A DNA stretch of 60,491 bases from positions 1 through 60,491 of IMG/VR virus record IMGVR_UViG_3300028835_000602. One strand, 5' to 3'. The DNA is from a virus. Its lineage: Duplodnaviria > Caudoviricetes. The position numbers and the translations under genes were made by a program. Position 1 is the first letter of the stretch; every line of letters begins with the position of its first letter. Under the pieces are notes generated by a model. The model was not told the origin of the DNA. It saw only the letters and a list, made by a program, of their open reading frames with translations, and did not search any database. Below, one piece after another: positions 1 to 60,491 of this stretch.

Positions 1-28
1 TAGATAACAGCAACCGAAGGAGGAAGGC

Positions 29-1918
29 ATGAAGAATATGGACACAGCGGAGAACGTGAGGTATCTGGGCCCGCATCAGATCCAGACAACGGACAACGTA
101 CGGACTACCAGCTCGAAGGAGGCGCAGGCAGACCTGGCAGAATCGATCAAGAGGCTCGGGATATTACAACCGCTCCTCTGCACGACCCGAGACGGGAAGA
201 AGGGTGGCTTCGTCCTGGTGGCCGGCTACCGGAGATTCCAGGCTGCCAAGGCCCTGGGACTCGGCAGCATCCCGGTGATCATCCGGCCCGGCATGAGCGA
301 GGACGACATCGTCAACTGCCAGCTCGAAGAGAATATCAAGCGGGAGGACCTGAACCCGATCGACGAGGGGCGGTTCCTTTCGGAGTACCGGAAGAAGAAG
401 CCGGACAAGACGTTCGAGGAGCTGGCGCAACGGATCGGGAAGACAGCGAAGTACGTGGCGCAGCGGATCGCCCTGGTCGACCGGTTGATTCCGGCGTTCC
501 AGGAGATGGTACAGAAGGGGGAACTTTCCCTCTCGAAGGCCCACGTCCTGGCAGCGATATCGGAGGAGGATCAGGACCAGTTCAGCCCGAAGGGGAAAGG
601 CCTGGACAGGTGGGGCAGGGAGTATAATAAAGACAGGCTGGAAGGCAACAGTACCGAGGACCTGGCCGAAAGGATCAGCGAAAAACTGAGGGCGGTTCAA
701 GGCCGGCTGTGGAAGAAAGTGGAGCCCCTGAAAAAAGGCGAGGGGCAGCTGCCGGACTGCGACAAGTGCATGAAACGATCCGACCGGCAGGGCTATCTCC
801 TGGGCGTAGTAGACAGCAAGAAGGCCATGTGCCTGGACTCCTCATGCTGGCGGGAACACGTGGCCCTCTTCTACGAGATGGAGCTGGAGAGACGCCGGAA
901 GAAGGGGCGCCGGATCCTGACGGCGGCCGAGGTTAAGATAGTAAACTGCTCCGATCATGAAGGGACGATAAGAGACTTCGGCCTGGTGGGATCGACGACC
1001 TACGTTCCCTACCGCCTTGAGGACTCGGGGAAATACAAGGCACGATGCTTATCATGCCCCGATATGGCGTTCTACATCAAGACCGGGCGCAACCTGGATG
1101 GCGGCGGGATAGCCAAGACCTGTTGCAACATTACCTGCCTGAATGAGAAGGCGGGAAGGAAGGCCACAAAGCTAAGTGCTACCGAGAAGAAATCCAATGC
1201 CGACAGGGCCACAGCCTATTCGGACCAGGTTGTAGAGGGATCGGCGCGAGTCTTCGCGGCAGCGGCCTGGGCCCTCGCCCGGGCGCGATCGGTAAAGACG
1301 GAGGGACCGGACTTGAAGGCTCTCCCGAGGGTCCTGCATGCGATCAACAGAAGGATCAGCGGGGATTCGATCGCCGGCTGGGGTGCGGGCTGGATACTCG
1401 ACAAGTGCGGCTGTGCCGTGAAGCAGGAGTACGACTATGTGGCCGCGGCTTTCACTAACTACTTCGAGATCGCACCGATCGACACCCTGGAGAAGCTTCC
1501 CCCGCGGCAGCTGGACGAGGCGATCCGGGCGCTCTCCTACCTTGAGGTGATGGAATACAGGCTTCCACACGGGAACCTGGTCAGTTCGAGCTGGACGGGA
1601 ACGATGACCAACTGCCACGTGATCACCGGGGACATGAGCGCCTTGAACGCCCAGGCCCGGAAGCTGTTCTCACCGTCGGACGAGGCCTTCCTGCAGTCGA
1701 TGGTGAAGTGCGGGATCCAGGCAGTGGGACGGTTCCACAAGATCAAGGGCATGGGAGGCAAACGGAAGGCCGTCGTCGAGAAGTTGATGGCGGCCGAGCT
1801 GACGAGCAAGGAGAAGATGTACCCGGCCCTGGATAAGATGTTCGACAAGGGGTTGTGGAAGAAGCTCTCGGCCAAGCCGAAACCGAAAGCCAAAAAGAAG
1901 ACAACCAAGAAGAAATAG
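29..1918 (+). CDS. ParB/RepB/Spo0J-family protein with Cys-rich C-terminal extension
   Basis: LAESIKRLGILQPL, LVAGYRRFQAA and QLEENIKREDLNPIDE ParB motifs, then an HTH and CxxC clusters; RBS AAGGAGG. Confidence 0.9.
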   Translation: MKNMDTAENVRYLGPHQIQTTDNVRTTSSKEAQADLAESIKRLGILQPLLCTTRDGKKGGFVLVAGYRRFQAAKALGLGSIPVIIRPGMSEDDIVNCQLEENIKREDLNPIDEGRFLSEYRKKKPDKTFEELAQRIGKTAKYVAQRIALVDRLIPAFQEMVQKGELSLSKAHVLAAISEEDQDQFSPKGKGLDRWGREYNKDRLEGNSTEDLAERISEKLRAVQGRLWKKVEPLKKGEGQLPDCDKCMKRSDRQGYLLGVVDSKKAMCLDSSCWREHVALFYEMELERRRKKGRRILTAAEVKIVNCSDHEGTIRDFGLVGSTTYVPYRLEDSGKYKARCLSCPDMAFYIKTGRNLDGGGIAKTCCNITCLNEKAGRKATKLSATEKKSNADRATAYSDQVVEGSARVFAAAAWALARARSVKTEGPDLKALPRVLHAINRRISGDSIAGWGAGWILDKCGCAVKQEYDYVAAAFTNYFEIAPIDTLEKLPPRQLDEAIRALSYLEVMEYRLPHGNLVSSSWTGTMTNCHVITGDMSALNAQARKLFSPSDEAFLQSMVKCGIQAVGRFHKIKGMGGKRKAVVEKLMAAELTSKEKMYPALDKMFDKGLWKKLSAKPKPKAKKKTTKKK

Positions 1919-2071
1919 ATCGGGGCGACGGCGTGGTTGCGCCGGGGGAGAACAACCGAGGGTGCCAAGTTATTCCCGCCTGATGTAAATAGTCAGGGTC
2001 TTGGGATAACAAATATCGGGAACAATTTCCAAGGTGCGCCCGACCCGAATTCTCCCCCTGCGCCCCGGTCT
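1917..2071 (+). ncRNA. candidate structured RNA (nested rod-like fold)
   Basis: Nested complementary arms 1917-1927/2061-2071, 1944-1952/2050-2058, 1960-1965/2036-2041, GTTATTCC/GGGATAAC, CCTGA/TCAGG. Confidence 0.5.
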
Positions 2072-2085
2072 TAAAAGGAGGACCG

Positions 2086-2319
2086 ATGGAGATAAGAGGA
2101 ATAGTAGAGAAGTGGAATCCCCATCACTCGACCGTTCAGGTCACGCTTATAGCGAAGGCGGAAGAAGACTTACTGAACTTCATAAAACACGAAGCGCGCC
2201 CATTCAGGACCGTCCAGGATGCAGTAACTTACGGCGAGGACCTGGCCCATGAACTGGACATTGGCCTTGTGAAGTGGGAGTTCAGGGGTGTTCCAGATCC
2301 CCGGGAGGTATCGAAGTAA
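2086..2319 (+). CDS. hypothetical protein
   Basis: Strong RBS AAGGAGG before the ATG; 77 aa. Confidence 0.75.
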   Translation: MEIRGIVEKWNPHHSTVQVTLIAKAEEDLLNFIKHEARPFRTVQDAVTYGEDLAHELDIGLVKWEFRGVPDPREVSK

Positions 2320-2815
2320 TGAAAGGCGAAGATACGGGTCACAATGGAAGCTCGGCCGGATCGACAAGTTCTTTGTGCCGGGGATCCCCGTGCAGAAGGG
2401 GCGCCCGCGGTTCTTCCGGATGGGGAAAGGAGTGAGAGCGTACACCCCGGAGAAGACGACGAACTACCAGAACCTGGTCAAGCTGAGCCATCAGCAGGCG
2501 GTCGGAAAGATGGAGCCCTGGGATGGTCCTGTTGCAACCACCATCCGGGCGGTCTTCCCGATAACGAAGTCAAAGCCGAAGTGGTTCAAGGATGCCTGCG
2601 AGAAGGCACAAGCGGAGGGGTGGGGGATCCCGGTAACCAAGACCCCGGACCTGGACAACCTGGTGAAGGCGGTTCTTGACGCGCTCGACGGGATCGCCTA
2701 CACGAACGACCGCCAGGTCTTCTCCCTGAAGGCTGCGAAGGTTTACGGGACCACCCCAGGGGCGCAGGTCATCCTCTACTGCTACGAGGGGCCAACCAAG
2801 GGGACTGCAAAATAA
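2288..2815 (+). CDS. rusA: RusA-family Holliday junction resolvase (start uncertain)
   Basis: FFVPGIPVQKGRPRF, TPDLDNLVKAVLDALDGIAYTNDRQV. Confidence 0.85.
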   Translation: MFQIPGRYRSNERRRYGSQWKLGRIDKFFVPGIPVQKGRPRFFRMGKGVRAYTPEKTTNYQNLVKLSHQQAVGKMEPWDGPVATTIRAVFPITKSKPKWFKDACEKAQAEGWGIPVTKTPDLDNLVKAVLDALDGIAYTNDRQVFSLKAAKVYGTTPGAQVILYCYEGPTKGTAK

Positions 2816-2819
2816 CCGG

Positions 2820-3377
2820 ATGAAACCATTTAACATCATAGAATATGCCCTCTCGATCTTACCGAGAGGATCGGAAGCTGAAATCGAAGACGGCAACCTG
2901 GTCCTCACTCCAGCCTATGGTATACACTCCCGGAGAATCATATTAATATTGTGGGATCAGTTAGCCAGACGGCAATTACAGGATTCGATCAAAAAAATAA
3001 TAGTGAACCATACCTATTTTTATCCCAACGCAAACAAAAAGGAGGAAAGCATGAAGACATTACAGGAGCTCGAGGCATTGGCGGCCGAGAACCCGCCGGT
3101 GCAGAAGATGGATCCCCCGACGATCAGGGAAGCGAACGAGATCTTCCGGAGGATCAAAGTGGAGGAGGGAGAGGTTCGGGAACAAGCCATGGTCGATGCC
3201 CTGAGACTGCAGACGAACATGGACTACACGGCGCCGGAGAGGGAGCCGGCCAAGGGCGACTCGGTCCATATCATTCTGAACGCGGTGGCGGCCGGCCGGA
3301 ACATCTTCCCGGGGAAGAAGCCGGGGGACGACCTGCCGGCAAAGAACATCACGATGGAAGAGATGGTGGGAGGGTAA
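2820..3377 (+). CDS. hypothetical protein; strong internal in-frame start at 3051
   Basis: ORF track; AAGGAGG 5 nt before ATG 3051; the 5' part is AT-rich. Confidence 0.6.
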   Translation: MKPFNIIEYALSILPRGSEAEIEDGNLVLTPAYGIHSRRIILILWDQLARRQLQDSIKKIIVNHTYFYPNANKKEESMKTLQELEALAAENPPVQKMDPPTIREANEIFRRIKVEEGEVREQAMVDALRLQTNMDYTAPEREPAKGDSVHIILNAVAAGRNIFPGKKPGDDLPAKNITMEEMVGG

Positions 3378-3381
3378 AACG

Positions 3382-4005
3382 ATGGACTTTAAAACTGCGT
3401 TCTTTGCCGTCTTCGTTTGCTGGCCGATAGCGATCGGGGCGATCATCGCAATCACCATTCACCTGATCAGGCGGATTCGCAGGCTCGAGAACGTAGCCTG
3501 GGAGGACAGACTGATCTGCTCGAGGAATATCCCGTCCCCCCATGACTTATATCCCAGCGAGTTCACGAAGATCATCAGCCGGGAGGATCTGGCAGTCGAG
3601 GAGCCGCCCCGGAAGGTCCGGTACGATCCGCCCTGGAAACCCCATCAGCTGGTAGCCCTGGGCCTGCATCTCCGGAGGACGACCAGAGGGGGATCGAGGG
3701 AGAGGTGCGACGAGGGAGAGGAGGCTGCAAGTCTCCCGGGGAGAACTCATGGCGGCATCGGGGGAAAAACAGACGGACTACTAAGTCGAGCGGCCCCGGT
3801 AGAGGGAAACTACGGGGAAGCCTGGAGACTGATTGATCGGATCTGCTGGTGGTTGAAGCGCTTCGCTCTCCTACCGATTGGAATGCACGAGCGAGTATCA
3901 GCAGAAGAAGCCCGGCGGATGGCCGGAAAACTGATGAAAGCTGCGGCCTGTTATGATGACGGGGTATGCCCTTTCTGCCAGGAGACAGCTAATGACAGAG
4001 ACTGA
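3382..4005 (+). CDS. hypothetical membrane protein
   Basis: RBS GGAGGG; N-terminal hydrophobic helix. Confidence 0.55.
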   Translation: MDFKTAFFAVFVCWPIAIGAIIAITIHLIRRIRRLENVAWEDRLICSRNIPSPHDLYPSEFTKIISREDLAVEEPPRKVRYDPPWKPHQLVALGLHLRRTTRGGSRERCDEGEEAASLPGRTHGGIGGKTDGLLSRAAPVEGNYGEAWRLIDRICWWLKRFALLPIGMHERVSAEEARRMAGKLMKAAACYDDGVCPFCQETANDRD

Positions 4006-4480
4006 GAAAAGAGAGAAGAGGAAGATCGAAAGGCTGCCATTGGTGGAGTCGATCGTTGCAGTCATATTCGACAAGAAGATTAACACCTGGCACGTGATGC
4101 ATGCCAGCGCGTTCGACTTCTCGCGAGCCCGGAGCAGCTGCAATGAATGTTGGGGCCGCGGGAAACACGGACAGACTGAGGCCGTCCTGGACCGAAAGGA
4201 TGGGACCAGGTTCCGAGCGAAGGTCCCCGTAGTTTGCCCCAGGTGCCACCGGTTCGTGGTGAAGACCAAGGAGGAGATCCAGCGGGAGGAGCTGGAGAAG
4301 GCGGCCCAGGAGAACCCCCCGGAAAAAATGGCTCCTAATTCGCCGTCTGACGGCCGATCGCCTGGACCGGAAGGGAATGACCAGGGGGATTCCAAGGCTA
4401 AAGAGGGATGGCTCAAGTGGGCTTTGATCCTCGCCTGGGCACTGGTCGCCTTCGGTGTTGCCGCCTATTTTTGGAGATGA
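3992..4480 (+). CDS. zinc-finger protein with C-terminal membrane anchor
   Basis: CNECWGRG...CPRC; tail WALILAWALVAFGVAAYFWR; RBS AGGAG. Confidence 0.7.
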   Translation: MTETEKREKRKIERLPLVESIVAVIFDKKINTWHVMHASAFDFSRARSSCNECWGRGKHGQTEAVLDRKDGTRFRAKVPVVCPRCHRFVVKTKEEIQREELEKAAQENPPEKMAPNSPSDGRSPGPEGNDQGDSKAKEGWLKWALILAWALVAFGVAAYFWR

Positions 4481-4764
4481 CGATGGAGAAGATCAGGGAT
4501 AAGATTATCAAGGTGAACTTCACCGCCAGCGGAAGAAGGATCAACATCATCGGCTGGAAGGATGGGAGGATCTCCATCATCCGGCCCGGGATTCCGGAGG
4601 AGTTCGCGGTGGCGATGGAAACGAGATTACACCCCGAGAACCAGATCCTCCGGATTGACCTGTCGGTTAGGGAGGCCAAGGAGCTCGGCCGACACCTGAT
4701 CGAACTGGCGACCGAGAGTAGCGATCAGCCGGCGCCGGTGCAAACCGGGGAGGGCATCGAATAA
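4477..4764 (+). CDS. hypothetical protein
   Basis: ATGA overlap with the upstream stop. Confidence 0.65.
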   Translation: MTMEKIRDKIIKVNFTASGRRINIIGWKDGRISIIRPGIPEEFAVAMETRLHPENQILRIDLSVREAKELGRHLIELATESSDQPAPVQTGEGIE

Positions 4765-5843
4765 AACATATAGATTTATTTTCAGGCATTGGGGGCTTTG
4801 CCCTGGCCGCCCGAGTAAACGGATTCGAGACAAAGGTATTCTGTGAAAACGATGAAAGATGTCAGTCCTTCCTCAAAAAAGCGTGGCCCGGAGCCCCCAT
4901 CATCGGAGACATCCGAGACTTCGATGGGACCAGGTGGACCGGTTCAACTCTCCTTACTGCCGGGGTCCCCTGCCAGCCGGCCAGTCGAGCCGGGAAGCAA
5001 AGAGGCGAAGATGATGACCGTTGGCTCTGGGGAGAAGTTGAGCGTATTATATCCGAGTCAAAGCCCGATTGGGTCCTTCTTGAGAACCCTCCTGGGATCT
5101 TCGACGTGGGGGTCAACGGAGTACCTCTTGAAGTGGAAGGCCGAGGCGTGGTACGAGAGGCAGATAAGGATTATTACAATCGGGTATTCTCACGACAGGA
5201 AGACCTGTACCTCGGAGTACTTAAGAAGCACCTCGAAGAGATGGGATATGAAGTCGCCCCACCACTTGAGATTCAGGCTTGTGCACTTAACGCCCCCCAC
5301 CTTCGGGCAAGATATTGGATTGTGGGGCACTCCAGTAGTAAAATACAACCGAAGAGGAGAAAAGTTCCGAAAAGGCCGAGAACCACTACCGTCGGAAGAG
5401 CTGGCGACGTGGCCCACGCCAAGAGCCGGAGTTCCGGGAAGTCGAAAGCCCGGAACGGGGGGGAAGATTCTAAGAGAGGAGTTGAAGAAGTCAACCTGGC
5501 CGACGCCGACTTCAGGAGATCGGAGGGGACCAGGAAGCGCTCAGCAGGGAATTCATGCGATAGCACGGGCGACTTGGTCCACCCCGAAAAGCTCTCCCAG
5601 CGGTCCGGACTATGCAAGAAGAAATCGGGAGGGAAGCGGCGGAGACGATCTGGCAACGCAAGCGGCAGATTTTGGGACAACTCCAGCTGGCTTCCGTGCT
5701 CCGATGAAAAGCTTCGTCGTGTACCTGGTAACTCTTTCGGCTTGGCTGATGGGATACACCATAGCCTACTTGAAGCACTGGGAAACTCGATCGTCTGGCA
5801 AGTCGCAGCGGAAGTAATAGGAGCGATTAAGGAGGCAAACTGA
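4761..5843 (+). CDS. DNA cytosine-5 methyltransferase, main chain; apparent ATA start
   Basis: Manual translation from 4761: (I/M)KHIDLFSGIGGF (motif I), GDIRD, AGVPCQPAS (IV), LLENPPG (VI), HLRARYWIVG (VIII), LGNSIV (X); the ORF track shows only 5106-5843. Confidence 0.9.
   Translation: MKHIDLFSGIGGFALAARVNGFETKVFCENDERCQSFLKKAWPGAPIIGDIRDFDGTRWTGSTLLTAGVPCQPASRAGKQRGEDDDRWLWGEVERIISESKPDWVLLENPPGIFDVGVNGVPLEVEGRGVVREADKDYYNRVFSRQEDLYLGVLKKHLEEMGYEVAPPLEIQACALNAPHLRARYWIVGHSSSKIQPKRRKVPKRPRTTTVGRAGDVAHAKSRSSGKSKARNGGEDSKRGVEEVNLADADFRRSEGTRKRSAGNSCDSTGDLVHPEKLSQRSGLCKKKSGGKRRRRSGNASGRFWDNSSWLPCSDEKLRRVPGNSFGLADGIHHSLLEALGNSIVWQVAAEVIGAIKEAN
4852..5817 (+). CDS. nested alternative-frame polypeptide, probable second subunit of the C5 methyltransferase (start uncertain)
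   Basis: Open for over 320 codons; repeats LWGTP/TWPTP/TWPTP/TWSTP; motif IX-like SAWLMGY. Confidence 0.65.
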   Translation: MKDVSPSSKKRGPEPPSSETSETSMGPGGPVQLSLLPGSPASRPVEPGSKEAKMMTVGSGEKLSVLYPSQSPIGSFLRTLLGSSTWGSTEYLLKWKAEAWYERQIRIITIGYSHDRKTCTSEYLRSTSKRWDMKSPHHLRFRLVHLTPPTFGQDIGLWGTPVVKYNRRGEKFRKGREPLPSEELATWPTPRAGVPGSRKPGTGGKILREELKKSTWPTPTSGDRRGPGSAQQGIHAIARATWSTPKSSPSGPDYARRNREGSGGDDLATQAADFGTTPAGFRAPMKSFVVYLVTLSAWLMGYTIAYLKHWETRSSGKSQRK

Positions 5844-5844
5844 T

Positions 5845-5907
5845 ATGCTGACACAGGCCTGGGCGCTCGCGGCCTTCGGGGTCGCGGCCTGGGTGTTTGG
5901 ATCATAA
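5845..5907 (+). CDS. 20-aa hydrophobic micropeptide
   Basis: RBS AAGGAGG at 5829-5835; MLTQAWALAAFGVAAWVFGS. Confidence 0.55.
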   Translation: MLTQAWALAAFGVAAWVFGS

Positions 5908-5939
5908 CGGCAAAGCCCCAAAGGGGCAAAGGAGTGAGT

Positions 5940-6167
5940 ATGAGAATAGTGGAATTTGAGGTCGACCTCTATGACGAGGTCGTCCTTCCGACCGGGGACA
6001 AGGGGGTCGTGACGATGCTCGGCATCGACGAATCCTGCCCCCAGGCGGTGGTGGCAGTGGTCGGCCAGGCTGACAGAAACTGGTGGCCCATAAGCAGGCT
6101 GAATCCGGCTCCGACGGAACCGGAAGCAGCCCCGACCGAGGAGGAAAAACCTCCGGCTGCCGAGTAA
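5940..6167 (+). CDS. small hypothetical protein (possibly SH3/KOW-like)
   Basis: RBS AAGGAG; beta-rich pattern. Confidence 0.65.
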   Translation: MRIVEFEVDLYDEVVLPTGDKGVVTMLGIDESCPQAVVAVVGQADRNWWPISRLNPAPTEPEAAPTEEEKPPAAE

Positions 6168-6227
6168 AAAGTCGGGATAGGCCCGAGACAGCGTTCAACT
6201 TCGTACGGTCTATCTAATCAATGAGGA

Positions 6228-6263
6228 GAGGGCCTCCCTTAATCGGGGGGCCTTCTTTTTTTT
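6228..6263 (+). terminator. intrinsic terminator
   Basis: GAGGGCCTCCC/GGGGGCCTTC stem followed by a T run. Confidence 0.8.
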
Positions 6264-6274
6264 CTCTTTTTTTC

Positions 6275-6303
6275 TTGACAGGATTCAAGGCCCGGGATAC
6301 TAT
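6275..6303 (+). promoter_or_regulatory. sigma70-type promoter
   Basis: TTGACA-17 nt-TACTAT. Confidence 0.85.
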
Positions 6304-6308
6304 GGCGC

Positions 6309-6404
6309 TTCAAGGTCACGGTCCCACCTGGTCAGTGGGACATCTTCATTTTTTATCTCCTTTGGTTGGCCCGCCGCCCCCTCCCCGGGGGCGGCGGGTT
6401 TTTT
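6309..6404 (+). ncRNA. candidate trans-acting anti-RBS small RNA (~95 nt)
   Basis: Lies between a promoter and a terminator; 5' hairpin GTCCCAC/GTGGGAC; single-stranded CTCCTTTGGTTGG; no credible ORF of its own. Confidence 0.7.
6370..6404 (+). terminator. intrinsic terminator
   Basis: CCCGCCGCCCCC/GGGGGCGGCGGG stem followed by TTTTTT. Confidence 0.85.
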
Positions 6405-6406
6405 CC

Positions 6407-6436
6407 TTGACAGACTCTCTGCCAGCGGGCTATGTT
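6407..6436 (+). promoter_or_regulatory. sigma70-type promoter
   Basis: TTGACA-18 nt-TATGTT upstream of the gene at 6473. Confidence 0.65.
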
Positions 6437-6472
6437 TACACCGCTCCGCCCCGAGCGCGCAAGGGGAGACCC

Positions 6473-7045
6473 ATGCGCAAAACGAAAATCAGGAACCTGG
6501 TCGACGAGATAACTGAGCTTTTTCTGAGTTATGAGACGAGGTTCAAATCAGAGATCGTCTTATACCTGGTTTACCTCCAGGGCGCCCATATCCAAGGAAG
6601 GTATCGGAACAAGAGAGAGCCGGCCGCAGATGGACCGGCCGACGTAGATGAACCGACCGACCGGTGGCGCCATTGCCCGGAGGTGATGTCCCTTTTCCTT
6701 TACTGGCTGGGATACAACGAGGAGGAGATCGGGAACTTCTCATGCCGGAAGGTAGACCCAGGAATAAGTCAGCAGGCGGCGTCGAAGAGGCTGGGACACG
6801 GCGGCGATATTTTCAAAAAGAACTTCGGCCGGGATCTTCGAGAGACCCCGGGCCTGAAGATAAGTGATAACTTGGTGAGAGCCCGGGCATTTTTGCTCGG
6901 GCTTATTTTTGAGTACGTGGGGGAGTTGCAGGCAGACGGCCGGGAGGTGGCGGACGTGGAGAAGCTGGCGGACGAGTTCGCAGGCTTCCTGGAGGAGAGG
7001 GTGGGGAGGGGAAGGACCCCAAAAAGCCTGGTGGCGGGGAAGTGA
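6473..7045 (+). CDS. putative HTH transcriptional regulator (sigma region 4-like)
   Basis: LGYNEEEIG...GISQQAASKRL; RBS GGGGAG; precedes the packaging module. Confidence 0.55.
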   Translation: MRKTKIRNLVDEITELFLSYETRFKSEIVLYLVYLQGAHIQGRYRNKREPAADGPADVDEPTDRWRHCPEVMSLFLYWLGYNEEEIGNFSCRKVDPGISQQAASKRLGHGGDIFKKNFGRDLRETPGLKISDNLVRARAFLLGLIFEYVGELQADGREVADVEKLADEFAGFLEERVGRGRTPKSLVAGK

Positions 7046-7084
7046 AGGCATCGGGCGGCCGACAACAAAAATGAGAGGTAAGCT

Positions 7085-7654
7085 ATGGGAAAGAAGACGG
7101 AAAAAAGGAAAGCGGCTGAGAACGAGATCCGGACAAACCTCGACGTCCGGATGATCCCCGTCTCGAAGATCAACCCTGCGAAGTACAACCCGCGCATCCG
7201 GCTGAGGCCGGGGGATCCGGAGTACCAGGCGATCCAGGCCAGTCTGAGGGAGTTCGGATATGTCGACCCACTGATCTGGAACGAGCGGAACGGGAACCTG
7301 GTGGGAGGACACCAGAGGTATGGGATCCTGGTCGACGACGGGGCGAAGGAGATAGCCTGCTCCGTGGTGGACCTCAACGCGGCCGCGGAGCGGAAGTTGA
7401 ACATTGCCCTGAACAAGGACCTCGGAAGGTGGGACCACCGGAAGCTTGCCGAGGTCGTCGCATGGCTCCAGAAGGATGATCCGGAGGTGGACCTGCAGCC
7501 GTGCGGGTTCACCCCGCTCGAGGCGGATGAACTGGTAGCCGAGTTCCTGTCGCCGCCGGCGCCTTCCGGAGAGCCTGCCGGCAGGGAGTACGGGAAGGGG
7601 ATCGGGGAAGTCTCCTGTCCGAAGTGCAAGCATGAGTTTATCCCGGAGATCTGA
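7085..7654 (+). CDS. ParB N-terminal-like domain protein with C-terminal zinc ribbon
   Basis: INPAKYNPR, SLREFGYVDPLIWN, LVGGHQR, CPKCKHEF. Confidence 0.85.
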   Translation: MGKKTEKRKAAENEIRTNLDVRMIPVSKINPAKYNPRIRLRPGDPEYQAIQASLREFGYVDPLIWNERNGNLVGGHQRYGILVDDGAKEIACSVVDLNAAAERKLNIALNKDLGRWDHRKLAEVVAWLQKDDPEVDLQPCGFTPLEADELVAEFLSPPAPSGEPAGREYGKGIGEVSCPKCKHEFIPEI

Positions 7655-7665
7655 GGAGGCCCGAC

Positions 7666-8724
7666 ATGCCGAGAAGGAAGCCGACGTTGATATCGACGTT
7701 CGCGGGCTGCGGGGGCAGCTCGCTGGGATATAGGTGGGCCGGGTACCGGGAACTGCTGGCCGTAGAGTGGGATCGGAACGCGGTCAAGACCTTCCGGCTG
7801 AACTTCCCGGACGTCCCAGTATGGGAGGAAGACATCGCCAGGCTCTCGGTCCGGGAGGCAATGCGGATAGCGGGCCTGAAGCAGAAGGGAGAGCTGGACC
7901 TGCTCGACGGGTCGCCGCCGTGCCAAGGGTTCTCCTCCTGCGGGATCAGAACCGCGATTGCAGACAGGACGAAGGACACCAGGAACCTCCTGTTCAGGCA
8001 CTTTACCAGGCTGCTCCGCGGACTCGGACCCCGGGCCTTCATCATGGAGAACGTCCCGGGGATGGTCCGCGGCAGGATGAAGGTCGTCTTCGCTAACATC
8101 ATGGGAGAGCTCGAGGCGGCCGGGTACAGGGTTGCCTGCAGGAGGCTGAATGCTAAGTGGTTCAATGTACCGCAGGACCGGACACGCCTGATTTTTATCG
8201 GAATCCGGAAGGACCTGAAAAGAGATCCGGTGTTCCCCGAGAATGGCGCAAGGATAATTACTGCAGCCGAAGCCCTGGATGGGATAGATCCAGGGGACGA
8301 AGTACCGTATCTCAATCTGGCATCGGGGAGAAAAATGGATGACTACGTACTCCGATACCTTAACAGACCGGGGGCCGTTCTGGACAGGATCTACAGGGAC
8401 GGGAAGGTCGTCTTCAAAGGAAAGTATTTCGCGTGGAGGAGACTGCACCCGAACAAGCCAGCGCCGACGATCGTCAGGGAAGACAGCAGCGGGATGAAAC
8501 TAATCCACTGGACGGAGCACAGGGGTCTGGGGATCCCGGAGGTCAAGGCCCTCTGCTCCTTCCCCCAGGACTTCCAGATGGCCGGGACATACAGGGAGAG
8601 GTACATGAGGCTCGGGAACTCCGTTATGCCGAGGTTCATGGAGGCAATTGCCCGGGAGGTCCGGAGGAGGATCCTCGAGAGGGCGCCGGTCTGGAAAGGG
8701 AAGAAGGCGGCAAAAAAGAAGTGA
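7666..8724 (+). CDS. DNA cytosine-5 methyltransferase
   Basis: FAGCGG, GSPPCQGFS, MENVPG, QDRTRLIFIG, LCSFP, LGNSV. Confidence 0.95.
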   Translation: MPRRKPTLISTFAGCGGSSLGYRWAGYRELLAVEWDRNAVKTFRLNFPDVPVWEEDIARLSVREAMRIAGLKQKGELDLLDGSPPCQGFSSCGIRTAIADRTKDTRNLLFRHFTRLLRGLGPRAFIMENVPGMVRGRMKVVFANIMGELEAAGYRVACRRLNAKWFNVPQDRTRLIFIGIRKDLKRDPVFPENGARIITAAEALDGIDPGDEVPYLNLASGRKMDDYVLRYLNRPGAVLDRIYRDGKVVFKGKYFAWRRLHPNKPAPTIVREDSSGMKLIHWTEHRGLGIPEVKALCSFPQDFQMAGTYRERYMRLGNSVMPRFMEAIAREVRRRILERAPVWKGKKAAKKK

Positions 8725-9587
8725 GCGACGGAGACTACATCGAAGGGATCTGCGTGGTCTGCGAGGAGGAAAAGGACGTTGACCCGCAGGACAAGACCTG
8801 CATCGACTGCTGGTCGGAGAAGGATGAGGTGGAGCGGCTGCGGAGGAAGGGGGTCAGCAAGGAGAAGGAGGAGGAGCCAGAGAGGATGAAGGGGAGATGC
8901 GAGGGGATCGAGGGCGTGGTACTGGTGGCGGGATGCAGAAGGAGCTGCAACCTGATCCCGGAGACGCACTTGTGTGTGCCGTGCCATGCCGATCACCTGA
9001 AGAGAAAGTTGCTGGGCGATGTCGGCCCGGAAGAGACCGGAGAAGGGGAACCACAACCGCCCGGAGAGGACCCGGGCAAAAAGAAGGAGGACGCGGAGAT
9101 GGTCAAGAACGAGAAGAAGAGGAAAAACAAGGTCGCCGTCTGCCTGAAGTGTGGCGAAGAAATAACGATCATAGGGCGGGGGCTCTGTGGCAAATGCTAT
9201 TGGCAGGAGCACCGGGCTGGGACCCTGGACGCCAACTACCCGAAGAAGAAGTCGTGGGGAAGGAAGAAGAAGGCCGCTTCGGCCAGCCCGCCCCCGGCAC
9301 CCCCGGAGGAGCCGGCCGAAACCGCCGAGGCAGTTCTGGAGAGGGCGAAAAAAATCCACGCTCCAGGTGCCCGCATGAGCAAGGCGGAGCTGGAGAAGTC
9401 CCTGCAGGAAAAATCGGGCTTCGACAAGGTGATGGAGGATGGGAACGTCGAGGAAGAGGTTGCCAGTATGACCAAGGCGATCAGGCGGCTGGCGGATGAG
9501 GTAAACAAGTGGAAGCGGATCGCGGCCGAGAGACAGGCAAAGCTCGAGCTGGTCCGAGACATGCTGACAGAGCAGGCCGAGAAGTAA
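8721..9587 (+). CDS. multi-CxxC zinc-finger/coiled-coil protein
   Basis: GTGA overlap with the upstream stop; several CxxC pairs; GRGLCGKCY. Confidence 0.65.
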   Translation: MSDGDYIEGICVVCEEEKDVDPQDKTCIDCWSEKDEVERLRRKGVSKEKEEEPERMKGRCEGIEGVVLVAGCRRSCNLIPETHLCVPCHADHLKRKLLGDVGPEETGEGEPQPPGEDPGKKKEDAEMVKNEKKRKNKVAVCLKCGEEITIIGRGLCGKCYWQEHRAGTLDANYPKKKSWGRKKKAASASPPPAPPEEPAETAEAVLERAKKIHAPGARMSKAELEKSLQEKSGFDKVMEDGNVEEEVASMTKAIRRLADEVNKWKRIAAERQAKLELVRDMLTEQAEK

Positions 9588-9621
9588 CAGGCAAAAAGGA
9601 CCAACCCTGAGGAGGAGACTG

Positions 9622-9807
9622 ATGGAAAAGGGACAGTTGAGTACACCATTGAAGAAAGGGAAACCCCCGGAGAGGAAGAAGATAAAGAGGATTCCAATTA
9701 AGGAGTTCCGCAAGGTGGGATTCCTATACGTCGCAAGGTTGAGGAAGAGCAAGGAAGCGGCCAGGCGAGGACTGCTCGGGTCAGTGATTCAACCTATACC
9801 GAAGTAG
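9622..9807 (+). CDS. small basic hypothetical protein
   Basis: RBS GAGGAG. Confidence 0.5.
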   Translation: MEKGQLSTPLKKGKPPERKKIKRIPIKEFRKVGFLYVARLRKSKEAARRGLLGSVIQPIPK

Positions 9808-9839
9808 AAGAAATAGAGCTTTTAGAGCACTAAAAGGAA

Positions 9840-10547
9840 ATGAAACCGGAGCAGCGAGAACAAACGATCGAGAAGGTCCTGGGACACCTCACAGAAGGCG
9901 TGAGCATCAAGGATGCGTGCCTCAAAGCCGGGACGAAGTATTCGACCTTCTGGAAGTGGCGGCAGGAGGACTCCGAGGAGCGGACAGCCGCCCCGGAGGA
10001 CACGCCGGCCCAGGGGAAGAGCATCGACGAGAGGATCATGGACGCCAAGGAGGAGGCGGGCCTTCGGAGGCTGATGGACGAGGCCAGTGAGGTGGAGAAG
10101 GCACTGATCCTGCGGGCCAAGGGGTTCAAGCAAGTCGAGGAGGAGTTCATCCCGGAGACAGACAAGGACGGGAACATTGTCTACGAGGACGGGGATGGGA
10201 ACATTGTCTCCGCCAAGAGCGGGGTTCCCAGGGGCGCGAAGCCGCGGCTGATTCTGAAGAAGCGGAAGGAGAAGACGATCGCTCCGAGCGTGACGGCGAT
10301 CGCCCTGGCCCTGGTCAACATGGCGAAGTCGAAGCTGACGACGATCGAGTGGAAAAACGTGTGGGACGTCGCGCTGGACGACGAGACGAAAGAGGACCTG
10401 ATGGCGCTGTTCCGGAGGCTGGCCGTAGAAGACCGGGAAAAGGAGGCCGATGAGCCACCTGCGAAGTGTGATAAAAAGAAGGGAGAGCTTGGCACAGAGG
10501 CGAGCTCGAAAGTCATACGACGAAAGCGTGTGGAGGAAATTCTCTGA
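9840..10547 (+). CDS. terS: terminase small subunit
   Basis: N-terminal HTH, VEKALILRAKG, APSVTAI; directly upstream of terL. Confidence 0.75.
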   Translation: MKPEQREQTIEKVLGHLTEGVSIKDACLKAGTKYSTFWKWRQEDSEERTAAPEDTPAQGKSIDERIMDAKEEAGLRRLMDEASEVEKALILRAKGFKQVEEEFIPETDKDGNIVYEDGDGNIVSAKSGVPRGAKPRLILKKRKEKTIAPSVTAIALALVNMAKSKLTTIEWKNVWDVALDDETKEDLMALFRRLAVEDREKEADEPPAKCDKKKGELGTEASSKVIRRKRVEEIL

Positions 10548-11952
10548 GAGGATGAACGAGTGGAGGAGGGTCCCGGAGATCTTCTTTAGCGAGATCCTGG
10601 GGGCTCAGGAGGTAGACCCGTTCCAGATCGAAACGATGCACGCCGTCCGGGACTATCCCCAGGTCGATGTGAAGTGCGGAAACGAGGTGGGGAAGACCTG
10701 GGTCTTCGCCGGGATCGCGGTCTGGTTCCTGACGGTTTACGGACCGAACGCATCAGTGATCGTGACATCCTCGACGGATCGGCAACTCTGGCATCAATTC
10801 TGGCCGGAGGTCCGGTCCTTCTACTACAACGCCCCGATCCGGCTGCCCGGCCGGGTGATGGAGTCAAAGCGGTGGGAGGTGAGCAAGGAGGAAAAGTGGT
10901 TCATGCTCGGCTTCGCCACCAGCAACGAGGCCAACTTCGAGGGGTGGCATAACGTCAATCAGCTCCTGATCATGGATGAGGCGAAGGGGATCCCGGACCC
11001 GGTCTGGAAGTCTGGCCGACGGCTCCTACGGGGAAAGGGGGGCGTAAAGAAGTGGCTGGTTGGCGGGACCCCCCCTCGTGCCCCGATCGGCGAGTTCTGC
11101 GAGATCTCCCTGGACCCGAAGAAAGCGGCCCGCTGGCACCATATCCATTGCACGGGCTGGAATAGCCCACGAGTCAGCAATGTGGAGTGCCAGAAGGACC
11201 TGGACCTACATAGGGCGGACAGTCCATTCTACCTCTCGATGGTAATGGGACAGATCCCGACGAAGGTGGCCGGGATGCTGGTCTCGATGGAAGATGTGCA
11301 GAGGGCCTGCGACCGGGAAATAAGACCGGGGAAAAGGGACGAGGTCCGCTTGAGTTGCGACGTGGCCCGGGAGGGGACGGATGAGACGGCGATCGGACTG
11401 CGCCAGGGGCTGCATATCGAGAAGTTCATCCACGAGGGGAAGGATCGGACAACCTGGTCAACGGCCAGGCTGAAGGAATTGGCCCGGAGGTTCGAGAGCC
11501 CGAAGGAGATCCCGATGTTCATTGACGACACCGGGGTCGGGGGGGGCGTGACGGACCAGCTGATCGCCGATGACTACTTCGCAGTCCCGTTTAAGTTCGG
11601 AAAGCGAGCCCACGATCCAACCAGGTACTACGACGCCGGCACGGAGATGTTCGCCGATTTCGGGAAGATCCTGGAAACGGAGGAGGTCGACCTGCCAAAT
11701 GACCCGGTGTTGAAGGCACAGCTCTGGTCGAGGACAAAGGTCTTCTACAAGCAAAAAGGGAAGCACGGGGCGGTGACAAAGCTCTTGTCAAAAGAGGAAC
11801 TGAAGAAGCACCCGGAATTCAGAGGAAAGAAATTTGACCAGGCGGACGCAGTAGGGATGTTGTTCGCCCAGTTCCCTCCGTACGAAGAGGATGAGACAGA
11901 TGTTGACCTGATGGGAACCGAGGATTTGATCCGGGAAGTTAAGGCTAAGTAA
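10450..11952 (+). CDS. terL: terminase large subunit
   Basis: Walker A GNEVGKT, Walker B LLIMDEA, RNase H-like CDVAREGTD, IDDTGVGGGVTD, DQADA. Confidence 0.95.
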   Translation: MSHLRSVIKRRESLAQRRARKSYDESVWRKFSERMNEWRRVPEIFFSEILGAQEVDPFQIETMHAVRDYPQVDVKCGNEVGKTWVFAGIAVWFLTVYGPNASVIVTSSTDRQLWHQFWPEVRSFYYNAPIRLPGRVMESKRWEVSKEEKWFMLGFATSNEANFEGWHNVNQLLIMDEAKGIPDPVWKSGRRLLRGKGGVKKWLVGGTPPRAPIGEFCEISLDPKKAARWHHIHCTGWNSPRVSNVECQKDLDLHRADSPFYLSMVMGQIPTKVAGMLVSMEDVQRACDREIRPGKRDEVRLSCDVAREGTDETAIGLRQGLHIEKFIHEGKDRTTWSTARLKELARRFESPKEIPMFIDDTGVGGGVTDQLIADDYFAVPFKFGKRAHDPTRYYDAGTEMFADFGKILETEEVDLPNDPVLKAQLWSRTKVFYKQKGKHGAVTKLLSKEELKKHPEFRGKKFDQADAVGMLFAQFPPYEEDETDVDLMGTEDLIREVKAK

Positions 11953-11960
11953 AAAAACCC

Positions 11961-11989
11961 TTGCGCAAAATTAAGGGGAGTGATAAAAC
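11961..11989 (+). promoter_or_regulatory. putative promoter for the head operon
   Basis: A tract, TTGCGC-17 nt-TAAAAC with an extended TG. Confidence 0.45.
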
Positions 11990-12024
11990 GCCCCCCTCAC
12001 CGAATCCCATCCAAGGAGGACGCC

Positions 12025-12327
12025 ATGTTGGAAGTACCGAGGTATAAGGTCTGCAGATGCGACAGGGCGAGGATCCACCTGTGCGAGAACCCGATGGCCT
12101 TCGAGGAATCGAACTTCTGCGGATACTGCGGGAATAAGATCCAGGAGGAGCCGGCGAAGGTCTTCCTCGGCGTCTACTTCCTGCCGCCGTTCCCGGATCC
12201 GAAGAGGGGCGAGGTACAACAGGCTGCGGCGACGAGACAGCCGGTCATGATCTCGATCGAGGAGCTAAAAAAGCTGCTGATGAATGTAGACCCCCAGATC
12301 TATTTCAGAATAGACTCCAAAAAATAG
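12025..12327 (+). CDS. zinc-ribbon protein
   Basis: CRC...C...FCGYCG; RBS AAGGAGG. Confidence 0.7.
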   Translation: MLEVPRYKVCRCDRARIHLCENPMAFEESNFCGYCGNKIQEEPAKVFLGVYFLPPFPDPKRGEVQQAAATRQPVMISIEELKKLLMNVDPQIYFRIDSKK

Positions 12328-12368
12328 CCCTCCGGTTGTGAACCCCGCCCATACTTAGGGAGGAAAGC

Positions 12369-14060
12369 ATGGCAAGGAAAAGACGGCTCAGGTTCTCGAT
12401 ATTCCACCGTCGAGAAAACCAAGAGAACGAGGACGACGGGAAGACCGGTAAAGACACGGCGCGGAAGATCGAAGCCGGCCAGAAGTCGCGGCCATCTTTA
12501 AGCCTCTACCTCCGACCCGGCAGAAAGATAATGGGGATAGTTCCCCGCCGGAATATCATCTACGACGTAGACGTCGAACAGCTGAAGAGGCTATCGACGT
12601 CGACCCTCCTAAAGAACCTGGTCAACATTTCCCCCGAGGCATCAATGGCGCTGTGGATCTTCATGCGCCTTTGTTCCGACGATACCTTGATCCACGTGAC
12701 GGACCTTAAGGGAAACGACTTTCCCCGCGGCCAGGCCTACATCGACGAGGTGGTGGCGAGGATCAGCCATGACCGCGGAGGCTTCCAGACGCTTGAGGGC
12801 CAGTTCTTCCGGACCACCTACACCCAGGCCGCAACAGCCCCCGAGGTTGTGTTAATGGAAAACCTCCGGGACACGAAGGACATTGTCGCAGTGGACCCCG
12901 GCAGCATCACCTTCTTCGAGCAGACGGAGGAGGACGGGACGATCAGGTACATCCCGAAGCAGATGGGGGGAGGCCAGGGGGGATGGGTCAGCCTGGACAA
13001 ACAGGGCTTCTACTACGTACCGATGGACCCGGACATCGGGGACCCCTACGGGGTATCGCCCCAGGTTTCGATGCTCCAGGTGGTCTTCTTCGACCTGCAG
13101 ATCCTGGCGGACCTCCAAAGAGTGACCCATAACCAGGGGAACCCGCGGCTCCACTTCAAAGTCGTCGAGAAGATAATCGCAAAGAACGCGCCGGTGAAGA
13201 TCCAGAACAACCCGAAGGCGCTGAGGAAATATATCGAGGACTACCTGGACAAGCTGCAGATCCGGATCGACAAGATGGAACCGGACGACAGCTACCTGAC
13301 GACGGACGCGACGGAGATCGAGGAGAAGGGCGGCAGCGGGAAGTCGGCCATCTCAGCAAAGATCCTGATGGACCTGCTGAAGTCGAAGATCGCCAACGGG
13401 TTAAAAACGCTGTCAATCTTCTTGAACATGCACACCGGGAAGACCGAGAGCTGGGGTTCGATCGAGTGGATGATCCAGATCGCCTCGGTGGACTCGATCC
13501 GGAGGGTGGTGAAGTCGGGGTTAGACTCGGCCCTGACTTTCGCACTTCAGGTAAAGGGGCTCCAGGGGAAGGTATCAAGGATCTACAAACCGATCCCGCT
13601 CTACAGCCGGAAACAGGCCGAGGAAGCAGACCTGGCTAAGACCCGGAGGATCCTCTTGTCAGTGAAGTACGGAATCATCGGCCCGGACGAGGCGGCAAAG
13701 GAGCTCTTCGGCATCGAGAAGGCGACAGGGGAACCAATGCTGGAGTTGGACGATACTCTGCTGATGAGGGCCAGCGCCATAGTTGGCCCGGAGGAGACCG
13801 CAGCCCGACTGGAGAGCGTGGAGTCGATGATAGTCGGGAGAGGATGGAAACCAGAGGATAGGACCAGATCAGTCAGCTCAGCAAAAAACACGATGGCGAC
13901 AGGCCCCAGGGGCGACAGGCTGCAGACGGTGAAGCGGAGCAAGGTCGACGACCTGATCAGATCCTACGAGCGGGACCTGGAGAGAACGATGCGCCGGACC
14001 ACGCGGCAGGTCGAGGACGTCACCCTGGAGAACCTGGAACTCGAGGGGGATGAAGAATGA
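12369..14060 (+). CDS. portal protein
   Basis: Position after terL, 563 aa, DPYGVSP motif. Confidence 0.85.
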   Translation: MARKRRLRFSIFHRRENQENEDDGKTGKDTARKIEAGQKSRPSLSLYLRPGRKIMGIVPRRNIIYDVDVEQLKRLSTSTLLKNLVNISPEASMALWIFMRLCSDDTLIHVTDLKGNDFPRGQAYIDEVVARISHDRGGFQTLEGQFFRTTYTQAATAPEVVLMENLRDTKDIVAVDPGSITFFEQTEEDGTIRYIPKQMGGGQGGWVSLDKQGFYYVPMDPDIGDPYGVSPQVSMLQVVFFDLQILADLQRVTHNQGNPRLHFKVVEKIIAKNAPVKIQNNPKALRKYIEDYLDKLQIRIDKMEPDDSYLTTDATEIEEKGGSGKSAISAKILMDLLKSKIANGLKTLSIFLNMHTGKTESWGSIEWMIQIASVDSIRRVVKSGLDSALTFALQVKGLQGKVSRIYKPIPLYSRKQAEEADLAKTRRILLSVKYGIIGPDEAAKELFGIEKATGEPMLELDDTLLMRASAIVGPEETAARLESVESMIVGRGWKPEDRTRSVSSAKNTMATGPRGDRLQTVKRSKVDDLIRSYERDLERTMRRTTRQVEDVTLENLELEGDEE

Positions 14061-14115
14061 GGCGGACAAAGCAGGATGACGGTGTTAAAGGACGCGATGG
14101 AGGAAAGGACGTAAG

Positions 14116-14298
14116 ATGAACGAGCTGACAATAGCCGTTATCATAACTTCAATAATCCTTCTCATTCTCGGGCTCATAGTGGGCGGCAAAAACCGAAGGT
14201 TGAGCGCCCCTGACAGACCGCCTTGTCCTTACGACTATGGCAGGGTTCAAGAGCTTGAGACAAACCCGGATGGCCTTCAGGCATCGGAGGAGGATTAA
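14116..14298 (+). CDS. small membrane protein
   Basis: N-terminal TM helix; RBS GGAGG/AAGGA. Confidence 0.6.
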   Translation: MNELTIAVIITSIILLILGLIVGGKNRRLSAPDRPPCPYDYGRVQELETNPDGLQASEED

Positions 14299-14352
14299 GA
14301 TGGACCCCGACGACACAAGAGATCCGGAGCCAGACTACTGGGAGCAGTGGTA

Positions 14353-14592
14353 ATGAGCCGAAAGGAACCATCAGCAGAGAGAGAGTTCTGGACGCAGGCC
14401 GGGTTGATCGCCGTCAAGCTGATCCTCCCTCGGTTAATCGCCTTGGTCTTTGGGGATGGCAACCCTAAAAAGAAGAAAAGGATCAGGGGCCGGACGAGGT
14501 ACCAGATTGATAAGAGGCTGGAAGCCAGTCGAATCAGAGCGGCCGCATGCAGACCATACGACTACAACTTCCCGGAGGACTTCGCAACATGA
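14353..14592 (+). CDS. hypothetical protein
   Basis: TAATG coupling to the upstream micro-ORF. Confidence 0.5.
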   Translation: MSRKEPSAEREFWTQAGLIAVKLILPRLIALVFGDGNPKKKKRIRGRTRYQIDKRLEASRIRAAACRPYDYNFPEDFAT

Positions 14593-14786
14593 AGGGGAAA
14601 CTCGTCACGAGGGTTGTGTTAATCGGAGCAGAGTCAAAATGGGACACCGAGGCCCATCAGAAAGCGAAGTACCGGGGCTGCCAAAAGTGCGAAGTGCCAG
14701 GGATGGACCGGGTAGCCTTCTTTAAAAATACACCAATAACCAGGGAAACCGGAGCAACCTACGACAGGCCAGTGAACGGATCGTGA
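14589..14786 (+). CDS. hypothetical protein (CxxC)
   Basis: ATGA overlap; RBS GGAGG. Confidence 0.55.
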   Translation: MKGKLVTRVVLIGAESKWDTEAHQKAKYRGCQKCEVPGMDRVAFFKNTPITRETGATYDRPVNGS

Positions 14787-15400
14787 AGATCGAGAACGCA
14801 AACCAGAAATCGACCGCAGTGGCAGCGATCCTGGCGTCCGGCCAGCGGGAAGTGGAGATCCTTGAGGAGCAATACTTCGCAGAGGCCTACGAACTGGGGA
14901 TGGTCTCAGCCGACGAGATAGCCGAGTTCGGCCGGGAGATGTCAGCAGCCACAGCGGCCAGCCGGGTAGGGGAAATGACGGAGGAGGAGAGAGGATATAC
15001 GGCCGGCTGGTTCGGAGCGATCCAGAAAGACGTCGACCGGGCTCTTGAGGGGGACTACGCAGACAAAGCCGCGGCAGGGAAAGCACTCAGGACCGCGGCA
15101 ACGAAGAAGCTGTTCCGGGTAGCGGCCTACGCCGGCGCCGCCCACAAGGTCTTGTTCAAGGGATTCAAGGAAGAAATGATCCTCCAGCGGGTGAACCTGG
15201 CGGCGAAGGCAGTTGTGGTCGAGGCGCTATTCACGGCGTTTCCGGAGGCGGATGTAATCGAGACATCATGCTTCGGCTGCCCCGGAGCGGTGGACGGGAA
15301 CCCCTATACCCCATCAACAGTACCATCCCCGGGAGAGTTTGAGTGCCTTACCAAGTGTAGACACTGGATCATGTATAGGAAAAAGCTTATTCAAAGCTAA
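14783..15400 (+). CDS. head morphogenesis/minor head protein (SPP1 gp7/Mu gpF-like)
   Basis: C-terminal CFGC...PSPG..ECLTKCRH; lies between portal and protease. Confidence 0.6.
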   Translation: MKIENANQKSTAVAAILASGQREVEILEEQYFAEAYELGMVSADEIAEFGREMSAATAASRVGEMTEEERGYTAGWFGAIQKDVDRALEGDYADKAAAGKALRTAATKKLFRVAAYAGAAHKVLFKGFKEEMILQRVNLAAKAVVVEALFTAFPEADVIETSCFGCPGAVDGNPYTPSTVPSPGEFECLTKCRHWIMYRKKLIQS

Positions 15401-15404
15401 AAAG

Positions 15405-15497
15405 AAGCTAACGGGGAGCCCCCCGGTACCCCCTACCCGGGGGTACAAGGAAAAGGAAAAGGAACAGGAGAAGGTAAAGGTAAAGGTAAAGGAGAAA
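15405..15497 (+). repeat. origin-like element, copy A
   Basis: AAGCTAACGGGGAGCCCC-12 nt-ACCCGGGGGTACAAGGA followed by purine-rich hexamers; inverted copy at 45862-45967. Confidence 0.9.
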
Positions 15498-15504
15498 GAA
15501 AGAG

Positions 15505-15834
15505 ATGATACCCGAGGGATATGCGAAGACCGCCTGTGAGCTTGCCGATGATTTTAAGTTGATCGAGTTACCAAAGGGAGCTAAGTATAAGATAAAAATT
15601 CGGGAAGCTGGCATACCGGAGATCTTCATTAAACTATCGAACGGAAGGATAGAGAGGAGATGGCTGGAGATCGTTGAATTTGCGGAAGGTGAAGTCGAGA
15701 ATCCATCCGGAAAGATGGCACCCCTCGCAAAGGTGGTGAAGCCGGGAGATCTTCGCGAGGTGAACCAGTCGGGCCGTTTCGGTTGTGGACCACGCCCATA
15801 TATAGGCAATGAATGCATTCGTCGTACAAGCTGA
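15505..15834 (+). CDS. hypothetical protein
   Basis: ORF track; purine-rich leader. Confidence 0.55.
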   Translation: MIPEGYAKTACELADDFKLIELPKGAKYKIKIREAGIPEIFIKLSNGRIERRWLEIVEFAEGEVENPSGKMAPLAKVVKPGDLREVNQSGRFGCGPRPYIGNECIRRTS

Positions 15835-15973
15835 TGGCAAGAAGAAGTCGGTGGTACTGTTCCCGGACGACATCGGCGGGGGCCGGATAAAGAAGCAGGT
15901 GATCCCCGCCAAGGACGGGAAGAAAGGAACAATAAGAATAACCAGGCAATTCAGAGACGGGGGGAACAGATAA
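15809..15973 (+). CDS. small hypothetical protein
   Basis: Manual translation MNAFVVQADGKKKSVVLF...; TAATG-coupled to the protease gene. Confidence 0.45.
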   Translation: MNAFVVQADGKKKSVVLFPDDIGGGRIKKQVIPAKDGKKGTIRITRQFRDGGNR

Positions 15974-18159
15974 TGTCACACCCAAGAGAGCATACCTGCA
16001 GGTTAAAGGATCCAGAACTGTTCGATCAGTTCCGGAGGGAGAACGGCAAGAAAGAACATCAGGGCAGGAAGTACGACGTGATGCACGGCCGACGGAAGAG
16101 TGATGGGGAATGGGAGAAACAGGCCTTCCGATATCCGAAGGGGACCTGGTCGGTCGCACAGGCCCGGAAACACAGCCGCAGCCATAAGGGGCGCTTCGAA
16201 GCAGCGAGCGGCCGCTCTCCGGAACATAGCTCGGTGGAGGTGCAACCCCCCCCCAGAACCTCGAGCATCGTAGTGGATCGTCTCCCCCCCGACGCCTTCG
16301 CCCTGGTGGTAGACCAGGGGGATGGCAAGTTCAACCTGCGATATCCCCACCACTGGGTCAGAAAGGGCGAGATATGCGAGATCGACGGCCGGTACGTCAG
16401 CGGGGAGATGTTCGTCCACCGGGGGATGCTGATCGAAGCCATGCGGAAGGCCAAGGAGGAAGGAGCGCCCGAGGAGGCCATCCAGCACATGCAGGGGCAC
16501 ATAGACGATCTGGGGGTGAAGATCCGGCAGCTGGCGCCGGCGATCGTGATCCCGGAACCAATCGCCCGGAGGATGAGGCCCGGCATGACGTCGGACATGC
16601 TACCGGCGGACCTGCCGATATTCGGGCAGGCGGACCTGGACCGGATGGTGGTAGAGATTGACACCCGCTCGGCCCGGTCCGGCGACGACATCGAGAAGTG
16701 GGAGATGGAGAAGATCAACTCGATCGCACTGGCGGACCTGGACCGAAAGGAGCTGTTCACGTTTTCGATGTGGGCATCCAACGAACTGCCCGACAGTTAC
16801 GGGACCAGGCAGGACCTCGAGACGACCCTGAGGAACTACGTGGCGGATCTGATCGATTCGCGGTCCCTGATGAAGTCTCACGGTATCGGGGGCCGGTGGG
16901 GGATAACCGGATCGGCGACGGACATGATGCCGATCGGGAACAGCTTCCAGGGGGATCTGACGCAACGGGATGGGAAGCAGGGCACGTGGCTGAGAGGCCG
17001 ATACTACATCCTCCTGAACACTGCCGTCGGCGACGGGTTGAACACGAACGACATTGTCAGGAACCTCCGAGCAGGGATCTGGCGCCGGGCTTCGATCGGC
17101 TTCACGATCGAAGCAATGGAGGGGAGAGAGAAGGGGTGGTACAAGTGCGAGATCTGCAACAATGACCTGATGTCAGAGGACTGCGACCACCTGCCGAACT
17201 TCAAGTACGAAGGGAAACTCTGCATAGCCCGGGTGATGGGCGGGAGCCTGCGGGAGACCTCGCTGGCCTACATGAACGCAGCCCAGGGGACGGTAGTGGA
17301 GAAGGCGATCCGGATGGCGAAGGACGGCAAACTCGATGATAAGGCGATGCTCGCCTTCCAGCTGATGTCCGGGGTGAGACTCCCCGACAGCAGGGGGGTG
17401 GTAACGATAGCGGCCGGTCCGGGGGGAGGATCCCCGGGATCCGGATCGCAGGAGGAAGAAACCAAAGCGGGAGCAGCAGCCCCCCCAGGGGGACAAGCAC
17501 CCGAAACCGAACAGCGAGGAAAAAGAAAGAAGGAGAAAAGAACCATGGAAGTAGCAAGAGCTGTTCTCACGACCCTGATGAGGGGGATCCACGAAGGTCT
17601 CCCCCAGGGGACGAAGATCCGCCGGACGGCAAGTGACGCGCTCGGGGCGATCGATGCGGCCGAGGGCGAGACAGAGGCGCGACAGGCCGTCGATACCTTC
17701 CTGGGGACGTTTAGCACAGAGATGCAGACGATCCAGGACCGGGCGACGGGCGCCGAAGCCCTGGTAGCAGAGCTTCCGGAAGCGGCCGAAGGCGAGACCA
17801 GGACCCCGGAGAAAGTGCGGGAGTTGGTCGAGTTCGCCAAAATCGGGCGGACCCACCGCGAGGCCGTGGTCACCGAGGCGTTGGCCCAGGGAGTACGGGC
17901 CGACAAGGATGGCTTCGACAAGGATCACTGGACGGAGCTCTTCGCCTCGAAGGGTGTCGAGTTCGTGCAGAAGCAGGGAGATCTGTGGAAGCAGGCGGCT
18001 GACCGGGGATTGAAGTCCGGAAGGATCTCGGACGATGGATCAGGCCCGGAGCCGGATCCAAAGAAGATCGGCAAGCCGGATCCGAAGACGGGAAGAATCC
18101 CGGACACGCAGCTGTCCGACAAGTACTACAGAGACGTTAAAACGCCCATCAGCAAGTAG
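15973..18159 (+). CDS. prohead protease-scaffold fusion (probable internal scaffold start at 17545)
   Basis: SH, ASIGF and ETSLAYMNA protease motifs, CEIC..CDHLP insert, helical C-terminus; AAGGAG before in-frame ATG 17545. Confidence 0.8.
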   Translation: MSHPREHTCRLKDPELFDQFRRENGKKEHQGRKYDVMHGRRKSDGEWEKQAFRYPKGTWSVAQARKHSRSHKGRFEAASGRSPEHSSVEVQPPPRTSSIVVDRLPPDAFALVVDQGDGKFNLRYPHHWVRKGEICEIDGRYVSGEMFVHRGMLIEAMRKAKEEGAPEEAIQHMQGHIDDLGVKIRQLAPAIVIPEPIARRMRPGMTSDMLPADLPIFGQADLDRMVVEIDTRSARSGDDIEKWEMEKINSIALADLDRKELFTFSMWASNELPDSYGTRQDLETTLRNYVADLIDSRSLMKSHGIGGRWGITGSATDMMPIGNSFQGDLTQRDGKQGTWLRGRYYILLNTAVGDGLNTNDIVRNLRAGIWRRASIGFTIEAMEGREKGWYKCEICNNDLMSEDCDHLPNFKYEGKLCIARVMGGSLRETSLAYMNAAQGTVVEKAIRMAKDGKLDDKAMLAFQLMSGVRLPDSRGVVTIAAGPGGGSPGSGSQEEETKAGAAAPPGGQAPETEQRGKRKKEKRTMEVARAVLTTLMRGIHEGLPQGTKIRRTASDALGAIDAAEGETEARQAVDTFLGTFSTEMQTIQDRATGAEALVAELPEAAEGETRTPEKVRELVEFAKIGRTHREAVVTEALAQGVRADKDGFDKDHWTELFASKGVEFVQKQGDLWKQAADRGLKSGRISDDGSGPEPDPKKIGKPDPKTGRIPDTQLSDKYYRDVKTPISK

Positions 18160-18188
18160 GGCGCAACGATCAAAAAACGGAGCGAATA

Positions 18189-18593
18189 ATGCCAGATCAG
18201 AACATTCCGATCAGGACGTTCGATCTCCCCAGGGGCGGAAACGCCTACGCGCCTTACGTGACGAGCCTGACAACCGATGACCTGGATGTCGCCGTGATGA
18301 TATCCGGCGGCTTCAGTGAGGTCACCGGGGTCACCGTCACGAAGGTAACGGAGAACGAACCGGCCATCGGGCGGCTTGCGGTCGTGGAAAACGACGGAGC
18401 CTGCTCGGTGCAGGATGCCGGCTACATGTGGTTTCCCTTTACGGAGGGCGACACACCGACACGTCGGCAGGGAGTGCGAGGCGGCCAGACCGCCGGCACA
18501 GTAAAAGGCGTGGCCCATTCAGACGGGGGCCGCGGACAAGTGGTGAGCGTTGACAGGACCAATCTCAAGGTCTACGTCAAGTTCTCCGCCTAA
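18189..18593 (+). CDS. capsid decoration/cement protein
   Basis: 134 aa, beta-rich, between scaffold and major capsid genes. Confidence 0.6.
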   Translation: MPDQNIPIRTFDLPRGGNAYAPYVTSLTTDDLDVAVMISGGFSEVTGVTVTKVTENEPAIGRLAVVENDGACSVQDAGYMWFPFTEGDTPTRRQGVRGGQTAGTVKGVAHSDGGRGQVVSVDRTNLKVYVKFSA

Positions 18594-18607
18594 AGGGAGC
18601 GGAAACG

Positions 18608-19792
18608 ATGATACCAGAAGTTAGATTAGTCTACGCGGGAACCGACCGCGAATTCCAGTTGCCCGACAACGTGGAGATCGTGGGCGGAGCCTCAAGGGCG
18701 GCGGACATTGACCTGTCAGCCGGAATAGATGTTTACAAGCAGTGCTCCGAGGAAGGGATCAACCTCACGCAGTACCTGGAGCGCCGGGACCCGTCGCGGT
18801 ACGACGGTGCCGGGAAGCTCGTTGGCCTCGATGCATATCAACGGCAGCTGAGGCTGGCGGGGATCGTACCGGTCAGTTTCCCGGAAGAGGGCCGATTCGC
18901 CTCGAAGGGCGAGCGGTTCTTCCAGGCCGGCTATCCGGCGAGCAAGGTCCTGTTCCCTGAGTTCATAGATCGGGTGGTCAGGATGGTGCTGCTGCGGCCG
19001 GCGACGATCGACGCGATGTTAGCGTTGACCCGGATGATCACCTCGGCAACCTACCAGGCGATGGAAATCACCTGGGACGAGAAGGATGTCCGGAAGAAGC
19101 GGACGCCGCAGATGACGGAGTTTCCGATCGTCAAGTTGGCGTGGTCCGATACGCCGGGGAAGGTCCAGAAGTACGGCCGAGAGGTGCAGACCTCGTACGA
19201 GTTTATCCGCGAGGCTTCCCTCGACATTCTCCAGACAGCGATCACCCTGATCATGACCCAGACGAGGGTGTCCGAGTCGGACGACGCCGTGGCGACGATG
19301 TGGAACCAGGTGGCGGACAGTTACATCTACAAAGCCAACGGTTCCCAGGGGCTGGATACGGCTTCGTCGGCGGGCCAGGGTAACTTGACTTACAACGCGT
19401 GGTTAGCTTTCGCGTTGGAGTTTTTCCCGTACCAGGTCGACACGATCGTGGCGGGGAAGAAGGCCCTGATCAAGTGGGTAACGATGAGCAAGCCAGGCGC
19501 CGATATCATGGAAGTCCTGGCGGCTCTTCAAGAAGGACCCGCGACCGTACGATTCCGGCTCGAGCAGAACATCTGGGGCCCGGTCACGCTGATCTACAAC
19601 TCCGCAGTGCCCGACGATAACCTGCTTTGCTTCCAGAAGGAGTATGCGCTGGAGCGGATACTGCAGGTCGGCGGCGACATCACGGAGATGGAGAAGATGA
19701 TCAGGATGCAGTTCTCCTCGATCATCCTTTCCGAGATGGTCGGCTTCGGGATACTCTTCCCGCAGGTCATCCGGATCCTGAAACTGAACTAA
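18608..19792 (+). CDS. major capsid protein
   Basis: 394 aa; LFPEFIDR, KYGREVQTSYE HK97-fold pattern; gene order. Confidence 0.85.
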   Translation: MIPEVRLVYAGTDREFQLPDNVEIVGGASRAADIDLSAGIDVYKQCSEEGINLTQYLERRDPSRYDGAGKLVGLDAYQRQLRLAGIVPVSFPEEGRFASKGERFFQAGYPASKVLFPEFIDRVVRMVLLRPATIDAMLALTRMITSATYQAMEITWDEKDVRKKRTPQMTEFPIVKLAWSDTPGKVQKYGREVQTSYEFIREASLDILQTAITLIMTQTRVSESDDAVATMWNQVADSYIYKANGSQGLDTASSAGQGNLTYNAWLAFALEFFPYQVDTIVAGKKALIKWVTMSKPGADIMEVLAALQEGPATVRFRLEQNIWGPVTLIYNSAVPDDNLLCFQKEYALERILQVGGDITEMEKMIRMQFSSIILSEMVGFGILFPQVIRILKLN

Positions 19793-19814
19793 ACGCGGAG
19801 ACGCGAAAGGAACT

Positions 19815-19908
19815 GGGCGGGAGAGCGTCCTTACCAGGCAGCCTTCGCCGGTCACCTGGTGTGGGGGGCGGTGTTGATTCCGGTCGCACCGTCCCCCGCC
19901 TCCCGCCT
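19815..19908 (+). ncRNA. candidate three-way-junction RNA element
   Basis: Stems 19815-23/19900-08, 19833-38/19855-60, 19861-73/19887-99. Confidence 0.5.
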
Positions 19909-19928
19909 CATCTTCGGAGGATAGAATC

Positions 19929-20297
19929 ATGAGGAGATCCCTTCTGATAGGCATCATCTGCGCCCTTCTTCTGACCACCGTGCTCGGGGGAGGGCGCGCT
20001 TTTTGCCAGCAACAGAATGCTCCAACCCAGGGGACCGTACTGATCAAGACCCTGACGTTGGCGTCGACGGAATATAGCATCGACTTAGGCGCAGGGATAA
20101 AGGCATTCTCGGTACAGCTGCGGGGCGATTACAATTTGAGGATAGGCTTCTTCGCCGGCAGCACCTCGACTGCCTACTGGACGATCCCGTCAGCCGGTCC
20201 CCCGTACGTCAGCCCTCCCTGCTACACGAGCCTGGTGTTATATCTGCGCTGCGATGGGGCAGCCGGCCAGGTAGCCGAAATTGAATACTGGCGCTAA
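19929..20297 (+). CDS. exported beta-rich protein
   Basis: Signal-peptide-like N-terminus MRRSLLIGIICALLL...; RBS GGAGG. Confidence 0.75.
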   Translation: MRRSLLIGIICALLLTTVLGGGRAFCQQQNAPTQGTVLIKTLTLASTEYSIDLGAGIKAFSVQLRGDYNLRIGFFAGSTSTAYWTIPSAGPPYVSPPCYTSLVLYLRCDGAAGQVAEIEYWR

Positions 20298-20315
20298 GCG
20301 CGAAAGGGGTCTGAC

Positions 20316-20648
20316 ATGGAGATGGTACTGGCTTCGGCAGTTATATGGCGGGTTGTCGCCGGGATGGCGGTCCTTTATGGGGCCGTGCTGACCTTCTGGG
20401 TTGTCCCGACGAAGAAGACCGTCAGCAAGGTCCGGGATGACTTCAACGATTGCCAGAAGACCAACCCGGCGAAGATCGGGAGGCTCGAAGAGAGGATGGC
20501 GGGTGTCAAGCAGGACATTGCCCGCCACGAGAAGACGGTGGCCGACGTCGGCAAAATGAACGCCACGGTCGCCCGGATTGAGGGGAAGGTTTCCGGCCTC
20601 TGTACGATGGTCGAGAACCTCCCGAAGGAACTCAACGGAAAGGTATAA
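20316..20648 (+). CDS. single-TM coiled-coil protein
   Basis: N-terminal hydrophobic helix then heptad pattern. Confidence 0.7.
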   Translation: MEMVLASAVIWRVVAGMAVLYGAVLTFWVVPTKKTVSKVRDDFNDCQKTNPAKIGRLEERMAGVKQDIARHEKTVADVGKMNATVARIEGKVSGLCTMVENLPKELNGKV

Positions 20649-20660
20649 AGATAGAGCGGG

Positions 20661-23600
20661 ATGGAAAAGCGGATCGGAAGAATAATTGCTTTTATGGTTT
20701 TGGGATGCTTGCTCGTGTTGAGTAATGCGTTCTCCCAGACCCCAACTCCAACCCCAGCCGGTTACGTAACGTTCTGGTCCGAGACATTCAATAATTATTC
20801 GATCGGAACGATAGAAGGGTCCGGCTCACCTCCCCGCTGGACCGTTGATACCTCCGGGGCGACGATTGTCCCTCCCGATGATTATTTTGATGTTAGGTAT
20901 CGTACTGACTGGGAGAATCACACATATATGGCGGCTCGTGATCTCGATGGCGAGGCGATATGGATTAGCGAGACGATTGATACATCAGCTGCTGGTTTAA
21001 TCACAATTTCGGCCTGGAGCATAGCTTCTTACGGCCTGGAGCCTGCTGACGAGTACCGTTTAACTTATGATATTGACGGAGCAGAGACAACTTGGTTTTG
21101 GGAGACAAATGATTTCCCCGATGGTGCAAATACTTGGTGTACGGAAGGGACGGACGTTTCATCGGGAACGGATCTTATACTACGTTGGTATATTACAAAC
21201 AACGCCGATGATGAGCAATACGGTCTTGATAACGTTGCGGTTGGAAAAATCGTAACTCCGACCCCATCAGTTACTCCAACTGTAACGCCTACACCTACTC
21301 CAACATCATCTACTACCCCGTCAATTACTCCAACGCCAACTACAACGCCAAGCATCACCCCTACACCCTCTGTTACCCCTACGGCGCAATGTCTGCGGGA
21401 GTTCGGGGAGAACTGGCAGAGCAAGATGGGGATTCAGGGCGATTACTATTGGAGGTGGAGGCAACGGTTGTCTGACGATATGATTATTTCTGAATGGATA
21501 GCCGAGACCTTATTTTCAACGGGCCAGTGGGCGGAGAACACCTTCGCCTCAATTGATAATTCTAACTGGTTATACCAAAGAGCTTCGTTTGCCGTTAAAC
21601 TTGCGGAAGATAGCGCGCCCACGACAATCACTTGGACTGACGGGTCAAGTATTTATATCGCCGAATCAGATGAATCGTCAGATACGGAATGGAGTTGGGA
21701 GAATATAACTACTGTATTTGCGGGCGATGGATATACCTACCATGATGCTAATATTGGTTTTAGCAAATCGGCCTCCCCGCCAAATATTATAGTCATTGGT
21801 TCGTACGATGATGGAGTAAACCATATCGTCGTCTCAAGGCAAAATACCGCTACGGGGGATATAACAGCCTGGGATTCAACCCAAACTATGTCCAGCGGGA
21901 CGAATGACCAGGAAATATATGGGGTCATTATAAAAGTCGTTGGCGACTCTGGCGGAACGAAAAAAGAAATACTTGCTACGTGGAAAGAGCAATCGGTTAT
22001 AAAATCTCGCTATAGAAATAATAGCGAAACGTGGGGAATTGAGACAACAGTCGCCCTCGACGCCTCTGATGGGGAAGCTCAATTTGACGTGGAAAATACT
22101 CTTAATGCGGGGGTCGAGGGAGCCCATATCATTTATGTTGATGACGCTGGGAATATAATATCCGCCGAAAGGACCAGTGGAGTAGGCTTGGCGTGGACAA
22201 ACTATACGATTGTCGAGCCGAGTGATTCGCTCGGTTGCGTTGGGATAGTCCAGTATCAGGGAGGAGATCTTGGCTATGTGTGGGACAAGAACGATACTTC
22301 ATTTCAGTTCCGCACCCACGACCCGAACCACTCACCTCCTTGGATCCCATCATTGGACCAGCCAGCAAATAACTGGCCGCAGATAGATTTTGCTCGGCAG
22401 TCAACAGTTAATATCTCTCAGTCTCAATATCCTTCTCAAATTTCTAATTCAGGAAACCTTATAACTAACTGGATTGGAAATACGGAGAACGGTGGTTGTA
22501 CGATTGGCTGGGGGGAAATATACGATGTACCTCCGACCCCGAGTCCGAGTCCGACCGTAACCCCTACGCCTACGGTAACTCCATCCATAACTCCGACGCC
22601 CTCTCCGATAACACCTACTCCTTCGACAACACCATCGACAACGCCTACCCCTACGCCTACCGCAACCCCGACTCCATCGGTTACTCCTACCCCTACCGTC
22701 ACACCGTCTCCGTCTCCGACGCCCTCAATCCCCGATACCTTATCTAACCCGAGTTTTGAAGTTGGTAATGGCGGCGGGGGACAAAGCATTTCTGATTGGA
22801 CCGAACTCGGAACGCCGTCTCAGCTAACTTGGTCTTTAGCAAATCCTTATGAGGGAGTCCGTTCTTGTCGTGCAAATGCTTTAACGCTAACCCCTGGGGA
22901 TAGGGCGGTTATAAGTTATCCCATGAATGCCTTAGCGGGAGAAAATTATAGATTGAGTGGCTGGACGAGCATTACTGGAGTGGGTGATCCTGACACGGTA
23001 TATTATAATTATGCGTCATTGTTTTATAACGATGTCGATGATTTTCTTGGAGGGCAAACAGGAGCGTATCGAGGGGTCACGATAGATGTCTGGAGTAACC
23101 AATCTTTCACTGCTACTTCCCCTGGGTCTACTACCAGGTTACGGGTTTATTTTGACGCCATGGAGACTGAGAATAATGACAACGATACCTTCACGGATTA
23201 TTTTCAGGTTTACTTAATAACGCCGACGCCAACGGTTACGCCGACACCTTCTGTTACCCCCACCTCAACGCCCTCAACTACTCCTACCCCAACAGTGACG
23301 CCTTCCCCAAGTCCAACTTTAACACCCCAAAAGACCTCGACTCCTACGCCAACAGTTACGCCGACGGTGACACCATCGGCGACACCATCAACTACGCCAA
23401 CGGTAATGCCCACACCCTCCCCTACAATGACTCCCTGTGGTGGCCGGGCCTGGGTCCAGATGACTGATATTGAGAATATGACTTGGAACTCCGCTACGAT
23501 CGCGGAGGGTTTCGATGTTATCCTTCGTCCGTTTGGTTTAGGCATTGGCTACGAAAAAGGGCAAGTCTCTGGTATGACGGGGAGCTTTATAGATGGGACC

Positions 23601-24119
23601 GATAACCCCCCCTCGGCAAATATGTATTATTCGATATTTACCGAGGAAGCCAAAACTTGGTCTATATTTGATTTCACGGTTGATTACGACGGCACAAGTC
23701 GGCGCATATACGGACCCACTTATGAGACTTCTGGGGAAGTTGAGACATATTACTACTTTGACGATACAGGAGCCTCGTATGTAGATATCGGTCTTTGTAA
23801 TCTGGCGAGGGGGGTGCCTACGCCTACGCCCTCAGTAACGCCAACTCCTACTGCGACTCCGACGCCAACGCCAACGGCAACGCCTTCCCCTACCCCCACG
23901 GTTACACCAACAGTCACCCCCACGGTTACGCCTACGCCAACGCCAACGCCATCGGTGACATCTACTCCTACGCCATCCGTGACGCCGACGCCAACGGCGA
24001 CCCCAACACCATCTCCTACGCCTTCGGCAACCCCGACTCCTTCACCGACGATTGCACCAACTCCAGCATCTAAGCCAGGAAACATCATTCCAATTCTCAG
24101 GCGACGGAGGGGAGGATAG
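20661..24119 (+). CDS. large exported multidomain protein with Thr-Pro linkers and CBM-like domains
   Basis: Signal peptide, four long TP/SP tracts, LSNPSFE module, C-terminal [11 protein letters not shown]. Confidence 0.85.
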
Positions 24120-24120
24120 G

Positions 24121-24558
24121 ATGGCCTACACGCCGAAGATACTGACGGATCCCGACGACCTGGACGCGATCAGGGCCCTGGTCGGGCTTGACGTGACGAA
24201 ACCCACGGACGTTGCCAAGCTCCCGGACACGACGTTGCTCTCCGTGGCCTACCTGCCAGCGAAAGAGGCCGCGGCGATAAAGGAGTTTACGAACTACGCG
24301 TCGCTGACCGGCCCAGACAAGGACCTCTTACGGTCGGTGGTGGCGAAGACGGTGGCGATCGTTGCGATCAGCAACCTGCTCGAATCGGAGACATCACTCG
24401 AGTACAAGTATACCCGGAAGCTGGAGAAGCAGGCCGAGCTGCTGCGGGCGGAGATCAAGGACGAGATGGAGATGATAACTCCGACCTCCGACGATGCGGC
24501 AGCCCCGGAGTTCTTCAGGCTGGTCGGCCCGACGAGGACGGCGAAGGCGGCCGAGTGA
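24121..24558 (+). CDS. head-tail adaptor/connector
   Basis: RBS GGAGG; helical, DAIRALVG pattern; gene order. Confidence 0.6.
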
Positions 24559-24559
24559 G

Positions 24560-25156
24560 ATGGCGATAGAGGACTTCTATAAGATCTCCGGGGGGATCTA
24601 CTACAAGACGGCTTCCGTACTGGACGGGACAGCCCCCGGACCCACGATCGCACCTACCAGGCAGCCGGCCGGCCCGGCCCACATTTCGATCAGGCTGACG
24701 AATTCCGCGGCCGGCAGCGTGGAGGTTTTCGGAGAGGTGGCTGGCTCTCCAGACAGCGAGACGGTCGACTTGTCTTCAGGAGACGATGCCCGAGAGACGC
24801 AGAAGGAGTTCACGTCGATCGACAGGTTTGAGACGGCGATCGCAAGCGGGGAGATATCGGCGGAGGCACTGGCGGGGAGCGGGGAACCGGTTATCGCGGA
24901 GGTCCTGGGCGGCACGGTGATGATGAGAGTGAAAGCGCAGCGGGGGGACATCCGGATGGCGGCCGCCGGCGATCAGGAGATAGCGGACTACGTGGGGGCG
25001 TCGATGGCGGACTCCCTGCTGGTGGCCGGGCGGTTCGTACAGGCCGACTTGGGGGACGGACGATTGAAAAAATTTAGAATAATTTACGTGACACCATTAG
25101 CCGAACTTGGTAACGTGAACTTCGACCTGAAATTCCTAAAATCCGCAGGCCCCTGA
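24560..25156 (+). CDS. head closure-like virion protein
   Basis: Gene order; beta-rich C-terminal half. Confidence 0.5.
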   Translation: MAIEDFYKISGGIYYKTASVLDGTAPGPTIAPTRQPAGPAHISIRLTNSAAGSVEVFGEVAGSPDSETVDLSSGDDARETQKEFTSIDRFETAIASGEISAEALAGSGEPVIAEVLGGTVMMRVKAQRGDIRMAAAGDQEIADYVGASMADSLLVAGRFVQADLGDGRLKKFRIIYVTPLAELGNVNFDLKFLKSAGP

Positions 25157-25174
25157 GGCCGTAAGGAGAAGACG

Positions 25175-27889
25175 ATGGATCTGATGGCGAAGATAGATAA
25201 GAAGAGCGGTGAGGCCGACATCACGGTCTCGATAGTAATCCTCACCCGGAACAACCTTCCGATCACAATCGACTGCCTGATGGCGGTGACCGAAACGCTG
25301 CCTGATGGCGTGGAAGCCGAGATCATTGTGGTAGACAACCACTCGACCGATGGGACCCGGATGTGGCTGGCATGGTTCGGATCGATGTACGCCAATCCGG
25401 AGACGAACCCCCACCCGACGAAGAAGATCAGGCTCCGACAGATCCTTTTGGACCGGAACTACGGGTTCCCGGCCGGCTGCAACCGCGGCTTCCGGAAGGC
25501 GAAGGGCGACGTGGTGGTATTCCTGAATAATGACGCGGTCGTTACGCCTGGCTGGTTCGAGGAGCTGCTGACTCCCCTGATCTACGTCCCGGAGGCCAGC
25601 TTCACGGCACCGGTGAGCAACTTCAGCGGGGGGAACCAGCAGGTCAAGGCCCCGTACACTAACCAGGAGCAGATGCTGAAGTTTGCAGAGGAGAACCTGG
25701 GAAAGAACCACAAGAAGGCGGTGGCATCGTGGATGGTGACAGGCCTGTGCCTGATGGCGCAGCGGGACTTCCTCCAGGAGCTGGTGGGGTTCCACGTCCC
25801 GGCCGGCCAGCTGTTCGATGAGCGGTTCTTCCCGGGAATGTGGGAGGACAACGATCTGTGTCTCCGGGCTCGGCTGAAGAGCCGGCAGAGCCTGGTGTGC
25901 CAGGGGGCGTTCGTCCATCACGAGGGATCGAAGACGATCAGCAAGTTGGAGATCACGCCGCGGGAGCTGTTCGAAAGGAACCAGCGGAAGTTCCGGGAGA
26001 AGTGGCAGAAGGAGTTCCCGGCGGAGGACAAGATCGTGGCGATGCTCCGGGTAAAGAACGGGATCCGGCACATCCGAAGGTACTTCGAATCCCTGGAATG
26101 GGTCGACGAGATCGTGGTGCTGGACACAGGATCGACGGACGGGACGATCGAGGTGGTCGAGGAGAACCTGAAGAGAAACGGCGGGAAGGTGGCGGCCTTC
26201 AACCGGTCCCGCTTCCGGGACAAGTCGTTGCAGGAATATAAGGAGCGGCAGTTCCTCCTGGAGATGGCACAGAAACGCAACCCGACGTGGATCGTCCGCC
26301 AGGATGTCGACGAGGCCGTGGAGCTGAAGATCCGGGACAAGCTCCCGCTGATGCTTCGGCCGCTGGACCCGCAGACCCTCTGCTGGCAGTTGCCGATGAA
26401 GACCTTCTGGCGGGGGGAGAAGAAGTACCGGATAGACGGGGACTGGGGCAAGATGTGCCCGATGGTCCTCTTCCGGAACATGCCGGGGGATAAGCTCTTC
26501 GACAACAAGCACCCCCAGGGATTCCACACGCCGACGGTCCCGGTCTTCCAGTCGGGCAACGTGGGATTCGTCAACGTATCGATCCTCCATTACGGCTACT
26601 CGAGCTACCGAGAGGCCCAGAGGAAGCATACCTGGTACGTGAAGACGGACACGGAGAAGCGAAGGGGGGCGATCGGCGGGAGGGGCAACTACTCGCACCT
26701 GGTGGACGAGAGTGGCCTAAAGCTGCTTGACTACCATCCGGACGGGGGGATCAGCCTTCTGATGATGGCGAGGGCCAACGAACTCGAGGGCGCCGCCAAG
26801 GTGATCGAAGCGGTGGCCCCGTTCGTTGACGAGATCATCCTGGTTTATACGGACAACCAAGTAGAAGGTGTCGCTACTGACATACTGGAGATAGCTATCA
26901 AAGCGGCATTGCTTGAATATACCGGATTCTCTAAGCTCCCGATTCTGAGGGTTTACAAATATGACTGGAACGACGACTTCTCGGCCGCCCGGAACTTCGG
27001 CCTGGCGAAGTGCACCCGACGGTGGGTGATGTACCTGGATCCGGACGAGGAGCTATCATCCCAGGACCTGGGAAAGATCTCGGCGGTGACCGAGAGGGAC
27101 GAGACGATCATCCATATCTTCTCGGTGCTGAACCTCTTCGACGATCCCGGGGAAACCCTCAAGCCGCGGGCGAACATACAGGAGTCGATCAGGTTGTTCC
27201 GGAACATGCCGGGGAAGATCTACTTCGCAAACCTCATCCACGAGACGCTATGTGACGCCCTGGAGAAGATAAAGGGGGGACCCCCCCCACCCGGGCGCCC
27301 CGGAGTTCTGGTGAGGCACAAGGGGTATTTGGCGAGCCAGGAGGACATGAACCGGAAAATGTACCGGTATGCGCAGTTGAGCATGAAATGGGCGGAGCAG
27401 GCCCCGAACGACAGCCGGCCGCTCTACAACCTGGGGCTGCACTATCTGGATCTTGACGATATCGACACGGCCCTGGACTACTTCGAGCGGGCTCGGAAGA
27501 AGGACGACGGAAAGCTGTGGCAGGTCAACCAGGCCCTGATGGGGATATATCTCCGGAACGGCCAGGTGCTCGCCGAGGAGACGATGAGGAATATGCCGGA
27601 GGGCCATCCCCGGGTCGAGCAATTGAAGAAGATCGTGGAGATCCTGGCGGAGAATGTCGGGGAGGTCCAGCACGTGATAAGGGAGGTCCCGGATGGCGAC
27701 AGCAACTCTAAGGCTCTACGACAAACAGGTGCAGGCGCGACTGCGGAAGTCGGCAAAGCGGGCGGTGACAAAATCGATCAGGCTGGTAAACAGGCAGTTC
27801 ATAAGAAACATCAGCCTGACGGATCACTCGCTAAAGGAACTGGCGGACATGGGGCATCCATATCGCCCCGGGGGAAACCCGCCGCATAG
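25175..27889 (+). CDS. triple GT2 glycosyltransferase with C-terminal TPR
   Basis: VVDNHSTDGT/FLNND, VLDTGSTDGT/QDVDE, DFSAARNFG/YLDPDE; TPR LYNLGLHY...ALDYFERA. Confidence 0.92.
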   Translation: MDLMAKIDKKSGEADITVSIVILTRNNLPITIDCLMAVTETLPDGVEAEIIVVDNHSTDGTRMWLAWFGSMYANPETNPHPTKKIRLRQILLDRNYGFPAGCNRGFRKAKGDVVVFLNNDAVVTPGWFEELLTPLIYVPEASFTAPVSNFSGGNQQVKAPYTNQEQMLKFAEENLGKNHKKAVASWMVTGLCLMAQRDFLQELVGFHVPAGQLFDERFFPGMWEDNDLCLRARLKSRQSLVCQGAFVHHEGSKTISKLEITPRELFERNQRKFREKWQKEFPAEDKIVAMLRVKNGIRHIRRYFESLEWVDEIVVLDTGSTDGTIEVVEENLKRNGGKVAAFNRSRFRDKSLQEYKERQFLLEMAQKRNPTWIVRQDVDEAVELKIRDKLPLMLRPLDPQTLCWQLPMKTFWRGEKKYRIDGDWGKMCPMVLFRNMPGDKLFDNKHPQGFHTPTVPVFQSGNVGFVNVSILHYGYSSYREAQRKHTWYVKTDTEKRRGAIGGRGNYSHLVDESGLKLLDYHPDGGISLLMMARANELEGAAKVIEAVAPFVDEIILVYTDNQVEGVATDILEIAIKAALLEYTGFSKLPILRVYKYDWNDDFSAARNFGLAKCTRRWVMYLDPDEELSSQDLGKISAVTERDETIIHIFSVLNLFDDPGETLKPRANIQESIRLFRNMPGKIYFANLIHETLCDALEKIKGGPPPPGRPGVLVRHKGYLASQEDMNRKMYRYAQLSMKWAEQAPNDSRPLYNLGLHYLDLDDIDTALDYFERARKKDDGKLWQVNQALMGIYLRNGQVLAEETMRNMPEGHPRVEQLKKIVEILAENVGEVQHVIREVPDGDSNSKALRQTGAGATAEVGKAGGDKIDQAGKQAVHKKHQPDGSLAKGTGGHGASISPRGKPAA

Positions 27890-28178
27890 CCCGGCATGGC
27901 TGGTTCACAAGCAGTCTGGGGGCCTGGTACAGGACGCAGTTCTGAAGCCGGAGGTGTTAGAGACGGATGATTCGTTCGTCGCAAACTTCGGGCTGGATCC
28001 CAACGACCCCCAGGCCCGCGGTGTGGTGCTGGGGGACCAGGTGGGAATACCGATGATGCCACGGCCGGTAGTATGGGGAACTTTGGGACAGTTGAAGGAA
28101 GAGGTAAAGAAGACGATGATCGAAGAGATGAGAAGCGGATCAGGAGCTGGGACAATATCAGTGATAGGAACGGCATAA
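27693..28178 (+). CDS. neck/tail completion protein (HK97 gp10-like)
   Basis: RBS GGAGGT; PMMPRP motif; gene order. Confidence 0.65.
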   Translation: MATATLRLYDKQVQARLRKSAKRAVTKSIRLVNRQFIRNISLTDHSLKELADMGHPYRPGGNPPHSPAWLVHKQSGGLVQDAVLKPEVLETDDSFVANFGLDPNDPQARGVVLGDQVGIPMMPRPVVWGTLGQLKEEVKKTMIEEMRSGSGAGTISVIGTA

Positions 28179-28179
28179 G

Positions 28180-28599
28180 ATGGCAGACGAGCGGACAATA
28201 GAGGACTTCCCGGAGTTGTGGAGGTACATCTGCATCAACGATGAGGAGTTGCGAAAGGTAATCGGAAACCGCGCGTATCCGACACACATCACCCAGGTCA
28301 CAGGCCCGAAATACCCGTGCGGAACTCTACACGACTTCGATGCGACGCCGGACGTCGGGATCCCGGCGCTCAAATACGGGAACTACCTGATGGAGTCATG
28401 GGCGGATACGGATGTGGTAGCGAAGACGATACAAAACCACTTTGAAAGATTGTTCCATACCCTGGCCGGCAAGAGGTTCGGGATCACGATCGGTCAATGC
28501 TATATGCTGAGGGGTCCCAAGGTGGGGCCCTTCGACCAGGAGAAGAGCAAGTTCCACCGGATGAGCTATTGGCGGGTGGACTGGTGGAAGACGGCTTAA
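28180..28599 (+). CDS. tail terminator protein
   Basis: VIGNRAYP...YP pattern; upstream of the tail tube gene. Confidence 0.7.
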   Translation: MADERTIEDFPELWRYICINDEELRKVIGNRAYPTHITQVTGPKYPCGTLHDFDATPDVGIPALKYGNYLMESWADTDVVAKTIQNHFERLFHTLAGKRFGITIGQCYMLRGPKVGPFDQEKSKFHRMSYWRVDWWKTA

Positions 28600-28609
28600 C
28601 GAAGGCGGA

Positions 28610-28918
28610 ATGAAATCGAAAAAGGACAAGTTCGACCAGGCTCCCAACTCCCGGCAGGAGTGGCTGTGCAAAAGTTGCGCAACCGCCGGCAACCAGGTCG
28701 TGCTGGGGATCGTCGAGGGCGATTCCCTGCGGGTAAAGCACAAGGACCTGTACATCGAGATCTTCGGCGAAGCCAGAGTAATGATAAACTGCCCGAAGTG
28801 CGGCCAGAGGCAGGAGCTGAAATCGACGGCCTACGACCTGGTGATTGAATATCTAAAGAAACTGAAAGAGAAGGGGGAGCCGGCACCGGAGAGGCCCGGA
28901 CCGGCAGCGAAGGATTAA
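28610..28918 (+). CDS. Com-like zinc-ribbon protein
   Basis: WLCKSC...INCPKCG. Confidence 0.6.
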   Translation: MKSKKDKFDQAPNSRQEWLCKSCATAGNQVVLGIVEGDSLRVKHKDLYIEIFGEARVMINCPKCGQRQELKSTAYDLVIEYLKKLKEKGEPAPERPGPAAKD

Positions 28919-29039
28919 CGACTATAAGAGCTTACGGAAGGATTCGCGTCCCTCCCGAGCTCACAAATAGATACCATTGTGACAGCCTGAGGCTGAAAGG
29001 CTCGAAACAGAACTGCGCATGGTAGTTAGGAGGTGGCTT

Positions 29040-29627
29040 ATGGGCTTCCAAGTCAACTACAACGTGCCGACGTATGAGAAGAGAAATCTCACGTTTGGCC
29101 AGGCGCGCGTTTTTCTCGGGCCTCCGGGAGAGACGCCTACTAAGGACGTCGGGGCGACGGACGGAAATGTCGAACTGACGTTCACGAAGGAGACCCTCGA
29201 GGTTTGGCAGGGTTCTCCGTCGGTGCTGATCGCGCAGTACATAACCCTCCAAGGAGCTACCCTTCGTTTCACAGCGATGGAAGGGATGGCGAGATTGGAC
29301 CTTCTGAGATATGCGCTCGGGGCGGGCGACTATACAGGAACGGAGGGTGTAGGCACCGAAATCCTCGACTACGGCGGGAATGCGAACCTCGCCGAGGTTG
29401 CGGCCCGCGTTTTCCACAGGATGCCTAATGGGACGTGCGTTTTCTTCTACGTCTGGAGGGCACAGTCGCAGGCCGATTCAACCCTGTCCTTTAACAAGAC
29501 CGGGATGAGTGGACTCCCGATCGAGTTGAAGGTGCTGGATGGTGAGTACGACTTCACCGGAGCAGCACTTTCGACGACCAACAAGGGCAGGCTGTTCAGG
29601 GTCATTAAAATCAACGCCCCGGTATAG
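29040..29627 (+). CDS. major tail tube protein
   Basis: RBS AGGAGGT; DVGATDGNVELT motif. Confidence 0.8.
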   Translation: MGFQVNYNVPTYEKRNLTFGQARVFLGPPGETPTKDVGATDGNVELTFTKETLEVWQGSPSVLIAQYITLQGATLRFTAMEGMARLDLLRYALGAGDYTGTEGVGTEILDYGGNANLAEVAARVFHRMPNGTCVFFYVWRAQSQADSTLSFNKTGMSGLPIELKVLDGEYDFTGAALSTTNKGRLFRVIKINAPV

Positions 29628-29651
29628 GGGCATTAACCAGGGAGGGACGCG

Positions 29652-30245
29652 ATGAGTTCCGGAGAGAAGAAAGAAGGGAAGAAGAAGGAAACCCCGACGG
29701 TAACACCTATGTCGCCGCCGGGAGAAGAGGGAAGGCCCCAGGCATCCGAAGCGGCGCTGAAGATGGTGGCAAACATCCGGACGCACCAGGATGCGTATAA
29801 GAAACGGCTCGATGATCTGAGGAAGATGATCCGGGAGGGCCACACGGTCGAGGGCTGGATCCTGGAGGAGATAAAGGTTCCGCCGATCAAGGGGAAGAAG
29901 GAGAAGCAGGCGATCAAGCTGATCCTCGAGCTCTTCACCAAGAACCCGGAATTAGCCCGTGCGCTGAACCGGGAAGAGGGCCAGGATCTGGAGCCAACTG
30001 AAATCCTGAACCTGATCCTGGGCGCCCTGATGAAGGCGGTGGAGCTGCTGGAGGAGATGGCGGCATTGTTCGTGGAGAAAGACCGGGACTGGGTACAGGA
30101 CAACCTGATGGTCCCTGATATGGTGAAGGTCATCTCCCCTTTCTTAACCGCCGAGGCAGAGGGCTTCGTGGACATGATCAAGACGTTCAAGGAAGCGGGG
30201 ATGATGGGGACGATCGGAGCGATTTTGCCAATGATTTCAAAGTAA
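29652..30245 (+). CDS. tail assembly chaperone (G-like)
   Basis: Follows the tail tube gene; helical. Confidence 0.7.
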   Translation: MSSGEKKEGKKKETPTVTPMSPPGEEGRPQASEAALKMVANIRTHQDAYKKRLDDLRKMIREGHTVEGWILEEIKVPPIKGKKEKQAIKLILELFTKNPELARALNREEGQDLEPTEILNLILGALMKAVELLEEMAALFVEKDRDWVQDNLMVPDMVKVISPFLTAEAEGFVDMIKTFKEAGMMGTIGAILPMISK

Positions 30246-30256
30246 CGCTCCGACTG

Positions 30257-30532
30257 ATGAGGATGGGGGCTGGCTCGTTCGAACAAGCGGTCGACGTAGA
30301 CAATGAACAGGCCGATAGGCTAATAGCATACGACGACGAGTTCCGATTCGAGCAGGCCGAACTGGTGGCAAACTTGATAGCGATAAAGGTCAGCCAGATG
30401 TTCGGTGAGAAGGAAATAGATTACCCTCGACCCTCGGCGGAACCGGACAAGGATAAAAAAAGACCGGCAGTGAAGGGCGCGCCGCCGCTCACCGATGCAA
30501 TCGTCGATGAGCTGGTGAATATGACGAACTGA
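30257..30532 (+). CDS. tail assembly chaperone extension (T-like, -1 frame)
   Basis: No RBS; the -1 frame is open across the upstream stop. Confidence 0.6.
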   Translation: MRMGAGSFEQAVDVDNEQADRLIAYDDEFRFEQAELVANLIAIKVSQMFGEKEIDYPRPSAEPDKDKKRPAVKGAPPLTDAIVDELVNMTN

Positions 30533-30542
30533 AAGAGGACGC

Positions 30543-30947
30543 ATGGATATCAAGGAAGCAAACAGAATAATGAAGAGCGCCGAAGTCAGAGATCGGAAGG
30601 CGCTCAAGGAGGAGGCGAAAAGCAGGATCCGGGAATACCTGGATGCCTCTCCGGAGGATCAATGGTCTCTGACGACGCTGACGTACAGACACAAGTTCGA
30701 CAAAGCGGGCTTTCTGATCGAGGCCATGAAATGGAAGGGGCTGATTAGGGGCTTCAAGGTGGAGAGGGTGAAGATCCTCTCCGGGGTGCAAGTGATAGTC
30801 TACGTAAGGTTGACGTTCACAAACGGGAGGTCGAGGACGGTGATGATACCGATGACTAAGGAAGCAGACATCCGAACGCCGGACATCGACGCCTCACTTG
30901 GAGTGGATGGCAGGAACGCCCCGCCATTTTACCAGGTACACAATTAA
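30543..30947 (+). CDS. hypothetical protein
   Basis: RBS AGAGGA; 134 aa. Confidence 0.7.
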   Translation: MDIKEANRIMKSAEVRDRKALKEEAKSRIREYLDASPEDQWSLTTLTYRHKFDKAGFLIEAMKWKGLIRGFKVERVKILSGVQVIVYVRLTFTNGRSRTVMIPMTKEADIRTPDIDASLGVDGRNAPPFYQVHN

Positions 30948-30977
30948 CACCCGGATCGTTCTTTTCGCGATGCCCGC

Positions 30978-33900
30978 ATGGATGAACTGATCGCGGAACT
31001 AATCGGGACGGTCTCGATAAAGGGACTGGAGAAGACCGCGGCCGACATTAACAAGGTCGCGCAGAATCTCCGGAAGCTTTCCAACCAGACCGGCCAGCAG
31101 CTGGGAAAGCAGGAGAACCGCTATCGCTCCTGGTCCCAGCGGATCAAGGGCTTCGCCGAAAAGAACGGTGCCGCCCTGCGATCCATGGGCCGCTACCTCA
31201 CCGTCCTGGGAGCAACCCTCACCGCACTGGTTACCAAGTCGGGCCAGCTTTTCGTCGCTTATGAGAAGGGCGCGTCCGACATTTCCACCCTTTTGTCCGG
31301 TGGGCTGACGGAGATCTCCGGCCAGATGGCGATTTTCGACCAGGGGATAAAGCAGCTCTCCGTCGACTTCGATCAGACCACTGACAATCTCCAGAGGGGC
31401 CTGTACGACATCCTCTCTGCGTCGATTGCCCCGGCGGATGCGCTCCAAGTGCTGGCGGTGGCAAGTGAGGCGGCGACTGCCGGGCTGACCTCTGTCGGGG
31501 TGTCGGCCGATGCCCTGACGACCATCCTCAACGCCTACCAACTGGAAGCCTCCCAAGCCACCGAAGTCAGCGATAAGCTGTGGGCGATTGTCAAGCGGGG
31601 GAAAGTCACCTACGAAGAACTTGCCGGGAGCATCGGGCTTGCCGCGTCAACGGCGGCCGTTGCCGGGCTACGCTTTGAAGAACTCGGAGCCCTGATCGCC
31701 ACCGCCACCCGGGCGGGGGTGAGAAACCGGATCGCCATGACGGGGGCACGGTCCACCCTGCTTGCCTTCCTCAAAAACACCGACGAGCAGAAGGAAGCCG
31801 CCCGCAAGTTTGGATTCGAGCTGAACGAGGTGACTCTGGCGGCTGAGGGGCTTGAGGGAGTTATCAAGAAACTGGCTGGGGCAAACGACCTGAACCGGGC
31901 GGCGACTGCCGCGGAGATCGTCGAGATTTTCCAGAACCGCCGGGCCTTGAATGTCCTGGCCCCGGTCCTCCAGGACGTCGCAGGTTTCACGAAAGACATC
32001 GCTTTGCTGAATGACTCGGCGGGGCTCTCCGCGCTCGCTTTCTCGAAGCGGGCGGATGACCTGGGCTTCCAACTCGGGCAGCTTTCCAAGCAGCTGAAGA
32101 TACTGATGATAGATTTCTTCGAGCCGCTGGTTCCCCTGATTAGAGGTATCGCCGACGCTATTGGTGGACTCCTGAAGTGGTTCGAGAATTTGAACGCGGG
32201 TATGAAGGGGGTAATCGCAACGATCACCCTGCTCTCGGGGGTGTTGCTGACGCTGACTGGAACCCTGGCATTTCTCCTCCCTGGTCTTCTCAAGTTTGGG
32301 GCATTACTGTCTGGGCCAATCGTGATCGGGATAGCCGCCGCTGTAGCTGTGCTCGTCGGGGCGGGGGGTCTGATAGCCGCAATCAGCGCAGCGAATAGCG
32401 AGTTCGAGGATGCGGGAAAAAATGCGTCGGAGTTTGCGGCGCGGCTTAAACAGACAGTGGCTGAGTATGAATCGACGCAAAAGAGGATCGAGCACCTGAT
32501 CTCAAAGTATGACGAGCTGAAGCTGAAACTGGCTGAACAGGAGAAGGGGACGGACGATTATATCAAGACGCAGAAGGAGCTAAAGAAGACTATCGACGCA
32601 ATTCTGAGAATAGTTCCGGATGCGGGGGGAGCGTGGAACGACTACGGGGTCATCATCGACATCGACAAGAAGAAAGTCGAGGAGTTCACCGAAGCTCAGA
32701 AAGAGAACCTTAAGATCACCCAGGAAATCGCGTCGATTACATCGGAAATCACCGCCCGCAGGCTCGAAGAAAACAGGGAGGCCAGGGAGGAGGAACGAAA
32801 GCAGGTCCAGGCCGACATCGAATTTTATACCCAGCAACAGGCTGCATTGAGGGCCAGGCTGGAGGCAGCGACAGTCCCAGGCCAGCCCCTGGAACTGATC
32901 CCCCCGAAGGCGACGATCGACAGATACAAGCTGGACATCCTGGAACTTGATAAACGGCTGAACCCGCTTAAGAAGACACTGGCCGAGCTGAATAAGGAGG
33001 GCAAGGAACATGAAGCGGCGTTACTGAATATGGCGTCCGGCCTGAAATTCATGTCCGATCAGGGGAGAATCTCAACAGCACAGCTTAACACCACCCTCGA
33101 TTCACTTCGAGGACTCCGGGCCGCATACAACGGATTGGTTGCGGGGGCCATCGAGCCGACGAAGACATCAATCGACATCCTCGGCGAAGCCTTCGCCAGG
33201 AGCAAAAAGGAGTTTCCAGACTTCAGGGCATACATCGACGACGTGCGGGAGGCCAGCCGGGCAACGATCAACTGGGGTGAGGTCGCCGGGAAGATCGGGA
33301 AGGAAATGGCGGACCTCGAGGCCGAGTTGGAGACCCTGTGGGAAGCGGGGGATTTCGAGGCGTTCTTTAAGAAACAGGTGGCATGGCTGGAGCTCCTGAA
33401 ACGCCAGAATAGCGCAATCACAGAGCAGGGGGACGAGGTTAAGAAGCTGGCGAAGGTAATCGACGAGACGGCCCAGCGGATGCTGGAGTTCGAGGGCTTC
33501 TCGATCCAGTCGCTGATCACCTACCTCGAGCTGCAGCGGGACAAGTTCGAGCAGGGATCGAACGAGTGGCTGGCCTACGAGCAGCTGAAGGTTAAATATA
33601 CTGACGAGGCAGCCGCGCAGATCATCCAGATCTGGGGGAACGTCACGACGGACTTCAAGGCCGGGCTGAGCGATATGCTCCAGGCGGGGCTCCAGGGATG
33701 GGACAACCTGGGGGACGCAGTGGACGACTTCGGGAAATCGATGGTGGCGTCCCTCCGCAAGGCGTTCGCAGACTCCATAATAGAGAAGCTGGGATTCGAC
33801 AATTTATTCAAGGAGAACATCCTTGGGCTTGAGGGGATACTTGGAGGCTTCGGACAATCAATCGCCTCGACATTTGGCGGTATCTTCTCCTCTATTGGGG

Positions 33901-36329
33901 GTGGCGGAGCTGGAGTTGGGGCGACTTTTGATTTAGCTTCATCTGGGATCACTGGGGCTGGAGAAGCAGCTGAATACACTCTGGGGGAATTGAAAGAATT
34001 AGGAGCTACTGTTAGCGAAGTAGGAGGGGAAACGTGGGTTGATTTAACGAATACTGGCTTGGTTGAAGCTGGAGAGGCGGCTGAATATACCACCGGAGAA
34101 CTTCAAGAAATGGGGATTGCCGCCAAGGAATCGAGCTCTTCATTCGCTTCGATCCTCCCTCCAGTCGCTGCAGTTGCATGGGCTGTCACCAACCTTGTAA
34201 CCAATATCGAGGGCCTTAAAACAAAATTCAAAGATGGTAAGATTGAAGCTCGTGATTTCACTACAGCACTTGGCGAGATTGCAAGTCCCGTAACCTCGCT
34301 TCTCCCGGATATGGGACGGCTGGATGAGGCTATCAAAGGCATGGCAGCGGGCTTTGCTATCCTGGGACCTCCCGGCGCAATTATCGGAGGATTGATCGGG
34401 GCCTTCGGGGGTGCCGTAGGAATCAAGCATGGCACAAGCGGACTGGAAGAACTCGGCCTGGCAATGGATAAAATTGTTGAGAAGGGCGATCAGTTTGCAG
34501 AACAGACGGTTGCCCGGCTTCGCCAGCTAACGCATGGGGAGAGAGGTGTCTTATCTGAAATAGCTGACGCCGAACATCGAGGAGGCGGGGAACTACTGGA
34601 AGTCCTTGAAATGAACTTCGCCGGTCGCCAGGCTTGGTTTAATAAGTACATCGTCCAAAGTGAGGCATTCTCGGACGCTCAGCTAAAGCAAATCCAGGAT
34701 ATGCTCGGCCTCTATGAGAACGCGCAAGATCGCCAGGTGGCACAGGAAAGCGAGGCGTTTGAGGCATCACTGCAATCAATGGGGACTTATGTATGGGAGT
34801 GGGCTCAACTAAATCGCCACCAACGAGATGAAATTGGCGGATGGGAAGAAGCCTTCAAAGAAGCGACTGATAATGTCAAAGCAAACGGAGGTGATTTCCG
34901 AGAAGCATTCATAGAGGCACTAAGAGGATTGCCGGATATCACTGATGAGAGCATGCAGGCTTTGCTTGATGCTTTCGATCAGGCCAGCGGCACATTTGAG
35001 AAGAGCAAATTATTCACCGGTGGAATAGACCTGGGAACGAACGACTGGAGGGAATGGTCAGATGGAATCGCTACCGCCGTTAAATTAGCAGGATCAAATA
35101 TCAAGACTTTTACCGGGGATATTGAAGGCGTTATTGACCAATGGTTAGCAGGAGAAGAATTTGATCTTGAAGAGGCGTTGCTCCGGATTCCCGGAATGAC
35201 ACGCGATCTTGCAGAGAGTTTCAAGCAAGAAGCCGAGGCACTAAAGGACCAAGAGCTAACGGACTTCGGATTCAGTGATGAGAATATCGCTAACCTCGAA
35301 AAATCCATGGCAGAGGTTGAAAGAATCGTCTCGGAGAGCGGGGGGCTGGAGGGTTTCCGGGAGAGATTCAGCGCGGAACTCGGTGGACTGGGTGACGCCA
35401 CACGACAAGAAGGACGGAAGCTCGGACTTTTATTCAGCGAAGGATTCGATATTGAAGGTGGTCTCAGCGATATAGATTTATCAGAGACCTTTTCCCGTAT
35501 TCAATCTGAGGCATCGACTGCCGGATATGACGCAGGAGCTGCCTACAAGGAAGGATTCGAGGAGGGAGCCAGCGGTTCCGGGATTCTTGGAGATGTAATG
35601 TGGAGTATGGCAGTTGTCCAGGAGGCGATCAATAACTTCTCTAAATGGGGAGAGGAGATTGGCAAGGAATACAAGGAAGGCTTCGCCAAGGAAGCTGAAA
35701 TAGGAGACCTTACCGGGCTCGATATTGATAGCGAGATAAGGAGAACCGGGAGGGAGCAGGAGGATATAGATGACAGAGGGTTAATCGAAACCCTTCAAAG
35801 GGTTGGCGGCTCTTTAGATGGGGTAGATGAAAGTACAGGAGAAGCCACTTCATCCATATTCTCGATGGCAGAGGAGATAGATAGCACTAATGACTTCTTC
35901 GCCTTACTGAGGAGCTTGCTCGATCAAACGGCTCTCTCTCTCAATATTTTCAATAGCAAACTTGGAGCTACCCCGGAGCCGGACCCCTTCGGCTCTACGA
36001 AGCCAGGAAGGGGAATCGGGGCCGGTTTTTCCCTTGACAACCTTCGGGAGATCGTGGCATCTTTGGCTCAGGCTCCCCGGATACTGGCAGGAGCTTTGAC
36101 CGGCGTCCCCCTACCAAGAGCTGGAACCCTGCGCGCGCCGGAGATCCCGGGAGGACTCGGGGGAAGGGAAATAACCGTCCGACAGGTGAGTGAATATCAT
36201 CTGCACTTTGACAGCTTTGAGGACGAGGACCGCGTTGTGAAGGTGGTCCGGGACAAGCTGAGGCCAGCCCTCGAGGATGATCTGCAGAGGACCGGCCGGA
36301 CCCTGGAGGATCTGCTGAAAAGGACCTGA
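30978..36329 (+). CDS. tail tape measure protein (TP901-type core)
   Basis: 1783 aa, Ala/Gly-rich and helical; GLYDILSAS, GKVTYEELA core. Confidence 0.93.
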   Translation: MDELIAELIGTVSIKGLEKTAADINKVAQNLRKLSNQTGQQLGKQENRYRSWSQRIKGFAEKNGAALRSMGRYLTVLGATLTALVTKSGQLFVAYEKGASDISTLLSGGLTEISGQMAIFDQGIKQLSVDFDQTTDNLQRGLYDILSASIAPADALQVLAVASEAATAGLTSVGVSADALTTILNAYQLEASQATEVSDKLWAIVKRGKVTYEELAGSIGLAASTAAVAGLRFEELGALIATATRAGVRNRIAMTGARSTLLAFLKNTDEQKEAARKFGFELNEVTLAAEGLEGVIKKLAGANDLNRAATAAEIVEIFQNRRALNVLAPVLQDVAGFTKDIALLNDSAGLSALAFSKRADDLGFQLGQLSKQLKILMIDFFEPLVPLIRGIADAIGGLLKWFENLNAGMKGVIATITLLSGVLLTLTGTLAFLLPGLLKFGALLSGPIVIGIAAAVAVLVGAGGLIAAISAANSEFEDAGKNASEFAARLKQTVAEYESTQKRIEHLISKYDELKLKLAEQEKGTDDYIKTQKELKKTIDAILRIVPDAGGAWNDYGVIIDIDKKKVEEFTEAQKENLKITQEIASITSEITARRLEENREAREEERKQVQADIEFYTQQQAALRARLEAATVPGQPLELIPPKATIDRYKLDILELDKRLNPLKKTLAELNKEGKEHEAALLNMASGLKFMSDQGRISTAQLNTTLDSLRGLRAAYNGLVAGAIEPTKTSIDILGEAFARSKKEFPDFRAYIDDVREASRATINWGEVAGKIGKEMADLEAELETLWEAGDFEAFFKKQVAWLELLKRQNSAITEQGDEVKKLAKVIDETAQRMLEFEGFSIQSLITYLELQRDKFEQGSNEWLAYEQLKVKYTDEAAAQIIQIWGNVTTDFKAGLSDMLQAGLQGWDNLGDAVDDFGKSMVASLRKAFADSIIEKLGFDNLFKENILGLEGILGGFGQSIASTFGGIFSSIGGGGAGVGATFDLASSGITGAGEAAEYTLGELKELGATVSEVGGETWVDLTNTGLVEAGEAAEYTTGELQEMGIAAKESSSSFASILPPVAAVAWAVTNLVTNIEGLKTKFKDGKIEARDFTTALGEIASPVTSLLPDMGRLDEAIKGMAAGFAILGPPGAIIGGLIGAFGGAVGIKHGTSGLEELGLAMDKIVEKGDQFAEQTVARLRQLTHGERGVLSEIADAEHRGGGELLEVLEMNFAGRQAWFNKYIVQSEAFSDAQLKQIQDMLGLYENAQDRQVAQESEAFEASLQSMGTYVWEWAQLNRHQRDEIGGWEEAFKEATDNVKANGGDFREAFIEALRGLPDITDESMQALLDAFDQASGTFEKSKLFTGGIDLGTNDWREWSDGIATAVKLAGSNIKTFTGDIEGVIDQWLAGEEFDLEEALLRIPGMTRDLAESFKQEAEALKDQELTDFGFSDENIANLEKSMAEVERIVSESGGLEGFRERFSAELGGLGDATRQEGRKLGLLFSEGFDIEGGLSDIDLSETFSRIQSEASTAGYDAGAAYKEGFEEGASGSGILGDVMWSMAVVQEAINNFSKWGEEIGKEYKEGFAKEAEIGDLTGLDIDSEIRRTGREQEDIDDRGLIETLQRVGGSLDGVDESTGEATSSIFSMAEEIDSTNDFFALLRSLLDQTALSLNIFNSKLGATPEPDPFGSTKPGRGIGAGFSLDNLREIVASLAQAPRILAGALTGVPLPRAGTLRAPEIPGGLGGREITVRQVSEYHLHFDSFEDEDRVVKVVRDKLRPALEDDLQRTGRTLEDLLKRT

Positions 36330-36742
36330 TGAGTGTCGGACCGAAAATCGGAAAGGAACCGGACATCATCGACCTGACGGGGACTGGCGCCCTGGTTACT
36401 TTGAACTGGGTACCCATACGGGACACGCATCAGTTGGAAGCGGGCAACTCCAGGGACTACAACAAGGGCTGGATCCTGGAGGCGACGGTGGACTGGACGA
36501 GAGAGGCGCTGGTTCCGATGTCCTTCTCCGACGATCTGGCGGACCTCTACAGCCTAACGTGCGACGACACGATTTTCTTCTGGCCGTTCCCGGACAAATA
36601 CCCCGGTTCGTTCTATAAGGTGAAGCTGGTGGGGAAGTGGGACCTGAACCCCCCCCGTGGGCTGACGGGCATGGGGCTGGCCGGGAGGATGATGTTAGTG
36701 GGGAAGGAAGTCTACGACGAGAAACCGAAGTTCCTGACCTAA
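36329..36742 (+). CDS. distal tail-like protein
   Basis: Coupled to the tape measure stop; size and position. Confidence 0.55.
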   Translation: MSVGPKIGKEPDIIDLTGTGALVTLNWVPIRDTHQLEAGNSRDYNKGWILEATVDWTREALVPMSFSDDLADLYSLTCDDTIFFWPFPDKYPGSFYKVKLVGKWDLNPPRGLTGMGLAGRMMLVGKEVYDEKPKFLT

Positions 36743-36753
36743 GGAGGACGCAA

Positions 36754-37050
36754 ATGCCTAACGTGAAACCAACGAGGGACGTGGTCATCGTGAAACCGGT
36801 GGCCCCGGAGGAAGTGAGCAAGGGCGGGATATTCATCCCGCAGACCGGATCGGATGACCAGAAGTACGGCAGCCGCGCGATGGTGGTGGCCTGCGGGCCG
36901 AAGGTGAAGAGTGACCTGAAGCGCGGGCAACTGGTGATCCATAACCGCTACGCAGGGAGCGAGTTCAAGTTCGGGGATGAGCGGCTGCTGGTGATGAGGG
37001 AGGAAGACATCGTCGCCATGCTGCACCCGGAGGAGGGGGAAGAGACGTGA
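36754..37050 (+). CDS. groES: co-chaperonin GroES
   Basis: VKPTRDVVIVK, SKGGIFIP, VVACGP, RYAGSE, VMREEDIVA. Confidence 0.92.
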   Translation: MPNVKPTRDVVIVKPVAPEEVSKGGIFIPQTGSDDQKYGSRAMVVACGPKVKSDLKRGQLVIHNRYAGSEFKFGDERLLVMREEDIVAMLHPEEGEET

Positions 37051-37277
37051 GACCGATGCCCTTCCTGGTTCCATTCCTGTGCCCCCATTGCGGGCAGTTG
37101 ATCAGCTATTACATCACCCGCAATTTCCCGTTCGGCCACGACGAGGATGTCGGCCGATTCGAGAAGGAGGACAAGAAGGACAGCCTGGCGTGCTCCCGGT
37201 GTGGAGAGCCGATCGACATTAAGATAACGATCAAAATAAAAAAGGGGGAGAAAATCCACGAAGGGGGTGAACAATGA
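37047..37277 (+). CDS. zinc-ribbon protein
   Basis: CPHCG...CSRCG. Confidence 0.65.
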   Translation: MRPMPFLVPFLCPHCGQLISYYITRNFPFGHDEDVGRFEKEDKKDSLACSRCGEPIDIKITIKIKKGEKIHEGGEQ

Positions 37278-38374
37278 CAGCACCATCTATTAGGGGCTAT
37301 ACATCGGATCCGCCCTGGGGGGAGAACAGAATCGCGGATACTGAGGACAAGGCATTTAAGCTCGGGAATACGACACCCGGAGGAGCAGGCGTCAATGACT
37401 TCGAGCTTTATTGGTTCAACCGGGGCTATGCGAAGCTCTACGACCCTCGGTTAACCATAATCCCGCACCCGACGATGGATCAAGGAAGCGCTGCCGATAC
37501 AACTGTGGTAATGCGGCTCGGGGAATATTTCTCGATCCCTCCCCCAACTCATATCCTCCCCACTGACACGCCTGCTACGCCCGCGAATACGGGCGACTGG
37601 GACGTTGTCGGAAAACGGGGGCCGATGCAGGATCCATTCCTGTCTTTCGAGAATATCTTTAAATGTGGGATAAGGTGGGGACCTGGGATAAATGCAACCC
37701 CCGGCTGGATCCGGAAGGCGTTTCAGTGGGACGGGAGCTTCAACCCGGACACCTGGGACCTGATCTACATGCCGCTGTCTGATCTCCACACCCCGGATAT
37801 GACGTGGTATGACCCCTGGGTGAAAGTAGATAACGGGTGGGATGTTGAACATTGGCCTGATGTTTCAATGTGGCCGCCGCCAGCTACATCTTTAACGGGT
37901 TACTTCTTGCAGATGTCTAACCCTTTTGGAACTTTCGGGGGTCTTTTTTTACACGATAACGCGGGAAAGCCTTGGTACGATAGCGTTTCAAATTCAATTG
38001 GATACTATGCAACCGCCCTTGTTAACATCAGAAATACTTCTGGACCAGGTTATGAGTTCAGAATAATTATCGATGATGGAACTTATAAGTTCGACGTGAT
38101 AATCAAGGAAACAGAGGTAACTACTTCGGGGGTCAGTGGTGCCTCGCCTTATGCGGTTTCCCTGGCAGGTGATTACGTCGAAGTGGGGGTAGGAGTACAG
38201 GGGACAGAAGCAACTGTTTATATCGACGATACCGCCAGGATAACTGGAACTTTATCAGTTGCATCTACGGGAAAGGCAATAAAATTTGGAATTTTAAGCC
38301 AGGCTGTTTTCGGACATACGAATCTGGCTTCGATCAAATACTACCTCGGCGGCAAGACGGAGCCGACGGGTTAA
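37274..38374 (+). CDS. tail-associated protein with lectin-like C-terminal domain
   Basis: Beta-rich, Trp/Gly-rich; lies in the tail module. Confidence 0.6.
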   Translation: MTAPSIRGYTSDPPWGENRIADTEDKAFKLGNTTPGGAGVNDFELYWFNRGYAKLYDPRLTIIPHPTMDQGSAADTTVVMRLGEYFSIPPPTHILPTDTPATPANTGDWDVVGKRGPMQDPFLSFENIFKCGIRWGPGINATPGWIRKAFQWDGSFNPDTWDLIYMPLSDLHTPDMTWYDPWVKVDNGWDVEHWPDVSMWPPPATSLTGYFLQMSNPFGTFGGLFLHDNAGKPWYDSVSNSIGYYATALVNIRNTSGPGYEFRIIIDDGTYKFDVIIKETEVTTSGVSGASPYAVSLAGDYVEVGVGVQGTEATVYIDDTARITGTLSVASTGKAIKFGILSQAVFGHTNLASIKYYLGGKTEPTG

Positions 38375-38569
38375 ACCAAAAATGAGACATCTGGTTCAAT
38401 CGGAAAAGGCGCAAGTGAGCCGCGTTATTTCCCCGCTCACTATCTGGCCTCAAAAGAGGTATTGAGATACCAGTTCGGGGGAATGGGAGAACCAGCCGCA
38501 GGATCAGCGGACAACCGAGAGCAGGAGGGGGCGATCGGGTGTTTCAGTTAAACACTTACAGCCAGAGCA

Positions 38570-38886
38570 GGGGGTGAAACGGGATCGACGGTTAGATAAA
38601 TAAGACTTGGCGCATGTCGAGGTTGGCCGGGGGGCCTCGTAAAAACCCGGCCGAAGAAGTAATTGGCGAAGCAATGCCATTAGCAGCTTAGACAAGTCTA
38701 AGCCGGGGACCGATCGACGCCGATAGATTATATCCCCGCAGGGATCGGTTGACTTTTGGGGGAACCGTTTTCAAAGCAAAACGGGAGCCTTTGAAGAAGT
38801 AAGGCCGTGCCGCCTTAAGAGCACTAAGCATGTAGTGCCAACCTTATTTGCTATTCCGGACGGGGGTTCGACTCCCCCCACCTCCA
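38570..38886 (+). ncRNA. ssrA: tmRNA
   Basis: 5' GGGGGTGAAACGGGATCGAC; 3' GACGGGGGTTCGACTCCCCCCACCTCCA with the G3-U70 pair; tag frame 38665-38691 GEAMPLAA-stop. Confidence 0.93.
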
Positions 38887-38893
38887 TAAAAAA

Positions 38894-39082
38894 ATGCTAA
38901 CTGACATAGAAAAACTGATCGAGGCGGCCAAGAGTAAGAGGATAAGGTTCTTAAAAGTTCGGGGTGCCCTCAAATCGTCAACCATTATCGGCGAGAATTA
39001 CGAGACCCCGGAGCTGGACGCAAAGATCATGTCTTTCGACACCCTGATCGAGACCCTGGAGACGACAATCAAAAATGCCTAA
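38894..39082 (+). CDS. hypothetical protein
   Basis: 62 aa; overlaps the next start. Confidence 0.5.
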   Translation: MLTDIEKLIEAAKSKRIRFLKVRGALKSSTIIGENYETPELDAKIMSFDTLIETLETTIKNA

Positions 39083-42000
39083 CCCCATCCTCAATCCATC
39101 CTTCGAACTCGACCCCGCCCTCGTCAACTGGACCGTGACGGCCGGCGGGGCTGACGTTTCCCGGTCAGCCAGCTTCGCCTACGACGGGACCTATGCCCTC
39201 CGGATGATTAATCTTACCACGCTTTATTCCCAACACTCGATTACGTCCGATCAATTCGCGGTTGACGGCTCGAAGCTCTACCGCTCACAGATCTTTCATC
39301 TGACGGAGGACGTCGCCGGCGGGGATCCCACCCGGATCAAGTACTTCTGCTTCATCAACTGGTATGATTCAACCCCTTCTCTCCTCGGGCTGACCTGGAT
39401 CGTGCAGTTCGAGCGGAACCCATCCTTCGACACCTGGTACAGGTACGAGACGTACCTCATCAAGCCTCTGTTCGGGGCGGTGAACGCTGAAGTCGTGATC
39501 AGAATGGCGGACGACGGGCCGACGGGGAACTACGGCTTCGCGGACCTGATCTCGCTCGAGGAGATGAGTGACGATGAGGAGACCGGGAACCGGATCACGG
39601 GGAATATCAACACGCTTGTCGAAGTGGCCGACGCCAGGATTACCGGGAGGATCCTCCGGAGGATGATCTGGTCGACCACGCCGACGTCCGAGTTCGACGA
39701 CGAGGAGGCCCGGACCTGCGGCCAGAGTCCGGCGATCAGGGTGCTGGTCTTCCACGACTCCTTTCCGGACAATCCCATCCCGGGCCCTTCCGGACAGCTG
39801 AAGTACATTGACGTGACGGACCGCCTGATGACGCCGGGGGTGATTTACCGGGAGATGACGAAGGGAGTCGGCCGCCCACCCTCGCTGGTCACCTCGGACA
39901 TGTTGCTGACTTTCGACGACAGCGACCGGTACTTCAACGACCGGCAGGAGGGCTCGCTATTCTACGGGCTGGACTACGCCGGGTGGAACCAGGACCGGCG
40001 GGTGGAGGTGTGGGCCGGCTTCAACTACGCCAACGTTGCGGAGGTCCTCCGGAAGGCGAAGTTCTCGATAAAAAAGCTGGTCCCGAATGCGGAGACCGGA
40101 AAAGCCGTGATGCACTTGAAGGACGGGGTGGCGAAGGCGTACGAGGAGAAGATCGGTGTACCGTCGGACGAGACGGTGGACGGACTCGGCCGCCAGGTGG
40201 GGACGTCCCGGCCGCTGGAGTACCCGCGGGACGTGGTCGACGCCTCGAACGACAAGATCGTAGTCCGGACAGACACGGCGGGACCCCCGGCCGGATGGCA
40301 GAACATCTTCATCCCCCGGGGGACTTGGGGAAAGGAGAAGCGGGCGGAGCTGCTGCAGCTGAACCTGAACGAACATGGGGTCTACAAGGCGGCCGGCTAC
40401 AGCTTCGCGGTGACCTACGACGGGGAGAACGACCAGTTCATCATAATCCTGAGCGGTGGAGCCCTGGGCCTCGAGCTGGACGGCGCCGCGAGTACCGCAG
40501 ACCCCCTCTACGGGTTCTCGAACATAACCCACGGAGGACCCGGGACCTACGAGATCAAGTCCGACCTGGTCCCGGTGACGGCGACGGAGACCTTCAAGAA
40601 CGTGATCGAGGATCTGGCGGTCGCCCAGGGGGGGCTGGGATTCGACAACCTGGACATCGAAGACCTGGCGCTGACCTTCCGGAACGTGGCACTCTACAAC
40701 ACGAACGTAGGGACGGCGATCCAGGACATTGCAGAGGTGGGGGTGGGATCCCTGTGGACGGAAGGGATGGACGTGCTGGTTTTCCGGGCCTTCGGCTCGA
40801 TGCCGACGGAGGTCTACCGGGACTTCCGGGGGGACACGAACCGCCAGGACATGGACTATATCGGCCAGGACACCGAGACACAGGTGAGGGAGGTTCAGGT
40901 GACGGGAAGGTACGGGGACGTATCGGTGGCCGAGAGCGGGGGGAGTGTGGGGCAGGTTGTGACGATCGACAGCGGGATCGCAGAGACCCCGGCCCAGGTG
41001 GAGGCGATGGCAACCGGCTACCTGGCGCAGTACAACCTGGCGCCGGCCGGGGTGGAGCTGGACATCGAATACTTCCCATCATGCGAGCCGGGGAAGATGG
41101 TGAGGATCTTCGACAATGCAAAGCCGGATGATCCGATCCTGGGACACGTGGTCCTGAACAATCTGAACCTGGCGAACAAGACGGGGCGGATCGTCGTCAA
41201 GCCGTTCAGCCGGGTGAAGGTATGGGCGACGAAGGAGGACTGGGACGCGTTCGATGCGGAGAGCGGGAACCCCCTGATCGTGCCGACGGGGACCAGCGAG
41301 TTGCAGCTATCACTTCAGGATACGGCCGCAGCCTGGCGCGAGTACGTGGTGGACGCCGGCGCCGGCAAGACGGCGAAGTGGCTGGCGTTTAATAAGACGG
41401 ACGATGACGACTCCCTGCTTTTTTTCCATGACCGGTTCGACACGACTCCGGTGGGACGGTACACGGTCCTGCCGGCGGAGATCCTCTACGAGACGCTGAC
41501 GGGCTACCTGAGCTACGACGCGGAGGAGAAGCAGGCAGTCCTGGCGACGGAGTACGCAACCACGTCGGTGATCCTATTGGTGAACGGGATCAGTGTGGCG
41601 GACGTGAAATGCGAGCATGAGATAATGGTGACGGCGGTGATCGGGGAGGGGATAATCATCGGACAACTCCGAAGAGCAGATGCGGACAACTTCTATATCA
41701 CCGCCTGCCGGCGGGCCGGGGAGTCCCCGCGGATCGGGAAGATGGTGGCGACGGTGAGGACGGGGGATCTATACAAGCCGGACACAGAGTCCTACTACCC
41801 GCTGAATACCTGGCTAACGGTGACACAGCAGATCGCGAGTTCGAACCTGGCGTATCAGGTCGACCCGGGGATAGCGGAGGGAACGGCCCAGGACACGGAC
41901 CTGCCGGCCGCAGGGGGGGTCTCCCAGGGGATCCGGGGGGCGACGGCGGTGATGAGGGCGATCCGGCTCTCCCGGTTCACGAGCTCCCCCGGGACAATCG

Positions 42001-42173
42001 CCTACTCCTTCTGGACGGCGGCAAATCCCGGAGGGCCCTGGACGCCGGCGGCGAGCTTCGCGGCGGCCCCGGACAGTCGACTTTTGAAGACCCGAGTGAC
42101 GATAAGCCGGGCGACGAAATATGACTCTTTAGGGCTTGCGGATAATATGAGCGTGAACTATAATATCAACTGA
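39075..42173 (+). CDS. tail tip/hub protein with N-terminal CBM-like domain
   Basis: ILNPSFE module, hub-like middle, lectin-like C-terminus; 1032 aa. Confidence 0.7.
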   Translation: MPNPILNPSFELDPALVNWTVTAGGADVSRSASFAYDGTYALRMINLTTLYSQHSITSDQFAVDGSKLYRSQIFHLTEDVAGGDPTRIKYFCFINWYDSTPSLLGLTWIVQFERNPSFDTWYRYETYLIKPLFGAVNAEVVIRMADDGPTGNYGFADLISLEEMSDDEETGNRITGNINTLVEVADARITGRILRRMIWSTTPTSEFDDEEARTCGQSPAIRVLVFHDSFPDNPIPGPSGQLKYIDVTDRLMTPGVIYREMTKGVGRPPSLVTSDMLLTFDDSDRYFNDRQEGSLFYGLDYAGWNQDRRVEVWAGFNYANVAEVLRKAKFSIKKLVPNAETGKAVMHLKDGVAKAYEEKIGVPSDETVDGLGRQVGTSRPLEYPRDVVDASNDKIVVRTDTAGPPAGWQNIFIPRGTWGKEKRAELLQLNLNEHGVYKAAGYSFAVTYDGENDQFIIILSGGALGLELDGAASTADPLYGFSNITHGGPGTYEIKSDLVPVTATETFKNVIEDLAVAQGGLGFDNLDIEDLALTFRNVALYNTNVGTAIQDIAEVGVGSLWTEGMDVLVFRAFGSMPTEVYRDFRGDTNRQDMDYIGQDTETQVREVQVTGRYGDVSVAESGGSVGQVVTIDSGIAETPAQVEAMATGYLAQYNLAPAGVELDIEYFPSCEPGKMVRIFDNAKPDDPILGHVVLNNLNLANKTGRIVVKPFSRVKVWATKEDWDAFDAESGNPLIVPTGTSELQLSLQDTAAAWREYVVDAGAGKTAKWLAFNKTDDDDSLLFFHDRFDTTPVGRYTVLPAEILYETLTGYLSYDAEEKQAVLATEYATTSVILLVNGISVADVKCEHEIMVTAVIGEGIIIGQLRRADADNFYITACRRAGESPRIGKMVATVRTGDLYKPDTESYYPLNTWLTVTQQIASSNLAYQVDPGIAEGTAQDTDLPAAGGVSQGIRGATAVMRAIRLSRFTSSPGTIAYSFWTAANPGGPWTPAASFAAAPDSRLLKTRVTISRATKYDSLGLADNMSVNYNIN

Positions 42174-42304
42174 TGAAAGCGAACCAGTGGTCGAAACTCA
42201 GGAAGGACTGCCCCTTCCACAGCTATGACCCCCTGCGGCATCCAAGACATTCTTGCCATTACCGAGGGGCAGGGTGTATAAAAAAGATCTGCCCGAAGCT
42301 ATAA
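42173..42304 (+). CDS. 43-aa Cys/His-rich protein
   Basis: TGATG coupling; MKANQWSKLRKDCPFH...CHYRGAGCIKKICPKL. Confidence 0.5.
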   Translation: MKANQWSKLRKDCPFHSYDPLRHPRHSCHYRGAGCIKKICPKL

Positions 42305-42425
42305 TATAATCAGGCGGGAAAGGAGTGCCGGGAAATCGTGTCGTATCACGGGTGGACTGAGACACCAGACTTCGCCGAACCGACGACGGCCCCGTCTTAA
42401 AATAAAACCCAAAAAAGAGGACGCT

Positions 42426-43715
42426 ATGAACCAGATGAAAGGACCGGCGATAACCCCCCTGCTGAAATTCATCAGGCCCGGCATGATCGGTGCGGAGATC
42501 GGGGTGCAGCAGGCCCTGAGCTCGGTCGAGATCCTGAAGGCTGGAGTGAAGAAGCTGATCTGCATCGACCCCTGGAAAGCCTACCCCGGCTACGACGAGG
42601 TGGACGGGATCCCGGTGGCGCAGTTCGAAGCCTGGAGAAAGACGGCACTGGAGAACCTGCAGCACTTCGCCAGGAAGGGCCGGGTGGCGGTGATCGAGAA
42701 GACGTCCGAGCAGGCCGTCGAAGAGTACGACGTGTTCGAGGCCCTGCAACTCGAAGGCCGGAAGTTCGACTTTGTCTTCATCGACGGGAACCACTCCTTC
42801 GACTACACCTGGCGGGACATCCTGCTTTTCTGGCCGTACGTGAAGCCCGGGGGAATCATCTGCGGACACGACTACACGGTCTCTGGCCCCCATCACCAGG
42901 TCAAGGAAGCGGTGACGGCATGGCTCGACCGGAAGACGGAGCGGGGGATGAAGTTCGAGCAGCACGGCGACTGCTGGGTGATCCAGAAGCCGAAGAATTC
43001 GACGGACAACTTCTTCAAGCCGATCGACATGGTGATGTTCACCTGGGACCGGAGGGAGTACACGAAGATGACGCTGGACACCCTGCTGTCGACTAACTGC
43101 GGGTTGCCGTGGAACGGGGTCAACTTCGTTGTGATCGACCACGGATCAACCGATGGGACCCTGGAGCTGTTGCAGACCTTCATCGACGAGAACCCCGGAG
43201 TGATCAGCTACTTTGAAGCTGCGGGGGAGAATCGCGGAGTCGCCAACGGGTTCCAGCACTTCCGGGATTACTATACGAGCCCCGAGGTCTTTTCCCAGAC
43301 GATCGGGAAGATCGACAACGACAGCATCTTCACGGACGATTGGCTACGGCTCCTCCACCTTTGCCTGTACGATCACGAGGATTTGGGGATCGTCGGAGCC
43401 CAGGAAGGATACGACACTTGCTGGAGCGAGACACCCCCGGAGGGCTACTTCCCGGCGCAGCACGTGGGCGGCAGGTTCCTGGCGAAGAAGGCTATCTTCC
43501 ACTCGATGCCGACGCTCCAGGGGAAGGGAGTATGGGGATGGACGCAGTTCCAGTACAAGGTGACGGCGGCCGGCCGGTGGAAGATCGGCTGGTGCCATCC
43601 CAGGGCGGTGATCGAACACGTGGGGGACTGGGGAGAGCATCACGAGAAGGCGATCACGACACCGGAATACGAGGCCTACATGAAGAAGGTGCGGGGAGGG
43701 CAGTACAAAAAATGA
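42426..43715 (+). CDS. class I SAM methyltransferase fused to GT2 glycosyltransferase
   Basis: GAEIGV, FVFIDGNH, PGGIICGHDY; then VIDHGSTDGT, KIDND. Confidence 0.9.
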   Translation: MNQMKGPAITPLLKFIRPGMIGAEIGVQQALSSVEILKAGVKKLICIDPWKAYPGYDEVDGIPVAQFEAWRKTALENLQHFARKGRVAVIEKTSEQAVEEYDVFEALQLEGRKFDFVFIDGNHSFDYTWRDILLFWPYVKPGGIICGHDYTVSGPHHQVKEAVTAWLDRKTERGMKFEQHGDCWVIQKPKNSTDNFFKPIDMVMFTWDRREYTKMTLDTLLSTNCGLPWNGVNFVVIDHGSTDGTLELLQTFIDENPGVISYFEAAGENRGVANGFQHFRDYYTSPEVFSQTIGKIDNDSIFTDDWLRLLHLCLYDHEDLGIVGAQEGYDTCWSETPPEGYFPAQHVGGRFLAKKAIFHSMPTLQGKGVWGWTQFQYKVTAAGRWKIGWCHPRAVIEHVGDWGEHHEKAITTPEYEAYMKKVRGGQYKK

Positions 43716-43912
43716 ACTTACCCCTTCATAAGATACATGATTCGTATGGGAGTTATGGGCGGCTGCTTCTGCCATGGAAAGGCAGGGACAGATGGGGGAA
43801 GAGAAAATGGCTGGCCTGTTTCAAGTTCGGACGATGTGGAATATCTAAGTCTAAAATCAGAATCACTGGCCGGAGCGGTTTTCATAATTGCACGAAGACT
43901 GGAATATACTAA
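43712..43912 (+). CDS. small basic hypothetical protein
   Basis: ATGA overlap; fills the gap before 43923. Confidence 0.35.
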   Translation: MNLPLHKIHDSYGSYGRLLLPWKGRDRWGKRKWLACFKFGRCGISKSKIRITGRSGFHNCTKTGIY

Positions 43913-43922
43913 GGGGGAATCA

Positions 43923-44597
43923 ATGAAGGACTGGACACCAGGGGACAGGGGACCGACCGTCGCAATCCTGATCGCAACGTACCAGCGGGGCAAGATGCTC
44001 CGGGAAGTCCTGGCAAAGCTCGACTATCTGACCAGGTACAGGGGCTTTTTCGTGACGATCGTGTGGGACGGGGACCGGGAGGGGTTCGATGGTTTTAGCC
44101 AGGAGGACCGGGAGCGGTACGACTTCCCGATCAGAACGCACCTGATGGGGACGAACAGCGAGTACGTCCGGGCGATGAACACGGCATATAAACTGAGCCT
44201 GGACGCGGACCTGTTCGCCCACTGGTCGGATGACACGTTCCCGACCGAGGCATGGCTAACCGCGGCCGTCGAGCGGTTTCTGGAGAGCTTCCCGGACGGT
44301 AAGGGGATCGTATCCTTCAACCACTTCTGGGGGGAGCAACTAATCACGCACGGTATATTCGATCGGAAGTTCGTGGAACTCCTGGATTACCCTGGCAAGA
44401 ACTTCTTGTATCCCGAATATATTCACTTCGGGGCGGACAACGACCTAACGATGCTGGCGAAGCGCAACAAGGCGGTGGTTTATGCGGCTGACATCAAGGT
44501 AATCCACCCGACTCCGAAGGAGACATCGGAGTATGCGTGCGCTTTCCATCGGAAGCATGACGGGGAGGTCTGGAAACGCAGGGAGGCCGGGGGCTGA
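43923..44597 (+). CDS. GT2-family glycosyltransferase
   Basis: VAILIATYQR, HWSDD, HFGADNDL; RBS AAGGGG. Confidence 0.85.
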   Translation: MKDWTPGDRGPTVAILIATYQRGKMLREVLAKLDYLTRYRGFFVTIVWDGDREGFDGFSQEDRERYDFPIRTHLMGTNSEYVRAMNTAYKLSLDADLFAHWSDDTFPTEAWLTAAVERFLESFPDGKGIVSFNHFWGEQLITHGIFDRKFVELLDYPGKNFLYPEYIHFGADNDLTMLAKRNKAVVYAADIKVIHPTPKETSEYACAFHRKHDGEVWKRREAGG

Positions 44598-44624
44598 GAC
44601 CCCCCCCTGATTAAAGGAGACGGC

Positions 44625-45518
44625 ATGGAAGATCAGAAACAGCACACGGGAATGATCACCGGGAATATCCTGGAAAGGCGTCGCCCGATCAGAGATCCGG
44701 CCGGGGACCACGATGGCTACCACCGCCGGCAGGACCGGAAGCATTGGAGATACGAGCTGGTGGAACCGGTGACGATCGAGGACACCCGGCCGTTCGACAT
44801 CCTCCTGACCAGGAGCAAAGGCTTCATCTCCCCCATAATCATCTTCTTCGAGCTTGTTGATGGGAAGGTGGCCTCGTTCTCCCACTCAGGACAGATCCTA
44901 CCCGGCTACATCGTCTCGGAGGCGAACTACCCGTATTATGAGAGAACTCCGTTGCAAGACTACCTGACGGCACAGAAACAGGGTAAAACGAGGCTGACCA
45001 TCATCAGGATCAAACCGGAGATGTTTGGGAGCCTGGAGATGCAACGAGAGGCGGAGGCCCACTGCCTGTCTTATCATAACAAAATAGCCCTGGTCTCCGG
45101 GGTAGGGAGGCAGTCGCTTCACCATCCCGCACCGAACCGGGGAGACATCCGCAGGGTTATCGCATACCAGACGGGACACCCCTATGACGCGATCGGGGGG
45201 CTGTTCCCGATGGCCCTGATGAGCATCGTCCGGAACCTGTTACCGTTCATTAAGAAGGGAAGATGGGAGAATATCCCGGAGATCAACCAGCAGGTGATCT
45301 TCATCTGTTCGGGGATCATCAACTGGGGCTGGGCCTGGTTCATGAGGGAGAGCGGGATCTGCCTTTTCCCGGCCAGCATGTCGAAGCTGGTACCGTCGCC
45401 CCAGGACCTGTGGGCATCGGCTCATACCAGGTACGTGTCGGGGTTCAAGAAAATCTATCAAGAGCCGGTCCATCGCCGAGATACGATAGGCTTTGGCTTG
45501 CAACATTTCATTTCATAA
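44625..45518 (+). CDS. permuted papain-like (NlpC/P60, YiiX/YaeF-type) amidase
   Basis: DILLTR, FSHSG (His first), GHPYD, FICSG (Cys last). Confidence 0.7.
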   Translation: MEDQKQHTGMITGNILERRRPIRDPAGDHDGYHRRQDRKHWRYELVEPVTIEDTRPFDILLTRSKGFISPIIIFFELVDGKVASFSHSGQILPGYIVSEANYPYYERTPLQDYLTAQKQGKTRLTIIRIKPEMFGSLEMQREAEAHCLSYHNKIALVSGVGRQSLHHPAPNRGDIRRVIAYQTGHPYDAIGGLFPMALMSIVRNLLPFIKKGRWENIPEINQQVIFICSGIINWGWAWFMRESGICLFPASMSKLVPSPQDLWASAHTRYVSGFKKIYQEPVHRRDTIGFGLQHFIS

Positions 45519-45532
45519 AGGAGGAAAAGACA

Positions 45533-45811
45533 ATGGTAAAGAATGGAGCACACAAGAGTACCCGGGCACTGGCGACGAAGCTGGTGATCGGCGTCTTCGT
45601 CCTGAGCTTCCTTATTCTAACCTGCACCGTGGCCTACTGCGTCTGGTCGAAGGCCCACGGGGGGACCGCGGAGATGCCGGTCGAGATCTACATGGCGATG
45701 CTTACTTCGATGACCGGACTGGCGAGTACGATCATCGTCTTCTACTTCTTCAAGAACAGCGTGAGCGGAAACGGGGTCACGCCGCCGCCAATACCACCGC
45801 CAACTCCCTGA
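45533..45811 (+). CDS. two-TM holin-like protein
   Basis: RBS AAGGAGG; two hydrophobic helices; end of the late operon. Confidence 0.6.
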   Translation: MVKNGAHKSTRALATKLVIGVFVLSFLILTCTVAYCVWSKAHGGTAEMPVEIYMAMLTSMTGLASTIIVFYFFKNSVSGNGVTPPPIPPPTP

Positions 45812-45861
45812 CCCCGTGGGGAGACTTCGGCGAATCAGGGGGGGTCGGGAAACCGGCCCTC

Positions 45862-45967
45862 CCTTTTCCTTTACCCCTTCCTTTACCTTCTCCTGTTCCT
45901 GTTCCTGTTCCTGTTCCTTCTCCTTGTACCCCCGGGTGGAGGCACCCCAGGGGCTCCCCGTTAGCTT
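45862..45967 (-). repeat. origin-like element, copy B (inverted relative to copy A)
   Basis: Reverse complement shares identical 18-nt and 17-nt blocks, the 12-nt spacing and the hexamer tract with 15405-15497. Confidence 0.9.
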
Positions 45968-46191
45968 TTACTGGCTGTTGATCTGGAGTTTCCCGGAAAG
46001 ATTTAAAGCCCTAAAAAACCGGATTGGAGCCACCCCCCATTTTTCGGCCTTGATTTTTCAAAAAAAAATTTGCCCTGATTTCTGGAAAGACGTGGAAAGC
46101 CAGGAAGCCCCTTGCACATGATTATCAGCGACTTACGACAACCCGGCTCCCACTGCCAGAAAAAGGAGCCCATGGAGGGCAAAGATTTCTT

Positions 46192-46220
46192 TGGACAAAT
46201 ATCCGGGATTAGGGCATTAT
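46192..46220 (+). promoter_or_regulatory. putative early promoter
   Basis: TGGACA-17 nt-CATTAT at the start of the early gene block. Confidence 0.55.
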
Positions 46221-46293
46221 TGGGTTAGTTTTTAAGATCGGGGAAGACCGTGACCATGACCAAAAAGACCGGCGAAAAATCAGATAGTTATTC

Positions 46294-46381
46294 AGAAGCT
46301 CGGCATGACGACAACTCCGAGGCGGACGTCGCCCAGGCGATAGGACAAGCCGCGGAGGGACAATGCCGGGCTTCTTTTTTT
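46294..46381 (+). terminator. extended leader hairpin/terminator
   Basis: AGAAGCTCGGCAT/ATGCCGGGCTTCT stem enclosing two inner stems, followed by a T run. Confidence 0.6.
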
Positions 46382-46437
46382 CACTGGACTGGAAGGCCGG
46401 GGGTAGAAGAAATGAATGATGAATTGAGGTCAGAGAG

Positions 46438-46842
46438 ATGAAGAAAATGCCTGACCTTAAAGCGGCCTACGAAGGGCTCTACCATAAAGTCACTCAAGGA
46501 TTGAGAGAAGGGGAGGGGAGTATTCCAGAATGTTACGTGGTCAATAGATGGAGCCGGGCAATAGTTAGGGCGATGAGAAGAGAGAAGGGGGTCGCCTGGA
46601 TCGGCAATATCAATATCTACGAGGAAACACGGGGGAAACCAGTTATCCAGGAGTATAGAAAGGGAATGGTTTTTAACTTCGAGGTAGCTTTCGTTTTGCC
46701 AGTCTTCGATCAAATTCTTCAGGATATGATTCTCGCCAGGGATATGAGCAAGTACACAACGTCGTCTGCTGATTATAAGCGGATCATCGAAATCTTTAAA
46801 CGCATCGAGGAAGTCGGCGGCCTTTCTCTGATATGGAGTTGA
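46438..46842 (+). CDS. hypothetical protein
   Basis: RBS GAGGT. Confidence 0.7.
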   Translation: MKKMPDLKAAYEGLYHKVTQGLREGEGSIPECYVVNRWSRAIVRAMRREKGVAWIGNINIYEETRGKPVIQEYRKGMVFNFEVAFVLPVFDQILQDMILARDMSKYTTSSADYKRIIEIFKRIEEVGGLSLIWS

Positions 46843-46845
46843 ATA

Positions 46846-47508
46846 ATGAAAACCATCTGGACAGAAGTCGGCCGGGAATTCAGTGACACCCCGGAGAAGA
46901 GAGAGAAGATCAGGAGAGCGATCAGCAACCTGGAGTGGATTGACCTATCACCAGGAGAGAAGATTAAACTGCCGATGATGGTCGCTTACGGGCTCGACGC
47001 GGTGAGGAAGGGTTGCAATATGCCAGCCCTTTCAAAGATTGCATATAGCCACGAAATGGCACCCTTCGGACTTTATGCCATGCAGAGCAACTACAAAGAT
47101 GTTCACGTCCACGTCTTTATTATTGATACCGGGATCGAAGCAGTTCCGGTGTGCATCGACAAGTATTTCCGCCAGCGAAAACTTCTCCAGGCCGGCCATC
47201 TGATCAGCCAGGAAGAAGACCTCCACGACCGGACCGGGGCTCCGAAGTTCTACGAACCGGACCCGCTACAAGAAGCCTACTATACACCGATCGACATCTT
47301 CGACGATGCCGGTCAGAAGTGCCCCCTTGAGGTCCACTACTACATGGAAGAGAGCGATGACAGGGGAAGGTTTCCAGAGATAGACTTCATCCTGAACGCG
47401 GGGGGGCTGATCATTCCCTGGAAGGTCCTCAACCCCCTTCATCAGGAGGGAATAACCAATGCAGTCGACGATGAGGCAGCCCTGGGGCGCCAGTGGGCGA
47501 GGAAATAA
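46846..47508 (+). CDS. hypothetical protein
   Basis: RBS GGAG; 220 aa. Confidence 0.7.
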   Translation: MKTIWTEVGREFSDTPEKREKIRRAISNLEWIDLSPGEKIKLPMMVAYGLDAVRKGCNMPALSKIAYSHEMAPFGLYAMQSNYKDVHVHVFIIDTGIEAVPVCIDKYFRQRKLLQAGHLISQEEDLHDRTGAPKFYEPDPLQEAYYTPIDIFDDAGQKCPLEVHYYMEESDDRGRFPEIDFILNAGGLIIPWKVLNPLHQEGITNAVDDEAALGRQWARK

Positions 47509-47510
47509 CG

Positions 47511-47894
47511 ATGAATGTTAACTGGACCGAACCGATAAAGAGGAAGCTCGAGGAATACGGGTGGGACGTTCCCATGTTCGCCGAGAGGCTGGCAGTGACC
47601 CCGTACCGGGCAAACCAGATCATCGAGATGGACAACCCGCAGATCCCGATAATTATTAAGGTTGAGAAGGTCCTGCTGTGCGGGTTTGAGATTTTCGGGC
47701 TGGGGAAAGTTTACCGGTTCATATGCGAGAAGGGCATGGACTTGGAAGATCTGGCGAAGGGAATGGGGATGACGAAGGACGCGGTCCGGAAGATGCTGCG
47801 AAGGATCGACGAGAATCCCCTGAAGATGGAATATCAACAACTGCTCAGAGTGGCGATGCTCCTGGAGAAGGACGTCCGGGAGATCGGCGGCTGA
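47511..47894 (+). CDS. tandem XRE-like HTH regulator
   Basis: FAERLAVT and LAKGMGMTKDAV HTH patterns. Confidence 0.7.
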   Translation: MNVNWTEPIKRKLEEYGWDVPMFAERLAVTPYRANQIIEMDNPQIPIIIKVEKVLLCGFEIFGLGKVYRFICEKGMDLEDLAKGMGMTKDAVRKMLRRIDENPLKMEYQQLLRVAMLLEKDVREIGG

Positions 47895-47915
47895 GCGAAA
47901 AAGGAGGAAGCGGGC

Positions 47916-48218
47916 ATGAAGAAAGCGTTGGAGAACCTGAAGAAGCAGATCGGCTCCATGATCGACGAGGATGCCGGCAACATCAAGAAGGCATTTATGC
48001 AGGCCGACGGAGACAAGCTCAATATCAGCCTCGGTGCTGCGATCATAGCGGAAGCCCCCGGGAAACACACGGTCAAGAGCTCCATGTCCTTTACGATGGA
48101 GCAGGTGAGGAACTCCCGGGAGGACATCGTCGACGAGAACCAGTCAGACCTTCCCGGGACGGAGGTCGACAGAAAGAAGAAGACCTCGAAGGAAAAACAA
48201 CCGGTGAAGGGGAAATAG
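47916..48218 (+). CDS. hypothetical protein
   Basis: RBS AAGGAGG. Confidence 0.7.
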   Translation: MKKALENLKKQIGSMIDEDAGNIKKAFMQADGDKLNISLGAAIIAEAPGKHTVKSSMSFTMEQVRNSREDIVDENQSDLPGTEVDRKKKTSKEKQPVKGK

Positions 48219-48225
48219 CAGGACA

Positions 48226-48298
48226 GGGGCGGTACGCTTAGTGGTAGAGCGAGGGGACAGGATCCTCACACGCGCTGGTTCGAATCCAGTCCGCCCCA
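48226..48298 (+). tRNA. tRNA-like RNA with non-canonical anticodon loop (identity unassignable)
   Basis: Acceptor GGGGCGG/CCGCCCC-A, D arm with AGTGGTA, T arm GCTGG-TTCGAAT-CCAGT; anticodon arm GGGGA-CAGGA-TCCTC lacks U33. Confidence 0.75.
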
Positions 48299-48307
48299 TA
48301 AAGGAGA

Positions 48308-48481
48308 ATGATGATGTTCTATAATGCCAGAAAAACCAGGAAACTTATCAGGGGGATCTGCCCGAGCTGCGACCGGAAGCGGCTGGTTTTCCAGGATGAC
48401 GGGCTTTGCCCGGGCTGCTCGGGGAGGAAGATTAAAAAAGATGACTCGATACGACGACAACCGAAAAGCCGGCCGGAGTGA
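48308..48481 (+). CDS. small zinc-finger protein
   Basis: RBS AAGGAG; GICPSC...GLCPGC (manual translation). Confidence 0.6.
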   Translation: MMMFYNARKTRKLIRGICPSCDRKRLVFQDDGLCPGCSGRKIKKDDSIRRQPKSRPE

Positions 48482-48818
48482 AACGATCCCCTTTATCGAG
48501 GGAGAGAGAGCGTGTGACCGGCATCAGCGAAAGAAGGATACGAACTTGGGGAAGCTCCCAGAGATCTTCGAATGGTGCAAAGAACAGGGCCTCTTATTAA
48601 AGGTGCTGAACGAGGGCTATCACTGGGTCTTCAAAAAGAAGGATTGGTTCGTTGCAGACTGGTGGCCATCCTCGGCAAAGCTGGTTATAGGCAGGCAATG
48701 GGATAAGGGAATTCACTGCCACGATCACAACCAGGTACAACGGAAGATATTGGAGGCGGTGAAAATTAAACAGACATCAGAGGTTATGACGCGAACTAAG
48801 GGGAGCCCGCCGGGTTAG
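48441..48818 (+). CDS. hypothetical protein
   Basis: RBS GGAGG; ADWWPSS motif. Confidence 0.65.
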   Translation: MTRYDDNRKAGRSETIPFIEGERACDRHQRKKDTNLGKLPEIFEWCKEQGLLLKVLNEGYHWVFKKKDWFVADWWPSSAKLVIGRQWDKGIHCHDHNQVQRKILEAVKIKQTSEVMTRTKGSPPG

Positions 48819-48915
48819 CTGCTCGTTAGTAACAACCCCGAGGACGGAGCGGGTTCCACGTCCTCTCGCGCTTTATAAAAAGAGAAACTGAAGGACCAAC
48901 CAAAGGAGGAGAACG

Positions 48916-49218
48916 ATGCCAGAACCAATGAAGACGAGCGATAAGCTAAAGGCCGTCCTCTGCGATCCGGAGGGCAAGATCGTGATCAAGGGGAGTAACG
49001 GCGATAAGACTCTCCTGAAAGAGGCGATCACAGAGGTTGAGGCTCAGGAAAGATTCAATAGCGAGGGAGTGACACCCGAAAGGCTGAGGGAGATCATCGA
49101 GCAGATCGACCGCGACACCCTGTCGCCGGAGGAAAGGGAGGGCTTCTGCTTCCTTCTCCTCCGAAGAATACTTCAAAAAGGAAATCCAAGACAGCAACCA
49201 AAGGAGGTAGGACCATGA
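48916..49218 (+). CDS. hypothetical protein
   Basis: RBS CCAACCAAAGGAGG. Confidence 0.75.
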   Translation: MPEPMKTSDKLKAVLCDPEGKIVIKGSNGDKTLLKEAITEVEAQERFNSEGVTPERLREIIEQIDRDTLSPEEREGFCFLLLRRILQKGNPRQQPKEVGP

Positions 49219-50573
49219 TAATAGGATTCGCGGATCAGGTCCGGCTGCCACGCTGTGAAAAGATACGGCTTGGCGTGAAGTTGACCGGAAAGAAAAAGTG
49301 CTGGAGCTGCAAGGGCAGCGGAGAACACAGCGGGCGTCCCTGCAGGAGATGCTACGGGACGGGCAAGTCACAGTTCCCGAGAGAGACGGACTTCTTCGTG
49401 TTGCCATACGAGAGGGTGGCAGCGAAGGACGCCGATCCGGACCTGAAGGAGGCTTTCTTCGGGGAGTCGGTAAGGCTGACAACGGAGGGGGAGAGGATCG
49501 CGAAGGTCTTCGGGAAGACCCCCCGGGAGCTGACGGTGATGATCCCGCTCGAGGACAAGGAGTTGTTCTTCTCCCAGGCCCTCAAACGGTGGACGGCGAC
49601 CGGACTCAAATGCCGAAGCATCCACCAGCCCGGAAACCAGCGGGCCTTGAGCCTCGCGGATGACGGGAGCGGATTCGAGGAGATCGACTGCCCCTACCAG
49701 AAGTGCGACTACTACCAGAACGGGGAATGCGGGGAGAATATCAATCTGATGATATTGCTCCCCGACGTTGGAATACAGCACGGGGTCTACCAGATTGATA
49801 CTGGCTCTTACCATAGCACCCTCGATCTGGAAACGGACATTAGATATATCCGGGACGTTGTAGTACAGATTAAGGCCGGCCGGCCGTGGATCTCTATGAT
49901 ACCACTGACGCTGTGGAGGGAGCCGAAAGAGACCCATGCCCTGGGGAAGACACAGATACACTACTGCATGCGGCTGAGGATCGAGGACGATGTTCTGGAG
50001 AACCTGACGCCCAAATCCCTGCCGAAGGCCCCCAGGCAGTACCGCCTGCAGCGGGGGGACCCCCTGGACATTGAGGAAGACATTAACCCGGCCGTCGTCT
50101 CAGAGCTCGTTCTGGAGCTCAAAAGGAAGCGCGACGCTGGCAAAGCAGGGGAGGTCGCCCCCTCAGCAGCCCCAACCAGCCAGGCCGCCATAGACCAGAT
50201 ATGGGCGAAGATCGAAGAGACCTACAAGGAGGTTCCCGGAAGCGATCCGAGCCTTCCGGTCTGGATGAAGATGAAGGCCAGGTACGAAAACCATCCGGAG
50301 ATTCTGCTGGACTACCTGGGGGAAGTGCTGGCGTGGCACAAGAACGGCAACCCGACGGACCAGGTGCCGCATCAGCCTAAGACCCCGGAGGAAGAAAGCC
50401 GAAAGGTGGCGCCGGCATTCCCCCCGGAGGAGAAGGCCCCCGCCCCGTTTCCGGAAGACGATGAAGAACCACCGGCCGCCGGAGCAGCTGCCCGCAGGAG
50501 CCCGGAGGGAGGCGGAGGAGGAGAACCGGAAGAAACCAAAAAAGCCGAGGAAGACGAACCGTCACTACTTTAG
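49215..50573 (+). CDS. Gp3-like/recombination directionality factor-like protein with CxxCxGxG insert
   Basis: LPRCEKIRLG, PRETDFF, GVYQIDTGSYHS; adjacent to an exonuclease gene. Confidence 0.7.
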   Translation: MIIGFADQVRLPRCEKIRLGVKLTGKKKCWSCKGSGEHSGRPCRRCYGTGKSQFPRETDFFVLPYERVAAKDADPDLKEAFFGESVRLTTEGERIAKVFGKTPRELTVMIPLEDKELFFSQALKRWTATGLKCRSIHQPGNQRALSLADDGSGFEEIDCPYQKCDYYQNGECGENINLMILLPDVGIQHGVYQIDTGSYHSTLDLETDIRYIRDVVVQIKAGRPWISMIPLTLWREPKETHALGKTQIHYCMRLRIEDDVLENLTPKSLPKAPRQYRLQRGDPLDIEEDINPAVVSELVLELKRKRDAGKAGEVAPSAAPTSQAAIDQIWAKIEETYKEVPGSDPSLPVWMKMKARYENHPEILLDYLGEVLAWHKNGNPTDQVPHQPKTPEEESRKVAPAFPPEEKAPAPFPEDDEEPPAAGAAARRSPEGGGGGEPEETKKAEEDEPSLL

Positions 50574-50600
50574 AGAAGCGATCAAAAGGAGAAAGGAACG

Positions 50601-51728
50601 ATGAAGAAAGTTAAGTCATTTTCCCACACAAAGGTCCGGGTCTACGAGGCATGCCCCCTGCAGTTCAAGGGGATCTACATCGACGGCCTGGACGTCGAAT
50701 CCGTTAACCCTAATATTGTCTTCGGGAGCGTGGGGCATGTGGTTTTCAGCCGGTACCTGAAGCACCTGAAGGAGAAGGGGCTGAAGACAGACATCACCGC
50801 CATCCGGAGGATCGCCAGGGAGACTTTCTCGGACAAGGAGGTCCGGAAGGAAAACCCGCTGCCGGCGGCCAGGCTCGATGAACTGATCGAAATATCCGAG
50901 CGGTTCACGGAGGTGACGATGATCGACGAGAGCTTTTATGGCTCGGAGATATCGTTTGCCTTCAAGCGGGATCTGACGCCCTGCGAGTTCAATGATCCGG
51001 ACGTTTTCTTCCGGGGCCGGCTGGACCGGCTGGACATTGAGGGAGCGGTAGCGACGATCACGGACTACAAGACGTTGTGGCATGCGGATTATGATCCCCT
51101 GCAAGCGGAGAACTACGCCTGGGCGATCTTCCTGCTTTTCCCGGAGGTGGTAACGGTTATCCCGCAGTTCTTCTTCCCGCGACCGGACATCATGAAGCGG
51201 GCAAAGGAAGCCTTCGACCGGGAGGACCTGGAGGGACTACAAAAGCGGGTCCTGCTGCGAATAGAGTTGATCGAGTGCGACACCGACTTCTTGCCGACAC
51301 CGGGATCAGCCTGCTCCTACTGCGTACTGGATTGCCCGGCGGCCCTCTCGAACCTCCGATCGGTCAAGAGCCTGGAGGATGCGGAGAAAGCCGCCAATGA
51401 TCTCCTGCTCCTGGCGAAGAAGAAGAAGGACGCGGAGGAAGCGCTGAAGTCCTGGCTGAACGAGAACAACGATGGGAAGGTGACGGTCAACGACCAAGTG
51501 TTCGGCTTCCACACGACCGAGTCGATATCCTTCCCCGACGTGAGGGATTTTAACGCGACCTGCCAGGAGTTCAACCGGGACCCGAACGCCTTCCTGAACG
51601 TGAACAATACCAAGGCGAAGAAGCTCCTGAAGGACAAGGACGAGAAAGTCCGGGCGGCGTTCGCGAAGATCGCGGAGGAAAGCCGGAAGCAGACCTGGGG
51701 AAAGCGGAAGGCCAAGAAGGGGGAGTAA
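50601..51728 (+). CDS. PD-(D/E)XK exonuclease (RecB/Cas4-like)
   Basis: YEACP, GRLDRLD, ITDYKT, Q..NY, CSYC...CP. Confidence 0.88.
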   Translation: MKKVKSFSHTKVRVYEACPLQFKGIYIDGLDVESVNPNIVFGSVGHVVFSRYLKHLKEKGLKTDITAIRRIARETFSDKEVRKENPLPAARLDELIEISERFTEVTMIDESFYGSEISFAFKRDLTPCEFNDPDVFFRGRLDRLDIEGAVATITDYKTLWHADYDPLQAENYAWAIFLLFPEVVTVIPQFFFPRPDIMKRAKEAFDREDLEGLQKRVLLRIELIECDTDFLPTPGSACSYCVLDCPAALSNLRSVKSLEDAEKAANDLLLLAKKKKDAEEALKSWLNENNDGKVTVNDQVFGFHTTESISFPDVRDFNATCQEFNRDPNAFLNVNNTKAKKLLKDKDEKVRAAFAKIAEESRKQTWGKRKAKKGE

Positions 51729-51733
51729 CGACG

Positions 51734-51934
51734 ATGGTACACCATCACGGGATCACCCATTACAGGTTATTGACCAACGACATCAGGAAGAGCCTGGAGG
51801 TTGAAATCGAAACCTATCTCCAGGGCGGATGGGAGCTTCACGGTGGACCATTCGCAACCGGAAGCATCTACCAAGTCAAACCGGATGGAACCAGATGCGG
51901 GGAGATCGCCCAGGCGGTAATAAAGAGAGGATGA
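51734..51934 (+). CDS. DUF1737-like protein
   Basis: LQGGWELHGGP...AQAV. Confidence 0.7.
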   Translation: MVHHHGITHYRLLTNDIRKSLEVEIETYLQGGWELHGGPFATGSIYQVKPDGTRCGEIAQAVIKRG

Positions 51935-52383
51935 CCAGGAAGATCACAGTCGATTGCTTGTTTGCCGAGGACGGGAGGCTCCGTGCCACCGACGGCCGCT
52001 ACGCCCGGGACAAGGAGGTCATCCAGAGCTTCAACAAGAAACACGCAGGCAAGGAGGGATTTCTGACGCTCCAGGTCGGGGCGCGGTCCAGGCGGTTGAA
52101 GCTGATGAGGTTCTTCCACGGTCCCCTGATCGACGCCTATGTCCGGCTGACCGGAGACCCCGACAGGGAAGCCATAAAGAAGTTCCTGAAGAGGGAGTAC
52201 CTGGTCGAGTATGAGGAGCGCGACGGTAAGATGTTCGCCTACGTGAAGAGCCTGCGGGACGTCTCCGACGCGGAGATGGTGAAGTTCGTCAACGATTGCT
52301 GCGACCGGCTGGCTCACGAGGGGGGGCACCTGACGGAGTACGAGAAGGATGAATGGGACGGCACAAAAACGAAAAAAGAATAG
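51931..52383 (+). CDS. NinB-like protein
   Basis: RS...RFFHG, KSLRDVSDAEMVKFV. Confidence 0.55.
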   Translation: MTRKITVDCLFAEDGRLRATDGRYARDKEVIQSFNKKHAGKEGFLTLQVGARSRRLKLMRFFHGPLIDAYVRLTGDPDREAIKKFLKREYLVEYEERDGKMFAYVKSLRDVSDAEMVKFVNDCCDRLAHEGGHLTEYEKDEWDGTKTKKE

Positions 52384-52393
52384 GGGAATAGAT

Positions 52394-52705
52394 ATGAGCG
52401 GAAACATTATTACACTAACCAGGGAAGAGGCGCTGCCGATTCTGAAGCTCATGCTCCCGAGGATCCTGACGCGTCAGAATGCCCGCGAGACTGCGCGCGC
52501 CCTGGGGATCCCGGTCGGGAAGGACAAGGCCGATACGATACAGAACCTGATCGAGTCTGATGCCGTAGAGAGAGTAACATCATTCAAGACCGCCTTCTCC
52601 CACCCGATATTCATGGGCCTCATGATGGAGGGGGACCGGAAAGTCACGCACCGGGCGATACATATAGATTTATGCGTGGACTTAAAAAAAGAATATCCAG
52701 AATAA
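52394..52705 (+). CDS. hypothetical protein
   Basis: RBS AGGGGA. Confidence 0.6.
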   Translation: MSGNIITLTREEALPILKLMLPRILTRQNARETARALGIPVGKDKADTIQNLIESDAVERVTSFKTAFSHPIFMGLMMEGDRKVTHRAIHIDLCVDLKKEYPE

Positions 52706-52733
52706 ACGGAGCAAAAAAAGAGGAGAGGGGAAA

Positions 52734-52922
52734 ATGGAAGGGATTATTACAGTTAGAATAATGGAAGCTGCACGGCCAGATGGACCGCCAAGGCAAATGC
52801 TGGTGGATCACATAGCGGAACCAGATGTAGAGTGCGCAATTACGGAATGCGAAATTTTATTAAATCACCTAAAAATAAGGCTGAGAAATCTTCAAAAAGG
52901 AGGGAACGATGTACCTGAATAA
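52734..52922 (+). CDS. hypothetical protein
   Basis: RBS GAGGAG. Confidence 0.55.
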   Translation: MEGIITVRIMEAARPDGPPRQMLVDHIAEPDVECAITECEILLNHLKIRLRNLQKGGNDVPE

Positions 52923-54876
52923 CTTCAGACTGACCGGCTTTATGAACCACGTGGATACCTACATCGAGTTCGCAAAGCTGACGTTCATCGATGGAGTGAA
53001 CAACGCTGGCAAGACGGGAATCCTGGACGCTTTCAGCCAGCTTCTGACCGGCCGGAGCTCCCGGATCAATCCGGACAAGGGGGTGGACCGGAGGATTGAC
53101 GGGGGGAAGATCGTCGGGAACATCGAGGACCTGGGCGTGGTAGAGAGGAGGGTCGGGGAGAACGAACTGCAGGTGGCGGATTGGGCGGGGAACCTGACCA
53201 GGCAACAGGACGCACTGTATAAGCACCTGGGAGTCGGGAAGAAGACGGTCCAGGCCATGATGAGCTGGGGGAGCTTCATCGACCTGGCACCGGCGGACCA
53301 AAAGGAGATGGTCTTTTTCCTGCTGAATATAAAGCTACGGCACGACGAGCTGGTGAAGGAGTTCCTGAAGTTCTCGAAGACGGCGGATCCCCTGAACAGG
53401 CTGAATATCGACAAGGATGATTCCATAAACCCAGAGGGCTTCAAGGACATCCTCAAGGTGGTTACCGATGGCCGGAGAGACGCGAAGCGAGATCTGAAGA
53501 AGCTCGAGGCCCAGGAGAGGCCAGCGCTTCCGGAGATCCCAGAGGAGGCCGCGAAGATGAATCTGGAGGGGGCGAAGGAGATATTGCAGGACCTCCGGGA
53601 CAGCAAAGACAAGCTCCTTAAGAACCTGCCGACGGAGGGCGACAAGGAGGCCCTGAGGCAGATCACAGAGCGAGTGAAGGAACTGGAGGAGGAGAAGACG
53701 GCCTGCGACAAGCTGATCGACGGGGACGAGTTCACGAAGCTGGAGGAGCGCAAATCAGAGCTTGAAAGCCAGATATCGGCCCTCCGTACTAAAAAAGAGG
53801 GGATCTCCAGCGAGAAGGCGGCTATGGAGGCCCAAAAGGGCATCCTGGAGGAGACGCTGAGAAAACTCGAGAAGTTCAAGGGCGGATGCCTGGTGATCCC
53901 GTCGGTGGACTGCAACGTCTCGGAGGAGGAGTTGAAGAAACTGAAAAAGGAGACAGGCGCAAAACTGACGAAGCTGAAGAAGGAGCTGACCCCGATGGGC
54001 ACTGCCCTGGGGACAGTGGAGTCCGACATCGACATCATGAGGGAGGAGCTGGAAGGGGCGGGGAAGAAGATGCAACAGATGGCGGAGGCGAAAACCGAGC
54101 GATCAAAGTTGAACCTGAAGCTGGCCGAGAAGAAGATCTCCCTCGAGAAGCTGAGCAAAAGACTTGGGGAGCAGAAGAGCAAGAAGACGGTGCAGGAAGA
54201 GATCGAGCGGATGGGGAAGAGGATAGAGAAGGGGGAGAAGCTGGTCGACGCGGTCAAGGACTTTGACCGGATCGATGGGGACCTGAAGAAGCTCGACGAA
54301 GACCTGGAGGCAAATCGCCAGGAGGTGGCGGACCTGGAGACCCTGGTGGAGGCGTTCGGCCCGAAGGGGATAGTGAAGAATGTTCTGTCGGACCGGATAA
54401 CAATGTTCGAAGACAGGGTCAACGAGACCCTGGAGGTCCTGACGGACGGCCACTACTCTATCGAGATATCCTTGGACCCGGACTTCGAGATACTGGTGAA
54501 CTTCGGGGAGAAAGACAGGCTCTCCCGGCTGCCGCTCTACAAACTTTCCCGCTCGGAGAAGATGCGGGTGGGGCTGAACCTGCAGGCGGCGATCTGCGTG
54601 ATAACGGGGTTCAGCCTGCTGGTCCTCGACGAGGCGGAGATGCTGGCCCCGAGAAACAAGAAACTCCTGAGCAGTTTCCTCCGGAAGATGGTCCTGGGGA
54701 AGGATGCCCCGATCGGACAGGCGATCGTGGTGAAGACGATCACCGAGGAGGACGAGGACGGCCGGCCGGTGTACAAGGCGAAACCCGATACCAAGGACGT
54801 TAAACGCGTCCTGATCGACAACGGGTCTGTGATTGATGCCGAGGAGTTCTCGAAGAGGTACGGGAAGAAAAAATGA
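52909..54876 (+). CDS. Rad50/SbcC-like SMC ATPase
   Basis: Walker A GVNNAGKT, long coiled coil with central C-x6-C, signature LSRSE, Walker B LVLDE. Confidence 0.88.
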   Translation: MYLNNFRLTGFMNHVDTYIEFAKLTFIDGVNNAGKTGILDAFSQLLTGRSSRINPDKGVDRRIDGGKIVGNIEDLGVVERRVGENELQVADWAGNLTRQQDALYKHLGVGKKTVQAMMSWGSFIDLAPADQKEMVFFLLNIKLRHDELVKEFLKFSKTADPLNRLNIDKDDSINPEGFKDILKVVTDGRRDAKRDLKKLEAQERPALPEIPEEAAKMNLEGAKEILQDLRDSKDKLLKNLPTEGDKEALRQITERVKELEEEKTACDKLIDGDEFTKLEERKSELESQISALRTKKEGISSEKAAMEAQKGILEETLRKLEKFKGGCLVIPSVDCNVSEEELKKLKKETGAKLTKLKKELTPMGTALGTVESDIDIMREELEGAGKKMQQMAEAKTERSKLNLKLAEKKISLEKLSKRLGEQKSKKTVQEEIERMGKRIEKGEKLVDAVKDFDRIDGDLKKLDEDLEANRQEVADLETLVEAFGPKGIVKNVLSDRITMFEDRVNETLEVLTDGHYSIEISLDPDFEILVNFGEKDRLSRLPLYKLSRSEKMRVGLNLQAAICVITGFSLLVLDEAEMLAPRNKKLLSSFLRKMVLGKDAPIGQAIVVKTITEEDEDGRPVYKAKPDTKDVKRVLIDNGSVIDAEEFSKRYGKKK

Positions 54877-55328
54877 AAGAACGACCGAAAGACTTTAACA
54901 CCAGGGAAATCCGGGCGATCCTGGAAGACCGGAAGACCCAGTTTAGGTGGGTGATTAAGCCGCCCTTTGAGATTCATCCAAACGGATTTATAACGAGGCC
55001 GAAGGGGACCGATCGCTTCCATCCCTATAAATTCCCCTACGGAATCGGAGATATTATCTGGGCAAGGGAGGCTTGGGATTTTCGTCCAATGGCAAGACGC
55101 TCGGCGATAATTGGATATAAAGCCGATGGTTGTACCCGAGGCGTTACTGTTCCCGATAATTGGAGTGGAGTAGTCTATGATGATAGGACGAGAACGCGCC
55201 CCTCAATTACTATGCCCCGCTGGGCCTCAAGAATCACGCTGGAGATAACGAATATCCGGGTGGAGTGGTCGAGCAATCCACCGGTCGGGATAAGCGAATT
55301 CCAGCTAATTAAAGAGGGAAGCAAATGA
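54873..55328 (+). CDS. ASCH-like phage protein
   Basis: AILEDRKTQFR, PYGIGDIIWARE, PSITMPRWASRITLEIT. Confidence 0.7.
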   Translation: MKERPKDFNTREIRAILEDRKTQFRWVIKPPFEIHPNGFITRPKGTDRFHPYKFPYGIGDIIWAREAWDFRPMARRSAIIGYKADGCTRGVTVPDNWSGVVYDDRTRTRPSITMPRWASRITLEITNIRVEWSSNPPVGISEFQLIKEGSK

Positions 55329-56689
55329 CACAAAAAAGATTGCCGGAAGGGGTCCGGTGCCCCCCGCACAACCTGGAAGCGGAGATGAGCGTTCTGGGGG
55401 CGATGCTCCTGGACAAGGATACCATCCCCAGGGTGCTGGAGGAGATCGACATCGACTGCTTCTACCGGGACGCCCACCGGAAGATCTTCGAGGCGATCAT
55501 CCGGCTCTACGAGGAGAGGGAACCAGCGGACGTGGTGATGATGACGGAGGAGTTGCGGAAGACCGGGGACCTGGAGAAAGTCGGCGGCCCGGAATACATC
55601 ACCACGCTGATCAACTACATCCCGACGACGGCCCACCTGGAATCCTACATGAGGATACTACTCGACAAGTCCACGCTGCGGAAGCTGATATCGACGGCGA
55701 CGATCGCGATCAACCAGTCCTACGACGAGAAGGTGGAGGTCAGGGCACTGCTGGACGAGGTCGAGGGGCAGTTCTTCACCCTGACCAGGCAGGAGACGAG
55801 CCGCGAGATAGAACCGATGCGGCAGCTGATGAAGGGGGCCATGGACACGATCGAGAAGCTGGAGAGCAGCGACGGGATGGTGACGGGGCTGAGCACCGGT
55901 TACAGGGACTTCGACGCGTTGACCTGCGGGATGCAGCACTCGAACCTGATAGTGATAGCCGGCCGGCCGTCGATGGGAAAGACGGCGCTGGCGCTGGGAA
56001 TAGCGGAGTACGTGGCATTGAGAGAGGGGAAGGCGGTGGGGATCTTCAGTCTGGAGATGACGCGGGAAGAGATGGCGCTCCGGCTGATCTCATCCTATGC
56101 GAAGATCAACGCGCAGAATATGCGGCGGGGGTTCCTGTCAAACAATGACCGGAACAACCTGATACTGGCGGCCAAAAAACTGTCGGATGCCCCGATATAC
56201 ATAGATGACAAGCCGTCGCTGACGAACCTGGTACTGCGGGCCAAGGCCCGGAACATGAAGATCCGGTACGACATCGATCTGCTGATAGTCGACTACATGC
56301 AGCTCCTCCAGGCGACGACCGGCCGGAGGGAGGGCCGGCAACAGGAGGTATCGGACATATCGAGGTCCCTAAAAAACTTGGCCCGGGAGCTGGGGATCCC
56401 GATCATCGTGCTATCACAACTCAACCGGGAAGTGGAGAACCGCCCGGACCGGAAGCCGCGGCTTTCAGACCTGCGGGAGTCGGGGGCGATCGAGCAGGAT
56501 GCGGACATCGTGGCACTGATGATGCGGCCGGGATTCTACCCGGACCTGGTGGCGGACGACGCGAACCTGGTAGGGATGGCCTTCTTGAATATAGCAAAGC
56601 AGCGGAACGGTCCGACCGGAGAGATCAAGCTGCGGTTCCTGGAGAAGCATACGCGGTTTGAGGACTATACCGAAATGAGGGAAGAATGA
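55325..56689 (+). CDS. dnaB: replicative DNA helicase
   Basis: PPHNLEAE, GRPSMGKT, IVDYMQL, SQLNR, DLRESGAIEQDAD, KQRNGP. Confidence 0.97.
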   Translation: MTQKRLPEGVRCPPHNLEAEMSVLGAMLLDKDTIPRVLEEIDIDCFYRDAHRKIFEAIIRLYEEREPADVVMMTEELRKTGDLEKVGGPEYITTLINYIPTTAHLESYMRILLDKSTLRKLISTATIAINQSYDEKVEVRALLDEVEGQFFTLTRQETSREIEPMRQLMKGAMDTIEKLESSDGMVTGLSTGYRDFDALTCGMQHSNLIVIAGRPSMGKTALALGIAEYVALREGKAVGIFSLEMTREEMALRLISSYAKINAQNMRRGFLSNNDRNNLILAAKKLSDAPIYIDDKPSLTNLVLRAKARNMKIRYDIDLLIVDYMQLLQATTGRREGRQQEVSDISRSLKNLARELGIPIIVLSQLNREVENRPDRKPRLSDLRESGAIEQDADIVALMMRPGFYPDLVADDANLVGMAFLNIAKQRNGPTGEIKLRFLEKHTRFEDYTEMREE

Positions 56690-56692
56690 AAG

Positions 56693-56778
56693 AGAGTGGG
56701 GCGGTGGTTCCCGGTTTGGACACCTCCTTGTCCGGGCGTCGAGCGCACCTTCCAGCGCAATCCCCGCCGCCCCGCTCT
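56693..56778 (+). ncRNA. candidate structured RNA with anti-SD loops
   Basis: 15-bp closing stem; inner hairpins with loops CCTCCT and ACCTTCCA. Confidence 0.55.
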
Positions 56779-56792
56779 TTAAAGGATAGAAG

Positions 56793-57059
56793 GTGAAGAA
56801 GCTGACAATTAGATACGTTGTAAGCCTCGCATTGAGGGCCATCATAGCCCGGATTCTCCTCATGGGCGTTCTGGTGATCGTAGCCCTCCGGGGGTGCCGT
56901 TGCCCAAAGTGTGGGGGGAGGCTGAGGAGAAAGAACTGTCCGATGGCGACCGCCCAGGGCCGGGAATGTTTTCCGCACTGTGGGTGCGGGAAGACCCATC
57001 AATGTGCCAGGTGCTTCTCCTGGTTCGACGACAAGGAGCTGCGGAAGACCGAACGATGA
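56793..57059 (+). CDS. Cys-rich protein with TM segment
   Basis: Hydrophobic N-terminus and multiple CxxC. Confidence 0.5.
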   Translation: MKKLTIRYVVSLALRAIIARILLMGVLVIVALRGCRCPKCGGRLRRKNCPMATAQGRECFPHCGCGKTHQCARCFSWFDDKELRKTER

Positions 57060-57586
57060 ACAACAAGCTCGAAGAGAAACTGAAGAAGCTACTCACGCTG
57101 GCTGAGCGGGGGATTGATGGGGAGAAGGACAACGCCCGGGAACTGCTGGAGATCCTGCTGAAGAAGCACGGCCTGACGATCGAGGACATCGAGCAGGAGG
57201 ACCGCTACATGTTCATGTTCGGGTACGAGGGGGAGACGCAGAAGCAGCTCCTGGGCCAGGTGATCAGCAAGGTCCTGGAGCTCGAGGCGGAGGATATGGA
57301 CAGGATACGGGAGAAGGCCGATCAGAATGCCCTGGGGGCGGAGATGACGCGGGGCCAGATGGTGGAGGTGGACTTCGTATTCCGGGTTTACCGGGAGGCC
57401 ATGCAGGAGGAGCTGAAGCTTTTCCTGCTCGCCTTCGTCAGCCGGCACGGACTGGTACCGAAGGGGGACGGAGCCCACTCGGATGGGAAGGTCTACGACT
57501 TCCTGGACTTGGAGAAGATCAGGATAATCGCCAGGCTGATGAAGCCGGTGACAATAAAGAAGGAGATAGCCGATGAAGTGGAGTAG
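57056..57586 (+). CDS. DUF2786-like domain protein
   Basis: KLKKLLTLAERG..GEKDNA...LLKKHGL. Confidence 0.7.
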   Translation: MNNKLEEKLKKLLTLAERGIDGEKDNARELLEILLKKHGLTIEDIEQEDRYMFMFGYEGETQKQLLGQVISKVLELEAEDMDRIREKADQNALGAEMTRGQMVEVDFVFRVYREAMQEELKLFLLAFVSRHGLVPKGDGAHSDGKVYDFLDLEKIRIIARLMKPVTIKKEIADEVE

Positions 57587-57788
57587 AAAGTCATGGTGGG
57601 CGGCATTGCTCGGAGCAGCTACCGGGACGCAGATAGGGCCCTTCGCGACGACGGATACTAAGATCAGGGCTCCCAAGTATAAGCGTGGGCGCCCAGACAA
57701 GGAGACCCCTCCCCGGGCCTTCGGAAGGCCGGGGTGGTCCCGGGGTACCAAGATGAAGTGGAGAAACAGGACGCTCTGGTCGTCTTGA
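57573..57788 (+). CDS. hypothetical protein
   Basis: RBS AAGGAG. Confidence 0.5.
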   Translation: MKWSRKSWWAALLGAATGTQIGPFATTDTKIRAPKYKRGRPDKETPPRAFGRPGWSRGTKMKWRNRTLWSS

Positions 57789-57819
57789 AGATGCCAGTAG
57801 AAGACTTTGAGGAGGCGAT

Positions 57820-58110
57820 ATGACCGACGAACTTAGGCGAGAAAAGGACCGGCTCTCAATCGTGGTGGATAGATTCGCAGAGGAGATGAAGGAAAAACTC
57901 TACGAAAAGGCGGAGGAAGGGTTCAGGGGATGGGACGAATGTTCGCCGGGAGATGACGAACTCGATGAGATCATGAAGAAGCTGGTCCGCCACACGATAG
58001 CAATAGCCTTTGACGGAGAAGATGAGGCGATCGACGTTGCGAACCTCGCAATGATGATCTGGCTTTCGGACTTTAATGAGCCAGCAAAATTCGGGATCCT
58101 CAGACCATGA
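57820..58110 (+). CDS. hypothetical phage protein (MazG-like helical pattern)
   Basis: MKEKL...GW...EAIDVANLAMM. Confidence 0.7.
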   Translation: MTDELRREKDRLSIVVDRFAEEMKEKLYEKAEEGFRGWDECSPGDDELDEIMKKLVRHTIAIAFDGEDEAIDVANLAMMIWLSDFNEPAKFGILRP

Positions 58111-58433
58111 ACATCCAGTGGTACAACCATATCCTCGGCCGGCTTGAGTTCCCCCAGGAACACAAGATCAGGAAGATCCTGGAGAACGACTGCCTGCAGG
58201 AGATCCCGGATGGGGACGGGTGGATCTGCAAGCCGATCGAGGGGTACAATACCCGGACCTATACCATGACACCGGCCCCGGACGGCTTCAACTGCAACTG
58301 CCAGGGATTCCAGAAGAAGCTGAGGGATGGGAAGATCACGCCGTACTGTTCACACGTTAACGCGTTGAGGATCTGGCTGGAGGTCCACGGCGGACCGGGC
58401 CAGGAACAACGGCAGCTTTCACTTGGAGGATGA
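58107..58433 (+). CDS. SWIM zinc-finger protein
   Basis: CNC...CSH. Confidence 0.75.
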   Translation: MNIQWYNHILGRLEFPQEHKIRKILENDCLQEIPDGDGWICKPIEGYNTRTYTMTPAPDGFNCNCQGFQKKLRDGKITPYCSHVNALRIWLEVHGGPGQEQRQLSLGG

Positions 58434-58437
58434 GAAT

Positions 58438-58647
58438 ATGAAACTACACCCGCGGGAAAAGAACGTCAGGGAAGCCGAATTAAAGCTATCGAAATTTTTG
58501 ATTGAACTCCAAAAAGAGCTGACCCCAGGAGAATATTTACGGGTCGTAGCTGGAAAACTGAGCGACACGTGGGGATCGACAGCGAAGTATATTATACGGG
58601 AGGAGCGCCATCCCGGAGAACCAGATAAACCAGGTGGGCTTGAATAG
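58438..58647 (+). CDS. hypothetical protein
   Basis: RBS GGAGG. Confidence 0.6.
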   Translation: MKLHPREKNVREAELKLSKFLIELQKELTPGEYLRVVAGKLSDTWGSTAKYIIREERHPGEPDKPGGLE

Positions 58648-58661
58648 GAAAGGAGTCAGAA

Positions 58662-59720
58662 GTGAGGCCGATATTTATAGATGGAGACAGATTCACAAAC
58701 GATCCCTGGTACTGCCAGCTCTCGCCGGTCGCCGCGCACCTGTACGACTTCATGGAGTCGAACTGCGACCGGGCCGGCTTTTACGTGTGGAACATTCAGC
58801 AAGTTTCGACGCTGCTGAAGTACAACATGGCGCAGCTGAACGAGGCGTTGCCCGAGATGCTGAGGACGCGGGATCCGGAGAACGGTCAGAGGGTTTACAT
58901 GGAGGGGAGCGTGATATACCTGCACCACCGGCTGAACGTCTCGGACCCGAACGGGCTGATGGTGACGTCGAACGCTCATATCGGGATAATCAAGAAGCTG
59001 ATCCGGAAGGCGCCGGACTTCCCGGAGTGCATGAAGCACCTGCCGGGGACGTTCGCGGAGGTGAGCAAGGAAGCGCGGGAGAGGATGGCGGGATTGCTGA
59101 AGGCCAAGAAGAAACCGAAGGCCCTCCAATCGCTGATAAACACGATCGAGGCGGCCCTGAGGAGCCCCCAGGACCCGCAGGAACTCCAAGGGATGCAACA
59201 GAGCCTGGCGTTCGAGGAGACGGTTCCCAAGGAGGTTATCACGTGTATGCAACTGCTGAAGCGGCAGCCGGGATACCACTTCAACCAGGAGGTGGACAGG
59301 CGGTTCCTCCTGGACCTGATGGTGGAGTTTAAGTTTTCGGAAGGGGACCTGACAGAAGTTGCAAAGGACGTAATAGCCAGCTGGATCGACGAGCCGATCG
59401 TGAAGGGGAGCAGACCCCACTCGAAGATCAGGAACTGGTGCAGGGCGCGGTGTAACCGCAAGAAGCGGGACGAGGTCGGAAGATCGACGTGGAAGGAACC
59501 CAGCCCCGGGACGACGGCCAGGATCGACCAGGAGAAGAAGGAGGAGGAGCAGATTGCTAAAGAACGGGAGTGGATGAGCAAGCACTGCGAGGAGAAGGAC
59601 ATCGAGACAGTGACGAAGAAATTCAAATGCAGCCGCGGGGTGGCGATCTGGTTTATGAACCAGGCCCGGCGCCGGCTTAAACTGGAACCGCTCGAGGGAG
59701 CGAAGGACCCGACGGAATAA
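58662..59720 (+). CDS. replication initiator/replisome organizer-like protein
   Basis: DPWYCQLSP...NCDRAGFY N-terminal wHTH pattern; C-terminal HSKIRNW; near dnaB. Confidence 0.65.
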   Translation: MRPIFIDGDRFTNDPWYCQLSPVAAHLYDFMESNCDRAGFYVWNIQQVSTLLKYNMAQLNEALPEMLRTRDPENGQRVYMEGSVIYLHHRLNVSDPNGLMVTSNAHIGIIKKLIRKAPDFPECMKHLPGTFAEVSKEARERMAGLLKAKKKPKALQSLINTIEAALRSPQDPQELQGMQQSLAFEETVPKEVITCMQLLKRQPGYHFNQEVDRRFLLDLMVEFKFSEGDLTEVAKDVIASWIDEPIVKGSRPHSKIRNWCRARCNRKKRDEVGRSTWKEPSPGTTARIDQEKKEEEQIAKEREWMSKHCEEKDIETVTKKFKCSRGVAIWFMNQARRRLKLEPLEGAKDPTE

Positions 59721-59731
59721 AGGAGGACGCG

Positions 59732-60019
59732 ATGATAAAGCTAAGGAGGATAAGTTTCGACGATGCGATCGATCTGCTGAAGAAGAACGGCACGCGGGAG
59801 GAGGTCGTGAAGAGGGCGATACTGATGGCGAGGGGGAAGCCGATCTATTGGGGCGACGATAACGGCCTGAAGTTCATCCTCGTCCGGGTTGGAAACAAGT
59901 CGAGGGAGCGGTTCGGGATCTCGAAGCGATGCACCTACCGGAAGCGCGGGGTGGATCCCTACAACTTGTCCATCGGATTCTCGATCGCCTTCCTACGGGC
60001 ACTTGATTTAAAGGAGTAA
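59732..60019 (+). CDS. hypothetical protein
   Basis: RBS AAGGAGG. Confidence 0.7.
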   Translation: MIKLRRISFDDAIDLLKKNGTREEVVKRAILMARGKPIYWGDDNGLKFILVRVGNKSRERFGISKRCTYRKRGVDPYNLSIGFSIAFLRALDLKE

Positions 60020-60023
60020 TGAG

Positions 60024-60491
60024 ATGAGCAAAATAGAATTTATTCCAACAGATCCCCTCCTGGAAATAGGTGAGTGGGAAAGGCGATCAGGCAGAAAGAT
60101 AAACGACGAGGGACTCTTGAACAGGGAGTCACTGGTTTATGGGGCAACCTTCGACCAGCTCGAGGACTACTTCCGGAAGGGGCCGGGAAGCATACCAATA
60201 CCCCCTCTACCCCTACCCCCCCCGACGAGGGACGTGAAGACGGGAGGGGGAAAGCCGCCGCCCCGGATCATAAAGACCAAGCGGATCGACGAGAGGGCCA
60301 GGCACTCTAAGGACCTGGAAATAATCGACGAGGCCTCGATGGTGGCGATCGAGGAAATAGCGCGAGCCATGGGAAGACGGATCCGGAAGATAGTGAAACC
60401 GCAGCCGAAGTACATGTCGCGGCGGATCTGGAACTGGTGCCTGGCGAGAATGGTAGTAATCAAAGCCGCCCCCATGGGCCTGGTATGTTCC
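60024..60491 (+). CDS. hypothetical protein wrapping the window end
   Basis: RBS AAGGAG; 156 open codons ending exactly at 60491; positions 1-3 are TAG. Confidence 0.7.
   Translation, partial: MSKIEFIPTDPLLEIGEWERRSGRKINDEGLLNRESLVYGATFDQLEDYFRKGPGSIPIPPLPLPPPTRDVKTGGGKPPPRIIKTKRIDERARHSKDLEIIDEASMVAIEEIARAMGRRIRKIVKPQPKYMSRRIWNWCLARMVVIKAAPMGLVCS

Follow-up and report, generated by a model that had tools for sequence, protein, structure and literature searches.

A candidate phage small RNA complementary to translation starts of its own genome

Introduction

Why would a phage carry a translation start written backwards between two transcription terminators? The question is raised by a stretch of some 210 nt in an uncultured phage genome, for which a preliminary description had proposed a self-contained small RNA (sRNA). 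This sRNA was thought to silence in trans a set of early phage genes marked by a CAACC tag ahead of the SD, or else to act on a host mRNA. Our analysis confirms the underlying observation and partly supports the interpretation.

Results

The element lies between two gene blocks

The window analyzed here is the whole IMG/VR record IMGVR_UViG_3300028835_000602 (60,491 bases), which is classed as 'linear' and has an estimated CheckV completeness of 55%. If the two ends are joined, the 3'-open frame 60024-60491 reaches an in-frame TAG at window positions 1-3, which suggests that the genome is circularly closed or permuted, and maybe complete despite the CheckV estimate. A protein-cluster listing mentions a contig of 60,603 bases that carries the same proteins. 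The plus strand carries every long ORF of the window; GC content varies between about 51 and 63%, and GC skew and AT skew are positive throughout.

The gene map (Table 1) was obtained from Pfam and PHROGs scans of 49 window proteins, many of which matched no family; neither an integrase nor a clear repressor was found in these scans. Because RusA and a methyltransferase-like gene lie upstream of the element, and a ParB-like nuclease, a C5 methylase, TerS, TerL and portal genes downstream, the element is placed at the junction of the replication/recombination and the packaging/structural genes, in agreement with the early/late boundary proposed earlier.

Some features elsewhere in the window were noted in passing. 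The tmRNA is full-length and lies inside a phage gene block. Rfam also reports a tRNA match at 48226-48298, where ARAGORN makes no call. The 1152-aa ORF 20661-24119 contains long coding repeat arrays of the Thr/Pro type (21237-24061), with lower GC and negative GC skew.

Table 1. Coordinates of the element, its predicted targets and the surrounding genes in the window.
Feature	Position	Strand	Remarks
Predicted target 1, start of the ParB_N/HTH_ParB gene	11-31	+	CAACCGAAGGAG, one G-U; 11/12 shared
ParB_N/HTH_ParB gene	29-1918	+	Pfam/PHROGs
RusA	2288-2815	+	Pfam/PHROGs
Methyltransferase-like gene	4843-5817	+	Pfam/PHROGs
75-aa ORF, no family	5940-6167	+	last ORF of the upstream (early) block
Element (T1-P1-sRNA unit-T2-P2)	6223-6436	+	
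T1, intrinsic-terminator-like hairpin	6223-6260	+	then T-rich run to 6274; closes the early block (last ORF stop 6167)
P1, sigma-70-type match	6275-6280, 6298-6303	+	TTGACA, 17 nt, TACTAT; 10/12; T-run before it
Predicted small RNA, ~95 nt	6310-6404	+	5' end placed from the -10, 3' end from the U-run
5' hairpin	6321-6341	+	7 pairs, 7-nt loop
Unpaired CU/U-rich segment, candidate seed	6342-6367 (listed to 6369)	+	26 nt
Complement of a translation start	6347-6369	+	exact; SD, 7-nt spacer, ATG
Mini-frame MKMSH*	6349->6332	-	5 codons
T2 hairpin	6368-6400	+	14 pairs, 12 G-C; then six T at 6399-6404
P2	6407 to 6436	+	TTGACA at 6407, 18 nt, TATGTT ending at 6436; 10/12
190-aa gene, no family	6473-7045	+	ORF
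ParB-like nuclease	7085-7654	+	Pfam/PHROGs
C5 methylase	7666-8724	+	Pfam/PHROGs
TerS-like	9840-10547	+	Pfam/PHROGs
TerL	10450-11952	+	Pfam/PHROGs
Portal	12369-14060	+	Pfam/PHROGs
Major head	18608-19792	+	Pfam/PHROGs
tmRNA	38570-38889		Rfam 126 bits; ARAGORN tag peptide GEAMPLAA*
Strong terminator	45837-45864	+	ends the late block
CU-rich stretch (tandem TCCTGT and related units), then GC hairpin, T-run	45865-45970	+	directly 3' of terminator 45837-45864
Predicted target 2, start of gene 48916-49218	48896-48918	+	13-nt exact complement
Gene of 100 aa, no family	48916-49218	+	
Predicted target 3, start of the Gp3-like gene	49195-49217	+	12-nt exact complement
Gp3-like (PF18897)	49215-50573	+	Pfam/PHROGs
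Exonuclease	50601-51728	+	Pfam/PHROGs
SbcC-like	52909-54876	+	Pfam/PHROGs
DnaB-like helicase	55325-56689	+	Pfam/PHROGs

A short unit bounded by a predicted promoter and terminator

The terminator, the TTGACA-17-TACTAT promoter, the 5' hairpin and the second terminator of the preliminary description are all present at the positions given there. A further promoter match absent from that list, P2, follows directly 3' of T2, 37 nt ahead of the ATG at 6473. In three scans of window positions 1-60000, P1 and P2 were the sole plus-strand promoter matches with 10 of 12 consensus positions. T1 and T2 headed the plus-strand terminator lists over the same range, T2 being the strongest. Since the top matches of both kinds fall within it, the stretch of about 210 nt at 6223-6436 is, as far as predictions go, the place in the record where transcriptional signals are densest. 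The unit is oriented, as a U-run follows T2 on the plus strand only. Its own predicted promoter and intrinsic terminator support the view that a short non-coding unit is delimited here. The two predicted promoters would be used by the polymerase of the host, whichever organism that may be.

The predicted RNA, folded as the 96 nt 6310-6405, reaches -45.8 kcal/mol (z = -4.5), and none of 200 shuffled sequences was as stable. The segment complementary to a translation start is single-stranded in both the MFE and the centroid fold. On the whole minus strand, the pattern AAGGAG-N4-10-ATG occurs only once, namely inside the element, versus 27 occurrences on the plus strand.

Coding readings of the element were considered and set aside. 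A plus-strand frame (6221-7045) is open through it, but its first 84 codons are of low complexity and cross two terminators, and the extension upstream of the 6473 start (6221-6472) has no RBS. In the related locus L003, the alignment with the homologue of the 6473 gene begins at residue 1 of the 6473 start. On the minus strand, translation from 6349 to 6332 yields MKMSH and nothing more, as previously noted. A minus-strand gene or leader peptide is unlikely, because all long ORFs are on the plus strand and no minus-strand promoter match was found at 6370-6700. The five-codon minus frame, the low-complexity plus frame and the L003 alignment together indicate that the element is non-coding.

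Within the downstream ORF 6473-7045, a terminator-like hairpin is present at 6879-6904 (11 pairs, followed by a T-rich run). The homology of the encoded protein with its L003 counterpart stops at residue 122, just ahead of this hairpin.

Complementarity to translation starts of the phage

With at most one mismatch, the word CAACCAAAGGAG is found at four sites of the window, three on the plus strand (11-22, 48897-48908 and 49195-49206) and one on the minus strand (6357-6368). Shuffles had a mean of 0.26 sites, and none of 100 reached four. The plus-strand sites are those named in the preliminary description. The 13/13 match at the RBS of gene 48916 was found as an exact shared word, and the site at the parB RBS (11-22, one G-U) was recovered. 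At 49195, the 12/12 match is exact, but by reading of the sequence the duplex extends to about 18 pairs with three G-U allowed, not to the 16 claimed. Sharing of this length is rare among start regions. Only 4 of the 2775 pairs formed by 75 start-region fragments have at least 12 nt in common, and three of these four fall within the group of 48916, 49215 and the element complement.

The three named starts are also the best partners by raw duplex energy. They occupy the top three ranks among 74 starts (-29.7, -28.4 and -28.2), followed by -23.3 for the next-best start; the median is -16.2. When accessibility was crudely corrected for by adding the opening energies of both RNAs, they ranked 1, 3 and 4 of 99, with the untagged start 3051 (lacking CAACC) tied for rank 1. 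The evidence for an accessible seed beyond chance depends on the control. When the flanks were shuffled around a fixed CUCCUU core, the top-three mean of the real sequence (-28.8 kcal/mol) was equalled in only 4 of 300 cases. In contrast, pseudo-seeds made as inverted copies of other starts had an equal or better top-three mean in 31 of 74 cases, and any inverted start would thus 'find targets'. Duplex energy alone is not special. The match to the three starts is real at the sequence level (p in the range of 0.001-0.01); it demonstrates common sequence, not why the sequence is common.

While the named starts stood as best partners, the CAACC-tagged regulon that had been postulated around them was not established. 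CAACC occurs between -30 and -7 of 4 of the 74 starts, versus 2.1 expected, and two other pentamers likewise precede AAGGAG three times. Early and late starts did not differ in predicted pairing (p = 0.23).

Two other sites resemble the targets. The end of the RusA gene (2789-2813) reads GGGCCAACCAAGGGGA and could pair with 6358-6372 through 11 exact nt, or about 15 if G-U is allowed. This site is probably not an RBS, because the distance to the next ATG (2820) is at least 17 nt. The small gene 9622-9807 carries GGACCAACC ahead of its SD (9600-9621), with 10 nt in common with the 48916 leader, and only three starts have a better raw duplex energy with the element.

The start word in other genomes

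The preliminary description also allowed for a host mRNA matching all 23 nt of the segment. Among 185,579 species genomes, the exact 23-mer has a single match, which opens an 83-aa frame in a Eubacteriales MAG. The shorter 19-mer is found at 84 sites in 83 metagenome contigs. At 75 of these sites a start codon lies 3-13 nt 3' of GGAG, and 61 open a frame of at least 40 codons, with 44 different continuations; one contig shares 27 nt, and the word there heads a 299-aa frame. None of the 84 sites has a terminator context like that of the element. The complement of the unpaired segment thus has the make-up of a fully canonical, strong translation start, a property as much in keeping with an anti-start seed as with an inverted relic.

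Because the motif is a common gene start elsewhere, also in unrelated contigs, the single 23-mer match is not evidence for a host target. The MAG was rejected as host or target evidence on other grounds as well, as its GC content (36-43%) differs from that of the phage (about 57%) and the best match of the phage tmRNA sequence to it has E = 1.1. Given the start-like composition of the word, the rate of matches in such very large collections could be near chance; this is our estimate rather than a computed value.

Related loci

Searches for a homologue of the RNA were negative in phage records, in IMG/VR, in 24 related loci and among the metagenome matches. In particular, blastn of 5900-6900 against phage records with a setting for distant similarity gave no match, the exact 23-mer was not found in viral contigs, and motif searches in the related loci L002-L025 were negative. 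Searches with 6200-6480 by nhmmer and short blastn against 116 loci (L001 left out) recovered only the 19-27-nt start word, in loci that had been retrieved for that word, and all nhmmer E-values were at least 0.19.

Relatives of the phage are themselves distant. The 6473-7045 protein found only itself among proteins of near length, with no confirmed IMG/VR locus, and TerL as a single query found no IMG/VR locus. The best TerL relatives are at most 57% identical. A search with a TerL alignment yielded 24 IMG/VR loci. Named phages were not suitable for host inference, as the best TerL identity was 31%.

A homologue of gene 6473 is present in only two of the 24 loci, L003 and L009. L003, with a TerL about 50% identical, has two sites with a T-run and TTGACAG, at 870 and 1780, the second 55 nt before the ATG of the orthologue; TTTT..TTGACAG is invariant in the four sites (P1, P2 and the two of L003). 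About 900 nt of non-coding sequence between the L003 sites contain at least six copies of a 24-nt repeat in both orientations. Thus, the layout of predicted promoter, non-coding unit, predicted promoter and first late gene is common to the two genomes, whereas the RNA itself is not. In L009, a long hairpin with a T-run precedes the gene 6473 homologue and is almost wholly paired. No comparable promoter-terminator unit was found upstream of the terminase in L005 and L007.

The non-coding region of L003 ahead of the gene 6473 orthologue spans about 1.35 kb in all (480-1834). Its 24-nt motif occurs in at least six direct copies and at least one inverted copy, several of them within GTGCGAA...TTCGCAC hairpins; some copies have an SD-like core, others its complement.

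A second sequence complementary to a translation start

Another stretch of the window, 45865-45970, matches the reverse complement of 15385-15520 at about 81% identity. In 15385-15520 lie the leader of gene 15505-15834, which is rich in purines, its SD and its start. Between the two stretches, an inverted repeat covers 89 nt at 83%. Since 45865-45970 complements the leader and start of gene 15505, anti-start sequences recur at operon ends, and the phage may keep antisense to its own starts at such places. The same inverted duplication shows that such inversions happen in this genome, and it may equally mean that inverted modules of a hairpin plus a start arise readily here.

Discussion

We favor, with a probability of about 0.4, the reading that the element encodes a phage sRNA that occludes selected ribosome-binding sites, namely those at CAACC-tagged starts. 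Host RNA polymerase would start at P1 (about 6310) and stop at T2 (about 6404). The product would be an abundant RNA of about 95 nt, protected by its 5' hairpin and ending in the terminator hairpin and a U-tail, with 26 nt of CU/U-rich single strand in between. The open segment would pair across the SD, and in part the start codon, of mRNAs with the leader CAACC(A/G)AAGGAG, the best partners being the parB-like gene (29), gene 48916 and the Gp3-like gene (49215). Ribosomes would thus be kept from loading, and translation of the targets would fall. From the sequence signals, the predicted fold and the complementarity with its ranking, we infer that P1 fires, that a discrete RNA accumulates, and that it pairs in vivo and represses by pairing. 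The tandem promoter layout of L003 and the second anti-start sequence speak for this reading. Against it speak the negative homologue searches, the equally good pairing of many pseudo-seeds, the lack of a significant CAACC enrichment and of an early/late bias, and the tie of the untagged start 3051. Moreover, a promoter of consensus type would be active as soon as infection begins, so that the P1 match alone gives no temporal switch.

The same signals could form a terminated leader comparable to PR'-6S RNA-tR' of phage lambda, in which transcription from a strong constitutive P1 stops at T2 unless an antiterminator acts, and the RNA is a by-product. The location would suit such a leader, since the RusA block precedes the element and the packaging and structural genes follow it directly; a strong terminator about 95 nt after P1 would suit it too. 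Lambda 6S RNA provides a precedent, being described as a terminator-ended transcript of about 194 nt, with a terminator overridden by Q and NusA and a role given there as undetermined (10.1101/2024.10.31.621285). Both transcripts are short and terminator-ended, and 6S starts at the late promoter just before the late genes. In lambda it is Q that overrides termination, whereas here P2 follows T2, with a like site kept in L003, so that read-through of T2 is not needed for the late genes. To our knowledge, no second promoter follows lambda 6S. Moreover, the 49 scanned proteins, many of them without a family, included no recognized antiterminator of the Q type, sigma factor or late activator family, and the start word in the unpaired segment, unique on the minus strand, is left unexplained by a leader. 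Blastn against phage records revealed no sequence similarity to lambda 6S or to the lambda sRNA LPR1. On balance, we consider a terminated leader rather unlikely.

An inert origin is, in our judgment, unlikely as well. A small inversion may have placed a hairpin plus translation start backwards, leaving either a leftover or a DNA site bound by a protein. The gene-start character of the segment's complement, fully canonical and with its 19-mer at 84 metagenome sites and a 27-nt word heading a 299-aa frame, agrees with an inversion. So do the second inverted duplication of a leader and hairpin (15385-15520 versus 45865-45970), the L003 repeats in both orientations, which resemble DNA-level sites, and the equally good pairing of pseudo-seeds from other starts. 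On the other hand, a neutral relic need not sit exactly in the single-stranded gap between the 5' hairpin and the terminator, nor 40 nt downstream of the best promoter match of the genome; no donor can be identified beyond 13 nt, and the motif lacks the palindromic form of many DNA operator or parS sites. A real sRNA could alternatively have its main targets outside the phage, either a host mRNA or, as an anti-SD sponge, strong SD leaders in general, with the phage starts being incidental. In this direction point the 23-nt and even 27-nt words at real gene starts of other organisms, the presence of CUCCUUU, which can base-pair to every strong SD (duplex energies of -20 to -23 kcal/mol are reached by many phage starts), and lambda LPR1/PreS. 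The latter is described as ending in a GC-rich hairpin with poly-U, pairing with its targets, acting mainly on host mRNAs, and enhancing translation of dnaN (10.1101/2024.10.31.621285). The present element, in contrast, is predicted to pair best with phage starts and would be expected to repress. The sole match in genomes is the MAG with deviating GC content and no tmRNA similarity, and by our estimate matches at this rate are near chance in very large collections, which makes outside targets very unlikely.

If it acts as an sRNA on ribosome-binding sites, the element would work most like the C4 antisense RNA of phages P1 and P7. C4 (immI) is described as base pairing in trans with the phage's own mRNA to keep icd and ant unexpressed (PMC8198154). 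The likeness lies in a phage small RNA that is predicted to base-pair in trans with the phage's own mRNAs. C4 is made from the operon that it controls and serves lysogenic immunity, whereas the unit described here has its own predicted promoter and terminator. Its predicted targets are 6-43 kb away in another block, in a genome with no integrase or clear repressor found. C4 is processed from a leader. In a scan of 6200-6480 with Rfam 15, no family, C4 included, reached its gathering score, and by this measure the element is not a C4 member. The best sub-threshold match was the enterobacterial sRNA RybB (RF00110), with 27.5 bits versus a gathering score of 40 and E = 9e-4, a value that holds for the 281-nt search only. 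The element is accordingly not scored as a RybB member; the two have a common build, with a single-stranded seed in the 5' or middle part, a GC-rich terminator hairpin and a U-tail.

A wider proposal covers both anti-start sequences. Two plus-strand CU-rich RNAs at operon boundaries (6310-6404 behind the early block and 45865-45970 behind the late block) would shut off sets of phage genes post-transcriptionally, with RNA in place of proteins. The first would act on the parB-like gene, gene 48916 and the Gp3-like gene, and the second on gene 15505; both would have been born by inversion of modules made of a hairpin plus a start. We regard this proposal as distinctly doubtful. In phage T4, RegA is a translational repressor protein and RegB an endoribonuclease that cuts in GGAG. 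The parallel is one of function only, namely post-transcriptional silencing of early messages via ribosome-binding sites, and two shut-off RNAs, if real, would be an sRNA counterpart of control of the RegA/RegB type.

The present value of the element is that of a well-formed candidate prediction in an uncultured phage, rather than a result. It would join a known kind, the phage-encoded base-pairing sRNAs. Targets are known for few of the small RNAs that phages encode, and most such RNAs act on host messages or on a neighboring gene. If the prediction is true, the element would be a simple and portable repressor module, composed of a promoter, a 5' hairpin, an anti-start seed and a terminator, and the temporal control of phage gene expression would gain a level exerted by RNA, through a free-standing sRNA that acts on the ribosome-binding sites of several distant phage genes to silence them.
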